A program made the position numbers and the translations under genes. From assembly GCF_004010195.1 (NCBI RefSeq), contig NC_057722.1, forward strand, positions 9,849,348 through 9,913,347: a DNA stretch of 64,000 nucleotides. Reading direction: 5' to 3'. Position 1 is the first letter of the stretch; each line of letters begins with the position of its first letter. This document shows, one piece after another, positions 1 to 64,000 of this stretch. Under the pieces are notes generated by a model, which saw only the letters and a list, made by a program, of their open reading frames with translations, made no database searches and was not told the origin of the DNA. This DNA comes from Chiloscyllium plagiosum. Lineage: Eukaryota.

Positions 1-969
1 CCATGAGGGTATTCTAAAGACGGTGCTGTGCCTAAAAAGCAAGTGAAGCTCAAACCAGCCTATTACAGTCCCACGAACCTGCTTTCAATCATTAGTAAAG
101 TGCTACTGTTATGACCTCAGCTGATGTTACTGCTAAGCACGTCAGATCCATACAAAAACCTGCTGGATACATCATATTTGTTTAATTTATTTTGGTTTTA
201 ACGAAGTGATCTCCCACTGAAACATAAGCACATAATGAAGCAGATTCTGTCTTAACACTAAAATGAAGTCTTTTTAACAAAATAAACAAAGATAAAGTTG
301 AATAAACTGAAACTTCAACTTCTCATACAAATTCAAAGATTCTTTAAACACACAGTGAAAGTAAAGCCCCATTAATTCCAGTACATTCCATTGTGCATTG
401 AAATGAAAAAAAACACCCAAATCACACCACTGGGACAATTCTAAAACACTACTCATACAATACTCATATAAGAAATTATTTCTCTGACACCTTGTTAAGT
501 TTAAGTCATTTGCTGACGTCAACTTTTAGTCAGGAATTGCAGGTAGCTTTTATTGATCCATTACACTCCTGAACTTAAAAGTATTCAACTTTAAGTCATC
601 TCTTTATGGTTTTATATCTAGAATTCTGGTCTGGAACTAATGCTAGCTCTTCACCCTAAGGACACCGAGTCCAATTTATCTCCTTCCCCTTCTCAATCAT
701 CCTATTCTAAGGATTTCACTGGACTGCTCAACACTCAAAATAAAATGAAAATGATAAGTCCGTTTCTCTAAGTTATGTGTGTTTCCCTTACACTTAGAAA
801 ATACAAGTCCAGAAATCTCTAATAAACCTTGAAACTCCATTATTTGCCTTGCAGGGTTGCAAAATAATCTAGGATAAACATGAATTTTGGCTGTGATTCA
901 CAAAAATCCATTTGATCTCAAGCTAGGCCTGAAACACTGTTTTAAATGAAATCAGCATGGCTACCATAA

Positions 970-1096
970 TTTGGAGGTGCTGGTGTTGGACTGGGGTGTA
1001 TAAAGTTAAAAATCACACAACACCAGGTTATAATCCAACAGGTTTATTTGGAAGTACGAGCTTTTGGAGCGCTGCTCCTTCATCAGGTGGTTGTGG
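970..1096 (-). mobile_element. Penelope-like terminal fragment (hammerhead GAAA mutated)
   Basis: Same family as 52310-52435. Confidence 0.75.
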
Positions 1097-1861
1097 CAGA
1101 AGTATTTGTAAGTTAGTTATTAACTTCAGATCAAAACACAGACATCAAAACACAAAGTCCCAAGCTCACAATATACTTATGTATAAATCATACCCTTTAC
1201 ATCACGCTATCAAGCAGCACTTACTTCACAAGAACCTGCTTATTGATGTTCAGTTTGGGTTTCACCAGAGTCACACTTGGCTAATGACCTTGGTTAATAC
1301 CTTGGTCAAATTTGGACAAAAGAAGTGCTAGAATCATTGATTGTGCAATCAGCAGTAATTCTGACTGGCCATGCTAAGAAATAAAACCTGACCTTTTTTT
1401 GTCAGTTAACAGTAAGAAGTTTGTTTTAAAAAAAAAACTTTTATTATCTTAACTTCATTGAAATTTCTAAATAGTTCTTTTTAATAAATATTGACCACTC
1501 AATAAGTGCCGCTGGAAAATATCTTGGACAAAGCGCTTTGGTTTTCAAAGTAACTACACAAAGGCTGTTGTCCTGTCACCCTTTATTTACTCGTGCAAAT
1601 ACTATTATAAGATGTGGATGTACTGTACCCTTAAGAGTGTTAAAAGCTAACAAAAACTACCTGACAGCATCAAGTGTTCTGAAAAAAGATATAATGTAAC
1701 ATTTGGTCAAACAGCTTGATTAGCTGGTTGCCTGAGGTTAAAACAAATTTGAATTCGGCCAATCAGTTTAAATTATACTCCAAAATACCCACCTCCAATC
1801 AAGTTTAAATTGAATATATTGACAATCTTAAAAGCCAATAACACAGTCCGATGCTTTGGGA

Positions 1862-3556
1862 CTGTAACTGTATTCTGCATTACCCTGATGTATTTATGTG
1901 AGGTATGATTTAATTGGTTAGCCACAAAACAATATTTTTCACTGTATCTTGGTTCATGTAACAACAAAAAATCAAATCAAACATCCACATACCTATCCAA
2001 ATGTCTTTTAAATGCTGCAAGTGTGTACCCTCCTCTATGACTTCCTCTGGCAGCTCGTTCCCAGTTATTTCATGACAGGTTTTCATTACTAATGACATCA
2101 AGGCATGATGGGAATATTATGGGATTATGGCATTGAGATTGGTGATCACCTTGAGCTAGTATGGCAGAGTGGGCGCAAGGGGTTGAACGGCTTCCACCTG
2201 AATTCCCATCTCAGTTATACAATAGTCTTTAGTGGGACCCTCAGCTAAACTTAATCGTCAAGATGTATTACTGTTCAGCTATATCAGATGTTGCACTAAA
2301 ACAAACCAAACGAAACTGGTGTCCAGTTAGCACCTCCCAGAAATAAATCCTTTACATCTTGATGGATGTATGATGCCAGTTAACCCATTCAGGTGTTCAT
2401 TACCTTAAGCCACAATTCCATCCTCCAGTGCCCAAGACACACCCCTTTCTTTCTAAGGTGACTGACAAAGTACGTTTCCCTTGGCTTTGTGATCTGGAAC
2501 CAGGGAACAAAGTACCAGAATAAAAGGTAAGCCATTTAAGCTTGAGATGAGGAGGAACTTCTTCAATCAAGAGATGGTGAATCTTTGAAATCCTCCACCA
2601 ACAGGGCTCCGGAAGCCCAGACAGAGTCGTACAGGATAGAATCAGACACTTTGGTCCAACACGTCCATGTCTCCTTCACTGAACTGGCCCCATTTGCTTG
2701 CATTTGGCCTATATCCCTCTAAGCCCTCCCAACGTTCCTTCTAATGACTCTGTCTAGACTTCCTGCTGCCTCAAGAAAGTAGCCAATATAATCAAAGATC
2801 CCTCCCCACCCCAGTTACGCTCGCACCCATTGAGGCAGAAGGTACAAAAGTTTGAAAGTATGTACCCACAGATTTAAAAACAGCTTCTTCCCAGCTGTCA
2901 TCAGACTAATAAATGAACCTTTCGTATATTTGAGTTATTCTTCCTCCGCACCTTCTCTGTAACTGTAACACTAGATTCTGCATTCCATCCAATACCCCGA
3001 TATACTTATGTGAGGTATGATTTAGATGGTTAGCACACAAAACAATAATTTTCACTTTATCTTGGTTCATGTAACAACAAAAAATCAAACATCCATGTTC
3101 CTGTCCAAACGTCTTTTAAATGTTGTAAGTGCACCTCTACCGCTTCCTCTGGCAGCTCAGTCCCAGTTGTTTCATGACAGGTTGTCATTTACTAATTTTC
3201 ATTACTAATGACATCAAGGGATGATGGAAATAATGTGGGACTATGGCATTGAGATTGGAGATCACCTTGATCTAGTTTGGCAGAGTGGGCTCAAGGGGCT
3301 GAACGGCTTTCAACGGAGTTCAATTCTGAGTTACACCATAGTCTTTGATGAGGCCTTCAGGTAAACTTCATCGTCAAGACATATTACTGTTTAGCTACCT
3401 CAGATGTTGCACTAGAACAAGTCAAACCAAACTTGTGACTAGTCAGCACCTCCCAGAAATAAATCCTTTACACCTTGATGGGTGTATGATGCCAGTTAAC
3501 CCATTCAGGTGCTCATTGACAATCCCATCCTCCAGTGCCCAACACACACCCCCTTT
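1862..3556. repeat. Local direct duplication: ~1862-2448 repeated at ~2957-3556
   Basis: Long shared strings, e.g. tcttggttcatgtaacaacaaaaaatcaaa, cacctcccagaaataaatcctttaca, gtatgatgccagttaacccattcaggtg. Confidence 0.9.
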
Positions 3557-3619
3557 TGTCACCCACTCTCCTCTCCTCCCCCTGCCTCCCCTCTTTCTAC
3601 TTCCCACTGCACCATTGGC

Positions 3620-4050
3620 AGTGCTTCACACCGTTGGCCCTCCTCTCCCCACCCTGCCGGCCTCTTGTAATTCCACTCCTCCGCTGCCGTTGGCGCTGTG
3701 ACGGGAGGCTCTGATGGGGAGCGGGCGCCGGCAGAGCCGCGCGCGCACCCTAGCGGCTGGGAGGACGCATTTGCGGCTCGGCGGGGAGCAGGAGGGCAAA
3801 GGTTAACCGCTCTCGGTCGGTCGTTACGTTGGCAAAGAGCGGAGCGCCTTCTGGTCAGCAGGAATCTAGGGGAGTAGCTGCTTCTCCATCTGGTGAGGAG
3901 GGGGAGGGGTTAAAGTAAGAATAAAGGAAGCGGGGAGGTGGTGGGCGGTAATAGGCGGCGTGTGTCGGCCTGCATCGGGTAGGCCCGGGGGGTTGTCATG
4001 GCAGCCAGGACTAAGCCAGGCTGGGGTTCCTATCACAGCTGTATTTCCCC
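3620..4050 (+). promoter_or_regulatory. CpG island; likely SCLY promoter and non-coding first exon (candidate donor ctg|gtgagg at 3892/3893)
   Basis: Markedly GC/CpG-rich tract (gccgcgcgcgcacc, gcgggcgccggc) ~3 kb upstream of an ATG exon that itself begins with a splice acceptor. Confidence 0.7.
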
Positions 4051-4274
4051 GCTCCCTCTCTCCACTTGAAACACACTGCAAAATAAACTGAACCTCGCTG
4101 TTAAAGCAAGCTTTAAGGTTGAAGGTTAGAGTCGAGAGTGTGGCGCTGGAAAAGCACAGCAGGTCAGGCAGCATCCGAGGGGGCGGAAAGTCTCTCGACT
4201 CCAGTCATAGAGATTAAAAGCAACACATTTTTAAGCTCTGATCCCCAGCATCTGCAGTCCTCACTTTCTTCTAG

Positions 4275-4694
4275 TCATAGAGATGTACAGCATGGAAACA
4301 GACCCTTCGGTCCAACCCATCCAGGCCGACCAGATATCCCAACCCAATCTATCCCACCTGCCAGCACCCGGCCCATATCCCTCCAAACTCTTCCTATTCA
4401 TATACCCATCCAAATGCCTCTTAAATGTTGCAATTGTACCAGCCTCCACCACTTCCTCTGGCAGCTCATTCCATACACATACCACTCTCTGCGTGAAAAA
4501 GTTGCCCCTTAGGTCTCTTTTATATCTTTCCCCTCTCACCTGAAACCTCTAGTTCTGGACTCCCCGGCCCCAGGGAAAAGACTTTGCCTATTTGCCCGAT
4601 CCATGCCCCTCATAATTTTGTAAACCTCTATAATGTCACCTCTCAGCCTTCGACGCTCCAGGGAAAACAGCCCCAGCCTATTCAGCCTCTCCCA
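4275..4694 (-). mobile_element. CR1-type LINE 3' end
   Basis: [34 protein letters not shown]: CR1 ORF2 C-terminus. Confidence 0.88.
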
Positions 4695-7026
4695 GTTTGG
4701 TTTGATTTGTTGTCTAGTGTGACATCTGATGAAGCCTGCAGCCTCTCACCAAGACTATTCCAGTTTCAGCTCAAGAAATAACGTCAAGCTAGATTTATGG
4801 GCCAGGCAAAGGAAGATTTTGGACCCTTGAGCATAATTGTAAATAGACAATTTTCTTCTTAAGTGTGGAATTCTGATAACAAAGCAGAAGTGCACAGAAT
4901 AGTCCTGGCCAAGCATCTTTTCTCAAAATATTAGTCTGTTCTTGACTGTTTTCACGTATGGATGGAGACAAAAACAAACTGCAGATGCTGGAATCCAAGG
5001 TAGACAAGTAGGAGGGCTGGAAGAACACAGCAAGCCAGGCAGCATCAGGATGTGGAGAAGTTGAAGTTTTTGATGTAATCCTTCAGGACTGGGGGTGAGG
5101 ATGGAGCTGCTGTCAGGGTCTTGGCAAAGATTGCTCTAGTTTCAGTAGCTGTAGCAAGTGATTGTAGTGAAAAAACTTTTCTGCTCTTGATTTTGGAGGT
5201 TGGGGAGGGAGACAGGGAAAGAAAAGTTACCCTTCTTTCAGGGAATAAATTCTATCTCTTTCCAAGGTACAGTACATATAGTCAATTATTTTCCAACAGG
5301 CATTGACATCTGTCATGGAAACTGATTCAAAAGTACAAACACCATAATCAAACAACGATTTCAGAATCCATTTTAAGCTTATGTTACTTTTTTAAAAATG
5401 TTTTCTGTAGTTTTAATTGTGGAACAAAATGGGAAAAGGGCTGTTTTATTAAAAAAAGCAAGGATTGTAAACTGGATTGCTGCACTCTTGAAAAGCAATC
5501 TGCATGACACTCATTGTAAATGTTTTTTATTCAAGAACAGAAGGAGTTTACTACAGATGAGGTGGGTCTCTGTTTGAGGGGAGATTTGGCTAGTAACAAT
5601 TAGCTCATTGGTCTGAGGACTGGTGACCTGTTGTTAGTACCAGCCAACAACAATACTTTTGGCTCGCAAGTAGATGAACAACTTGTAGATGTTTGGTCAG
5701 ACTTTTGAAAAGGAAGGAACTTCTGTTTGCATTAAAAATACCTCACGCCTGAAATGTCATATTATTTCTCCTTACCAGTTGCTATAGGTTATGGCTTTTA
5801 ACTGCTAAGTCAGAAGTGTAATAAGTGTGAATAGTTACTCTGAGCCTCCTGCAAGCAAAAGTACCTGGAGAAGGAAGATGAAGGAGGACCAAGTCCTGAC
5901 AAGCTAAAAAGATCATCTTAGCGAATCCTATGGATAGGAACTGCCTTCTGTCTGCCTGTAACACCCATGTTTGTTTTATCTGTCTGTGTTTTATCTTTGT
6001 GTGTATAGGGTAAGTTTTATAAAGGGGTTAGAGATTTAACTCGTAGAGTTGCATATCAGCAGTTCGAGTTGAGTGCAGCAGCTGTCCTGGTCAAAACTTT
6101 TATGATCCAGCATAGTGTTAGACTGACCTTTATAAAATGCATAATTTAAACACCAAAAAGGAATCCACTTGGTTCACATGATGTTTCAATTTATCAGATA
6201 GTAGGTCATCCAAAAGCCTGTATCCAACATGGCCTTGGCCTTTAAGGTACTGGGTTTGGATGTCTGATGTATAGTAGCAAGCATTCACCTTCCATTTAAT
6301 CTCTCATTTTATCACTCACTTTATTTAAGCAGCTCAAATAGTTGAGTGTAGTGAAGAAACGCAGTGACCAGGTCACAATAACTGATCTTAGCTTGCACTT
6401 ATCAGGAGTTTTTGTGGCATGTTTTGAATCTTTATAAAGGAGTTTGTTGCATTCAAGTTATGTGATCTGCTATTCTCTGGCTTGACCATGAACTCGTTTT
6501 ATTTTTGAGACAAGGTTGGGGTTACACAGTATTTAATAATGTTAATTGCTGAGAGTTGGCGAGGAATTTAGAGTATACAAAAGGTCATTAAACCCAACCA
6601 GTCTTCTTGGTGGTTAAATTCCAGAAAGCATCCTTCTGTCTAACTGTTTTAACATATCCTTCTGTTCTTTTCTCTCTCAAAAATGTATTTTATTCATAAA
6701 AAGTCTCTTTGTATATATACATTGTCACAAATGCAGCCTGCCTCTCCCTATCTCAGTTCTTTTCTCTCATAAGCTGAGCCATTTCCTTGGATTTTGTTTT
6801 TACAGGCAGCTAACATTTTCTGATTAAAGACAGTTAAGGTAAATGACCACTTGGTGTGATACTGCTCTTTTATAAAAGTTCATAAAGTTGTAACTCCATC
6901 TCTCGTACAAAGCCCTCACCATCACATTATCCCTTTGATGGCTGTGATACACTTAAAATGTGAATTTGGTATTTTATTTGTATTTTTAAGGTTTCTTCAA
7001 GGATTGTATCAGCTGCAAAGTAGCCA

Positions 7027-7130
7027 ATGGAGAAGAATGCTTGCATTACTACCACTGATGGGCCTCCAGTTACTCAAAGTAATCAGAAAGCGACAGTAAT
7101 AATGGGAAAAAATGACTCTTCATCCGACTG
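7027..7130 (+). CDS. SCLY: SCLY coding exon 1 (exon begins at acceptor 6991; ATG at 7027)
   Basis: tttttaag acceptor at 6990, ccaATGG start, [17 protein letters not shown]...SSSD, donor TG|gtaagt in phase 2 matching exon 2. N-terminus is poorly conserved, so less certain. Confidence 0.75.
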
Positions 7131-10100
7131 GTAAGTGAACTTACTGAGTACTGAAACAATTTTGCCTTTGTACAATAGTGATAGCAGACGACAGTGAATT
7201 GTCAGACCTGCTCCAAGAATGAAACCACAGAATACTAAACCAATAAAATATCTTAGAACAGTTACAGCACAGGAGGAGGCCAATTAGCAATTATACCTAA
7301 GATAACTCTCCATAAGACCAACTTGGCTTGTTCAACTCTTCTGTACTCCTGGAGATTTTTTTTTTCTCTTATCTGATCAAATTTTCTTTGGAGGCTACAG
7401 TTGAACGCACCTACCTTCAGACAGTGCATTCTTAATTAGTTGCTACATAGTGTTTCCTCATGTCACCTCTGTTCTTTTGCTGACGGATGTCTCATCCTTC
7501 AATATGTTTTAATGTAGTGATTCAATTTATTCACATTTGATCCTTATGGAAAGGGGAGCCTCATCAATCTAAATAAATTTGAATTCAGCTTTTAGAAGGA
7601 AAGGTGGCTGCCAAGAACATTGCTCCAAAAGCTTTACCATAATTTTCCTTTCACAGTGGCATGTCTTGTATGTGATGCAGACCTTAATTTTAGGTACCCA
7701 CTGAAAATTAAGGCCAGTACATTTTTAGGAAGGGGAAATATACAAATAAAGTTAAAATAATACTTTGCATTTGAAACAGCATTTACATGGATTACAATGC
7801 CACAACGCCTGTGGACGCTGAGGTTATTCAAACTGTTCTTGAAGCCATGCAGGAAGCATGGGGAAACCCTAGCAGTTCTTATACTCCAGGTATGTGATGA
7901 GTAGACTCATAGGTGTGTGACTTCCAACAGCTCCTCTCTCTACTTACCGTGTCACCACAGAAATTCGGCATCTTAACTTTTTATTGTAGGTAGAGATCTC
8001 TGTGCATGCATGGGTACTTACACAAGATCTTGCTCAATTGAATTCCTGAATAGAAGTAACATTATGTTCCCTGGTTGGATCTCATACTGCAGCTGCTGAC
8101 CTCAAACTGGTAGTAGTTGTTCAAATGCAGCTGTAAAGCAGAATTTGCTGACAATAATCTCATGACCTGGCATTTTTGTTGAAAGACCCCATAGCTGGGA
8201 TTAGCTGCTCTTCTTGTAAGCCTTTCTACACTGGCAGAATGTAATACTGAGCAGAGAGACAGTATACTGTTGAATGTGAATTATGAGAGCTATTTCCAAT
8301 GTAGAGAGGACTCTTGCTTTCCTTAATTTTTCATTAAATGCAAATTCCTCCTTTTTATTACTCTCTTGCCAGTGTTAAAAGTGGAAATGCTTGTATAGAA
8401 TTGTTCTATAGCAAATAATGACAAATGCTGCCTTCTGTATTCTTTGTGTAACTAATTTATGATTAGGTAAGAAAGCCAAGGAGTTGATAGATTGGTCAAG
8501 ACAGAGTGTGGCTCAGATGGTTGGAGGTCGACCAGAAGATATCATTTTCACCTCTGGTGGAACTGAGGTAAGAAGAATCCAAAATAAATCTGATTTTAAG
8601 TCCCTGTTGTGGTTACTGCCTTTATTATATGCTCACATGTAAGACAACCCCACCCCTAATTCCACCCAACTCTCTACCATCCCACTTCCATCCCTCTCAC
8701 CACTCCATAATCAATAGCCATTATACAAGGCAAGAACCAACATTGTAAATTTGCATAACATTCAGCTCTGGGTGTATTAATGTTTTCCTTGGGTGACTGA
8801 TAACTTGTACCAAATTACAAACTGTTCCTTGTAATAGTGCACTTCAAGAATTGGGCTATCATTCATTTCATTCAGCGTGGAGGGTACTTCTAGCTAGGGG
8901 AGAGAGAAAATTGTGGAGACTTTCAAATACAACTGTTTAGTTGAACAGTTTAGAAGTAGATTTCTTATATATCTCATCCACACAGTACCTGCCTCAATAA
9001 ACCATAATCTGACTGATCCAAGACTTAATCACCTCTGATGTGTGATAAAAGATAGTTTGTTTCAATGCACCTGTTGGTGCAGGTTACGTGGCACTGAACG
9101 CAAAAGAAACACAGCACTGACACTGAATCCGAAATTCCCTTGTTCCGTATGTCACCCTTCCCCACATAATTTCCTGGAGTTTTATATTGCTAGCTTTGCA
9201 CAAAGGCAGAATGTATGAGTATCAGCTAATATTGTTTTCCAGGCTAACAATCTAGTCTTTCATACGGCAATCAAGTATTATTGGGACCACCAGCGGCAAC
9301 AGACACACAATTCTGGAAGTATGGATACTGATCCAATGGCTAGGCCATTACCTCACATCATTACATCAAACATTGAGCATGATTCAGTGCAACTTGTGGT
9401 GGACAATCTGATCAAGGAGGAGAAAGCAGGTGAGATGTTATTGTTCTGCCTTATGCCAAATTGTATAAAACTTAACTATAAAGATACACATGTAAAGTTC
9501 TGCTATTGTATTATAAATATGCATATCTTTAGTGTCTTGGCAATGAATTTACAGTAGATTGTCATCTGAGGTGAACAGGTGAAATTTTGTTTGTGGAGGG
9601 TAGGAACAGATTATCAGTGTCCCTACTTTAAAAGAACACTGATGGTTGATCATCTATATTCTATACTCCCAGTCACTAGAGGAGCTAGCTGTGACCTTGA
9701 CATCCTCTTCCAAAAATATTTCTTTTGCGCTTGGTGCCATACAACCTGCACCAATAGATGCATTGAAAACAACTATCTTCTATCACACATAGAGGTGGTT
9801 AATTCTTGGACCAGTCTTACTTGCCTGCCTCTGAGTTAGATTATTGGGTCATTTTGAACAAGCCCAGAGCTGAGAACTCAGTATCCTGTTCCTGTTTTTT
9901 CCTCCTACCCTTTGACCCCATTAGCCTAAAGACTGTATCTAACTCTTTGAAAATATTCAATGTTTTGGCCTCAACTGCTTTTGCATTAAATAATTCCACA
10001 GGTTCATCACTATTAGCATGAAAAATATTCTCCTCATCTTAGTCCTAAAAGGCTTACCATGTACCCTTAAACAATGACCGCTGGTTCTGGACTCCCTGAT

Positions 10101-13100
10101 CATTAGAACATTCTTTCTGCATTTATCCTGTCTAGCCCTATTAAAATTTTACAGATGTTTGTGAGATTTCCCCTCATTTTTCCAAGATCCTGTGATGATA
10201 GTCCTAACCAATCCAGTCTCTCTTCGTATATCAGTCCTGTTATCCCAGAAATCAGTTTGCTAAATGTACAACTCACTCCCTCCAATAGCCAGTCCTTCCT
10301 CCTTCCAATAAGAAGACCAAAGGCTTGCACACTATTGCAAGTAAAGCCCTTACAACTGCAGCAAGACATCCCTGTTTCTGTGCTCGAATTCTATCTGTGA
10401 AGGCCAAAGTACCATTTGCTGCCTTCACTGCCTGCTGCACCTTCATGCCAACATTTTGCAATGGGTGTACAAGGATAGTCAAGAGTCTTGTTTCACCTCC
10501 CCCTTTCCCAATCTATTGCCATTGAAACATCAATCACCCTTTCTGTTTTTGCTACCAAAATGGAAAACCTCGCATTTATCCAAATTGTTTCTGGCGTGCA
10601 TTTGATCACTCAACTTGTCCAAATCACATCCTCCTCACATTTCCCCTCCCCAAGCTTTGTGCAACGAAAGGAAAATAAAAACTCATCCAGTGAAATTAAG
10701 TTCGAGAAAATGTTGAAAGAAATAAAGACTTTCCTTATGAAACAGCATTTGGGGTTTTGAGGCAGAGATCATACACCTTTTTAAAGGAGAACATTTGAAG
10801 AAGAGGAGGGTTTCGGAAACAGCAGGGTCAGAAGTCAGACAACACCAGGTTATAGTCCAACAGGTTTATTTGAAATCATATGCTTTTGGAACGTTGCCTC
10901 TTTGTCAGATGAAGTGAGAGAGAAGCACACAAGTACAGAATTTATAGGCAGAGAGATCAAAAGATCATATATGTGGTGTGAGTGGAGTGTCCACAGGTCG
11001 AATAACAGGTCTCTGCAAGTGGTCAAGAATGTCAGATAGAGTGAGTAAAGTGTCAACAGCTGAATAACAAGCGAAGGAATGGCCTATAATCTAATTAAAT
11101 GGGGCAGAGATAATTACAAAAATTAAAAATAAAAGGTGGTGCTGGGGACAAATCAAATGACTGGAATAATGTAATATCTTTGAGTCGTGTGCCAAGGGTC
11201 CAACTAAAGTAATAAGTGATCCAAAACTGTACAAATTAATAAGGTAGAGAGGTTACAACAATTTTTCAAGGTGATGGTGTCAAAACAAGACAGTTAGGAA
11301 GATTTTACAAATACAGAGCAGTGTGATAGTTCAACATGAACCCAAGATCATGGCTGAGGCTGTCTTCGTGGGTATAGAAGGTAGGGATGATCATATGATC
11401 TCTCTATCTTAATTTAGTTTGTACAGTTTTGGATTACTTGTCACTTTGGTTCGATTCCTGACATGCAACTCATACCTATTATGTTATTCCAGTCATTTGG
11501 TTTGCTCCAGCGCCACCTTATTTCTAATTTTTTGTAATTATCTCTCCGCTTCATTTAATCATATTACAGATTATCCCTTCACTTGTTATTCAGCTGTTGA
11601 TACTTCACTCACTCTATCTGACACTGTTGACCATTTGCAGAGATCTATTATTCGGCCTCCAATTAGATTAGATTACCTACAGTATGGAAACAGGCCCTTG
11701 GACCCAACAAGTCCACACCAACCCGCCAAAGAGTAACCCACCCAGACCCATTTCCCTGCCCTATATACACCCCTGACTAATGCGCCTAATTTAGCAAGGC
11801 CAGTTCACCTAACCTGCACATCTTTGGACTGTGGGAGGAAACCGGAGCACCCGAAGGAAGCCCACGCAGACACAGGGAGAATGTGCACACTCCACACTGA
11901 CAGTTGCCTGAGGAGTGAATCGAACCCAGGCCCATGGCGCTGTGAGGTAGCAATGCTAACCACTGAACCACCGTGCCGTCAACACTCCACTCATAACATT
12001 CGTATGATCTTTTGATCTCCCAGCCTATAAGTTCTGTGCCTGAGTGCTTTTCTCTCACTTGACCTGGTGAAGCGGCAATGCTGAAAAGGTTTATGATTTC
12101 AAATAAATCTGTTGGAATATAACCTGGTGTCATCTGACTTTTGACCTTGTCCATCCCAGTCCAACATTGACACCTCACATCAGGGAAATAGCAGGACACA
12201 GATTATTGGATTCTTCTGTCAAAAAGCCGCATGAAAACGTATGTGAATATCTCGCTGTACTTTGCAGGACAGAGATCCCTTAACATATTTCCATCAGCGG
12301 GAAGAGCATGTGAAATTTTTTTCATTGTATTTCAAACCTTTGAATTCAAATCAGAAACCCGTATTTCAACTATAATTGCTGTTAACTGAATCCCACTTGA
12401 CTTTTGCAATATTGCTCTGGTTGAATTTTTTTTAGCATTAATAGTGGATCTCCTGTGGAACTGTTTGTGATAAATTGAATATTGCGCTGGAATGTTAGAC
12501 ATTACAAAGCACAATATGGTTTTGCTGCTCAGATTGAGCTGCATTTTAAGTGTTTTTCTCCTCAAGGCCATAGCGATGCTTTCTGATGTCATTAGAAGCC
12601 TCTTCTGCTGAAATTTCAGTTCTTTTTGAGTTTTTTTAGCTGCTTCTACATCTGCAGACCCTTCATGAAGATGACCAGCTCAAGGGCATGACTGGCTTTT
12701 TAAATTTCTTTTAAGTTGGTTGAGTTATGTTTTGTTCTATGAATGTTATGTAAAACAACCAGAGGACTTGCTGTTACACAGATAGATATGTGACAGTTCC
12801 TAACCTGGCTGGTGTTTGCCTTTTTACTGGCTAAGATTGGATTAAACAGTTCCAGTATGTGTGGAGCTCAGAGTGTAGGGGTATTTTGGGAGTTATATGA
12901 ACTTTGTTAGGAATTGGAACATTGCTTGGGAGTACTTGGCCAGTACAAGAAAATACACCTCAGCCAGAGAAAGGGCAGCTGCTAAAAATTGGTGAAAAAC
13001 TCCTTAGCTGGTTGCAAATTGAATGGTTTTGAACTTTATGATAAACGTTGATAAATGTTTTAAAGCATTAACATTTAAGGAGCATTTAACTGAAGGGATC

Positions 13101-16100
13101 ATTGTTTTTCTCCATTTCAGAAGCTACGTTTTTACCTGTTTCCAAGGTAACTGGATGCGTTGAAGTGGGTGATGTAATAGCTGCTGTCAGGCCAACCACC
13201 TGCCTTGTTTCTCTTATGCTTGCTAACAATGAGACAGGCATTCTGATGGTAATCATGCATTTATTTTACTCTCATGAAGTGAATGTCAAGGCTACAATTC
13301 CTTGCGTGTATCTCTCTCAGAATGTAGTATTGGCCCTTATTTTTTACACAACTGTGGCTTGTTCGGCCATGACAGAGAACAATTGAAAGTCAATTACTCT
13401 AGAGTGGACCTGAATGCTCATGAAGGCCAGGCTAAGTAAGAATCATGGATTTAATTCTCTTAGGACATTAGTGAACCAGTTGGGTTGATGACAATCTGGC
13501 AGTTCTGTGCTGACTTTAGTGGTTACCTTTTTTATAATATTATTTTCAGATTTAGTTTTTAAAATGACCTCAAAGTCTCATCTGTTATAGTGGGGTTTGC
13601 ATTCGCTTTTTTTTCTTGATTTCAAGTCCAGGAACACAATCTGGATTACAGAAATATTACAGTTAAAAATGGCCATTTTCATTTTCTTTCCCATCTTAAC
13701 TCTGTTCCTCTCTTAGAAATTTGAGAGAATTTGAAACTAGTATTTACTGAGTTATTTAGCTTCATACCACTGGAACCTTTTGGGTCACCATATGAAGTTT
13801 AAATCTTGATTCTTTGACATCCAAGATACAAGCATTTGGATTTATCCACCAGTCAACCAACTTTGCTAGATAAACTATTGAGTTAAAAACGTAAGTGCAA
13901 ATTTGAGTTAATGCCACATTAAAAGCAAAATACTGGAAATCTGAAATAAAAACAAAAGGTGCTGGAGATACTCGAAGTCTGGCAGCATTTGTGGAGAGAG
14001 AAGCAGGGTGAATGTTTCAAATTCAATGGTTCTTCTTCAAAACTTAGACTCTTATGGAGTGGAGTGATAATAGACTTGAAATGTTGACTCTTTCTTTCTT
14101 CACAGATGCTGTCAGACCTGCTGAGTTTCTACAATACTTTGTATTTATTTGGCCACATTGTCTGGTTGTGCTAGCTGCCTTTTGCTAGTGGCCATATATT
14201 AGATGCTCTATTCAATAGTCTCAGTTGAACAGAGAATTGATATAATTCCCATTTTCATATTTAAATAGCATTGTATTTACTGTACGGTGCAGTAGCATAT
14301 TCCTGATGAAGTTATTGAATGAAATGATTTAAGTGACTGCCTCAGTTCTATTTCCCAATTATATATATTTTGCATTGCATCCTGACTACAAACACTTTAA
14401 CAAATTTCAATTGAATTTGCTTGATTACAGCCCATTGCAAAGGTTTGTCAACGAGTGAAATCTTTAAATCAACAAAGAGGCCCAGAAATACCCCAAATTT
14501 TGCTGCACACAGATGCAGCTCAGGCAGTTGGCAAGCTGCAGCTCGATGTGCTGGATCTTGGTGTGGATTATCTCACAATCGTAGGACACAAGGTAAAGTA
14601 TGTGTATGAGCCCAATTGTACATGCTAGGCTGGTGAACTAGACTTGTTGAGAAGGAGAATTATTTTCTCTGAGGATTACTTGACTTTGGAACACACTGCT
14701 TCAGAGGGTGTTGGAGGTGGAATCATTGAATTTGTTTTTAAGTCAGAGGAAGATGGATCCTTGTTATTGACAATAGATAGGAATGTGGAATTTGGAACAA
14801 ACTGATAAACATGACCTTATTGAATGGAGGCTCAGACCTGAAGGACCGAATGGCATGCTTTTACTTCTAATTTGTATTGTTTAAAACAGACCTACCATGA
14901 GGAAAGAAAAAGAATCAGAAGCACCATCTGGCACCAGTCCAGATCACAAGATGTCAATGAGTTGTTTTCCTCCTAATTTCTTTTGGTTCCTTCTGATTCT
15001 TTAATGATGCAAGGTTCTGGATGTACCGATTCTCAGTGTTTCATTTACTGGTTGAAGATTTGCCCCTTCCAGAGTCTCTAAAGGTAGTTTTTTTTCCCCC
15101 TTTTCTCCTTTCAAGAAGGAAATTTGCAGAGAAAGTAGTTTACAGGGAAATAGTGAGTGAAAGCAGCCCCCATGAGATTTTCTATTGCTTCTCCAAAGAG
15201 GAAGGACAGGAAGAAATTTGGGTGCTTTCGTTTTGCAAGCTAAAAGCTTCTGTTTTATTAACCCCACATAGTGATGGTCGACTGTCCATGTGCCAATTAC
15301 AAGGTTGTTGGCAGGCAGTTGTCTCCTAGTTCAGCAACTCACTGGCTGTCACTTTGCAGGACAAGGCAGTATTACATCTTCAGGCTGAATACTCATGGGA
15401 TGGCCAATTACCTTCCCTGAGGGGTGTTAATGAACCAGATGGGTCTTAATAATAATCAACACAGGATACATGGTCACCATCAGGGCATTTTGTTTCAGAA
15501 TTTTATTGAATTTAAATTTCACTATCTGCCCTGGTAGGATTTGAATCCATATCACCAGAATATTAATGTGATAATCTGGATTACTAGTCCAGTGACATTA
15601 CCAGTGTCTTATTTTAAACACCTTCATTAACTCAATTTCAACCCGTATAAATTCAAAGAGAATACAGAAAAATCTAATTTACTCTGTACTGCCTCCAAGG
15701 CCAACATCATTCCTGAGGTCTGCTGTTCAACAAGGAATAGACTCTGACCTAGGATGTGTGTACAAGTGAGGTTCCTCAATTTGCATCCTAATCTCTTGGT
15801 GAAGAAGACCAACATATTGTTATACTTCGTACCTATCAAATAGCTGATTGATCACCAATTCCACTTGCTTCTTCGCAACTCTTAATGTCTCCATTAATAT
15901 GATAAAATGCATTTTACCCTGATGAACATGTTGGGTTCCATTCAGCAAATGCCCAACATGAACTTGCTTCATATACACAGTCACTGTGGTTTTCAGTAAT
16001 CAGATTATTCCCCTATAATCTTACAGTCCTTTTTTATAACTTGTAGACCTTCAATGCATATAATGCCCCAGTGATAGAGTGTACATTGTTGAGTAGGTAC

Positions 16101-19100
16101 TGGAACTGTGTAAAAGAAGTCGATGGTGAATCTCTGCATTTAACACGCAAAGTTAGAGATCACAAATTTATTGGAATTTGCAATGAAAACGAAATATAAT
16201 CACCATGACAATGAAGAACCTGTACTGCCAGGTTTCAGAATGTTTGTTTGGCTGGGAATTAAGTTATTTATGTTTAAGACCATGAGATGTAAGAGAAGAG
16301 GTGAGCCATTTAGTTCATTAAGTCTACTTCACCATTCAATGAGGTCATGGCAGATTTGATAATCCTCAACTCCATTTTCCTACCTTTTTACTATTGCCTT
16401 TGATTCCTTTACTGATTAAAAATCTGTAAATATTCCTAACGCCCCAGCCTTAACAGCCCTCTGCAGTAAAGAATTCCACAGATTCACTGCCTTCTGACAG
16501 AAGAAATTTATCTTTATTCTTCATCTCCATCTTAAATGTCTGACTCCTTTGTTATGTGATTATGCCCGCTGGACCTTGACTGGCCAACATGGGGAAGCAA
16601 TCTCTCCATATCTACTCTGTCAAGTCCTCTAAGAGTCTTGTATGCTTAAATAACTCGATTCTTCTAAATTCCACTGAATTCCAAAGAAGTTCTGGGATTT
16701 CCACATCAAAGAACAGAAACCAGCAAATCCCATTCCAAGATGAAAGATTTAATCTAAAATTGTTTAATGTATCACATCTCCATGACACTGGACTCCTTTG
16801 GCTATAAATTCTGTGAGCATGATCTTATTCTCCACACCACCTGATGAAGGAGTGGCGCTCCGAAAGCTAGTGCTTCCAAATAAACCAATTGGACTATAAC
16901 ATGGTGTTGTTGTGATTTTTAACTTCTATTATTTCGCCAAATCTTTATCCATGCTGATAGACTACCTCCAATACCATGGTGATATCTTAAGTAGCCCAAT
17001 GCATGATACTTTAATCAAATGCCTTCTGAAAATCCAAACATTTTAAATTCACTCTTGCCCCTTTATCTATCCGAAAGTTCTAGTAAATTTTGTAAGGCAT
17101 GATTACTTCTACATGAAGCCATGCTGGTTCTGCTGGATCATATTATTTAATTCTTAATACTTTGCTCTTGCATCCTTTATTGTAAGCTTAAACATTTTCC
17201 AAATATCAAGCTAACTGGCCAAAAGTTTCCTGTTTTTTTTTCTTCCCTTTTTAAATAAGGATGTTGTATTGACATTTTTCCAATCCTCTGGGACTTTTCC
17301 AGAATCTGTGGATTCCTGCAAGATTGCTACCAGTGCACCCACTACCTCTGTAACTACTTCCTTTAATATCCTAGTGTGCATCCATCAGATCCAAGGGAAT
17401 TATCAATCTATAGCTCCATTGGTTTCTCTAGCACTTTGCTTTCTATGATTTTTGTAATGATTTGCTGTCCTTTTGCCCTTGAATATTTTGTAATTTTGAG
17501 ATGCTGCTAGTGTCTTATACCGTGAAGATTCTGAAAAGTATTTATTAAATTCCTCTGCCTGATTCCTAGTTACTATTTCCTCAGCTGCATGGGCCAATGT
17601 TAACTTTGGCTTCTGTCTTCCTTTGTGCTTAAAGAAGTAAGATAGAATTACTTACACTTGCATTTATCATAGAATCCCTACAGTGTGGAAATGGGCCATT
17701 TGGCCCAACAAGACCAACACAAAACCTCCAAAGAGTATTCTACCCAGACCCATTCCCCTACCCTATTACTTTACATGTCCCCTGACTAATATACCTAACC
17801 TACACATCAGGGGGGCACAGTGGCTCAGTGGTTAGCACTGCTGCCTCACAATATGAGGGACCTGGGTTCGATTCCAACCTCGGGCAACTGTCTGTGTGGA
17901 GTTTGCACATTCTCCCCGTATCTGCATGGGTTTCCTCCGAATGCTCCAGTTTCCTCCTGCAATCCGAAGATGTGCAGGTTAGGTGAATTGGCCATGCTAA
18001 ATTGCCCATAGTGTTCAGGGATGTGTAGGCCAGGTGCATTAGTCAGGGGTAAATGTACTGCAATAGGTTCGGGAAATGGGTCTGGGTGGATTACTCTTCG
18101 GAGTGTCGGTGTGGACTTGCTGGGCTGAAGGGTCTGTTTCCATACTGTAGGGATTCTGTAAATTCTATAAGCTTTAGCTATCTGTGTTTGTCTCACCCAT
18201 GTAGTTCTACGGCCCACGGATTGGAGCCCTGTATGTATCAGGACCAGGCAAGAACTCGCCTTTATACCCGATGTTCTTTGGTGGTGGCCAAGAAAGGAAA
18301 TTCAGGCCAGGGTACGTTCTGTGGAAAAGCACAGAAGAATTAATTCCTCTTTTGACCCTAGATTATTCTTGAGCAATGTATGGAGCTGATTCACAACTGA
18401 GTTTAACAATGAATTGCAGATAGAATTGAATACATAGCTTCAATCTCAAACTTCTTGGAGTTAAGGAGTGAAGTAATATTTACTACCTTTTAATCTGCCT
18501 AGTTTATTCCTGAATCTATAGAATTTTAGAACATAATCACCAATGTATCACTATCTTTGCAGCCATGTCCTTCAGCACTCTGGGATGTAGAATATCAGGT
18601 CCAGGAAATTTATCTACTTTCAACCCATTAATTTCTCCAGTACACCTTCTTACTAATATTAATTTCCTTCAACTCCTCATTCTCCCTAGCCATTTATATA
18701 TAATCTGGGAGTTTACTTCTATCTTCCTCACTTAACACAGAGACAAAGTAATAATTTAGCCTTTCTGCCATTTCTCTATCCCAGAATATAAATTCTGCTG
18801 ATTCTGACTTCAATGGACCCATGTTTGTTTTAGTCAAAAGTTTCCTTTTCACACATCTGTACAAGCTTTTACATTTTTTTTTGATTTTTGCATTATTTCA
18901 TTCAGATGCTATTCTCTGTTTTCTTATCAAGTTCTTAGTTCTTTTCTAAGTGTCTTCTAAGAACCTGCCAGTCTTCAGATTTAAAGCTATTTCTGGCATC
19001 TTTTGATTTTATTCAACAGTAAACTTCCTTTGTTAGCCACAGTTGACTGACTTTGTTTTGAATTTACTACCACGTTTTCATGCAAAGACTTTAAAAAATT

Positions 19101-22100
19101 ACTTTTAACGCACCTCCCCCCCCTCCCCAGCTTTGATGTTTCCTTCCATCCTCCACGAAGCACCTAGTGTTCTTCCCCTCTTCCATAAAGCATGTGGGAT
19201 TTTTAATCATAATTTCTGCTCCAAAGAGATTTCACAACTCTTTTGATGACCCTCAATGATCATGAAGCAGCAATATTTGGTTTCACCTACTGCAGTATAT
19301 CCATCCTCTTACCCTTTTCCTTGATCTGGCATTTTGCAACTCAAGGCCTGAGATTTTTTTAAATCTAGTTCTCCCATTGGTCAGTTCACTGCCATGATGT
19401 TGCCTAAAATCTCTGCAGTCACTTTGACAATCCAGCTATTTAATGACCCTATGAGGCAGGTTGATATGACCATAATGACAGATTTGGTTCTAAGTCAAAA
19501 GATGAGGTCTGATTCAGTTTTGGTCTTTTATTTCACCCAAAAATTGAAATTTAAAATTTCCCTCACTGCCTTGGTAGGACTTGAGAATAACTTGACTGAT
19601 TTGAATAGACTACATATGTTTTAGTGAGTACATAAATTGTAAATCCAGTAATTAACTTTGCTGTTTGTATTGCAATCTCTTCCCAGAACAGAAAACACAC
19701 CAATGATCGCAGGACTTGGGAAGGTAAATATTTTGCCCATACTATGTGATCATAGGACAGCCACTATTTTAGCTCAGCAGAAGCCGTCCTCTTCTACAGG
19801 TGCTATTCTGTAGGCTGAATCATGCTTATATGAAGATGAGCTGAACCCTCTCAGTCATTGTAAAGGTGCCAGAAATGATCTTCTCTGGTGTTATGTGTCT
19901 GTATTCACCTCCTATAGAGATACACCCAGTTTCTTGTTTTCCATTCTAATTGGAATCATATATTTGAACCACTGACCCTAGAGTACAACTAAAGGCTTTC
20001 ATCTCTAATACCAATGTGGTAAACTTCATCTACACCCAGTGCAAGACTTTGATTGGCTTCTTAAATGTGATGCTTAGAATTATGTTCAATAATGTAGCTG
20101 GAAGCAAACCAATGCATTACGAAGATTTAGCACCACTTCCTTCCTTTCATACTCTGACCCTGTTGATTAAGCTAAGTATCCCATATTGCTTTAACAGTCT
20201 TTTCAAACTTATACCACTTTCAAAGACCTACATTCATGCAGCCCCTTTAAAACTATAATTTGATTTTTATTACCTCATTAAAATATAGCACTCTCTGTTC
20301 AGTGCATTGAATTCAAGCTGTCTTACATCTGTCCATTTCACCCGTTTGTGTACACCTGTCTGAGTTCTGCCTTCCTCATTGTTCCTATGCTTCCAAGTTT
20401 AGCAACTTCTGCAACTTAGAAATTGTGCCCTGTACATCCAATGTTATTGTGATACAATCAAAAACATGATGTAGAGTGCTCGTGTTGGACTGGGGTGGAC
20501 AAAGTTAAAAATCACACAACACCAGATTATAGTCCATCAAGTTTATTTGGAAGCACTAGCTTTCGGAGCGACGGTCTCCATCATGTGGTTGTAGTTGAGA
20601 AGGAGAGTCCTTCACGGTGACCTCAGTCAGTATGGGCATTGAACCAGTACTGTTGGCATCAGTCTGTGTCCAGCCAACTGAGCTAAACCAACCCCAAAAT
20701 AAACTTTTAAGTGTAGGAGTCATTTGAAAACCACCTGATGAAGTAGCGGCACTCTGAAAGCTAGTGCTTCCAAATAAACCTGTTGAACTATAATCTGGTG
20801 TGTGGGGTTTTTAACTTAATCAAGAACAGTACCTAAGATTGGTACCAGCAAAATCTTAGGGGATACCCTAAGTCTGAAAAATAACTTCACTAATACTATT
20901 GACATATCACCTCTTCACCAATTTTGTGTACACTTACGCATTATCTCTCTATTATGACAGCCTTCAATTTTGCTCCTCCTGGGGGTTTTTGGGTGGTAGT
21001 GGGGGTTGGGATTCAAACTCCACTTCAATGTCTCTGTACATATCAACCACACATCCTACATTCCTTTTCTCCATTCTGTACATGACATAGCAAATGTCCG
21101 TCACCATTTGAATAAGTGAAACTCTGTGCAATGCATAGTGGGTAGTCCTTACTGTGCAGAGTCAATGGAAACTGATTAAATGGTAAATAATCCTTTCTCT
21201 GCTAAATAAACAACCTGGTTTAAAAAAAATAAAATAACTTATGATTGATGGACTTCAACTTCATTTTACTGATCTCTTTTGTCAGGCTGCTGAATTGGTG
21301 GTCAGGAATCTCGAAGCATATGCCAGTCACATGCAAGAAGTGAGGGATTATATGGAAGAGAAACTGTTGGTATGTGTGAACGTTTAGAAGTAACAAAATA
21401 ATATTTTAAAGTAACTGTTGGTATGTGTGAACGTTTAGAAGTAACAAAATAATATTTTAAAGTAAAGTCACTATGGTCTTACCAGACCATAGGGCTGCTC
21501 TTCCAACAGAGAGATGACTTGGTAGTGGTTTAACCTGAGGGTCACTGTGCCTCAGGCAAGGAGAGTCCTTCACGGTAACGTCAGTCAGTATGCATTGAAC
21601 CAATACTGTTGGCATCAGTCTATGTCTATCCAGCCAACTGAGCTAAACCAACCCCCAAAATAAACTGTACAGTGTAGGAGTCATTTGGAAAAAGATGTGG
21701 AGTATACATAACCATTTGGGAAGTATTGGATCTATATTTAACAGTATTGGAGGTTTACCTCTTCTAATCCCTGTATTGTTTATATACTAATTGATTGATT
21801 GCAGTGAATAGTTAGCAACTCCATTATTGTACCATGTGAATCGAAAAGATAGTGAAAGGTGAACTGGACTAACTTTAATGATCTTTGATCTAGCAATGTT
21901 TACGTTCATATGAACATTTGTGGTGAATGTTTTACATGCGTGTTGTATTATTGAAGACTGTGTAGTTCAATTGTTAGAATATAGCACAGGTGTCCTAATA
22001 GTTTTCTGGGTAAACTGCTGCTCAGTGAAACAATAAATTATACAGACTACTGATCCCACTTTGAATCCTGTTTTTTACTGAGCGAGTTGATCAGAATCGA

Positions 22101-25100
22101 GCTGCTGCAACTTTGTGAGGGTGAGGGGATAAAATATCACTGAGGTTTCTTCCCGATTATTAACCAGCGACTGCTTTGATGTGCATCAGTTGAGGATAAC
22201 TAAAGGAACCTGATTTAAAAATAAGAAATATCCCATTTAAGATGGCGACAAAGCATATTTTGTTCTGAGTGTTGAGAGCTTTGGATCTCTATTCTGCAGA
22301 AAATGGTGGAAGAATAGTCATTAAATACTTGAAGGCAGAGTTTGATAGATTCTTGATTGATTAGGATTATCAGGGGTAGGCAGGATCATGATATTGAGGC
22401 CACAATCAATTTGGCCATGATCTTATTGATTGATTGAGCAGGCTCAAGAGGCTGAATAGCATACTCCTAAATCTAATACGTGCGTTGGTTTGTAAAAGCT
22501 GGGGCCATCTGGTTGAACAATATGATATCCACTGACTGGACTTGCAGACAGAAAACATCCATTTGGATAATATTCAGAGTGCTGCTATTATTCTTGGATC
22601 ATTAACCCAACAAGTGTTCGTACTAATGGAAGAGAAGAGAGGAATAAAAACTCAAGGTGAATTTCTCTTTTGTGTTCGGTCATTCAATGCCATCTTCCAG
22701 AACTGAGAATGTTTGGGGAGACTTCTGTGCACTTTCAAGGGGCATGCAGAAAATATATGCAGGTACAACATGCCATTAGGAAGGCAGTAATATATTTGCT
22801 GTCATTGCAGTGTGTTTGGAATACAGGATGAAGGAAATCTTGTGATAATTTCTACAGGGTTTTGGTGAGACCACAGTTGGAGTGCTGTGCGCAGTTTTGG
22901 TTTCCCTGTTTAAGGAAGGATAAGTTTGTTTTGGAAACAGTACAACAAAGATTCATTCGATTAATTAATGGAATGAGAGACAGTTGGCCTGTGATAAGAA
23001 GCTGAGTAAATTGAACCTTAATCCACTGGGGGGTCAGACAAATGAGAGGTGATCTAATAGAAGCATACAAGATTCTGAAAGGTCTTGAAATGGTGGACAT
23101 GGGGTAGTTTCCTCTGGCTGAGGAATCTAAAACACAGGGCAGAGCTCGGAGTAAGGAATTTAAACATTGAGGGCTGAGATGTAGTGTAACTTCTTCACTT
23201 ATGGATTGTGAATCTCTGGAATGGCCTATCCCTGAGGTTGTTGACACTCAGCCACTGAATATGTTCAAGTTGGGACAGATCTATTTTAAATCTCTCTAGG
23301 AAAGAAAGGGATTTGAGGAGCAGGCAAAGGTCAGCCATAATCATATTGAATGTTAGAGCAAGCATGAGGGGCCACGTGGTCAACTCCAATTTCTTAGATT
23401 CTGTCATGATAGGTACTGAATATTGCAGTGTTGTAAGACTTGGATAGAAAGGCAGAGGCAGTCCATCAAATTCCAGTGCAAAGAGAACACTGGCTGTCTT
23501 TATAATTAGAGTCACACTCTCAACAGCTGAAAATGTGTTGCTGGAAAAGCGCAGCAGGTCAGGCAGCATCCAAGGAACAGGAGAATCGACGTTTCGGGCA
23601 TGAGCTCTTCTTCATTCCTGAAGAAGGGCTTATGCCCGAAACGTCGATTTTCCTGCTCCTCAGATGCTGCCTGAACTGCTGTGCTTTTCCAGCACCACTC
23701 TAATCAAGAATCTGGTTCCCAGCATCTGCAGCCCTTGTTTTTACCCTGTCTTTGTAAATAAACAGGTGATCACAATGTATCACTTTTTTAAGTTGTCAGG
23801 CTGTACACATCACAGTGTGCTGCAGGTGATTGCAGGATGGGCTTAGTCCATTAGATTGTGTATCTGGATGCATAAAGTGGTTTCATCACAGGAAGTTGAC
23901 CATGACATGATTAGTCTATTAAGATTGTATTGAAGAGAATTGTTGAATCTACTATTTATGTTATTGCTGTATGTTACATGATTAATGAGTAAAATTTATA
24001 TCTTGATCTTTTTCTGTTCTTATTGCAGACTGTCTTTGGGAAGGATAGACTCCGTTTCAACAGCCACTTTGAGGGCTCAGAGAGATTGCCTAACACCTGC
24101 AACGTGTCTATTCTTGGACCTAACCTGCAAGGTACTGGCAGAACTGTACTCTTAGTCTCAGTAAATCAGCTATTCAATGTAATTAATAAACACCCAAAAA
24201 GCACAAGGTTGGGGAATGTTTGAGTCACTACTGTGAATGTGTTATGCCACAGTAACTATTCCATTGTGTGCCAGGTCGGACAGTGCTGCTACATTGTCAA
24301 AGGCTATTGGCTAGTGTCGGAGCTGCTTGCCATTCAGACAAAGGCAATAGGTAAGAGGTCCCCAAGTTCACTCCTGTGATTCTGGAATAGGTGACAGAAT
24401 AATCTTAAATATCATTATGTCATCACCACTATCCTCAGACACCTTGCTTGTTCCTCTCTATAGTAAGATTGAATTGTAACAGAATTATTCCAATTGTATT
24501 TACAGATGTAGGTTTGCTCACTAAGCTGGAAGGTTCATGTTCAGATGTTTCATCACCATACTAGGTAACATCTTCAACCTCTGGACGAAACATTGCTGAT
24601 GATTCCTGCTTTCTATTTTTATATTTGGTTTGGTGATGTTATTTCCTGTGGTGATATCATTTCCGATGATGATGCCATGTCCTGTTCTTTTTCTTAGGGG
24701 CGAGAAATGGGATCCAAGTCAATGTATTTGTTGATAGAGTTCTGGTTGGAATGCCATGCTTTTAGGAATTCTCGTGCATGTCTCTGTTTGGCTTGTCCTA
24801 GGATGTATGTGTTGTCCCAGTCGAAGTGATGTCCTTCCTTATCTCTATGTAAGGATATTGGTGAGAGAGGTTCATGTCGTTTTGTGGCTAGTTGATGTTC
24901 ATGTATTCTGGTGGCTAGTTTTTTACCTGTTTGTCCAATATAGTGTTTGTTACAGTCCTTGCATGGTATTTTGTAAATGACATTAGTTTTGCTTGTTGTC
25001 TGTATAGGGTCTTTCAAGTTCATTAGCTGCTGTTTTAGTGTGTTGGTGGGTTTGTGGGCTACCATGATGCCAAGGGGTCTGAGTAGTCTGGCAGTCATTT

Positions 25101-26937
25101 CCGAGATGTCTTTGATGTATGGGAGAGTGGCTTGGGTTTCTGGTTGTGTTTTGTCTGCTTGTTTAGGTTTGTTGCTGAGAAATCTGTAGACTGTGTTCAT
25201 TGGGTACCCATTCTTTTTGAATACACTGTATAAGCGATTTTTCTCTGCTATGCGTAGTTCCTGTGGATCATCCATCCTAGGACAAGTCAAACAGAGACAC
25301 GCACGAGAATTCCTAGAAGCATGGCATTCCAACTGGAACTCTATCAACAAACATATTGATCTGGACCAGATTTACCACCCCTGAGAAAAAGAACAGGAAA
25401 TGACATAACCAACCCAAAGGAACCCAAACATATAAATAGAAAGCCGGAATCATTAGCTATGCTTTGTCCGGAGGCTCACGGAAGACGTTACCTAGTATGG
25501 TGATGAAATGTCTGAACTTGAACCTTCCAGCTCAACAAGCAAACCTACATCCAGAACCTCAACTTGAGCTAGAAATCTTCTCAATACTCGTTAATTGTAT
25601 TTACACTTAAGATTAGGATTTCGACTATTTTCTGAATGTAAATGGTATCCATTTTTAAAAACTGGGAGGGATCATAGTTCTGATTCAATAATATCTTCCT
25701 TGCCATTTCGCATTTAATCACCTCATTGCTTGATTTAAAATAAATAGTAATGGGGAATAGTTTAAAAAATGGAAAGTTACGGTTTAGTTAAAGACCGTTT
25801 TGTATTTTCAGCACTATGACTTATTGTCATTTTAATTATAAGCATATAATGTCAGATTTCAGCCACATAACTGTTGCCCACTGTCCCTTCCACACTGCTG
25901 AAGGATGTTGATGTTCTCCCTAAGTTCCCTCCCTGATGTGTCATGTTGGAGACTGAAAGTGTGCAGCTGATCAGTGCATGTCGCAGTAAAGACTGCTATT
26001 TTTAAATCTGTGGGCAGAATCTTCCCAGCCCTGAATGACATAGGGAATGGCACGAAAATTGGGAGAATCATATGAAGTAGCCAATGGGAAGCTTCCCAGA
26101 GTTGAGAGCAGAAAATCCCATTTTCATACCAACTTTGAGTGGAGAGACAAGATTTTCAATAGTAATCGGAGAGAAGCAATTTCCCACATGAAAGTCAGAG
26201 CAGTGAGCTCGTGACTCCAGCTTACTACTTACTCCTGCAGGCCTCCATCAACCACCTACATCTCAGAGTACACTCCATGTACAGCCACTGCACAACCTGC
26301 CAAACCCAAGTCAAGAATGAAATACAGAATCAGAACTGGATGTCCCCTCAGGATAGTAGAATCTGGGCAGAGAAACCTTGCAGAGAAGTGGATAGATTTA
26401 GCTGGGGTAGATGGGACCGGAGTTGGTCATTTATTTTTCATCGTTGTAGAAACCTGATCATCCAAAAATTGAATTGATGGCAAGTCTGGAGAAAGCAAAA
26501 TGAATTTCCTCCAGAGAAATGAAAATAGCTGTCAGACAAGCATGTACCTTGTTGGTGAAACCCCTTCAATGGGCACCTGAATTAATATCTGGTTAGGAAT
26601 TGGATTAAAGGTTTCAAGCAAACATACAGGTAGAGGGAATTAATTACTCCCTTCATGCTTGTCTAACAGCTATTTTCATTTCTCTGGAGTAAATTCATTT
26701 GGTGGGCTGAATGCATTTATTTTCTTTCTCCCTCTCACATCCTGTAACCATCAATCTTGCTTTTCTAGGCCTTCCCATGTTTTGCTAAACAGTGGCATTC
26801 CCTATGAGGTGGCAGAGAACGCACTTCGCTTGAGTGTGGGACGTGCAACATCAAAGGAGGATGTAGATGCCATCATAGAAGATCTGAAACAAGCTGTTAG
26901 TGAAATTGAAATGTGTGCTGCACAATCTGGGAAGTAG
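7027..26937 (+). CDS. SCLY: Selenocysteine lyase, complete spliced CDS: join(7027-7130,7780-7889,8467-8567,9243-9429,13121-13248,14431-14592,18205-18311,19687-19723,21286-21369,24029-24131,24275-24350,26769-26937), 1368 nt, 455 aa
   Basis: Manual translation gives [47 protein letters not shown]|FYGPRIG (PLP Lys), [18 protein letters not shown] (catalytic Cys), ALRLSVGR. All introns are GT-AG and phases join without frameshift or stop. Confidence 0.96.
7780..7889 (+). CDS. SCLY: SCLY exon 2
   Basis: [36 protein letters not shown]; cag / gtatgt. Confidence 0.96.
8467..8567 (+). CDS. SCLY: SCLY exon 3
   Basis: [34 protein letters not shown]; tag / gtaaga. Confidence 0.95.
9243..9429 (+). CDS. 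SCLY: SCLY exon 4
   Basis: ANNLVFHTA...[26 protein letters not shown]; ccag / gtgaga. Confidence 0.95.
9890..10660 (-). mobile_element. CR1-type LINE fragment
   Basis: Degenerate ORF2 ([11 protein letters not shown]..., YEERL..LGL). Confidence 0.75.
10827..12183. mobile_element. Older Penelope-like fold-back (arms of several hundred bp) interrupted by a SINE
   Basis: 10835-11270 is inverted at 11395-11660 plus 11980-12150; near-TSD GGAAA(C/T)AGCAGG at 10815-10826 and 12184-12195. Confidence 0.72.
11662..11978 (-). mobile_element. HE1-like SINE
   Basis: Reverse complement of the 32288 family. Confidence 0.82.
13121..13248 (+). CDS. SCLY: SCLY exon 5
   Basis: [43 protein letters not shown]; tcag / gtaatc. 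Confidence 0.96.
14431..14592 (+). CDS. SCLY: SCLY exon 6 (ends in the PLP-binding HK)
   Basis: [10 protein letters not shown]...[32 protein letters not shown]; acag / gtaaag. Confidence 0.96.
16285..17640 (-). mobile_element. CR1-type LINE fragments interrupted by a Penelope-like terminus (16690-16925)
   Basis: Degenerate RT/3' sequence. Confidence 0.65.
16836..16874 (+). ncRNA. Minimal hammerhead ribozyme motif (sense to SCLY intron 6)
   Basis: CAC-CTGATGA-A-GGAG-TGGCG-CTCC-GAAA-GCTA-GTG. Confidence 0.68.
17665..18162 (+). mobile_element. HE1-like SINE (17810-18162, +) preceded by an inverted partial copy (17665-17805, -)
   Basis: A/B boxes at 17820/17865; the upstream piece is the reverse complement of the SINE 3' half. 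Confidence 0.82.
18205..18311 (+). CDS. SCLY: SCLY exon 7
   Basis: [36 protein letters not shown]; gtag / gtacgt. Confidence 0.96.
18540..19070 (-). mobile_element. CR1-type LINE fragment
   Basis: Degenerate ORF2 similarity (KFPGPD-like region on the reverse strand). Confidence 0.55.
19687..19723 (+). CDS. SCLY: SCLY exon 8 (37 nt)
   Basis: [12 protein letters not shown]; cccag / gtaaat. Confidence 0.95.
20467..20817. mobile_element. Penelope-like inverted termini enclosing a copied 130-bp segment
   Basis: 20480-20590 inverted versus 20731-20817; near-TSD AATCAA(A/G)AACA at 20456-20466 and 20818-20828. Confidence 0.72.
21286..21369 (+). CDS. SCLY: SCLY exon 9
   Basis: [28 protein letters not shown]; gtcag / gtatgt. 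Confidence 0.94.
21362..21465 (+). repeat. Perfect 51-bp tandem duplication across the SCLY exon 9 donor
   Basis: aactgttggtatgtgtgaacgtttagaagtaacaaaataatattttaaagt x2. Confidence 0.95.
22750..23400 (+). mobile_element. CR1-type LINE 3' fragment
   Basis: [15 protein letters not shown] and [13 protein letters not shown] motifs. Confidence 0.8.
23530..23745. mobile_element. Short Penelope-like fold-back (~165-bp palindrome)
   Basis: gtgttgctggaaaagc...cgacgtttcgggc / gcccgaaacgtcg...gcttttccagcaccac. Confidence 0.8.
23614..23648 (+). ncRNA. Hammerhead core at the apex of a fold-back repeat (sense to SCLY intron 9); stem I truncated
   Basis: CTGAAGA-A-GGGC-TTAT-GCCC-GAAAC-GTC. Confidence 0.6.
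24029..24131 (+). CDS. SCLY: SCLY exon 10
   Basis: [34 protein letters not shown]; gcag / gtactg. Confidence 0.95.
24275..24350 (+). CDS. SCLY: SCLY exon 11 (catalytic Cys)
   Basis: [26 protein letters not shown]; ccag / gtaaga. Confidence 0.95.
24505..25592 (-). mobile_element. Penelope-like element remnant with GIY-YIG endonuclease, inverted terminal copy and 13-bp TSD
   Basis: ORF 24694-25350 has [20 protein letters not shown]...RIHEH. 25270-25592 is an inverted copy of the 3' end. AATTGTATTTACA at 24492-24504 and 25593-25605. Confidence 0.9.
26769..26937 (+). CDS. SCLY: SCLY exon 12 (terminal, TAG at 26935-26937)
   Basis: [55 protein letters not shown]; ctag acceptor. Confidence 0.95.
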
Positions 26938-27394
26938 CACACAGCAATGAACTTAATACTGCCAACAGAAATCCAGAGATAGAAAATGGTAGTAATGAGC
27001 GATGCCTCTGATTTCTGCTAGGTTGGGATAATGTTTTCAAAGCAGTTGGAGATGATATTTCTATGATCCTCTGCGTTGGTATAAAAACTTATTCCTCGAA
27101 ACCTACCTCACCGACAAAACTGGTTGTACTTCTGGGTTGAAGTAATGGCCATTGTGTATTTATTTAAAGAGGCAGATAAAATTAAACCTGTTTCGACAAA
27201 GGCATTGATAGGCAAAATTTAAATTAGTTATTTTTTTAATTTGCCAAGGGACTGACTATTGTGCAGCAAGTAAATGGTACTCTGCATTTCGTGTTAGTCA
27301 TTTTTAATTAACTAACGCCGGGTTACTCCAAATGCTGGATTATACACTTAATATAAATATGTATTTTTCATGATAAACTCATTCAGATGAAAGC

Positions 27395-27400
27395 AATAAA
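27395..27400 (+). terminator. Candidate SCLY polyadenylation signal AATAAA
   Basis: Canonical AATAAA ~460 nt after the stop codon. Confidence 0.55.
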
Positions 27401-28063
27401 ACATATATCACTGAGAAATATTTTCTCATAATTTTGGACTGAATATAGCAACAGCCTTTTTCAAGGGACATCTGAACTTATTTTTCTACTGCCTCCCTGT
27501 ACCAATTAAGACTCTCCAGTTATTTCTAGTCACAGACTCTTTATCCACTAGTTCTGATGAGTGGTAAATTGCAGTGGTTTCCGTTCAAGTGGCTTAGCAG
27601 GTACTGTGTTCTGTAGCATCTGACTCCTTCAGTGACATTCTGACCTGTGACTCAAACCTAGGTATTCATCATTATAGTGGCTTGGAAGTGATGGACAGTT
27701 AATTATAGTGACTTCTACTCTTCAGGCCATATTTTGAAACCATATCTTTCCCATGATTTTCCATCTAAGATCATATATTTATGGATACTGTCCTCTTGCT
27801 TGACAGTGTTAATGAAATTCTTCATTCCTCTGGCTCAAACATGCCAACTGCAAAAGCCAATAAATCTCTTAAGGAAATGGATTCAAAGCTAACAGTTCAT
27901 TTAGTAACCAGTAATTCACAAACAAAAATTTATGGGCACCACTATTACTTTATAGCAATAAGTTAACTATGGTCTATTTTGAGATTTTTCACCGGTGTTT
28001 TCAGGGATTTAATTTCATGTTGACCTTTGCCTCATGGTATTGGAAGCAATTTTCTTTGAAAGC

Positions 28064-28579
28064 TGTTGTGGTTGTGTTCGCCGAGCTGGGAATTTGTGTT
28101 GTAGACATTTCGTCCCCTGCCTCGGGGACATCCTCAGTGCTTGGGAGCCTCCTGTGAAGCGCTTCTGTGTTGTTTCCTCCAGCATTTATGGTGGTTTGTC
28201 TCTGCCGCTTCCAGTTGTCAGTTCTAGCTGTCGCTGCAGTGGCCGGTATATTGGGTCCAGGTCGATGTGTTTGTTGATAGAATCTGTGGATGAGTGCCAT
28301 GCCTCTAGGAATTCCCTGGCTGTTCTCTGCTTGGCTTGTCCTTTAATAGTAGTGTTGTCCCAGTCGAACTCATGTTGCTTGTCACCTGCGTGTGTGGCTA
28401 CTAAGGATAACACGAACTAGCCATGCAATGACACGACCAGCTATCCTTAGCTTCACAGGAGGCTCCCAAGCACTGAGGATGTCCCCTAGACAGGGGACGA
28501 AACGTCTGCAACACAAATTCCCAGCTCGGCGAACAGAACCACAACAACGAGCACCCGAGCTACAAATCTTCTCACAAAC
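28064..28579 (-). mobile_element. Penelope-like element remnant (second subfamily), inverted termini, 12-bp TSD
   Basis: [28 protein letters not shown] (GIY-YIG C-terminal part); TTCTTTGAAAGC at 28052-28063 and 28580-28591. Confidence 0.88.
28468..28511 (+). ncRNA. Minimal hammerhead ribozyme motif in a Penelope-like terminus
   Basis: GCA-CTGAGGA-T-GTCCCCT-AGAC-AGGGGAC-GAAAC-GTC-TGC: 7-bp stem II, GUC triplet, GCA/TGC stem I. Confidence 0.75.
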
Positions 28580-29214
28580 TTCTTTGAAAGCCTTAGACAC
28601 AATAAATAGCCTCCAAAATTGTCAGAATGAAAGCAGCCTGGAGTGCCTGTTCACAAGTGCCGAAAGCTGAGCTGGGCCAGTGCAGTTAAAACACTACCAT
28701 TTCCCAGGCAAATGCATAATTGCATCACTATGTCCAGTCCACAAGGAGTAGTTCAAAATTAGTTCAGCTAGTTATCCCCTACCAGGCTACATTCAAATAT
28801 TAGGTAAATGTAAGGGGTTATATCATCAAGTAACATCTAAGAAACAGTTTGGATTTTAGTTCCAGATCTTATAGCAGCCTTGGCCTAATAAAGGACAAAA
28901 AGAGTAAATTTCAAGAGATGAGGTGAGAGTATCTGCCTTCAGCATCAAGGCACCATTTGATGGAGTGTGACAGCAAGGATCTCTGATAAAATTGAAGTCA
29001 ATAGGAATCTGGGAAAAAGAACTTGCCATTGTCTGATGTCATTTCTAACATACAGAATTAGGATGATGATTGTTGGACACCCACCATCTTCAGCTGCTTC
29101 AACAATGGTCCTCGCTCAAAATAAGGTCAGAAGTGAAGTTGCTCATTGAGTTCACAACATTTGCTTTTATTCACAGCTCCTTATTGAAAAGAACTGTCTA
29201 TCTGCCTGCAGCAA

Positions 29215-29532
29215 CAATGGTTCAGTAGCTAGCCCTGCTGGCTTACAGTGCCAGGGACCTGGGTCTGATTCCACCCTCAGGTGACCCTGTGGAATTTGCA
29301 CGTTCTCCCTGTGTTTGTGGGTTTCCTCCAAGTGCTCCAGTTTCCTCCTCTAGTCCAAAGATGGTTAAATGGATTACCCATAGTGTTCAGGCATGTGTGG
29401 GTTAAGTAGGTGAGCAATGGTAAATGCATGGTTACAGGGATGGGGTGTGAATGTGGGTAGGATGCCCTTCAAAGGTCAGTGTGGACTCGATGCACCAAAT
29501 GGCCTGCATCCACTGTAGAGATTCTATGATTC
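29215..29532 (+). mobile_element. HE1-like SINE, diverged
   Basis: Family similarity. Confidence 0.7.
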
Positions 29533-29779
29533 TAAGCGCTAGACAAAGTCCAGCCTTGGGATGAAAAGTTTCAACTTAATTGCTCAAAACAAACCAAACC
29601 TTGACCACCACCACCCCGTCCCAAACCTCCCTATCCTTCCCAAGTCCATTAATGTTCTGTCATCTTTGAAATATGTACACAACTTTCCCAGGCTTGCATA
29701 TCTGATTCCTTGCATGAGATTTCTAGGACTGTCGCAGTACAGAGATAGTTTTTAATAAATTATCAAATGACATTGTACG

Positions 29780-30630
29780 TGACAGTGACAAAAGTAGGCT
29801 TCCCCTCCTTGACCTTTTTGAACTTGCTACAGCCTGACAGTTGATGACACAGTTTTCCTCCAACATCAGCCTCGTGCTGCACTGCTGGATGGGATTGCTG
29901 TCCTAGGGGGTTTCAATTTTGTCTTTCTAATTGTATTCAGATCATCACTTGCAGTAACTTCTCTTACAACTCATGCAACATTACCCTGGTGTCCTACAAT
30001 AATTGGTCTTTTGTTCCTTGCTGTTTATTGTTTTCCATGCCGCCCCTTCACAACATCATGTGAAAGCACAGCTTTAACTTTCACATAGGCCCTGACCACA
30101 TCCAGCTCTACCTCGCCACCATTTGAGTTGACTTTAAGTGATCAAATACTTTTCTAACAGAGTACTGGAGGAGCAGAAATATCCTTCAACTAAATGTTGA
30201 GACAACTGAAACCATTTTTTTCAAGTCATCAAACTTGCTGACACAGCTACCTATTCCGGCTCTATTCCTGGCAACACCCAGAGATTAACCCACAGAGTTT
30301 GCAATTGTGATGTAACATTTCACCCGGAGTTCCTGCTACTTCCAACGTATATTTATCCCATCTCTTAAGACCATTTATTTCCACATTACGTGACTTTGAT
30401 CCACCTCAGATTATCTGCTGTTCGAACCCTCATCCTTGCCTTTGTTACCTCCAGATTTATCAATTTAAACATATTACTTACTGGTCTTTCACACTCTTTC
30501 ATCTGTAGGCTGAGGTCATCCATAACTCTGCTACTTGTGTCTTAATTTGCAGCAAGTCCCATTCATTAATCACCTTTATGCTCACTGACTTGCTTCTCAG
30601 TCAAACAAGGTTTTAATTTTAAGGCTCCTG
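29780..30630 (+). mobile_element. L2-like LINE RT fragment, old
   Basis: Degenerate LLDL..A.DTVD and DHIQLY motifs. Confidence 0.55.
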
Positions 30631-31802
30631 TCAAATTGTGTTTGTGCTTGTGTTACACTTGATCAATATTTGTTGAGATAAAGATTCAGTACCTTCAGTA
30701 AAGATTCAGATAAAGATTTAATGACCATGAATCACCTCATATTTTGATAGAGAATATGAAACAATAATATTTCTCTTGGATACCTGCCAAAGGGATGCTG
30801 TAGTGAGATGAGTTATGATGTATGTTGAGAGAGGAATATTGGCCAGGACATCAGGTCAGTGCCCCACGCCTATAAAAGTTATGCCTGGGAAGTTGGGAAC
30901 TTTCACATTCATTTCAATAGCTAGTGTAATGTCATATAAGAAGGCTGTGACATTTGACACTGTAGCACTCCTCAACACTGTCCTGGAGTATCAACCTAAA
31001 GTAGAAAGCTAAAGTATTGAAGGATAGATGGGGGAAAAAGAAGTAAGCAGTTTAAGATTGGAATTATAGAATACATCTGAATGTGTAACTGATCGCATGT
31101 CTAATGAACTGGTTGTGAGGTTTTGCAGAGCAACTTAAAAATTAATTCAAGAACATACCATTGAAATTTGTTTATTCAATAGATACATGGATGTGGGGGT
31201 CCGTTGAATTTTACACTGTAATGTATTAAATTCATACAACACAGTTGTTATAGTTATATATTGAGGTCTCCCATCTCCATAATGCCTCAATTTTTCAGAG
31301 TATCCAAAAAGCAGTCTCTACAATAAACTCCCTTTCCTGTTTCAGTCACATAATTGCACTAACCTGATTGGAAGGGTGTGATTTTGTCATTTAATTTGTT
31401 TATTGCTTGATTTATGTCATTGTGTAGTAGTTACAATAGATAATTATGACCCATGGCCCAAATCCATTCCTCGCCCTCATCCTCTGACATCTGAACCTAT
31501 CAGGGGACTTTGCTAAAGCTGAGATAAATAGAAAAATGAAGTTCTTTGGTATGTTTGTTTGCCAAGCACAGAGAGAATTAAGATTGGTGACTGATATGAG
31601 GACAATGTTCAAATACACACCAGCTTCCAAAATATTTTGTTGCGAATTCAGATAAGATTGAATTTAATAGTGCTCTTCAGTATTATGTAATAGATCCTTC
31701 GTATTTATATGGTAATAGATATCACAAAGCAAAACAACATTTGGCCTTTTGAGTTTCATTTTCTAATCGCTAGGATTCGGTACAGTTGGAAGTATGTTCT
31801 GA

Positions 31803-31808
31803 TTTATT
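31803..31808 (-). terminator. Candidate AGXT polyA signal (others at 31399-31404 and 31171-31176)
   Basis: tttatt on + = AATAAA on -, ~105 nt past the stop. Confidence 0.4.
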
Positions 31809-31912
31809 ATACCAAAGGCAAAGTAATTCAGGTTTTGTTATTGAAGGATTAGCTTCCTGTTCGGTCAGCTGGTTGTTAGATCCCAGAACCATTCCATACC
31901 TTCAGCCTTGGC

Positions 31913-32020
31913 TCAGTGCTTGCTTTTCTTGCACTGCGCAAGGGCATCCTTCAGAGCTCTGAGCACAAGGTCTGCATTTGCTTTTGTACTGTTGATGCCC
32001 ATTAATCCAATCCTCAAAAC
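31913..32020 (-). CDS. AGXT: AGXT exon 11 (terminal; ends ...QCKKSKH-TGA)
   Basis: [35 protein letters not shown]; cttag acceptor. Confidence 0.95.
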   Translation of the reverse strand, partial: VLRIGLMGINSTKANADLVLRALKDALAQCKKSKH

Positions 32021-35000
32021 CTAAGATCAGGAAATAAATTGATTTAGTTATAGATTGCTTAGAAATGTTAGTCTGAATCCATTAATCCCACGTTCCAAAT
32101 GGAATATGTGATAATTGCAATTGAAGTGGTTTAAGACAAAGAGAATAAGTGTTGTAGCTCTATTTTCAACGTACCTTTGGGCATGTTCGGGAGTTAATAA
32201 AGAATTAACTTCTTTACACCTTAGAATGTTAGAATCCCAATAAGTACAGGACAGGAAAACATTGCTTGTCTTCTACTTCTAGTTTTGTGGGCGGCATGGT
32301 GGCACAGTGGTTAGCACTGCTGCCTCACAGCGCCAGAGACCCGGGTTCAATTCCCGCCTCAGGTGACTGACTGTGTGGAGTTTGCATGTTTTCCCAGTGT
32401 CTGCGTGGGTTTCCTCCGGGTGCTCTGGTTTCCACCCACAGTCCAAAGATGTGCAGGTCAGGTGAATTGGCCATACTAAATTGCCCGTAGTGTTAGGTAA
32501 AGGGTAAATGTTGGGGTATTGGTGGGTTGCGCTTCGGCGGGTCGGTGTGGACTTGTTGGGCCGAAGGGCCTGTTTCCACACTGTAATGTAATTAATCTAA
32601 TCTACTTTTAATGTCTTAATTTGACATTAAGAAACCAGTGCCCAAAAAATGGTTACAATAATGATGTTAACCATGAATGATTATAGCTTAACTTTTCTGG
32701 CTAATGTACAAAACAGAGAAATAGAGAGAACCACTAGCTGTAGAAAGATAACTGATACTAAGGTCTGCTCTTTCAAAGATTAAAGAACAGGTAAGATAGG
32801 AAATCTTGCGTGAGGGAAGTAGTTCTGTAACGACTGTAACAGGATGTATGACTGGACTGTATAAGGAATTCATGAATCAGCACCTAATGAAGTTTTATCT
32901 GTGATGTCTACTATTGATACAGGTGAAATACGGTGAAGGAGCATGGTTTTCAACAGTTCTTCAGAGATTTTGAACGATAGAACTAGAAACTAAAACCCAC
33001 ATGTTGTACAATGTTTCTGTGCGCAGGTGACTAATCTATTGAGTTTATCCCATATATTTATCTATGTATCTTGGGCTTAATATTATTCTGAGACCACAAC
33101 ACTCAACTGTTAGTGAACCACCTCCCTGTGTCGCCATGCCATCCTGCCAGAAATACAGGAGTAAGGAATTTGCCCGAAAATTAAATACCAGTCCCACAAG
33201 GGAGAACTATATGACTCCTTCCTCCAGCTGCTTGGCCAAAAACATAAGCCCATAGAATCCTCTTCTGCACAAACTTAAATCTTAGAAGCATTTTCTCTGT
33301 TGGTCCTTCTGAAGAGAGCCTCTGGCAGTCATCTGCTAACATAGTTTAAAACTGAAGACCTACCAGAGAGCTGAAATGACCTGCAAGTGAGGTGTATGCA
33401 ATTGTTTCTACACAGCTACCGCAGTAAGATTAGGAACTTGCCATGTATGCAATCCCAAGTGAATAGAATAGTTTAATCAAAGATTTGTTTTTGTTCAGGC
33501 AGAATAAAGTGAATAATGCAGGTGAGTGGAAACAAATGTGAAAGATGCATCAAAGACTTGTTGTTTTAAAGTCAGAATAATCAACTGTCCCTTCCCCATG
33601 CACACCACCCAGCTCTTTGCCCAAGGCCTTAGCTATGCTCTAATACCTTCAGGCAATGCTTATTTCACCACCACATTAATCCCTTTACATAATTTACAAT
33701 GTATAAAGTTCATCAGCTGCATGTGTAGACCTCACCTTGTTTAGTTAAATTGTTCCTGCAAAATGTACAGATAAATGAATAACATGAACATCAGTACATG
33801 CCTTTAATCAATATACCAGGTTATTTTCCCTGTAGGTTGACCTCACGTACCTTTCCAATAGTAGGCCCCAGACCCCCAGTGATTTCAATCTGATATTTAT
33901 TCATGATGAAATCAGTGATGTCTTTCCACTCATAGCCTTCTGGTACTGCAATTGTCGTAACTGTGGGCAATCTAATGGCCTGAAGAATGAAAAACAAACT
34001 ATTTTAATGTCTTTCTTTCTTATTTGAACCACCCCATTTTCATTAATGCCCTATTTTATTTCAGGACTGGATATTGAAGGCCTTGAGTTTATATGCTGCA
34101 CATTAGCATGAGGCAATTTCTTCTAGTTTGTCTTTGGGTTTAATTGCCATTTCCATGAAGGGTTTCTTAATTATCTCAGCATTTTGCCATATATCAGTGA
34201 CTTGAACAAAGACTTGAGGTTGTATGTGCAAGTTTACAAATGGTACAAAGATAGTTCTAAGATTAATTTGTGTAGTTGGGGCAAGGAAGTTACAAGAATA
34301 CATAAATTCAATTGGCCCACCAAATTAATCTAATATGGGGAATTCTGAGATTATCTCTTTTTATTCACTTGTAGGGCATGGGTGTACCCATCCTTAAGTG
34401 CCCCTGAGAAAGTGATCGTGAGCTGCCTCTTGAACCACTTCAGTCCACATTTGTCAGTAGACCCCACAATGCTGTTAGGGAGGGAAACCCAAGGTTTTCA
34501 CCTAGTGACAGAAAAAGCATGGTGATATATTTTGAAATCAGGAACAGCGTGGTGAGTGGCTTGGTGGGGGGAGACCTTTGTAAGTGGTGATGTTCCTGGG
34601 TATCTGCTTCTCTTGTCCTTGTAGAACCAGTCATGAATTTCGAAGGTGCTGTCTAAGGCTCTTTGGTAAATTTCTGCAGTGCATCTTGTAGATGGTAGCA
34701 GCAAATGCAATACGCATCAGTGGTGGAGTGAGTGGATGTTTGTGGACCTGGTGCCAGTCAAATGGGATGTTTTGTTCTGAATGGTGTCAAGCTTCTTGAA
34801 TGTTGTTGGAGCTACACCCATCCATGTGAGTGGGGAGTATTCCATCACACTCTTGACTTTTGCCTTGTACATGGTGGACAGGCTTTGGGGAGTCAGGAGA
34901 TGAGTTACTCACTTTGGTTTGGAAGCCAAATCACCAGTATTAATGGGAAGAGAGAAAGAACTGTGGAGGAAGACAGGTATTATTTGGGTCCCCAGGTACA

Positions 35001-38000
35001 CATGTCACTGCAGGGACTTAGTAAGTTTATTATTCAGCTGCTCCTAATCAGAGCTCCTACCAGTGTTTTATCTCTTCAAAAGAATGCTATTTTATCAGTG
35101 TTCCTTTTCTCCTGCTCAAGCACTCATGCCTCCCTCTCACATTACCCTACCCTCTTCCATCCCATAGTTTCTTCATCGCTCTCAGCCAATGGACAACTGT
35201 AATATCACTTGAGACTGGCTACATCTTAACTGTGCCCTTCACCTGAAACACCTATGAATGTTATCTCACACATTTCCTTTATAGTGAGTGTGTGTGTGTG
35301 TACTGGTGCTTGACAGTTCATTCATGGGTGTGTTGTCTAGGCCTGCATTTATTGCCTACCACTAGTCACCCTGTAAAAGGTGGTGATGAGTTGCCTTCTT
35401 AATCCACTGCAATCCATATTTGGAGGAACACCCACAATTCTGTTAGGGAGGGAGTTCCAGGATTTTGTTTTAGTGACGCTGCAAGAACAATTACATAGTT
35501 CGGCATTGTTATGGTGTGGCTTTGGAGGGTAACCTGCTGGTGGTGGTGATCTCTGCAGGTGATGGAGATGGTGATCCCTGCAACTAGTGCCCTGATCCTT
35601 CTGGATGGTAGAGAGTGATACTGAAAGGTGATGTTAAAAGAAAAATTGGTGAATTAAACCTATGCATTTCGAAGATGGTACAGACCGATGCCAATGTGTA
35701 TTAATAGTGGAGGGAGTGAAATGTGCTGGTGTATGGGGTTGCCAATTAAGTGTGATGCTTTGTCCTGGATTGCATCAGCTTTTTGAGTGCCACTGGAGAT
35801 GCACTATTCCAGACAAGTGGGGAATATTCTATCACACTGCTGACTGGAGCCTTGTAGATGACAGACTTTAAATCGACAGATGGCCAGTTATTCATCCCAG
35901 CATTCCTAGGTTCTAACCTGCTATTACAGCCACAATAGATATATGGCTACTCCAGTTCAACTTCGAGACAATGGTAACCTTCAGAATTTTGTAATTGGGG
36001 GATTCAATGATAGTGATGCAGTTGAACATCAAGGGATTCTGGTTAGATTCCCTTGTTTGTGGGAGATGGTCATTGCCTGTCGCTTGTATGCTGCAAATGT
36101 TAATTGCTATTTATAAGCACAGGCCTGGATGGTGGACTTGTCTTGCTGCAGTTGGACAAGGACTGCTACAGAATCTGAGGAGTTGCGAATGGTGCTGAAC
36201 ATAATACGATCGTCAGTGAACATTGACTCCTGTTCTGCTCAGTCAAATACTGCCTTGATGTCAAGGGTAGCTACTCTAACCTCATCTCTGGAATTCAGTC
36301 TTTTGTCCATATTGGAACCAAGGCTGTAATAAAGTCAGGAGCTGGGTGGCCCTGATAGAATCCAAACTGAGAATCAGTGAGGGTTGTTGAGCAAGTGCTG
36401 CTTGATAGCACTGTTGATGACACCTTCTGTCACTTTTCTGATCATTGAGAGTAGACTGATGTGGCTGTAATTAGCTAGATTTGACTAATCCTACATTTTT
36501 GTGGACAAGACACACTGAGAAATTTTCCACATTGTAGTATAGATGCCAGTATTGTAGATGCATTGAAATTATATGGCAAGGGGTGCAGCAAGTTCTGGAG
36601 CACAAGTCTTCAGTCCTATAACTAGAATGTTGTCAGGGCCTATAGCATTTGCAGTATCCAGTACCTTCAGCTGATAAGGATATATGGAGTTGAACTGGCT
36701 GAAGACTACCATTTGGTAATGTTGAGAGCCTCAGGTGGAGGCCAAGATGGACCATCTTAGTACTTTTTGGACTGATATGCAGGGTTCCCATGATTGAGGA
36801 TGGGAATATTTTATTTTCCACGTCCATTCACAAACGAATGTTGCAACAGTTCAGAGCTTAGCTCTGTTTATTGTGGCATTATTTACCTCTGTCTATCGTA
36901 TGCTTCCCCTGCTTGGCTTGCATGCAGTCCTATGTTGTTGCTTGACCAGATAGAGGTCATTTTTTATTATACCTAGCGCTGCTCCTGGTATACCTTCCTG
37001 CACTCTTCACTGAGGCAGGGTTGAACTCACAGCTTGACGCCAACAGTAGGCAGCAGGATCAACCCAGACAAGAGATTACAGGTTGTGGTTAAGTCTGCTA
37101 CTGCTGATGGCCCACAGTGTCTCATTGAGACCCAGTTTCAAGTTGCTAGATGTGTTCAAAGTTTGTAGTTTTTTCAACAAGGTGGTAGTGCTACACTACA
37201 CGGACAGTATCACTATATACTGCTACATTTTGTGGATTGATCATGTGGTGAAACAGGAAATATGCAGTCTCTTCAATGGCATCAGAGATTTTATCTGTAA
37301 GATATTCTTTGATGATCCCTATATCATGTTGCTTGATGAGTCTGTGAGATAGTTGTCCCAATTTGGGCACATGATGGTGTCAAGGTGGACAACAGGGTTG
37401 GCTTTGGCACTAAGTTTTCCCTAAATCAATGCCAGGTGACTGTTCAGTTTCATTCCATTGTATAGCTGGTGTCACACACAGGTCAGATCGGATAAAGTCA
37501 ACAAATTTCCTTTCCTCAAGAGGCATCAGTGGACTAAATGACTGTTTTAATTTCAGATATTTCCCTTCTCTATGGTGGGATTTGACCCCACAATTTCAGT
37601 CTGCGGATCTGGATTACTAGTCCAGTGATATTCCTGTTATGCCACTGCCTCCTGTTTGCATTTTCAACTCCTCGCTGCTTACAATGTATAATATATAAGT
37701 GGCCTGGCGCCAACCTAGCTGCTGTGCTGCTCATTACCTTGTCCTTTACGAAGAGTTTTAATCCCAAGTCCTCTATCCCTTTGTGCAGGTACTCAGCATT
37801 CTCCTGGTGAAGTTTCCAGTATTCCTCAAGGCCCTGTATAGCAAAGAATGAAACTGCAAAATCAAAAAATAAATCCCCATCTCCAACACTAAAAAATGAA
37901 ACATCTACAGGCAGGATGCAGAATCATGTGGGCAGCGATCAGGACAATAGGCAGGATGCTGTGTAATTGGCAGAAGTTGATGTTCTGGGGCTAGGGATTA

Positions 38001-41000
38001 AAATCATGACCTCTAACATTTTTTTGCTCTATTTCTCAGAAAGCATGAAGACTGATTTGACAGTCATTTTACACTTTGTGAAGAAACTAGGAGACAGTTT
38101 GAAGCCCAGTGCGTTTCAGGCAAGCAGCACTAGGGAGGGAACAAGAAGTCTGTCGGTTTCATGTTCAGGCCCGAGTATTTTGGCTTCCCGTACTCTCCTG
38201 TCAACTGCAGGTTGTCCACCTGAATCGGGTGAACAGCACAGGGTGAGGAGCTAGGGGGAGTTTAAGAACTCAAGAGTCCACTGACTGACACCAAAGCAAA
38301 ACCTCACTAGTGAGAAACAAAGCACTGACAGGAATTTGGGAGGTGTTGTGGTTGAGATTAGAGAGGGATACTCCAGTACAGCGGCCCTCGCAGCTTTGCA
38401 TTGCAGAATCCTTCCCAACAATAAAAGACGTTTGCTTACTTAGGACAGCTTCTTCACCCTACTCTTCAAAGCTCCTTTCTGAGGCACCTGATCAATTCAA
38501 TCTTGTACTGCCAACTGGCTTATGCCTCAGCCATTGAAATAATAGCCAGTGGGATTCCAATGGGAATGGGATGGTGAATGAGGAAGGAAAGAAATTTTAA
38601 AAGCCCTCTGCTCTTGAGCATCATGGGGTAAATTTCTCCCCTCTGGCAACAGAGGCAGATTTATAGGGTTATGTTCCACAACTTGCCCTTGTTTTTGGTA
38701 GGTGAGGAGCATGTAAAATATGATGAATGCTTTAGGCCATGGGAAGCCCATCCCCTGTCCTTGTCCCCAACATATGGTAGATGGGCACTGGCATCGCCAG
38801 CCAAAATGCAATTTATTAACAATCATTAACAGGCAGCAGAGATCATTAACATTTGTTTTGAGGGTGAATATAATTCTGTCCATGTTATAACACTGTGCAC
38901 ATCATGGGGACCTGCCATAATCTCCTACTATCACAAGATTTCATTTCTCGGGCAGTACGATGGCACAGTGGTTAGCACTGCTGCCTCACCGTGCCAGAGA
39001 CCCGGGTTCAATTCCCACCTCAGGCAACTGTCTGTGTGGAGTTTGCACACTCTCCCTGTGTCTGCGTGTGTTTCCTCCGGGTCTCTGGTTTCCTCCCACA
39101 GTCCAAAGATGTGCAGTTTAGGTGAATTGGCCATGCTAAATTGCCTGTAGTGTTAGGTGAAGGGGTAAATGTAGGGAAATGGGTCTGGGTGGGTTGCTCT
39201 TCGGAGGGTCAGTGTGGCCTGTTTCCACACTAAGTAATGTAATCTTCTCCTTTGTTACCTCCAATCTGGCCAGAGAAGCACACGCTCAGTGCTCTCTACC
39301 TTCCCCAATGTCTCCCCACTCTAGCTGTCTGGGCTTACTTGTGTCCTAGCAACATCCATTACAGAATCCTCTCACTGCTGGGACCGTGTTTGACCAGAGG
39401 GCAAAACATGCTCCCAAGAAGGGGTGTTAAATCTTACCCTCACCTCCTTCAGACCATCCAGAGCGTGTTATCAAAACAGGAGCGGCCTTCTTTAATGCAT
39501 GTCCAACTTAAAACCAGCTTTTCTTCTTAAATGGAGTGGGCTAGGGATTGCAGACATCAAGAGCCCTTGTGAAATTCAACTCCCACTCTGCATCTCTTGT
39601 GTTACAAACAACCAGCGACCCTGCGACTATTGTTGCATTGAAGATACTTACGAGTCTTCAGTCACAAATACTGGAATGAGAACACTATCAGTATGGCTGG
39701 GCTGTTACCAGTGCAACAAGAGGGTCAGGTAGGAAGAATAACCAGCTGGGCATACAGACAATTTCCACTGCACTTGCTTGTATTTAGGAAGAAATCAACA
39801 TCTCGAGAAATGGGAGAAATGTAGAGAGTACAATAAGTACCTATGGATGTTAAGTATTGTCCTGGGAGAGGAGTAAAGTTAGATATTGTACTGAGTCTAC
39901 GGTAAGCTGTACTGTCCTGAAAAGGAGATGAATTCTGTTAGATCCAGTCCTGACAAAAGGCTGCTGTTAGTTGCTAACCAATAGTTATTATCCCGGGAAT
40001 CCACATGGTGCTTTGCATGGCATGAAATGTGTGTGTCCCATTAAAGCAACATTCAGAAAGCAAGTAGTCCTCACCTGTTCTGCAAGAATTGCAAGCGCCT
40101 CTCTCAATGCAAAAAGGCCCGTGATGGGGGTCGTATGATGGTATCTGTAAAAAGAGTGAGAGTGCTCAATTCTCAGCTCAGTCAGGTTCACCATTCTCAC
40201 AACCCATAGTGGGCCTGGAATTCTGCTCTTTTCCAGCAAAGTCCATTGAAAGCATTGTTTCTTGGTGAATTCTGCCTCTCTGAAACATCCGAGTGAAGAA
40301 AGATTCACAGATCCAAACGTGCTGGAAAAGTGACTCAATCACTCTGGGAATATCTGAAGGTATGTTTTGAATGGATGTCGTATTGTGAGAGGCCTTTTGA
40401 AGCCAGTGATTCAGTTTGTTTAATTTTAAACCAACGGCAAGAACATCTATTAAGTTCGGAATACAAGTTGTCATTTGGTAGTAAAAGACTTGACAATTGC
40501 TGAAAAAAAGACACATTGTGTCAAAACATTTCATCCTTAACTTTTGTCACAAGAATACCAATTCAAGGGAAAAGCCAACATTTATGCCTTTCTGAAAAAG
40601 AGCTATTGGACTTGAAACAGTAACTGTTTCTTCCTCCACAGATGGTGTCAGACCTGATGAATTTCTCTGACAGTGTGCTGACAGTTTGTTTTCATTTCAG
40701 ATCTGTGTACTTTGCTTTTACTCAACGTTTATGCTGCTAGGGTTAGGATTAAACAATGGAATCACATCGTGGCATGATAACTGTTTGTTCGAGGTACAAG
40801 CTGAGGTCCTTGAATGAGTGACACCCAGGCATTCCTTCCCTCTCCTGAACAACTCCTTTTCCCCCTAACACCTGCTCCTTTCCCTTCCCTGCCAATCTGT
40901 CCGAGAGATCCCCATCCCTTGTACCTGTTCCTTCCTACGTGAATGTTCATTCCTCATTCCCACACCCCCTTTTCTTCCCCCTCCATTGGGGTCCTGCCCA

Positions 41001-44000
41001 CATTCACCTGCTCCTTCTCCCCAAGCCCAACTGCTCTCCACTCCGCCAGTGCCCACCCCTCTTAATTCTTCACCCATCCTCTCCTTCCTCCCCCACCAGC
41101 CCCATTTCTACCTCCCCTCACCCAGTTGCTCCAAAACTCTTCCACCACCCAACTTCCCTCTTCTCTCCCCTCCCATATCCTTCAGAAGCCCTCCCACAAA
41201 TTGCTTCCTCAACCCTACCCATGTCTCTGCTCCCTCCTCTCCCCTTCCTTCCCAACATTTCCTGACTCTTGCTTATTTGCAACAATGAAGGAAGAACAGA
41301 ACTCTATCGTACTTTCTCGGGCTCCCATCACAGCCCCAGATGTTAGAGAGCCAACTCATATCGAGGTACAGAGAAGTAGGTTTCTTCCTCCGATTAAATA
41401 TTTTCTGGCTGTGGAAACAAAAGTACACAAAGACCACGTTTGAATTTATGAAGAAAACTCTTGAAAGGGGAACATTTTGAGATTGGTGTTGAATATTTTG
41501 TAAAAGGAATTCACGTTCTGTTCTGTGCTTTTAGGACATTCTGGTGATTGACATCACTTGCAGGCATTCTGACACGTGCAGAGATGCCAAGCCACAATGA
41601 TGTCTCTGATATAAACAGAGGGGAAAGGAGAGCTCAATCAAGTTAAAAGCTAACTTGTAGAAGCAATGTGGAATGTTGTCGTGGCATATTCTTCAATGTC
41701 TGACCAAGAATTCTGTAAACTGTTGGATTCACGGAATTTATTGGAAACATTGAATTGTTGCTCGTCATTATTAAATGTGATTAAATAAACCCAGCAGTTT
41801 TATTGGGCCAAAGTCAAACTGGGGCTTAAAAAACTAGGAAGAGCCTGTGCATAGCAATTGGCAAGGCTAACATTGAATCATCAGCTGGGACACCATCAGC
41901 TGTGGGCAGCACAGTGGCTCAGTGGTTAGCACTGCTGCCTCACAGTGCCAGAGACCCAGGTTCGATTCCAGCCTCGGGCAACTGTCTGTGTGGAGTTTGC
42001 ACAATCTCCCTGTACCTGCGTGGGTTTCCTCCGGGTGCTCCGGTTTCCTCCCACAGTCCGAAGATATGCAGGTTAAGTGAATTGGCCATGCTAAACTGTC
42101 CATATTGTTCAGGGACCTGTAGGTTAGGTGCATTGGTCAGGTGAAATGTCGAGTAATAGGGTATGTGAATGCTTCTGAGTGGGTTACTCTTCAGAGGGTT
42201 GGTATGGACTTGTTGGGCCAAATGGCCTGTTTCCACGCGAGGGGTACTATGAAGTTATCACCATGCCACTGGCTCCACTAATTCCTGATGTTTTAAACTG
42301 TCTCCTCAGTTTTTAAGAAGTGATAACAGTGTGGAGACTATAACACTTTTGGAGGAGTGAAACAGATGCAGATTTATGGGAATTGTATCATTGCTGGTTT
42401 ATGGTTTACCCACTGGAGCTAGATTTAGATTAGATTAGATTAAATTGATTTAATTAAATTAGATTTAGGTCTTTTTGGGCAAAGTAAACTTTTCTACAAT
42501 TTAGAGTATCACTGGCAAGGCGAGCATTTGTTATTCATCCCTAATTCCCCTTGAACTAAGTGACCATCAGATGATTTTAGAAGCAGCTGAAAGCCGACCA
42601 CATTAATGTAATGCTGGTGTAGCGTGTTGGCCAGATCAGGTAAGGATATAGGTCTGGGTACACTATATGTACTGTAGCGATTCAAGAAGTCAACTCACCA
42701 CCATCTTCAAGAGCAACTAGAGATGAGCAATAAATGATAGCCCAACAAATGAACAGTATTTAAAAAAAATTAAATTCCACAAGCCACTGAGGTGAGTTTG
42801 AACCTGTGTCCTCAGAGCATTAACCTGGGCTTCTGGATTACTCATTCATACAGTGACATTGACAATACCTGGGTTTACATGGAGCCTGTCCTAAGCTCAA
42901 GAAGTCCAAATGCTTCACAACACTAAGTAATTTTGAAATGTACCCACAAAATGTAGGAACACAACAGCCAAGTTACAGACTGCAAAATATCTCGACTACA
43001 TGATCAAAATAACTCAGCAGTTTCACCTTCAGTTCTACATGATTACCTTTAGGCTGCCATGGCCTTTTCCTCAACTATAGGCTATCTCTCAGTAATGTTA
43101 TCTATACACAGATAGTTTTATTAGATGTGTTAACACCTTCATCCTGTCCTCACCCAGATTGCATTCTACAACTCCTGTCCTTCTTACCTGATGCCAAACG
43201 ATGGATGAGCCAGAGTATCCTTCAACCGAATAACCGGAAGACAAAGCTTCTGCCAAAGAGTCTACATCCGTGTCCCAGATTCCATGTCCATTGCCAGCCT
43301 CCTCCTTTCACCAAGACGAACAACTTGCAACCTTTGTGTCTGATTCATTCCCGAGTTAAACTTTTAAGAAACCGTATTCCGGTTGATCAAGAAGACAATG
43401 AACCTCTAACCCTACAAATTTGTCCACCTCGATCCTTTATTCTCCACCAGCCACTGAGACCGAAATCCACATTCTCATTATCTACAGATTCTTTTCCCTC
43501 AACTACCCTCTCAGTTCTGACTTAAAGATCCCAATTAATGCAACATTCTGTCATCTCTTTCTTTGCTGATATTATTTGATACACCCTTTTTCTCAATAGA
43601 AAGTTTTTAATCTTCATTTGCAAATTGCCTCAAGGTCTCTACCTGTCATAGTTCTGCAGCTTTCCCCCTGATCCTACCTTTGGTGTACTTTTCCACGATG
43701 ATCTGCTCCATAATGGTCAACTTTCAGCAGATGTGGTCCTTCTTTCTGGAACATTGGCTACTTTCTCCCTCTCGATCTTTAACGAAAAGTCTCCTCAAAA
43801 TAAATCTTTTGAACCCATCCTTTCATCCTACCTCCCTCATCTTTCAACGCTCAGTGTTGGCTTCAGGGATGTTTGGTTAAGCAAAAAGAGACTTTGTAAA
43901 AGGTGATGCTGTAGGTTCCAAGATGAACAAGAAAGGAAGGAAAGTCAGAAGACTGGGGAACTGAACCTGTGCTGGATGCTTGCTCTCTGAGGGAATAAAC

Positions 44001-47000
44001 AGAGGAGGACAATGCAGGTGTTTCATAAATTATTATTTCTTGGCAGTGGCTTGTCATCTAGCAAGATTCAAGGGTTTCACAGAACTGCAAATGACCTGAT
44101 GTCATGTGCATATACCCATTCTGGTGGAAACAGTGAGAGCAGACACAGCTTCTTGCAGATCCTTGTGATCACTACATTGCTGAGCAGATGTACAGTTACA
44201 TACCAGGCTTTGTCATTAAACGAAAGTGGTGCAGTTCCAGGAGGACAGTTGAGGACTTTCTGGGATCCTGAGTAAAGGATGTCGATATCTGAATGGAGAA
44301 AAATGGCTGCATCAGTCGAGCACAATGAGCTAAATACTCAGCAATGCATTAAAATTGACCTTAGCTGTTACTAATAAGGTGTCAGTATTTTTACAGATAG
44401 TTCTCCGATAATGCCGTAGTTATGTTCCAGCAAAACCTCACTTCATAGAAAATCGAGCAATAGAAATAATGGGGCCTATGGGAAAAATGGGGTAAGGGGC
44501 AGATCAGCAGAAAATATCACTCTCAATTGCTCAAAAATCACTCACATGTCTAACACAAAGTATCACACAGCCTGAATAAAGGTTGGAATCATATTTCTTA
44601 AAGCAAAAGTAAATTTAACACAGTACATTTAAAAAATGTAAGAAAGCTGCTCTCCGTACAGTACCTCTCACAGAAAGCTGCTCTGTCGGCAGCTGACATT
44701 GGAGCATGTGCAGTACGTCACAAAGACTGGCGCTGACATCGCATACGTGCAGAACTTCACAGACGCACATCAGCGCATGCACAGAACATAGCACGTGAAC
44801 CAATTCCTGCTGGAATCGCGCTTTTGCATACGGAGGTTAGCATTCTCGAAAGTACTGTTCCTTAATTCTTCAGCAACGTTATAGCCAAATCGCGCTGCTG
44901 AAACATGCGTTATCCCAGAACTGCCTGTACTTCATATACTTGAATAAATCTGCTGATTCAGTGGGAGGGAGCAACCGTGTGAGTAGATAGGTGGAGGGGG
45001 AGCCCAGAGGGAGACAAAGAAAAGGGAGAAACTGTTCCACTCTGAAACATGCAGCGAAACATGATTCCTGAAACTATCATCATTGACCCTGTGCCAAATA
45101 ATGGGGACAAAACAGGGTCACGTAAAAACAAACCGTGAACATGTATAGAAGTAACAGAGGTACCTGACCGTGCAGCTAGAGGTAAATCAAAGCAGCACCA
45201 TCCCACAACAATAAGACTCCAGCAGGACCAAATGCAAAAACCTGCAAACGTTTTACAATATTTCTCAGAGAGGAAATAGCCACTTTTAGAAAGAGAATTA
45301 ATTTCTTCTGGAATCCACAATGTACAGTTTATACCCATTGTCTCAAAACAGGAATTAAAGGATCAAGAGTGACAGCAGGATTGATGGCCTACTCTTGAGA
45401 AGAATATCAGATAAGTACATACCCTGCTTATCCATGTAGAGAGGGACCCCTCCAAGAGAAGCAACAGAATCAACCAGCAGCAAACAGTTGTGCCTGGACA
45501 GAAATGAAACAACATTAGGGACATGTAGAAAAATGGCATTTATATTGTCACTATCCGTGTATCGTCAATTTCGAGAATAAAAAGAAATCTAGCAATCTCT
45601 GCCTTGAGCATACTCAATGATTGAATATCTGGGGTACAGAATTCTGAAAATTCACTATTGTATGAGTGAGGAATGTCCTATTCATCTCAGTCCCACATGA
45701 TTTGCCTCTTGTTCTGAGACTTTGTCCTCTGGAACAAGAATCCCAGCCAGGCAAAAACACTCTTTCTTCATTCACCTGGTCAATCCCTTTAAGAAATTTC
45801 TTATTTCCAATTAGACCACTTCTCATTCTTTTAGATTTTATAGAATACAGGCCCTCTTTCAATAATCTCTCCTCACAGGACAGTCTTGCCATTCCAGGGA
45901 TCTGCCTGGTAAACCCATGCTTTAATCTTTTAAAACAAGTGTACACTTCCTTAAGTAGGGACTAAAACTGCACAATACTTCAGATGCTATCTTACCAATG
46001 ATCGATATCATTGAAGCAAGACCTCTTTACTCCTGTATTCAAATCCTCTTGCGATAAAGGCTAACAAATCATTTGTCATCTTAATTCTTGCTGTATTTGC
46101 AGCCAGCTTTCAGTGACTCATGAACAAGGACATTTAGGTCTATTTGGACATCAACATTTCCCAATCTCTCATCATTTAATAAATACCCTGCACCACCATT
46201 TCTCTGACCATGTGGACAACCTCACTTATCCACATTAAATTCTATTTACCATTCACTTGCATATTCAGCCTTTCCAAATCCACTTTATGCTTTTTAGTAT
46301 CAACCTTATAACACATTCCAAACTAGCTTTGTGACATCTGTAAGCTTGGAAATATTACATTTAGTCCCCACATCTAAATCCTTGAGCTAGATTGTGAACA
46401 GCCGCATTGTGGTACCCCACTAGCTGCAGCCTGCCAACCTGAGAATGAACCATTTATAAGTACTGTTTTCTTTCCTTTAATTCATCCATGCCAGCATATT
46501 ACCCCATGTATCCTGGTGCTCTAGCTTTGTTTCCTAACCTGTGTAGGAAAATATTTAAAGTGTTTGAACATTTTCTGGCTCCCCGCTTATCTACTTGGCT
46601 AGTTACATCATCAAAAACATTTAATAGGTTTGACAGAAATATTCCCTTTCATAAAACTATGTTATTTTTGCCAGATCAGATCATTAGTATCCAAGAGTCT
46701 AGTTATCATATCCTTTATATATCTTTATATACTATTCCCACTAAGGATGTCAGGCAAACAGGATTGTAATTCCCCATTCTTTTCTGACACTCCTTTTTTA
46801 AATACTGGAGTTATATTTTTACCCTGCCAATTGTAGGCGCTGTCCAGAATCTATACAATGTTGAAATGTGATCACTATTTCAACATTCTGGAATGTTCAA
46901 TCATTGGGTCCCTGGGATTTGTAAACTTTCAACTCTTCTGAAGGAATGGAGTGGGAGACAGGCAGCAAGTGTTTTGGAACCTCCGAATTAATTAATAAAT

Positions 47001-50000
47001 GGAACATGAGCCACTGACTAAAGTATGGATGTGAGCATTAATTAGATGGTCTTATGCAATATGATGGCAATAAATCGCAAGTCAATGCCAGAATTGTCCT
47101 AGATTATATGAATGTCACTGGTAAGAAGGCTTACATATTAGACCAAAATATTAAGTTGGCAAGTTAGCAGAAGTTTTGATAAGCTCAGACAGTAACAGTG
47201 GAGAAGGGGAATAATTAGAAAGTTACAAAAGGTGTTGAGTGTACATAAGTAAATTTCTAATGAAGTTGGAAAGTGGAATGCAAGTGGCAGAACCTGAAGA
47301 GATGTCAGACTGCAGCATTACGTTTTGAGGCACATATATTAGGAACATTAGGCCTGGAGGTCTGATTGGAACTCTGCTGATGAAAAATTGAGCTGTCTTA
47401 ATAGGAAAAATGATCGCACTACCATAAAGCATAATGGAGCAACAGAAAAAGGATATTGATCAACATTTCTGATCTGAATGTTAAAGAAGTGAAAGGTGAT
47501 GTAAAGCTTTCAGAGTTTCAAGTTTGGGGAGGAGTGGAAATGAAGATTTATATGATCTTTAGAAGGTAAATTTGAAGAGGGGATAAATTGATCAGCTATT
47601 GCTGGGAAAAGACAAGAGCAGGTAGGATTTATTTTTAGTAACTGACAGCAATCTTGTAGCCTTTTAATATTAATGAAAAGGGTCAACAGAAAATGAAGGT
47701 TATAGGTCACCTGTGGTGGAGTTGAGCCTGCATTGAGTGATTGACATATACTCACTTATGACAGAGAGGTCCTATCCCATCCATTTCCTGAACTACACCT
47801 GAGGAGGACTCCCCGTGCGTGATGAAAAACAAAATGGGCTTGTGCTGCTCCAGAGCCTGTGAAGCAAAACAGATCTTTTACATGGCACCTGCTCACAGCT
47901 GACAGCAAAAACAGACCAACTTTCAGATCCACACATGGCAATTGGAGTTGCCTATATCTCCTGCCCACTTTGTGAAGTTGAACATGAGTAATGCATCCCC
48001 ATTCGTCGCACTGGATTACCCTGAATCAGAAACAGAGTTTTCACTCTGTGAGCAAACCGGCTCAGCGTAATGACAAATCATCGGTCACTGAACTTGCCAT
48101 CACAAAGCCACTTCACACTCTGTTGTTGGAAGTTATTATAATGACTGCCCCAATAATGCATCTTCTGCCATTCCCTAACCAAATTGGGAGTGCAAATGTC
48201 AGGCATGAGACATCAGTGGAGTCTGGGAACCAAGAGAGGAAAATACTTTAGAGGCTCAGCCAATATCAGAGCTGAACATGGAATAATCACCCTAAAGAGA
48301 ATCTCAGAGATCAAAATACGTGACTGGTTCCAGGAGTGTACTGGCACACCTCTGCATCCGATTTTCAATAACCCACGTACAATGAAATACTAAAGTCTCT
48401 CTACTCATATAAGCTTACAAGTTAGGAACAGAAGTGGACCATTTGGGTGCTCCAGCCTGCTCAACCATTTAATAAGATCATGGCCATTCGGATTGTAAAC
48501 TCAACTCCACATTGCCAACTACTCCACCCTCACTCCCTGGAAACCTTTTGCTTCCCAAGAGTTTAAGCACCTTAAAAACAATTCATAGATTTGGGTTTGA
48601 CTGCCTTGTGAGGATAACACTTCTAAAAACTCTCAAATCTTTGAGGGACAAAAAAAAAATCCTCATCTCTCTTAGTTGGACAAACCATTTCTTTTAAAAC
48701 AGTGACTAATGATTCATGGATTAAAGTTTGAGATCATCATAGAATTCCTCCAGTGTGGAAACAGGCCATATCAAGTGAACACCAACCCTCCAAAGAGCAC
48801 CTCACCAAGGCCCACTCTACGTTTCCCATTTCCCACCTCACCCACACCTTGCTGGACACTATGGCCAATCCTAATAACTTGCACATCCTAGGACTCCAGG
48901 AGGAAACCCACACAGACAATCACCTAAGGGTGGAATTGAACTCAGGTCCCTGTGCTGTGAGGCAGCAGCGCTAACCACTGAGCCACCGTGCTGCATCAGA
49001 TGAGAGTGAAAGACCATCCAAGATTCTCTTAATTTGCCCGACATTGTTGAGTGACCTCAGAAACTAACTACTCACATCAAAATGCATGTGCTTTGATGAA
49101 GTAGAAATTCTAAGGCCAAACAATGAGAGCTCAGGGTCCTTTGCTCCTTTGGTCTGGGTGCACTAACACATTGGCCAGTAGGTGGTGCCATAGTATTCTG
49201 TCCAACCCGCCCCCACAAACTGCTCTGACTTTTGAATCAGAAACCAAATCAATAGAGACCTTAATTTATTCTGATTGAGGTTCCAACCCTTACAAATGAC
49301 AGTCAATTATTTAGAAGACTACAATCTTTATTTTTATGACTGTCACTACGTTTCCACTAATTGAAGGAGGGAGAAGAGGCATAACCCCAAGACACACACA
49401 CGGACACGTCTATGCGCACATGCAAGTAGATGACCTAAGACAAACCTGCTCAATTTCTTGCAAGGTGAACATTTCACCCGGAGGTTTTACAAATCTCCTG
49501 ACATCGCCACCTTAAATACAAAGTGACAGGATAACATCACTGTGGTGTCAAGTCTTCATCTGGATCTATTTCAACATAATGTTCTGGTTACCACTAAGTT
49601 AACAGAAAACTCAATATTTTTGAAAGTTGAAAGTCTTAATTGAAAGTTATACTCAAGAGGTCAGATGGCCTCTTTGGTATGCAGCAGCACCATATCAGAT
49701 TGTGAGCTTTTCCAGTGCTGACAATAAAAGATCTGAGGAGTTGTCCTTTGATTGAAGCCTTCATGACAGCTGCAAGTACTCATCTGATTCTGTTGCATTT
49801 ATCTGGGAACGTTGACCAGATAATTGATTTCAATGTGGAGCATGATCAGGCTGGGGCGTGAGCCTGCAGCATGTTATTATTGTGCTGGAAAACCTTGAAG
49901 ACACACAGATCTGATTAGTAGAGATAGAGCAAGATCTGTATCAGAAAGAGAGAGAGAGAGAGAGCACGCGAGAGACAGAGACAGCATGACCCAAATCAGG

Positions 50001-53000
50001 GCAGGAGAGCGAAAGAGGGAGCAGGACACAGGAAAACCTTGAAACACCAGGGAGACAGAGAGAAAATAGAGTAGCTATCAGGAAGTCCACAGCACAGAGC
50101 TTAAGATTATAAAATGTGGGAGCTAAAGCAGACCATTCAGCCCTTCAAATCTCCTGTCCATTCAATGAAATCGTGGCTGATCTTATAATCTTCAATACGT
50201 CTTTTCCCAATAACTCTTGTTTCTCTCACTCATTAAAAATCTGTCTATCTCAGCCTTGACTCTGCTTAACAACCCAGTCTCTACAGCCACTGTTGTTGAG
50301 GTCTATAAAACTTACATAAAAGTATGCCTTCACATTTTTTCAGGGTAAATATTTAAGACCCGTAATCCCTGCAGAATAACTACCTGGATGGAGAGCTGAT
50401 CAGAGCAGTATAACATTCAGAATGCCCTCTCAGTGCAAACCACTGTTTTGACTGAACAAAGAACAGTACAGCACAGGATCAGACCCTTCGGCCCACCAAG
50501 ACTACACTGACACATGATGCCTTTCTAAACTAAAAATCTTTTGCCCCTATGTGGTCCATTATTTATTCCCTTTATTCCCTGCCTATTCATTTATCTGTAA
50601 AGATGCCTCTCAAGTGGTGCTATTGTACCTGCCTCCACCATCTCCTCTGGCAGTGTATTCCAGGCACTTACCACCCTCTCTGTAAAAACACTTGCCTCTC
50701 ACATCTCCTGTAAATTTATCCCCTATTGCCCTAAACCAATGTCCCCAAGTAATCGATATTTCTACCCTATGAAAAAGACTCCCGACTGTCCATTCTATCC
50801 ATGTCTCTCATAATTTTGTAAACTTCTATGAGTTCATCCCTCATTCTGAAATGTTCAATTGAAAACAATCCCAGGTTTGTCCAATCTCTCCTCATAGCTT
50901 CGAAACTAGGCAACATCCTGGTAAACCATTCCTGTACCTTCTCCAAAGCCTCTCCACCATTCTAGTAGTGTGGTGACTGGAATGGTACACAATATTCTAA
51001 ATGTGGGCAAAGTGAGTACTGCAGGTGCTGGAGACCAGAGTCAAGATTAGAGTGGTGCTGGAAAAGCTGGAGGGCATCATCAACGATGTGGGAGGGGAAA
51101 TTGTGATCTTTAAAGAAGGAGGCCATCTGGTTTGTTCTGTGGTGGAACTGGTCCTTCTTTAAAGACCTCACTTTCCTCTCCCAGATGCCCTCCAGCGCAT
51201 CTCATCCACATCCCACATCTCAGCCCATGAACCACACCCCTCCAACCGCAACAAGGACAGAACTGCACAGTCCTCACCCTCCACCCCACCAACCTCCGCA
51301 TACATTGCATCATCCTCCACCATTTTCGCCATCTACAAGGGGACCCCACCACCAGAGATATATTTCCCTCCCCACCCCTAACGCTTTCCGTAAAGACCAT
51401 TCCCTCCACGTCCCTTAACAACCCACCCTCCCCTCCTGGCACCTTCCCCTGCCACCGCAGGAATTGCAAAACCTGCGCCCAAACCTCCCCCCTCACCTCC
51501 GTCCAAGGCCCCAAAGGAGCCTTCCACATCCATCCAAGTTTCACCTGCACTTCCACACGTCATTTACTGTATCCGTTGCTCCTGATGCGGTCTCCTCTAC
51601 ATTGGGGAGACTGGATGCCTACATGCAGAGCGCTTCAGAGAAAATCTCTGGGACACCCGCACCAATCAACCCCACTGCCCCCAAACATTCAACTTCCCCT
51701 TCCACTCAGCCGAGGACATGCAGGTCCTGAGCCTCCTCCATCACCACTCCCTCACCACCCGACGCCTGGAGGAAGAATGCCTCATCTTCCACCTCAGGAC
51801 CCAGGGTATCAATGTGAACTTCACCAGTTTCCTCATTTCCCCTCCCCCCACCTTACCCCAGTTCCAACCTTCCAGTTCAGCCCCCATTCCTGATGCCCAA
51901 AATGTTGATTTTCCTGTCCCTTGGATGCTGCCTGGCCTGCTGTGCTTTTCCAGCGCCACTCGAATCTTGACAATAGTCTAAATGTGGCCTAGTTAAAGGT
52001 ATGTATGCTAGAATTTTTTTTCATTGCTTTGCATCAATTTTCTAATTCAGTTATGGGACGTAGGGATTTCTGCTAGTCCATCATTATTTGCTTATCCCTA
52101 ATTGCCCTGGAGAATTTCACTGTTGTTGTTTCTTCACTGTTGTTTCTAAAGCATAGGTCGGCTTAGTTTTCCTTTTAGGATTTGTAGCATTTTGATCCAA
52201 CTGAATGATTTCCTTTCCAGTTAGGAGGCCACCACATTGGTGTGGGGATGAAGTCACACATAGAGCAGGTAAGGATAGAACATTTCCTCCCTAACGTGAG
52301 TGAGATATGATTTGGAGATGCCGGTGTTGGACTGGGGTGTGCAAAGTTAAAAATCACACAACACCAGGTTATAGTCCAACAGGTTTAATTGGAAGCACAC
52401 TAGCTTTCGGAGCGACGCTCCTTCATCAGGTGTTAGTGGAGGGCTCAATCCTAACACACAAGAATTTATAGCAAAACTTTACAGTGTGGTGTAACTGAAA
52501 TTATACTTTGAAAAATTGATTATCTGTTAAGCCTTTCATCTGTTAGAATACAGTGATAGTTTCACTTCTTTCATGTGTAAATCACAAAACATTTTTTTAA
52601 AGTTGCATTCTCGGGTTAGCTGTTAACAATGGTGGTAGCGAGACAATGTGTTGAAGGTGTTGGCCCCCTGTGTTTTCTGTCTATGCCATGATGTTTAGAT
52701 TGATTCTAATCTAAAAAGTGAGAAAACGGAGTTTTACATAAATTCACTCAGTTTTTGAGCAAAGTACTGTGGTCCAGGACATTCAGCCTCGGACCTTCGG
52801 GTGACCATCCTCCAAGGTGGACTTCGGGACAGGCAGCAGAGAAAAGTGGCCGATCAGAGGCTGATAGCTAAGTTCGGTACCCATAGGGAGGGCCTCAACC
52901 GGAACCTTGGGTTCATGTCACATTACAGGTGATCACCGTTGCACTACACACACACACACACAGATATTCCTACACACACACACACTCTCACATACACGGA

Positions 53001-56000
53001 CACAGGTACACACAGACGCGCACACAGACACCCACACACACCCTTATAGACACACACACTCCCACACTTTCACATGCACCCCCTCACAGACTTAANNNNN
53101 NNNNNNNNNNNNNNNNNNNNNNNNNNNNNNNNNNNNNNNNNNNNNNNNNNNNNNNNNNNNNNNNNNNNNNNNNNNNNNNNNNNNNNNNNNNNNNNNNNNN
53201 NNNNNNNNNNNNNNNNNNNNNNNNNNNNNNNNNNNNNNNNNNNNNNNNNNNNNNNNNNNNNNNNNNNNNNNNNNNNNNNNNNNNNNNNNNNNNNNNNNNN
53301 NNNNNNNNNNNNNNNNNNNNNNNAGATGAAAGGCTTAACAGACAATCAATTTTTCAAAGCATAATTTCAGTTACATCACACTGTAAATTTTTGCTATAAA
53401 TTCTGTGTTACGATCGAGCCCTCCACTATCACCTGATGAAGGAACGTCGCTCCGAAAGCTAGTGTGCTTCCAATTACAATTAAACCTGTTGGACTATAAC
53501 CTGGTGTTGAGTGAGATAAGTTTTTACAATTCCAGATTTTATTGAATTCAAATTTTACAGTGTGCTGTTGTGCAAATTGAACACATGTCCCCAGAACATT
53601 GGATTGGGGTTTTGGATTATTCATAATATTGCCATTACATTACCAGCTCCCCTGCAAAGTTACTTGGGCTCATTGATCAATAGAAGTTTCTAAGGTTCCA
53701 AGATCTCTTTCAACCTCATCCATCCTTACTTTAACAGTGCTGGCGGAGCACATTACATTTCCATTGCTTATGAAATACATTAGCTGCCCACCTACTTACT
53801 TTGACCACATTCATTGTGAAGGAGGCTGAGCTGCTCCTTCGACTATTCGCACATTATGTCAGTACCATTTTGAAATTTGACCTGCTTGCATTGCTTTTCA
53901 GTCAGCAAGCCAGTGATCCCAATTCTATGCTCAGTCCTTCGATCTCACTTGGACACTGCTCCACTAACCAGACAATGCCAATGGCTTTTTTCACCCCTCA
54001 GCCCATTCTTGACCCATTTCCTGGTCTCATTTGAATCACCACAGCTTTGAGTCTAACCTGTTGCCATTATCAGGTGTCCACCCCATCTGTTCATTCTTGT
54101 TGCTAACGTTAGACACACTGGTGGAGACCTGCCATCAGCCCTTACACTCAGAGACAGTGCTTGAAAGGAAGTGTGGAAGTGCAGGTGAAACTTTGATGGA
54201 TGTGAGGCCTTGGACGGAGGTGAGGGGGGAGGTGTGGGTGCAGGGATTTGCAATTCCTGCGGTTGCAGGGGAAGGAGCCAGGAGGGGAAGGTGGGTTGTT
54301 GGGGACCTGACCAGGTAGTCATGGAGGGAACTGGTCCTCCAAACAACACACCAGATGGCCTCCTTCTTTAAAGATGACAATTTCCCCTCCCATGTGGTTG
54401 ATGATGCCCTCCAGCGCATCTCATCCTTTCCAGAAAGGAGGAAGGAATTAATTGATAATTGTCTCAATATTTTACTATGTAAAATCCATCACTTTGTCAA
54501 CAGACTGTTGAGAAGCTATCCAGTTGTTTAAGTGACAGCACATTTCTTTAAGGAGGGAGAAAACTCAAACTCGGATGCTCGCAATATTATGAAGTAAGGA
54601 AAGTGTAAAATTCGTACCAATTCTCTCAGCAATGTCTGCTGCCCTTTCACCCCACACACCGTGAATTCCAATCAGCACCACATCGCCTGGTTCCACCACG
54701 TTAACTAAAGCTGCTTCCATCGCTGCGTGGCCAGAGCCACTGATTGCCAGAGTCATGTTGTTTGTGGTCTGAAAGGCATACTGTATTCCAGCTTTTATCG
54801 TGTCCATAATCTGCCAAGAGAAGGAAACGGTCATAGACTGGAGAATCAGAAACAGATCAGAAGATACTCTCAGCTAGATTTTTGTTTTAGCTGGAAGCTG
54901 TACTCAAAATAAAAATGGAAGTGGAAATGTGGAGAATCTTTAAACAAAAAGTAGTAATTCCTCACGTATTGATGGAAAGAGGAGTTCTGATATTCAAAAA
55001 ATCAACAGCCATGGATGCAACTTATAGATCCACGTCAGGAAAGATTCTTTAGATTATGTTATACAAAGCCCTGCTCAGACCACACCTGGAGTTATCCTAA
55101 CGGACTGTGTGTCATACCTCAAAGGATATGTTGACCTTGAAGAGAGTGTAGCCTAGATTTAGATGCACAACCATAGAAAATAGGAGCAGGAGTAGGCCGT
55201 TTATTACTGCAAGCCTTCATCAGCACTCAATATGATTATGTCGGATCATCCAAATCATCACCGTGTTTCTGTTTACTCATCATTCCCTTTGATCCCTTTA
55301 GTCGGAAGAATTATTTCTAACTCCTTCTTGAAAACATTCAATATTTTGGCCTCAACTGCTTTCTGTGGTAGTGAATTCTATAGGCTCACCACTCTTTGAG
55401 TGAAGAAATTTCTCCTAATTTCTGAGCTAAATGCCGACTCCCTATGCGTAAACTTACAGTAAGATGGCAGTGAGGTTGGCCCCGGAGTTCGTCAGTTCTG
55501 TCTGCTTCTCTTTAATCCTCTTCTGTTTCACTTTACTTGCTTCTTGATGAAGAGCTCAGTGGCGACGGTGGTATTGGTGGTGAGCGGGCCCAGCAGCACA
55601 AACTCATGATGGTGGCATCGGAGACACGTTTGGCTTCCTGGTGGCTGCTGCATCGTCGAAGTGTTCTTGGTGTCAACTCATGGCTGCGGCTATGGAGTTG
55701 GGTTTGTGTACCCGACAGCACCTGCTTTCAGCCCAGCTTCATGGAGGCGACAGTGGAGGCAAGTTTAGGCCCAGTATGAGACCTGTTGGCATCGGCAGCA
55801 GCTGCTTTGGCAAAGTGGGTCCAAAGCAGACTCTGGGCTTAAGTTTGGGCCTTTTGGTACCCATTGACATCTTTGGCATCTGCATTGGCGAGGTCCAGCA
55901 AACACCCATAGTGGCGAGAGCGTTAGTGGAGGCAAGATGGCATCGAAGAGTGGTGACCTCCATTCCAATGGCAAATGGGATTCGTGCCTGGTGAATAGGC

Positions 56001-58836
56001 CCATAACCCATGACAGACCATTTAACAAGAAGTTAGACACTTTATTTCTTCATTTTTCCTCCTTAGTATTCTATTGTTTGGTTTATTTTTCTGTGTTTTA
56101 AGATGGTGGCAGAGAGTGGCAACACTACAAAACACTTTTCACTGTATTTTTGGAACAAGATAGATGTGACAATAAATAAATCAAACTGTGATCCCTGGGT
56201 TCTGGACTCACCAGTCATTGGGAACATCCTTGATGAAGGGCTTTTGCCCGAAACGTCGATTTCGCTGCTTCTTGGATGCTGCCTGAACTGCTGTGCTCTT
56301 CCAGCACCACTAATCCAGAATCTGGTTTCCAGCATCTGCAGTCATTGTTTTTACCTCATTGGGAACATCCTTCCTGCCCTGTTTAGTCCAGTTAGAATTT
56401 TACTAGGGTAAAGGATTTTTATAGGATTTTACAAGGTTACTTCAGGTTTCGGTAGTAGGAGGGAATACATAAAAGAAGGGTTGTATTCTCTAGATTCATG
56501 GAATTTGTAAAGTTGAGAAATCATTTGATCAAAGGTTTTAACATATTAAAAGCAAGAGTTATATCAGATTTGCAAAGGGATTTCCGCTAGTTGGGAATCA
56601 AGAACTAGAGGATGTGATCTAAAAGAGCTTACAGGAGTGAAAGTAAGAGACGTTTTGTCAAAGAATGGTAGAAGTTTTAAATTCTCCTGTAATAGAAATT
56701 GACACTAAAATAGTTGTTAATTTTAAAACTGAGATTGATGTTTTTAAAATTTGAGGATTAAAGGATAAAATAGAACATGAGAGCAAACTAGAACATACAA
56801 ATACAAATGAAATATGCAGATTCAGAATCATTGAATCGCTACAGTGTGGAAGCAGGCCATTCAGCCCATCAAGTCTACACCAACTCTCCCACCAAGACTC
56901 ATCACATCCTGTAATCATGCATTGCCCATGGCTAACCCACCTAATCTGCAAATACCTGGACTTCATGGGCAATTTAGCGTGGTCAATTCACTTAACCTGC
57001 ACATCTTGGGAGGAAACCAGAGCACCCAGAGGTAAATCCAACGCATTATTAAAAGCAGCCTGCAATTTAAAGAGGGATGACTCTGCAATGTATCTATTAG
57101 CTTGTAAAGGTTTAGAATTGCAAACAGTGTGCAATTTCAACATTAAAAAAAAGAATATGTTGTACAACGTCAAAGCGCATTCAAGGTTGGGAAGGACAAG
57201 TTTAGAATAGACATCAGAAAGGATCTCTTTACAGAGGTAGTGATCACCAACAGAATTTATACCAGGCTCATGTGACTAAATTATTGGGGCCATTTTGCTA
57301 AATAACTTGACCCTCAAAGCTGAGAGACTGACTGTAGCATGGATAGCCTAGAAGGATAAGTTCAAAAGGAAGGGAAGGAGTTTAAACTTATCGCTGATTC
57401 CTTTAAATTGAGGATTTAGGTCTGAGGAGCTCTGTGCATCTTATTGACAAATTATAAAGGTTGTAAAAGGAAACAACATGCTTGCTGGATAGCAAAACTG
57501 AAAATAGAAAACAATGGAACTGCACAAAGGATCAGCAAACATCACCAAGAGAAAAGACAGGCTCTCATTTTGGAGTTAAGCTGAAATCATGCAGGAAATA
57601 TCTCTTCCTTCGAATGGATCAAATGGTTGGGTTGGGTACTGGTGTCATTTTAGATTAATTTGTGTGAGAGGATACCCACATGATTGGGCAGAGATCGATT
57701 TTTAAACCTAGTCTCTATTTTCCTTTCAACTGACTCGAGTGGACAGTCAATTCAACTAGGATGCAAAACCATCATAGCACCCAATCCCATCAATTTCCCA
57801 ACTGGATGGGGAAGGGGGGATGTTTTAGTAATAAACTTACAGCTCCCTCCACCACACACACTTCCCCTCTCCCCTCCCAACCCCAACCCCCTCCCCCCCC
57901 ACTGAACCTCTTAACTGGTAGCCAGCATATGTGTAAACCATTGAAGTGGTGGTGAGGGAGAACTGAGTAGATGAGAATTGAAAACTTATCCAGGTAAAAG
58001 TCGATCTTGGATGGAAGTGTAAAAACAGGACTGTCAGATGGGCTGCATGTTCTGCTCACTGGCTGACATCCAATTCTATTAACAGGACGGGTGATACAAA
58101 TGGCCTCTCTCTAATGCTGCCTGTTTTGTAGGATGTCCCCACCAATCCCTCCTCAATCCCCACACAGCCCTCCAGTCCCCTACCAAAACAAATTCTAGAC
58201 AAATTTTAAGAAATTGGAAGAGAACTTCAACAACACTCTGTGCCTGATTTCAAAAAGATTCCTTGAAAGTCTGTATGGCTGTAATCAGGTGCAAAACAAA
58301 TTTTAGCTTTTTGACTTCAAAGAACACAGATACATTTAGTTTTAAATGACCCAACTTGACAGACGTTGCCACTTCCTTCGTGTGAACTCTCCACTTTTGC
58401 TGCTATTTACAAAGATTATTATTTCTGAAGCAGTTTCTCACATCCTCAGAAACATCTAGGCTTTGCATTGGTTGAAGGGCAGATGCACCTTTGAAAGAAA
58501 AGTGACCAAGTAGACGAAAATAGAATGAAAGGGGCTTACCTCAAACATTTCGACGTGCATGTGCCCAATTATTTGCTTGCCACCCGCCTCTTGGACGCGA
58601 GTGGAGATGTTCGAGGGTCCGGGTCCCAGCAGTAGTTTTTTGGGGACAACAAGAGGTTGCAGGAGGGCCGGGGGTGGAGGAATTGTGAGCTCAGCGTTAG
58701 CATACATACTGCGGCTGAACGACCTGCACCGGGAGCCCAATCGCGCCAGGGGAGCAGAACCTCGTTCAACCTGCGCCAGGAAGCTACAGCCTGTCAGATG
58801 CGCCAGGAGAGGTCTTCGAAGCACGACCCGTGACAT
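31913..58836 (-). CDS. AGXT: Alanine-glyoxylate / serine-pyruvate aminotransferase, complete spliced CDS: complement(join(31913-32020,33851-33979,37738-37833,40075-40144,41313-41408,44204-44288,45423-45493,47756-47856,49446-49510,54618-54810,58540-58836)), 1311 nt, 436 aa (393 aa from second ATG at 58707)
   Basis: [42 protein letters not shown] (PLP Lys), [26 protein letters not shown]. Internal exon sizes 193/65/101/71/85/96/70/96/129 match the vertebrate AGXT structure as I recall it; all introns GT-AG. Confidence 0.97.
32288..32605 (+). mobile_element. tRNA-derived HE1-like SINE, well preserved
   Basis: A box tggcacagtggtt, B box ggttcaattcc, V-like central domain, CR1-type tail, (aatct)n end. 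Confidence 0.85.
33851..33979 (-). CDS. AGXT: AGXT exon 10
   Basis: [43 protein letters not shown]; 129 nt. Confidence 0.96.
34370..37440 (-). mobile_element. Two copies of an old LINE (CR1/L2 clade): 34370-34910 and 35320-37440
   Basis: Mutually similar 3' ends; degenerate RT motifs ([19 protein letters not shown]) on the reverse strand; same family as 50-105/1205-1330. Confidence 0.65.
37738..37833 (-). CDS. AGXT: AGXT exon 9
   Basis: [32 protein letters not shown]; 96 nt. Confidence 0.95.
38948..39244 (+). mobile_element. HE1-like SINE
   Basis: A/B boxes and family similarity. Confidence 0.82.
40075..40144 (-). CDS. AGXT: AGXT exon 8
   Basis: [23 protein letters not shown]; 70 nt. Confidence 0.96.
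40840..41265. repeat. C/T-rich low-complexity tract
   Basis: Dense ccc/ctcc runs; purine-rich on the AGXT sense strand. Confidence 0.7.
41313..41408 (-). CDS. AGXT: AGXT exon 7
   Basis: [32 protein letters not shown]; 96 nt. Confidence 0.95.
41903..42252 (+). mobile_element. HE1-like SINE
   Basis: A/B boxes and family similarity. Confidence 0.82.
42419..42468. repeat. (TTAGA)n simple repeat
   Basis: tagatttagattagattagattaaatt. Confidence 0.7.
44204..44288 (-). CDS. AGXT: AGXT exon 6 (PLP Lys in SQK)
   Basis: [28 protein letters not shown]; 85 nt. Confidence 0.97.
44394..44927. mobile_element. Tc1/mariner (Tigger/pogo-like) MITE
   Basis: TA|CAGATAGTTCTCCGATAATGC...GCGTTATCCCAGAACTGCCTG|TA: imperfect TIRs and TA TSD, no transposase ORF. 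Confidence 0.8.
45423..45493 (-). CDS. AGXT: AGXT exon 5
   Basis: [23 protein letters not shown]; 71 nt. Confidence 0.96.
45590..46935 (-). mobile_element. CR1-type LINE fragment
   Basis: [33 protein letters not shown]. Confidence 0.78.
47756..47856 (-). CDS. AGXT: AGXT exon 4
   Basis: [34 protein letters not shown]; 101 nt. Confidence 0.96.
48735..48993 (-). mobile_element. HE1-like SINE, internally deleted
   Basis: Family similarity. Confidence 0.72.
49172..49190 (+). promoter_or_regulatory. CTCF-like motif in AGXT intron 3
   Basis: TGGCCAGTAGGTGGTGCCA, close to the CTCF core consensus TGGCCACCAGGGGGCGCTA. Confidence 0.5.
49446..49510 (-). CDS. AGXT: AGXT exon 3
   Basis: [21 protein letters not shown]; 65 nt; taag / gtttg. 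Confidence 0.93.
50455..51006 (-). mobile_element. CR1-type LINE 3' fragment
   Basis: [14 protein letters not shown]; similar to 4275-4694. Confidence 0.78.
51007..51976 (+). mobile_element. Penelope-like element remnant with internal inversion, nested in a CR1 fragment, 11-bp TSD
   Basis: Degenerate GIY-YIG (atttactgtatccgttgc...tacattggggagactgga); TCTAAATGTGG at 50996-51006 and 51977-51987. Confidence 0.82.
52394..52434 (-). ncRNA. Minimal type I hammerhead ribozyme motif in a Penelope-like terminus (sense to AGXT intron 2)
   Basis: Reverse strand reads ACAC-CTGATGA-A-GGAGC-GTC-GCTCC-GAAA-GCTA-GTGT: intact core, 5-bp stem II, ACAC/GTGT stem I, palindromic AGCT in place of stem III. Confidence 0.75.
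52945..53075. repeat. Degenerate (CA)n microsatellite next to the gap
   Basis: acacacacac runs. Confidence 0.85.
53096..53323. other. Assembly gap (228 N)
   Basis: Run of N. Confidence 1.
53428..53466 (+). ncRNA. Hammerhead motif, inverted partner of the 52394-52434 copy
   Basis: CAC-CTGATGA-A-GGAAC-GTC-GCTCC-GAAA-GCTA-GTG; one stem II mismatch. Confidence 0.6.
54165..54430. mobile_element. Penelope-like coding fragment with inversion
   Basis: Homologous to 51070-51560 in both orientations. Confidence 0.7.
54618..54810 (-). CDS. AGXT: AGXT exon 2
   Basis: [15 protein letters not shown]...[12 protein letters not shown]...[13 protein letters not shown]; 193 nt. Confidence 0.97.
55455..56186 (+). 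mobile_element. Non-autonomous retroelement-like insertion within a CR1 fragment
   Basis: Starts aagatggc, ends ttttcactgt...gtgacaataaataaatcaa (SINE/LINE-type tail); CR1 sequence resumes on both sides. Confidence 0.5.
56232..56355 (+). mobile_element. 5'-truncated Penelope-like terminal fragment with 17-bp TSD, inside a CR1 fragment
   Basis: TCATTGGGAACATCCTT at 56215-56231 and 56356-56372; hammerhead core truncated at its first C. Confidence 0.82.
56825..57030 (-). mobile_element. HE1-like SINE 3' part
   Basis: Family similarity. Confidence 0.65.
58540..58836 (-). CDS. AGXT: AGXT exon 1 (two in-frame ATGs: 58836 and 58707)
   Basis: MSRVVLRR...[39 protein letters not shown]...HMHVEMFE; donor gtaagc. 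Confidence 0.92.
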
Positions 58837-58879
58837 TGTTACAAACCTTCCACGGCACCACAATCAGCAATCACCCATT

Positions 58880-59320
58880 CAATTAGACCTTTGATAATTG
58901 TCTGAAGGCTTCTCCGTTTATTTGCGAAGAGAGAAAGGTCTATGGCCCCTCGAACACTGACCAGCACTGCCTGACCTTCCAGTTACAGTGCATGCAGAAA
59001 ATTTCCAAAAACCTTCCAATCTACCCTGTTCCCTCAGCTCCGACGAGCTCTATGGACTTAAACTGAAATCGAGTGAGGAAATGCAACTCATCAGGTCACC
59101 AAGAAAACAATCAGCTGCAGCACTTGTCAATAAATAACCGGAATTGAAAAAAACATTTGTATTAATGGTTAATTATTCAAACAAATTCAGTTATACATTG
59201 TTAACCAATAAATTAGGTTGGCTTCTTCAAGAGGCACTTTCTGTGTTCCCCACTCGCCCCCCCACCTTCCAACTATTACTGCCTGCAATGTCAGGAACGG
59301 GTTAATTTATCAAAGCTGTT
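58880..59320 (-). promoter_or_regulatory. AGXT proximal promoter with liver-type motifs
   Basis: HNF1-like GGTTAATTATTCAA at ~59167-59180, second GGTTAATTTATC at ~59300, HNF4-like AGACCTTTGA at ~58885-58894, forkhead-like GTCAATAAATA at ~59126-59136. Motif matches by eye only. Confidence 0.45.
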
Positions 59321-62300
59321 TGTATTATCACAGAGTACGTTCAAAGATAACTTGCATGTTTTTCCTGTAAGTCAAGTGGTGAGGTGTTTGCTTGTCATGT
59401 CGGTCACCAACTAGCAGAAGGAGGTGGTGAGCTGTCTACTGCAACTGACTGGCTGCTGAGCATAGGAGGGGAGTGGGGTCAGTGTACTGGAACAAGGTTC
59501 AGTGAGAATATCATCAGCTCCTCAGTGCCATGGCAAGTTAGTGCTGGAGCCAGAAGATTGAGTTGGATCTATCTCTGGTTTCTTCTTTATTCTCAATAGC
59601 TCACTTTGGAGGCCTGGCTGGAGACACCTCATACCCACTGAACCAAAAGGGGCAAAGTTTCTCCTCATGCTTTGTAAATATATGCTAAAAGCATATCATT
59701 TGTGTCACAATGCCACTACATCACTTGCCTATGTGATCATCATTCATCCAGCCAAGTCAAGATAGTTAAGCTTTAAAGTCCATCAAAAGGGATAATGAGA
59801 TCCCTGGTTTTGTGCAAAGGAACAGTGATTGCAAAAGAACGTTGTATGCAATTAACAGCTTGCTTTTCAGCTAAAGCCTTAATCAGGCCAAAATGGATTG
59901 TTCTTTTTCAGCATCATCAGATGGATTTTCAAGCCATGGAAAGCGTACCACCTTGTTGGATGAGAATGACACTGGGACTGAGAGTTCATGAGCATAAAGG
60001 CAGACTCAAAAATTAAAGTGTTTTCCTTCACTAAAACAAAGAAGTTTAAGGATAATGGTGATTCTAATAAAGGTTCCAAAATTATCATGAAATTGACAGG
60101 ATGAAGATATGAAATATCATTCCGATATTTGGAAAGTTGGGAATTATTGGATAGACAGTGGGGGGATTGTTTTATCCACATGGTGGATCAATAGAACTTG
60201 GAATGTTTTATCACAAGCGTATGATGTGGCATTCATTTTAGAACTGATTATACATCAAGCAGGATGGTATTTTACCATTCAGTACCATCCCATGAGAATT
60301 TTTTTTTGATAGTCTTCAAACTTATCCATGGGAGTTATTGCAGTCTTCAGTCAATGTTAGAGGATCTCTTTTGTTTATTGGAGTTTTCACCTTTCTTGTT
60401 TCAGATATTATATCAGCGGACTGAGAGAATCCTCAATGATTTTGTGATTCAAAGTTTTATGAAGCGTATGCTTTTGCAATATTTGTAAAATCACACTTCA
60501 CAGCTCAACACACTAAAGATTCATTTCTAAGGACTCTACGATCGTATCTCACATATGAACAGAAAGACCCACTTGCCAGCCTGAATTCAAGCTACAGCTG
60601 GTCAACTATTGGCCACCTTTAGCGTTCCCAGTTCCTCAGCAGCTGTCAACAACAGCTCATGACTTGCTGCCAATGAGGTTGAGATGGGGTCCTTAGTTAC
60701 AGGAGAAACAGGGTCAGGACTGGGGACAGGGGAAGGGAGACAAGAGCTCTAATTAATGGTGGAAAAATCTGATAGAGCTACCCAAAAGGAGGTTAGGGTT
60801 GAGGGAGTTAGCGGTGAAGAGGACAGGTAGGGGACTGAAAAAACTACTGTTGCAAACAGAAAACATCACCAAACACAAGAATACTGCAAAAGGAAACTAA
60901 AAGGAGTTCTGCTTTCTCACCAAGTTCCAATTCAGAAACTGATGGAGACATCTAACATGACATCCATTTCAGCCTCAAAGTATGCACATACAAACTTACA
61001 AAACATTTGCATGGCTGTCACAAATTCCGTTACATTGTAGGTACCAGCTTTAGTTTAGGCACTCTAGTTTCCTGTGCATTCTGGAGTTGGCTCAGATTGC
61101 ATACTTCACTCATTCAGTAGCAAAACCCAAGGAAAGCAGGACTGTTCCTCTTGGAGAACAATAGGTCACTGTTTCATTCCCACACACCCTCAGACACGCT
61201 TCACTAACCTTCCAGTGAGTAGAATTGTGCATTTTAATGAGATTTTGACCAGAACAACATGTGCTTTGATTGACAGATTTTAAGTAAGTGTACAAATGTA
61301 AAACTATGAATGGTCTCAATTCCACCATTACAACTTCTCTTTGAGTAATACAGGACATTGAATACAGGATATTTCCCAATTAGCTTTGCTTGGCTCAAAG
61401 CATGATCTCAGAATCTTCAGTATTCCCCTCTTCTTCATCATTACTCAGAACTGACTCCCACTTCTCTGTTGTTTTAATATATCTCCTCTTCACATCCCAC
61501 ACTTCACATCCCTCAGTAACAAATACACCTGACGCGACCATTTAAAGTCTTGTACACTGGATTGTCCAAGAACAGTTTATTTTGATTGGTCAGAATTGAA
61601 AGCAAAAGAGCGCAATATGCATGTGAGCATATGAATTATAAGCAGAAGTAGGCTATTTAACCCCTCGCACTCCCCGCCATTCAGTAAATCATGATTGTTC
61701 TGTTAAACCTTTCCCACATCATTTGCTTTCAGCGGCTCACAAAGGAAGTGATAAGACTGTTTCTCGGACAGATACAAAAACATTGATATCACTTAACTTC
61801 CTCTACACTGGTCCTAAGGTGGCAATGCCAATATCTATGGGACTGTCTCTCTCCTGCTACATCTCAGTTATCTCAGTATTGACCTAAAATATTATCATTG
61901 ACCTCTTCCCATTCCAGGCCTACATATTATCTCCATATAATTCTCCATAGATATGGGTTCAGCCTCTGTTAGACCTGCGGTGGTGGTAACTCACTATGCA
62001 CCTTTGTCACCAGCCCCCAACTCCACCCATTTTGGTGCTTCCAAACATATATTTCTTGAAAGTTCACTGATTGACTAAAAAAGAGCAGGTTGATGGATAG
62101 TTTTGAAATCGTGGTCAAAGTTTAGTGAGTGTAAGTCATTCTCAGTTAAATTTAAAAAAAGTTACTGATCGTATTCCGTCAAATTGCACAGAGTGAATGT
62201 GAAATGGGTCATTTGGCCCCTCCCTCTGATATTTGTCTTTATAGAAAAATCAACAGAGAATTGCAGCATGATAAACTGGATCATCAGTTAATCAAGCTTT

Positions 62301-62534
62301 TTAAACCCTTGATATTTCATAAGAGACTGAAAAACAAATAGTATAGTAGCCAACTGTGTGTGGGACATAAATGCTTCACTCTTATAAAGGCAACAAAATG
62401 AAGGCAGAGCCACGGAAAAGTTCATAGACAGGAGCTGGTAAAAGAGACCACAGTGGAGAGGTCAGCGGAGGAATGATACAACAGTGTTACAATACTTCAG
62501 AATGGGTGTTCTCAGTGCCGTAGATGTAGTGCAT

Positions 62535-62796
62535 CAGACTGAAGGAATTGGAGGACTAAGGAGAAAGACGTGAAGGGCAACATTTTTACACAGGCAGTGG
62601 TTCTTATGTAGAATGAACTTCCAGGGGAAGTGGTGAAAGTGGGTACAGTTACAGTATTTAAAAGGCATTTGGATATGTACATGAATAAGAACTGTTTTGA
62701 GGGATATGAGCCAAACACAGGCAAGTGGTTTAGTTGGAATTAAGGTCAGCATGGATTGGTTGGACGGAAGGGTCTGTTTCCATGACTCTATGACTA
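62535..62796 (+). mobile_element. CR1-type LINE 3' end
   Basis: Reverse complement similar to 4275-4510; (ctatga)n tail. Confidence 0.8.
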
Positions 62797-64000
62797 GCTA
62801 ACAGCTTTGGCTGCCAATATCACCGTCCCAATTCATGGAAAGCTTAGAGATGGGGGAGGGATTACAAGAATGGAGGTATGAATATTTGGCTTTTGAAGAA
62901 AGTGATGATAATAGCATTACAGATCCCTGAACAACACACTGCAGACTCTATCCTGGTACACTATGTAATTCTATCAACGTCATTCCAATTTGGGATGTAT
63001 GGTTAATCCCATACAGTGGGTGGTATTTAATGCAGGGAACCTGCCCATCAACTATAGGTCCAGCAAGAGCCCCACAACTCCTCCTCTGGGGGAATGTCAG
63101 CTGTGTTAAGCATCAAACAGGCACTTAAGTGGACGGCCGTGAGCCTGCCCCAAAATCCAGAAGAGCGGTACTGCCCATTCAGAAGCAAACAGCTGTCCAT
63201 GTCAGACAGCACCAATGAGAGGAGAGCAGTGAGGGTGGAAGGGGAAGGGGAAGTGGAGGTAAGAACAGTTCTTGATCCCTCCTTTGATCAGGTCCCTGAA
63301 AGTTTGCCGAAAAGAATTACCCCACCACGAGAAATTCTGACAGGGTTTTGCTCTTTGGGTTCCCTGTGAATTGAGTGCTTTTCTCATTGATGCTTATATA
63401 CTAACAGTGACAGAATGAGACCATCATTAGACATTAAGATCCACCCTGCCACCAAACACATCTGGGGGCATTACGTTCCACTGAAGGTGAGTACAAATAA
63501 ATTAATTTCTATGTCAGTAACCCAGCTTTGTTCCCAAGGCTTCTGTCAGTTAGAAAGTAGAAGATAAATAATTATACTGATGAAATCTGTAATCACACTC
63601 TGTACCAATAAACACACTTCAGCTCAAGGTTAGGGACAGGATTGCAACAATGTATGAGCTAACTACTGTAGGTATTTGATATCTAATCTATAAAGCAATT
63701 GCCACACATTTTCAAAACAATCCGTCATTGATTTCTCATGACACTGTGTGCATTAGATACTCACTGACAAGATTTAGCCAGATTATAAATGTTAAAAATA
63801 GTCCAAAAGAATATCAGTCTTTTTTGTCTCTCCAGTCATAGCCTAAGATTCATCCACAATAATTTCTCCTCCTGCTTCTATATCTTCCCACTTCTGGACC
63901 GACCAAAAAGCTATTGTTAGTTCCTCTTAATTCTCATTTCCATGCTGCCTTTCAGCAACATCATCTGAAAACAACTTGTCAGATTCCACATTTTTGCTTG

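What the first reader, a model, noticed from the sequence alone, without database searches (positions are those of the whole stretch)
52394..53466. Family of minimal hammerhead ribozymes in Penelope-like termini; a perfect copy is sense within AGXT intron 2
Seen: CUGANGA-N-[stem II]-GAAA-[palindrome AGCU or ACGU]-H motifs recur about a dozen times (intact at 16841+, 23618+, 28473+, 52429-, 53433+; decayed at ~1086-, 20735+, 24575-, 25479+, 28138-, 56231+). Stem II sequences differ between subfamilies (GGAGC/GCTCC, GGGC/GCCC, GTCCCCT/AGGGGAC) yet always pair, which is covariation evidence for real structure. Established: Penelope-like elements carry minimal type I hammerheads with almost no helix III, proposed to cleave as dimers. 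The AGCU/CUA-triplet variant and the intronic sense copies are the parts worth testing. This is the best candidate for a hidden RNA system in the window, although the class itself is known.
Basis: partly seen in the sequence, partly recalled or inferred. Interest (0 to 1): 0.7.

Follow-up and report, generated by a model that had tools for sequence, protein, structure and literature searches.

The report
Penelope retrotransposon ends carrying minimal hammerheads
The small self-cutting-RNA motifs are real but are the known end-pieces of Penelope-type jumping genes, and the copy inside the AGXT intron is one arm of a mirror-image insertion that is likely an inert passenger; RNA from this family gets its poly(A) tail about 30 bases past the predicted cut site.

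Summary
Observation confirmed: 6 core matches in the window against 0.02 expected; stems covary between lineages. The motifs are the minimal type-I hammerheads known from Penelope-like element (PLE) pLTRs. 52429- and 53433+ are the two inverted arms of one 1.2-kb, 5'-truncated Neptune-type PLE with a 9-bp target duplication in AGXT intron 2, so one arm is sense whichever way it lands. One tight pattern has 14,393 exact matches in the genome. AGCU palindromes and a CUA triplet are both already in print. In 1.6 Mb of intragenic DNA, intact copies are not depleted in sense (30 of 60), cores decay no slower than flanks, and copy ends do not pile at the cut site. AGXT intron 2 is spliced, and the antisense arm is predicted to bury the sense ribozyme in a duplex. 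Fresh detail: 311 reads carry poly(A) 28-31 nt past the predicted cut, behind an AUUAAA/AAUAAA signal, and reads run through the ribozyme. Unit mRNAs would thus likely carry one hammerhead at each end. This scan noted the same class many times before, also in this genome. Known class, low interest.

The parts
52298..52306 (+). Target-site duplication, left copy (9 bp)
   Evidence: Same 9 bases flank both ends
52307..52760 (-). Left arm: inverted copy of the element's 3' UTR + pLTR + long tail; sense to AGXT
   Evidence: Matches other genomic copies at 92-95% over about 455 bp; 91% to the right arm over 194 columns
52397..52433 (-). Intact minimal type-I hammerhead: C3 at 52429, extra A after A9, 5-bp stem II, AGCU palindrome, CUA triplet, 4-bp helix I; predicted cut 52401/52400
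52384..52389 (-). ATTAAA poly(A) hexamer, 11 nt past the predicted cut (AATAAA in the sister lineage)
   Evidence: Sequence; one of the two hexamers in 47 of 61 family tails sampled
52369..52372 (-). Family-level polyadenylation sites, followed by a GU/U-rich stretch
   Evidence: 178 + 133 reads of run X21 with poly(T) loose ends at 52369 and 52372; reads come mostly from other copies
52759..52932 (+). C-terminal 57 codons of the PLE GIY-YIG endonuclease (5'-truncated ORF)
   Evidence: 150 of 150 scored genome matches at 88-100%, from 15,495 candidates; longer copies show the CX3CxxC linker and the GIY-YIG-type motifs
52933..53323 (+). CA-rich 3' UTR and a 228-N assembly gap (53096-53323)
53324..53508 (+). 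Right arm: direct pLTR with short end; antisense to AGXT
   Evidence: (I14, I18)
53433..53461 (+). Hammerhead of the right arm; core intact, stem II pair 4 broken at 53444
53509..53517 (+). Target-site duplication, right copy
49511..54617 (-). AGXT intron 2 (host intron)
   Evidence: Exons, identity, spliced joint 49508-54616
16841..16869 (+). Intact AGCU-family (A) hammerhead, outside the AGXT coding span
23528..23698 (.). Fold-back insertion of the GGGC/ACGU family (B); intact hammerhead at 23618+
   Evidence: (I19)
24505..25558 (.). Inverted two-arm insertion of family C2; decayed hammerheads 24577- and 25479+; GIY-YIG remnant in 24697-25371 (-)
   Evidence: (PF01541 E 9e-4, under the cut-off)
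28064..28577 (.). Inverted two-arm insertion of family C; 28473+ intact, 28137- decayed
   Evidence: (I9)
1002..1090 (-). Decayed family-A hammerhead at 1086- (G12 lost)
20501..20817 (.). Inverted pair of family-A ends; 20735+ has a broken stem II
56230..56310 (+). Decayed family-B hammerhead (C3 lost), antisense in AGXT intron 1

Best explanation
The motifs are minimal type-I hammerheads in the terminal repeats of several Penelope-like retrotransposon families, and the AGXT intron-2 pair is one truncated, inverted Neptune-type insertion whose ribozyme is likely inert at this site. Shown: architecture, target duplication, endonuclease remnant, copy number, between-lineage covariation, neutral-rate decay of genomic copies, no strand bias in introns, splicing of intron 2, family-level poly(A) addition 28-31 nt past the predicted cut. 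Inferred: selection acts only in the active source elements; there transcription likely starts 3-10 nt before the core in the 5' pLTR and ends at the poly(A) site just after the core in the 3' pLTR, so a unit mRNA would hold one hammerhead at each end, the two partners needed for the 4-bp palindromic helix III; cleavage is likely slow or needs the element's protein. The many short stubs would be cDNAs primed in the tail that ran off the 5' end of uncut RNA; two such cDNAs joined head to head would give the inverted insertions. In AGXT pre-mRNA the sense copy has no dimer partner and is predicted to be fully paired with the antisense arm transcribed before it.
For: Chance control 6 vs 0.02; 107 strict hits vs 3 in reversed sequence over 1.597 Mb. 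14,393 exact matches of one pattern, control 0. L055 has two direct hammerhead pLTRs 2,517 bp apart around a broken ORF with a weak RVT_1 hit (E 0.004), ATG right after the long tail. CX3CxxC linker before the endonuclease, the Neptune/Nematis mark (PMC8557442). Inverted pLTR, one-sided tail and 9-bp TSD as in Adineta Pen2a (PMC3846280). Covariation: 97.7% of 88 cells paired, 27 double changes, 0 of 500 shuffles; tail-anchored majority letters pair at all scored stem II positions and helix I positions 1-2 except family C pair 4. Core vs tail change rate, non-CpG: A 57/519 vs 143/2110, B 155/2037 vs 529/7579, C 4/198 vs 20/635, D 22/210 vs 48/663. Sense share: 30 of 60 strict; A 30 of 72, B 139 of 275; intact among sense vs antisense A 7/22 vs 9/30, B 37/102 vs 35/104. 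5' ends at -12..+2: 31 of 72 and 137 of 275; at cut +-2: 1 of 72 and 8 of 275. Exon 2-3 joint depth 1267 vs intron pieces 13-41 in X16. All 30 hammerhead bases paired to the other arm, duplex -307 kcal/mol. Monomer inactive, dimer weak in vitro (PMC4209133); Anolis PLE hammerhead cuts only with protein (PMC11167929).
Against: No cleavage assay. The transcription start is inferred from DNA ends only; my crude cap-G test gave 7 G of 25 against 8.5 expected. Solo family-A copies are 10 of 30 sense (p 0.10), so a modest depletion is not excluded; the sample is 14 large genes with strands taken from Pfam exon hits. Poly(A) reads come from one run (2% read; the second run laid 0 reads) of a 3'-biased library that would hardly show a short cut product, and they map to the family, not to this locus. 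X16 is only guessed to be RNA. Family B's and D's link to a PLE ORF was not shown by my calls. Representatives were picked from hits that had passed a pairing filter.
Confidence: 0.85

Rival explanations
1. Intact sense copies such as 52429- cleave host pre-mRNA (alone, in trans-dimers among the many copies, or with PLE protein) and affect or regulate genes such as AGXT.
For: Core, stem II and a 4-bp helix I are perfect and form the predicted monomer fold. Domesticated intronic hammerheads exist in amniotes (PMC6155905). Solo family-A copies lean antisense, 10 of 30.
Against: No strand bias in 60 strict or 347 family copies; cores not better kept than flanks and not more broken in sense; exon 2-3 joint abundant; arm-arm duplex buries the motif; the copy belongs to a young family with over 14,000 near-identical members.
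Confidence: 0.05
2. The motifs are non-catalytic in these lineages and are kept as a promoter, protein-binding or RT-positioning structure at the RNA's 5' end.
For: Copy 5' ends pile just before the core and not at the cut; polyadenylated reads run through the motif; in Anolis, catalytic mutants insert normally in vitro and no reads end at the cut (PMC11167929).
Against: Catalytic positions, the H17 rule (A, C or U in nearly all copies) and the palindrome are held across lineages whose stems have fully diverged; related motifs cleave as dimers or with protein.
Confidence: 0.07
3. The short copies are an independent non-autonomous family (retrozyme- or MITE-like) that replicates as such.
For: Thousands of fold-backs (340 and 2,724 in two gap classes); four of five fetched short fold-backs share a near-identical centre.
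Against: Junctions in the listed fold-backs vary widely; arms match the pLTR of full elements; same-strand neighbours within 1 kb are rare (A 2 pairs among 52, B 8 among 206, C and D 0), unlike tandem retrozymes (bioRxiv 10.64898/2026.07.22.740005).
Confidence: 0.03

Closest known systems
Minimal hammerheads (min-HHR) in pLTRs of metazoan Penelope-like elements (Cervera and De la Pena 2014, PMC4209133)
   Same: CUGANGA core, extra nucleotide between 9 and 10.1, G10.1-C11.1, palindromic 15.2/16.2 with no loop 3, short helix I, several covarying families per genome, mostly solo copies, opposite-strand pairs some hundred bases apart; AGCU and CUA both appear in Fig. S3.
   Different: No cartilaginous fish among the 56 listed motifs; AGCU together with A17 is not among them; far higher copy number than the 4,000-9,000 given for coelacanth and Xenopus; an adjacent poly(A) site is not described in the parts read.
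Endonuclease-bearing PLE insertions of Neptune/Nematis type with inverted pLTR, one-sided tail and TSD (PMC8557442; Adineta Pen2a, PMC3846280)
   Same: 5' truncation, inverted 5' copy, tail on one arm only, 9-bp TSD, C-terminal GIY-YIG with CX2-5CxxC linker.
   Different: Only the last 57 codons remain here; clade assigned from the linker in sister copies, no tree built.
Anolis Poseidon element PAc (PMC11167929)
   Same: Hammerhead in the pLTR, two 3' end classes about 35 nt apart matching two RT start sites, no sign of RNA or copy ends at the cut.
   Different: In PAc the ORF starts inside the hammerhead; here the ATG follows the long tail, about 90 nt past the cut.
Ultraconserved intronic hammerheads of amniotes (RECK and others; PMC6155905)
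   Same: Type-I hammerhead in the sense strand of an intron.
   Different: Those are single-copy, conserved and have helix III; this is one of thousands of young repeats with no sign of selection.

Membership tests
PLE minimal type-I hammerhead | Core CUGANGA...GAAA...UH | tested here: met
   H17 is A, C or U in nearly all sampled copies
PLE minimal type-I hammerhead | Extra nucleotide between A9 and G10.1; G10.1-C11.1 pair | tested here: met
   All six lineage representatives, G-C or its CpG-decay G-U
PLE minimal type-I hammerhead | Palindromic 15.1-16.1 segment, no stable helix III | tested here: met
   ACGT 57, AGCT 13, CpG-decay ACAT/ATGT 33, other 4, of 107 hits
PLE minimal type-I hammerhead | Covarying helices I and II across families | tested here: met
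   picked representatives lean toward pairing, tail-anchored majorities agree except family C pair 4
PLE minimal type-I hammerhead | Located in pLTRs flanking an RT/EN ORF | tested here: met
   Family A: L055 and endonuclease remnants; C2: GIY-YIG remnant; B and D not shown
PLE minimal type-I hammerhead | Self-cleavage as dimer or with protein | not testable with these tools
   No assay; no excess of copy ends at the cut; no read-end pile listed
Neptune/Nematis-type EN+ PLE | CX2-5CxxC linker before a C-terminal GIY-YIG domain | tested here: met
   Seen in 8 of 21 printed open frames, e.g. L024, L043
Neptune/Nematis-type EN+ PLE | RT phylogeny places it in the clade | not tested
   No tree built; only a weak RVT_1 hit
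Neptune/Nematis-type EN+ PLE | Truncated insertion with inverted pLTR, one-sided tail, TSD | tested here: met
Non-LTR retrozyme | Tandem units each with a type-I hammerhead | tested here: not met
   Focal pair is inverted; same-strand neighbours rare
Domesticated intronic hammerhead | Single-copy and conserved beyond its flanks | tested here: not met
Rfam hammerhead families | Match to the covariance models | tested here: not met
   No hammerhead hit at E<=10 in the window

The most novel reading that the evidence does not exclude
The pLTR of this Neptune-type family works like the R region of an LTR that is cut to fit the ribozyme: transcription starts 3-10 nt before the hammerhead and poly(A) is added 28-31 nt after its cut site. 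Every unit mRNA then carries exactly two hammerheads, one at each end, which pair into the active dimer. Cutting would remove cap and poly(A) tail in one step and leave ligatable ends, a protein-triggered switch from mRNA to a circular template that alone can be copied beyond one unit.
Probability: 0.25. Interest if true: 0.6.

Novelty: new member of a known kind. Interest (0 to 1): 0.22.

Why it matters
As a host feature it matters little: it shows that an animal genome tolerates a very large number of intact-looking hammerheads (about 130,000 if the 1.6-Mb sample is typical) on either strand of its introns, which fits ribozymes that are silent as lone copies. The mapped poly(A) site and the pile of 5' ends bracket the ribozyme in a window of about 65-70 nt. 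If that is the terminal redundancy of the element's mRNA, it says where the dimer partner comes from and gives a defined RNA with which to test the open question of what PLE hammerheads do.

Tried and rejected
Rfam scan: no hammerhead model matched. First motif script had an off-by-one pattern and found nothing useful. The 'long ORFs' of L051-L054 were N gaps. Monomer folding z-scores are unremarkable, -1.55 to +0.54. MAFFT alignment A1 put family A one column out of register, so pair counts used the 11 non-A rows and a core-anchored count on 6 lineage representatives (42 of 42 cells, 1 of 720 permutations; picked from filtered hits). Cut-site trace in copy ends: not seen (1 of 72 and 8 of 275, about 3 and 8 expected from neighbouring positions). 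Cap-G at 5' junctions: not seen in a crude, small test. Strand bias tied to the poly(A) hexamer: 22 of 47 sense. Dating the insertion: contigs of two runs labelled organism A and one of organism C cross the left junction by only 24 nt, organism B's contig leaves 22 nt before it; inconclusive. No RNA holder was on record in the run list; X22 laid 0 reads. Lunse et al. 2016 (PMC5785218) is not held and was seen only as summarised in PMC6765202; it may list AGCU/CUA or shark variants. Supplements of the bioRxiv preprint are closed. Searches for a poly(A) site in PLE pLTRs (passages of PMC2377424) and for shark PLE hammerheads found no such description; this covers the open-access library only.
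Full report
OBSERVATION. All 11 sites are at or within 2 nt of the given positions. A pattern that asks for no pairing has 6 matches in the window against 0.02 in shuffles. Four copies are fully formed (16841+, 23618+, 28473+, 52429-); 53433+ has a broken fourth pair in stem II; the rest have lost C3, U4, G12, the palindrome or stem II. Family searches find 21 hits in the window, about twice the listed number. Rfam gives no hammerhead hit. AGXT runs on the minus strand: exon 2 matches alanine-glyoxylate aminotransferase structures at E 4e-25, exons 1-5 were placed from sequence and later ones from short recalled motifs. 52429- is sense and 53433+ antisense in intron 2.

ANATOMY OF THE FOCAL SITE. 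52307-53508 is one insertion with a 9-bp duplication on both sides. The left arm (52307-52760, minus) is an inverted copy of the 3' UTR, pLTR and long tail; then come the last 57 codons of an endonuclease (52759-52932, plus), a CA-rich stretch, a 228-N gap and the direct pLTR with a short end. The peptide matches 150 of 150 scored places from 15,495 candidates; longer copies show a CX3CxxC linker before the GIY-YIG-type domain, which PMC8557442 (passages) gives as the mark of Neptune and Nematis. L055 holds two direct hammerhead pLTRs 2,517 bp apart around a frameshifted ORF with a weak RVT_1 hit, its ATG directly after the long tail. Inverted pLTR, one-sided tail and 9-bp duplication are the typical PLE insertion (PMC3846280, passages). 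With arms in both directions, one hammerhead is sense in any host intron. That the genome (3.56 Gb) is a shark's rests on my recall of these repeats and on earlier notes, not on a call.

ABUNDANCE AND COVARIATION. One tight family-A pattern has 7,275 + 7,118 exact matches, control 0. I fetched 165 stretches (1.597 Mb without N) from inside 14 large genes delimited by same-strand spectrin or LDL-receptor exon hits. They hold 107 strict hits against 3 in reversed sequence; 60 have a palindrome and at least 2 bp of helix I, about 130,000 genome-wide if typical. Across 11 non-A copies 97.7% of 88 cells pair, with 27 double changes and 0 of 500 shuffles as high; these rows were picked from filtered hits. 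Copies collected by their tail alone give the same majority pairs, except an A.G/G.G mismatch at pair 4 in 20 of 20 family-C copies. So the structure was kept in the source lineages.

NO SIGN OF ACTION IN HOST INTRONS. Within families the non-CpG core changes as fast as, or faster than, the tail: A 11.0% vs 6.8%, B 7.6% vs 7.0%, C 2.0% vs 3.1%, D 10.5% vs 7.2% (the first core bases lie near truncation points, which raises A and D). Sense share is 30 of 60 strict hits (AGCU 3 of 10, ACGU 27 of 50), 30 of 72 family-A and 139 of 275 family-B copies; solo copies 10 of 30 (p 0.10) and 63 of 126. Intact share does not differ by strand (A 7/22 vs 9/30; B 37/102 vs 35/104); in B core changes are, if anything, fewer in sense (84/1104 vs 115/1138, p 0.045). 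In run X16 (RNA by guess) the exon 2-3 and exon 1-2 joints have depth 1267 and 1204, unique intron pieces 13-41, and one contig starts inside the right arm and runs into the flank. In the pre-mRNA the antisense arm is made first; folding pairs all 30 hammerhead bases with it (duplex -307 kcal/mol).

THE 'VARIANT' IS IN PRINT. PMC4209133 (main text parts 1-3 of 4, supplement parts 1-2 of 3) describes the extra nucleotide, the palindrome, solo copies, opposite-strand pairs, no monomer cleavage and weak dimer cleavage. Its Fig. S3 lists AGCU motifs for turtle (CUU), schistosome and rotifers (CUC, CUU) and a CUA triplet for a shrimp PLE; AGCU with A17 and any shark are not among the 56 rows. The AGCU dimer helix is computed slightly more stable than ACGU (-2.5 vs -1.7 kcal/mol). 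The Anolis PLE hammerhead cuts only with the element's protein and is not needed for insertion in vitro (PMC11167929, passages and section 3 part 2). Dimer cleavage of other PLE variants I saw only as summarised in PMC6765202 (passages). Tandem retrozymes avoid introns in Xenopus (bioRxiv 10.64898/2026.07.22.740005, parts 1-2 of 5).

WHAT THE ENDS AND READS ADD. 5' ends of copies lie at -12..+2 from C3 in 31 of 72 (A) and 137 of 275 (B), but at the cut +-2 in only 1 and 8, no more than neighbouring positions give. 3' ends of family A fall in two classes near +85 and +122, like the two RT starts of PAc. Fold-backs are common (340 and 2,724 in two gap classes); in the listed ones a long arm often reaches just past C3 and the other ends at varied places (read by eye). 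In poly(A)-selected run X21, 178 and 133 of 1,297 laid reads carry poly(T) loose ends at 52369 and 52372, 12-15 nt after ATTAAA and before a GU/U-rich stretch; the DNA there is not A-rich. Depth continues upstream through the motif (234 at 52433, 99 at 52522), and none of the 40 shown rows of 76 differences lies in 52401-52429. Most of these reads carry other letters, so they come from other copies; AGXT exons had no reads in that run. AATAAA or ATTAAA is present in 47 of 61 sampled tails. So the family's RNA is polyadenylated just past a ribozyme that, in these molecules, had not cut.

MECHANISM. Shown: element anatomy, copy number, lineage-level covariation, neutral-rate decay, no strand bias, splicing, family-level poly(A) site. 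Inferred: a start 3-10 nt before the core; two hammerheads per unit mRNA forming the dimer; slow or protein-assisted cleavage; short stubs as run-off cDNAs from uncut RNA (a reading shared with earlier notes); two primed strands giving inverted insertions. My crude test for a cap-derived G did not support the earlier notes' claim (7 of 25 vs 8.5), but it is small. At AGXT the copy is most likely a passenger (0.85).

VERDICT. Real, known class, new member. The scan has met it often: 217 notes held my search words, some in this genome. Interest 0.22; the bracket of start and poly(A) site around the ribozyme is the one lead worth a bench test.

Noticed in passing
window 52369-52389 (-): The sense arm brings a poly(A) signal that the family uses into AGXT intron 2; a likelier risk to the host than the ribozyme, though no strand bias was seen (22 of 47 sense) and use at this locus is not shown.
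   Followed up: partly
window 58540-58836 (-): AGXT exon 1 has two in-frame ATGs 44 codons apart, the upstream stretch rich in Arg, Leu and Ser like a mitochondrial targeting peptide (recalled feature of AGXT in some vertebrates).
   Followed up: no
L057-L060 (G000:C1 2.94, 12.30, 19.16, 19.33 Mb): Four independent short fold-backs share a 15-nt centre between the two hammerheads, a hot spot about 7 nt before C3.
   Followed up: partly
L056:542-897 (-): Two intact family-A hammerheads in direct tandem 355 bp apart, a natural cis-dimer candidate.
   Followed up: no
family C copies, e.g. L076:9185, L147:700: Young family C carries a fixed A.G or G.G mismatch in stem II pair 4; the window copy 28473+ has C-G there. 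A TATAAA-like motif lies about 50 nt before C3.
   Followed up: partly
window 26498-26705: About 200-bp near-perfect inverted repeat (weak miRNA-model hits in Rfam), MITE-like, no hammerhead.
   Followed up: no
window 51066-51954: Another decayed retroelement stretch ending in a family-B pLTR remnant, also in AGXT intron 2; no Pfam hit in the two frames tried.
   Followed up: partly
window 17810-18150, 32289-32600, 38950-39250, 41904-42250, 11660-11984: Several copies of a tRNA-like-headed SINE family.
   Followed up: no
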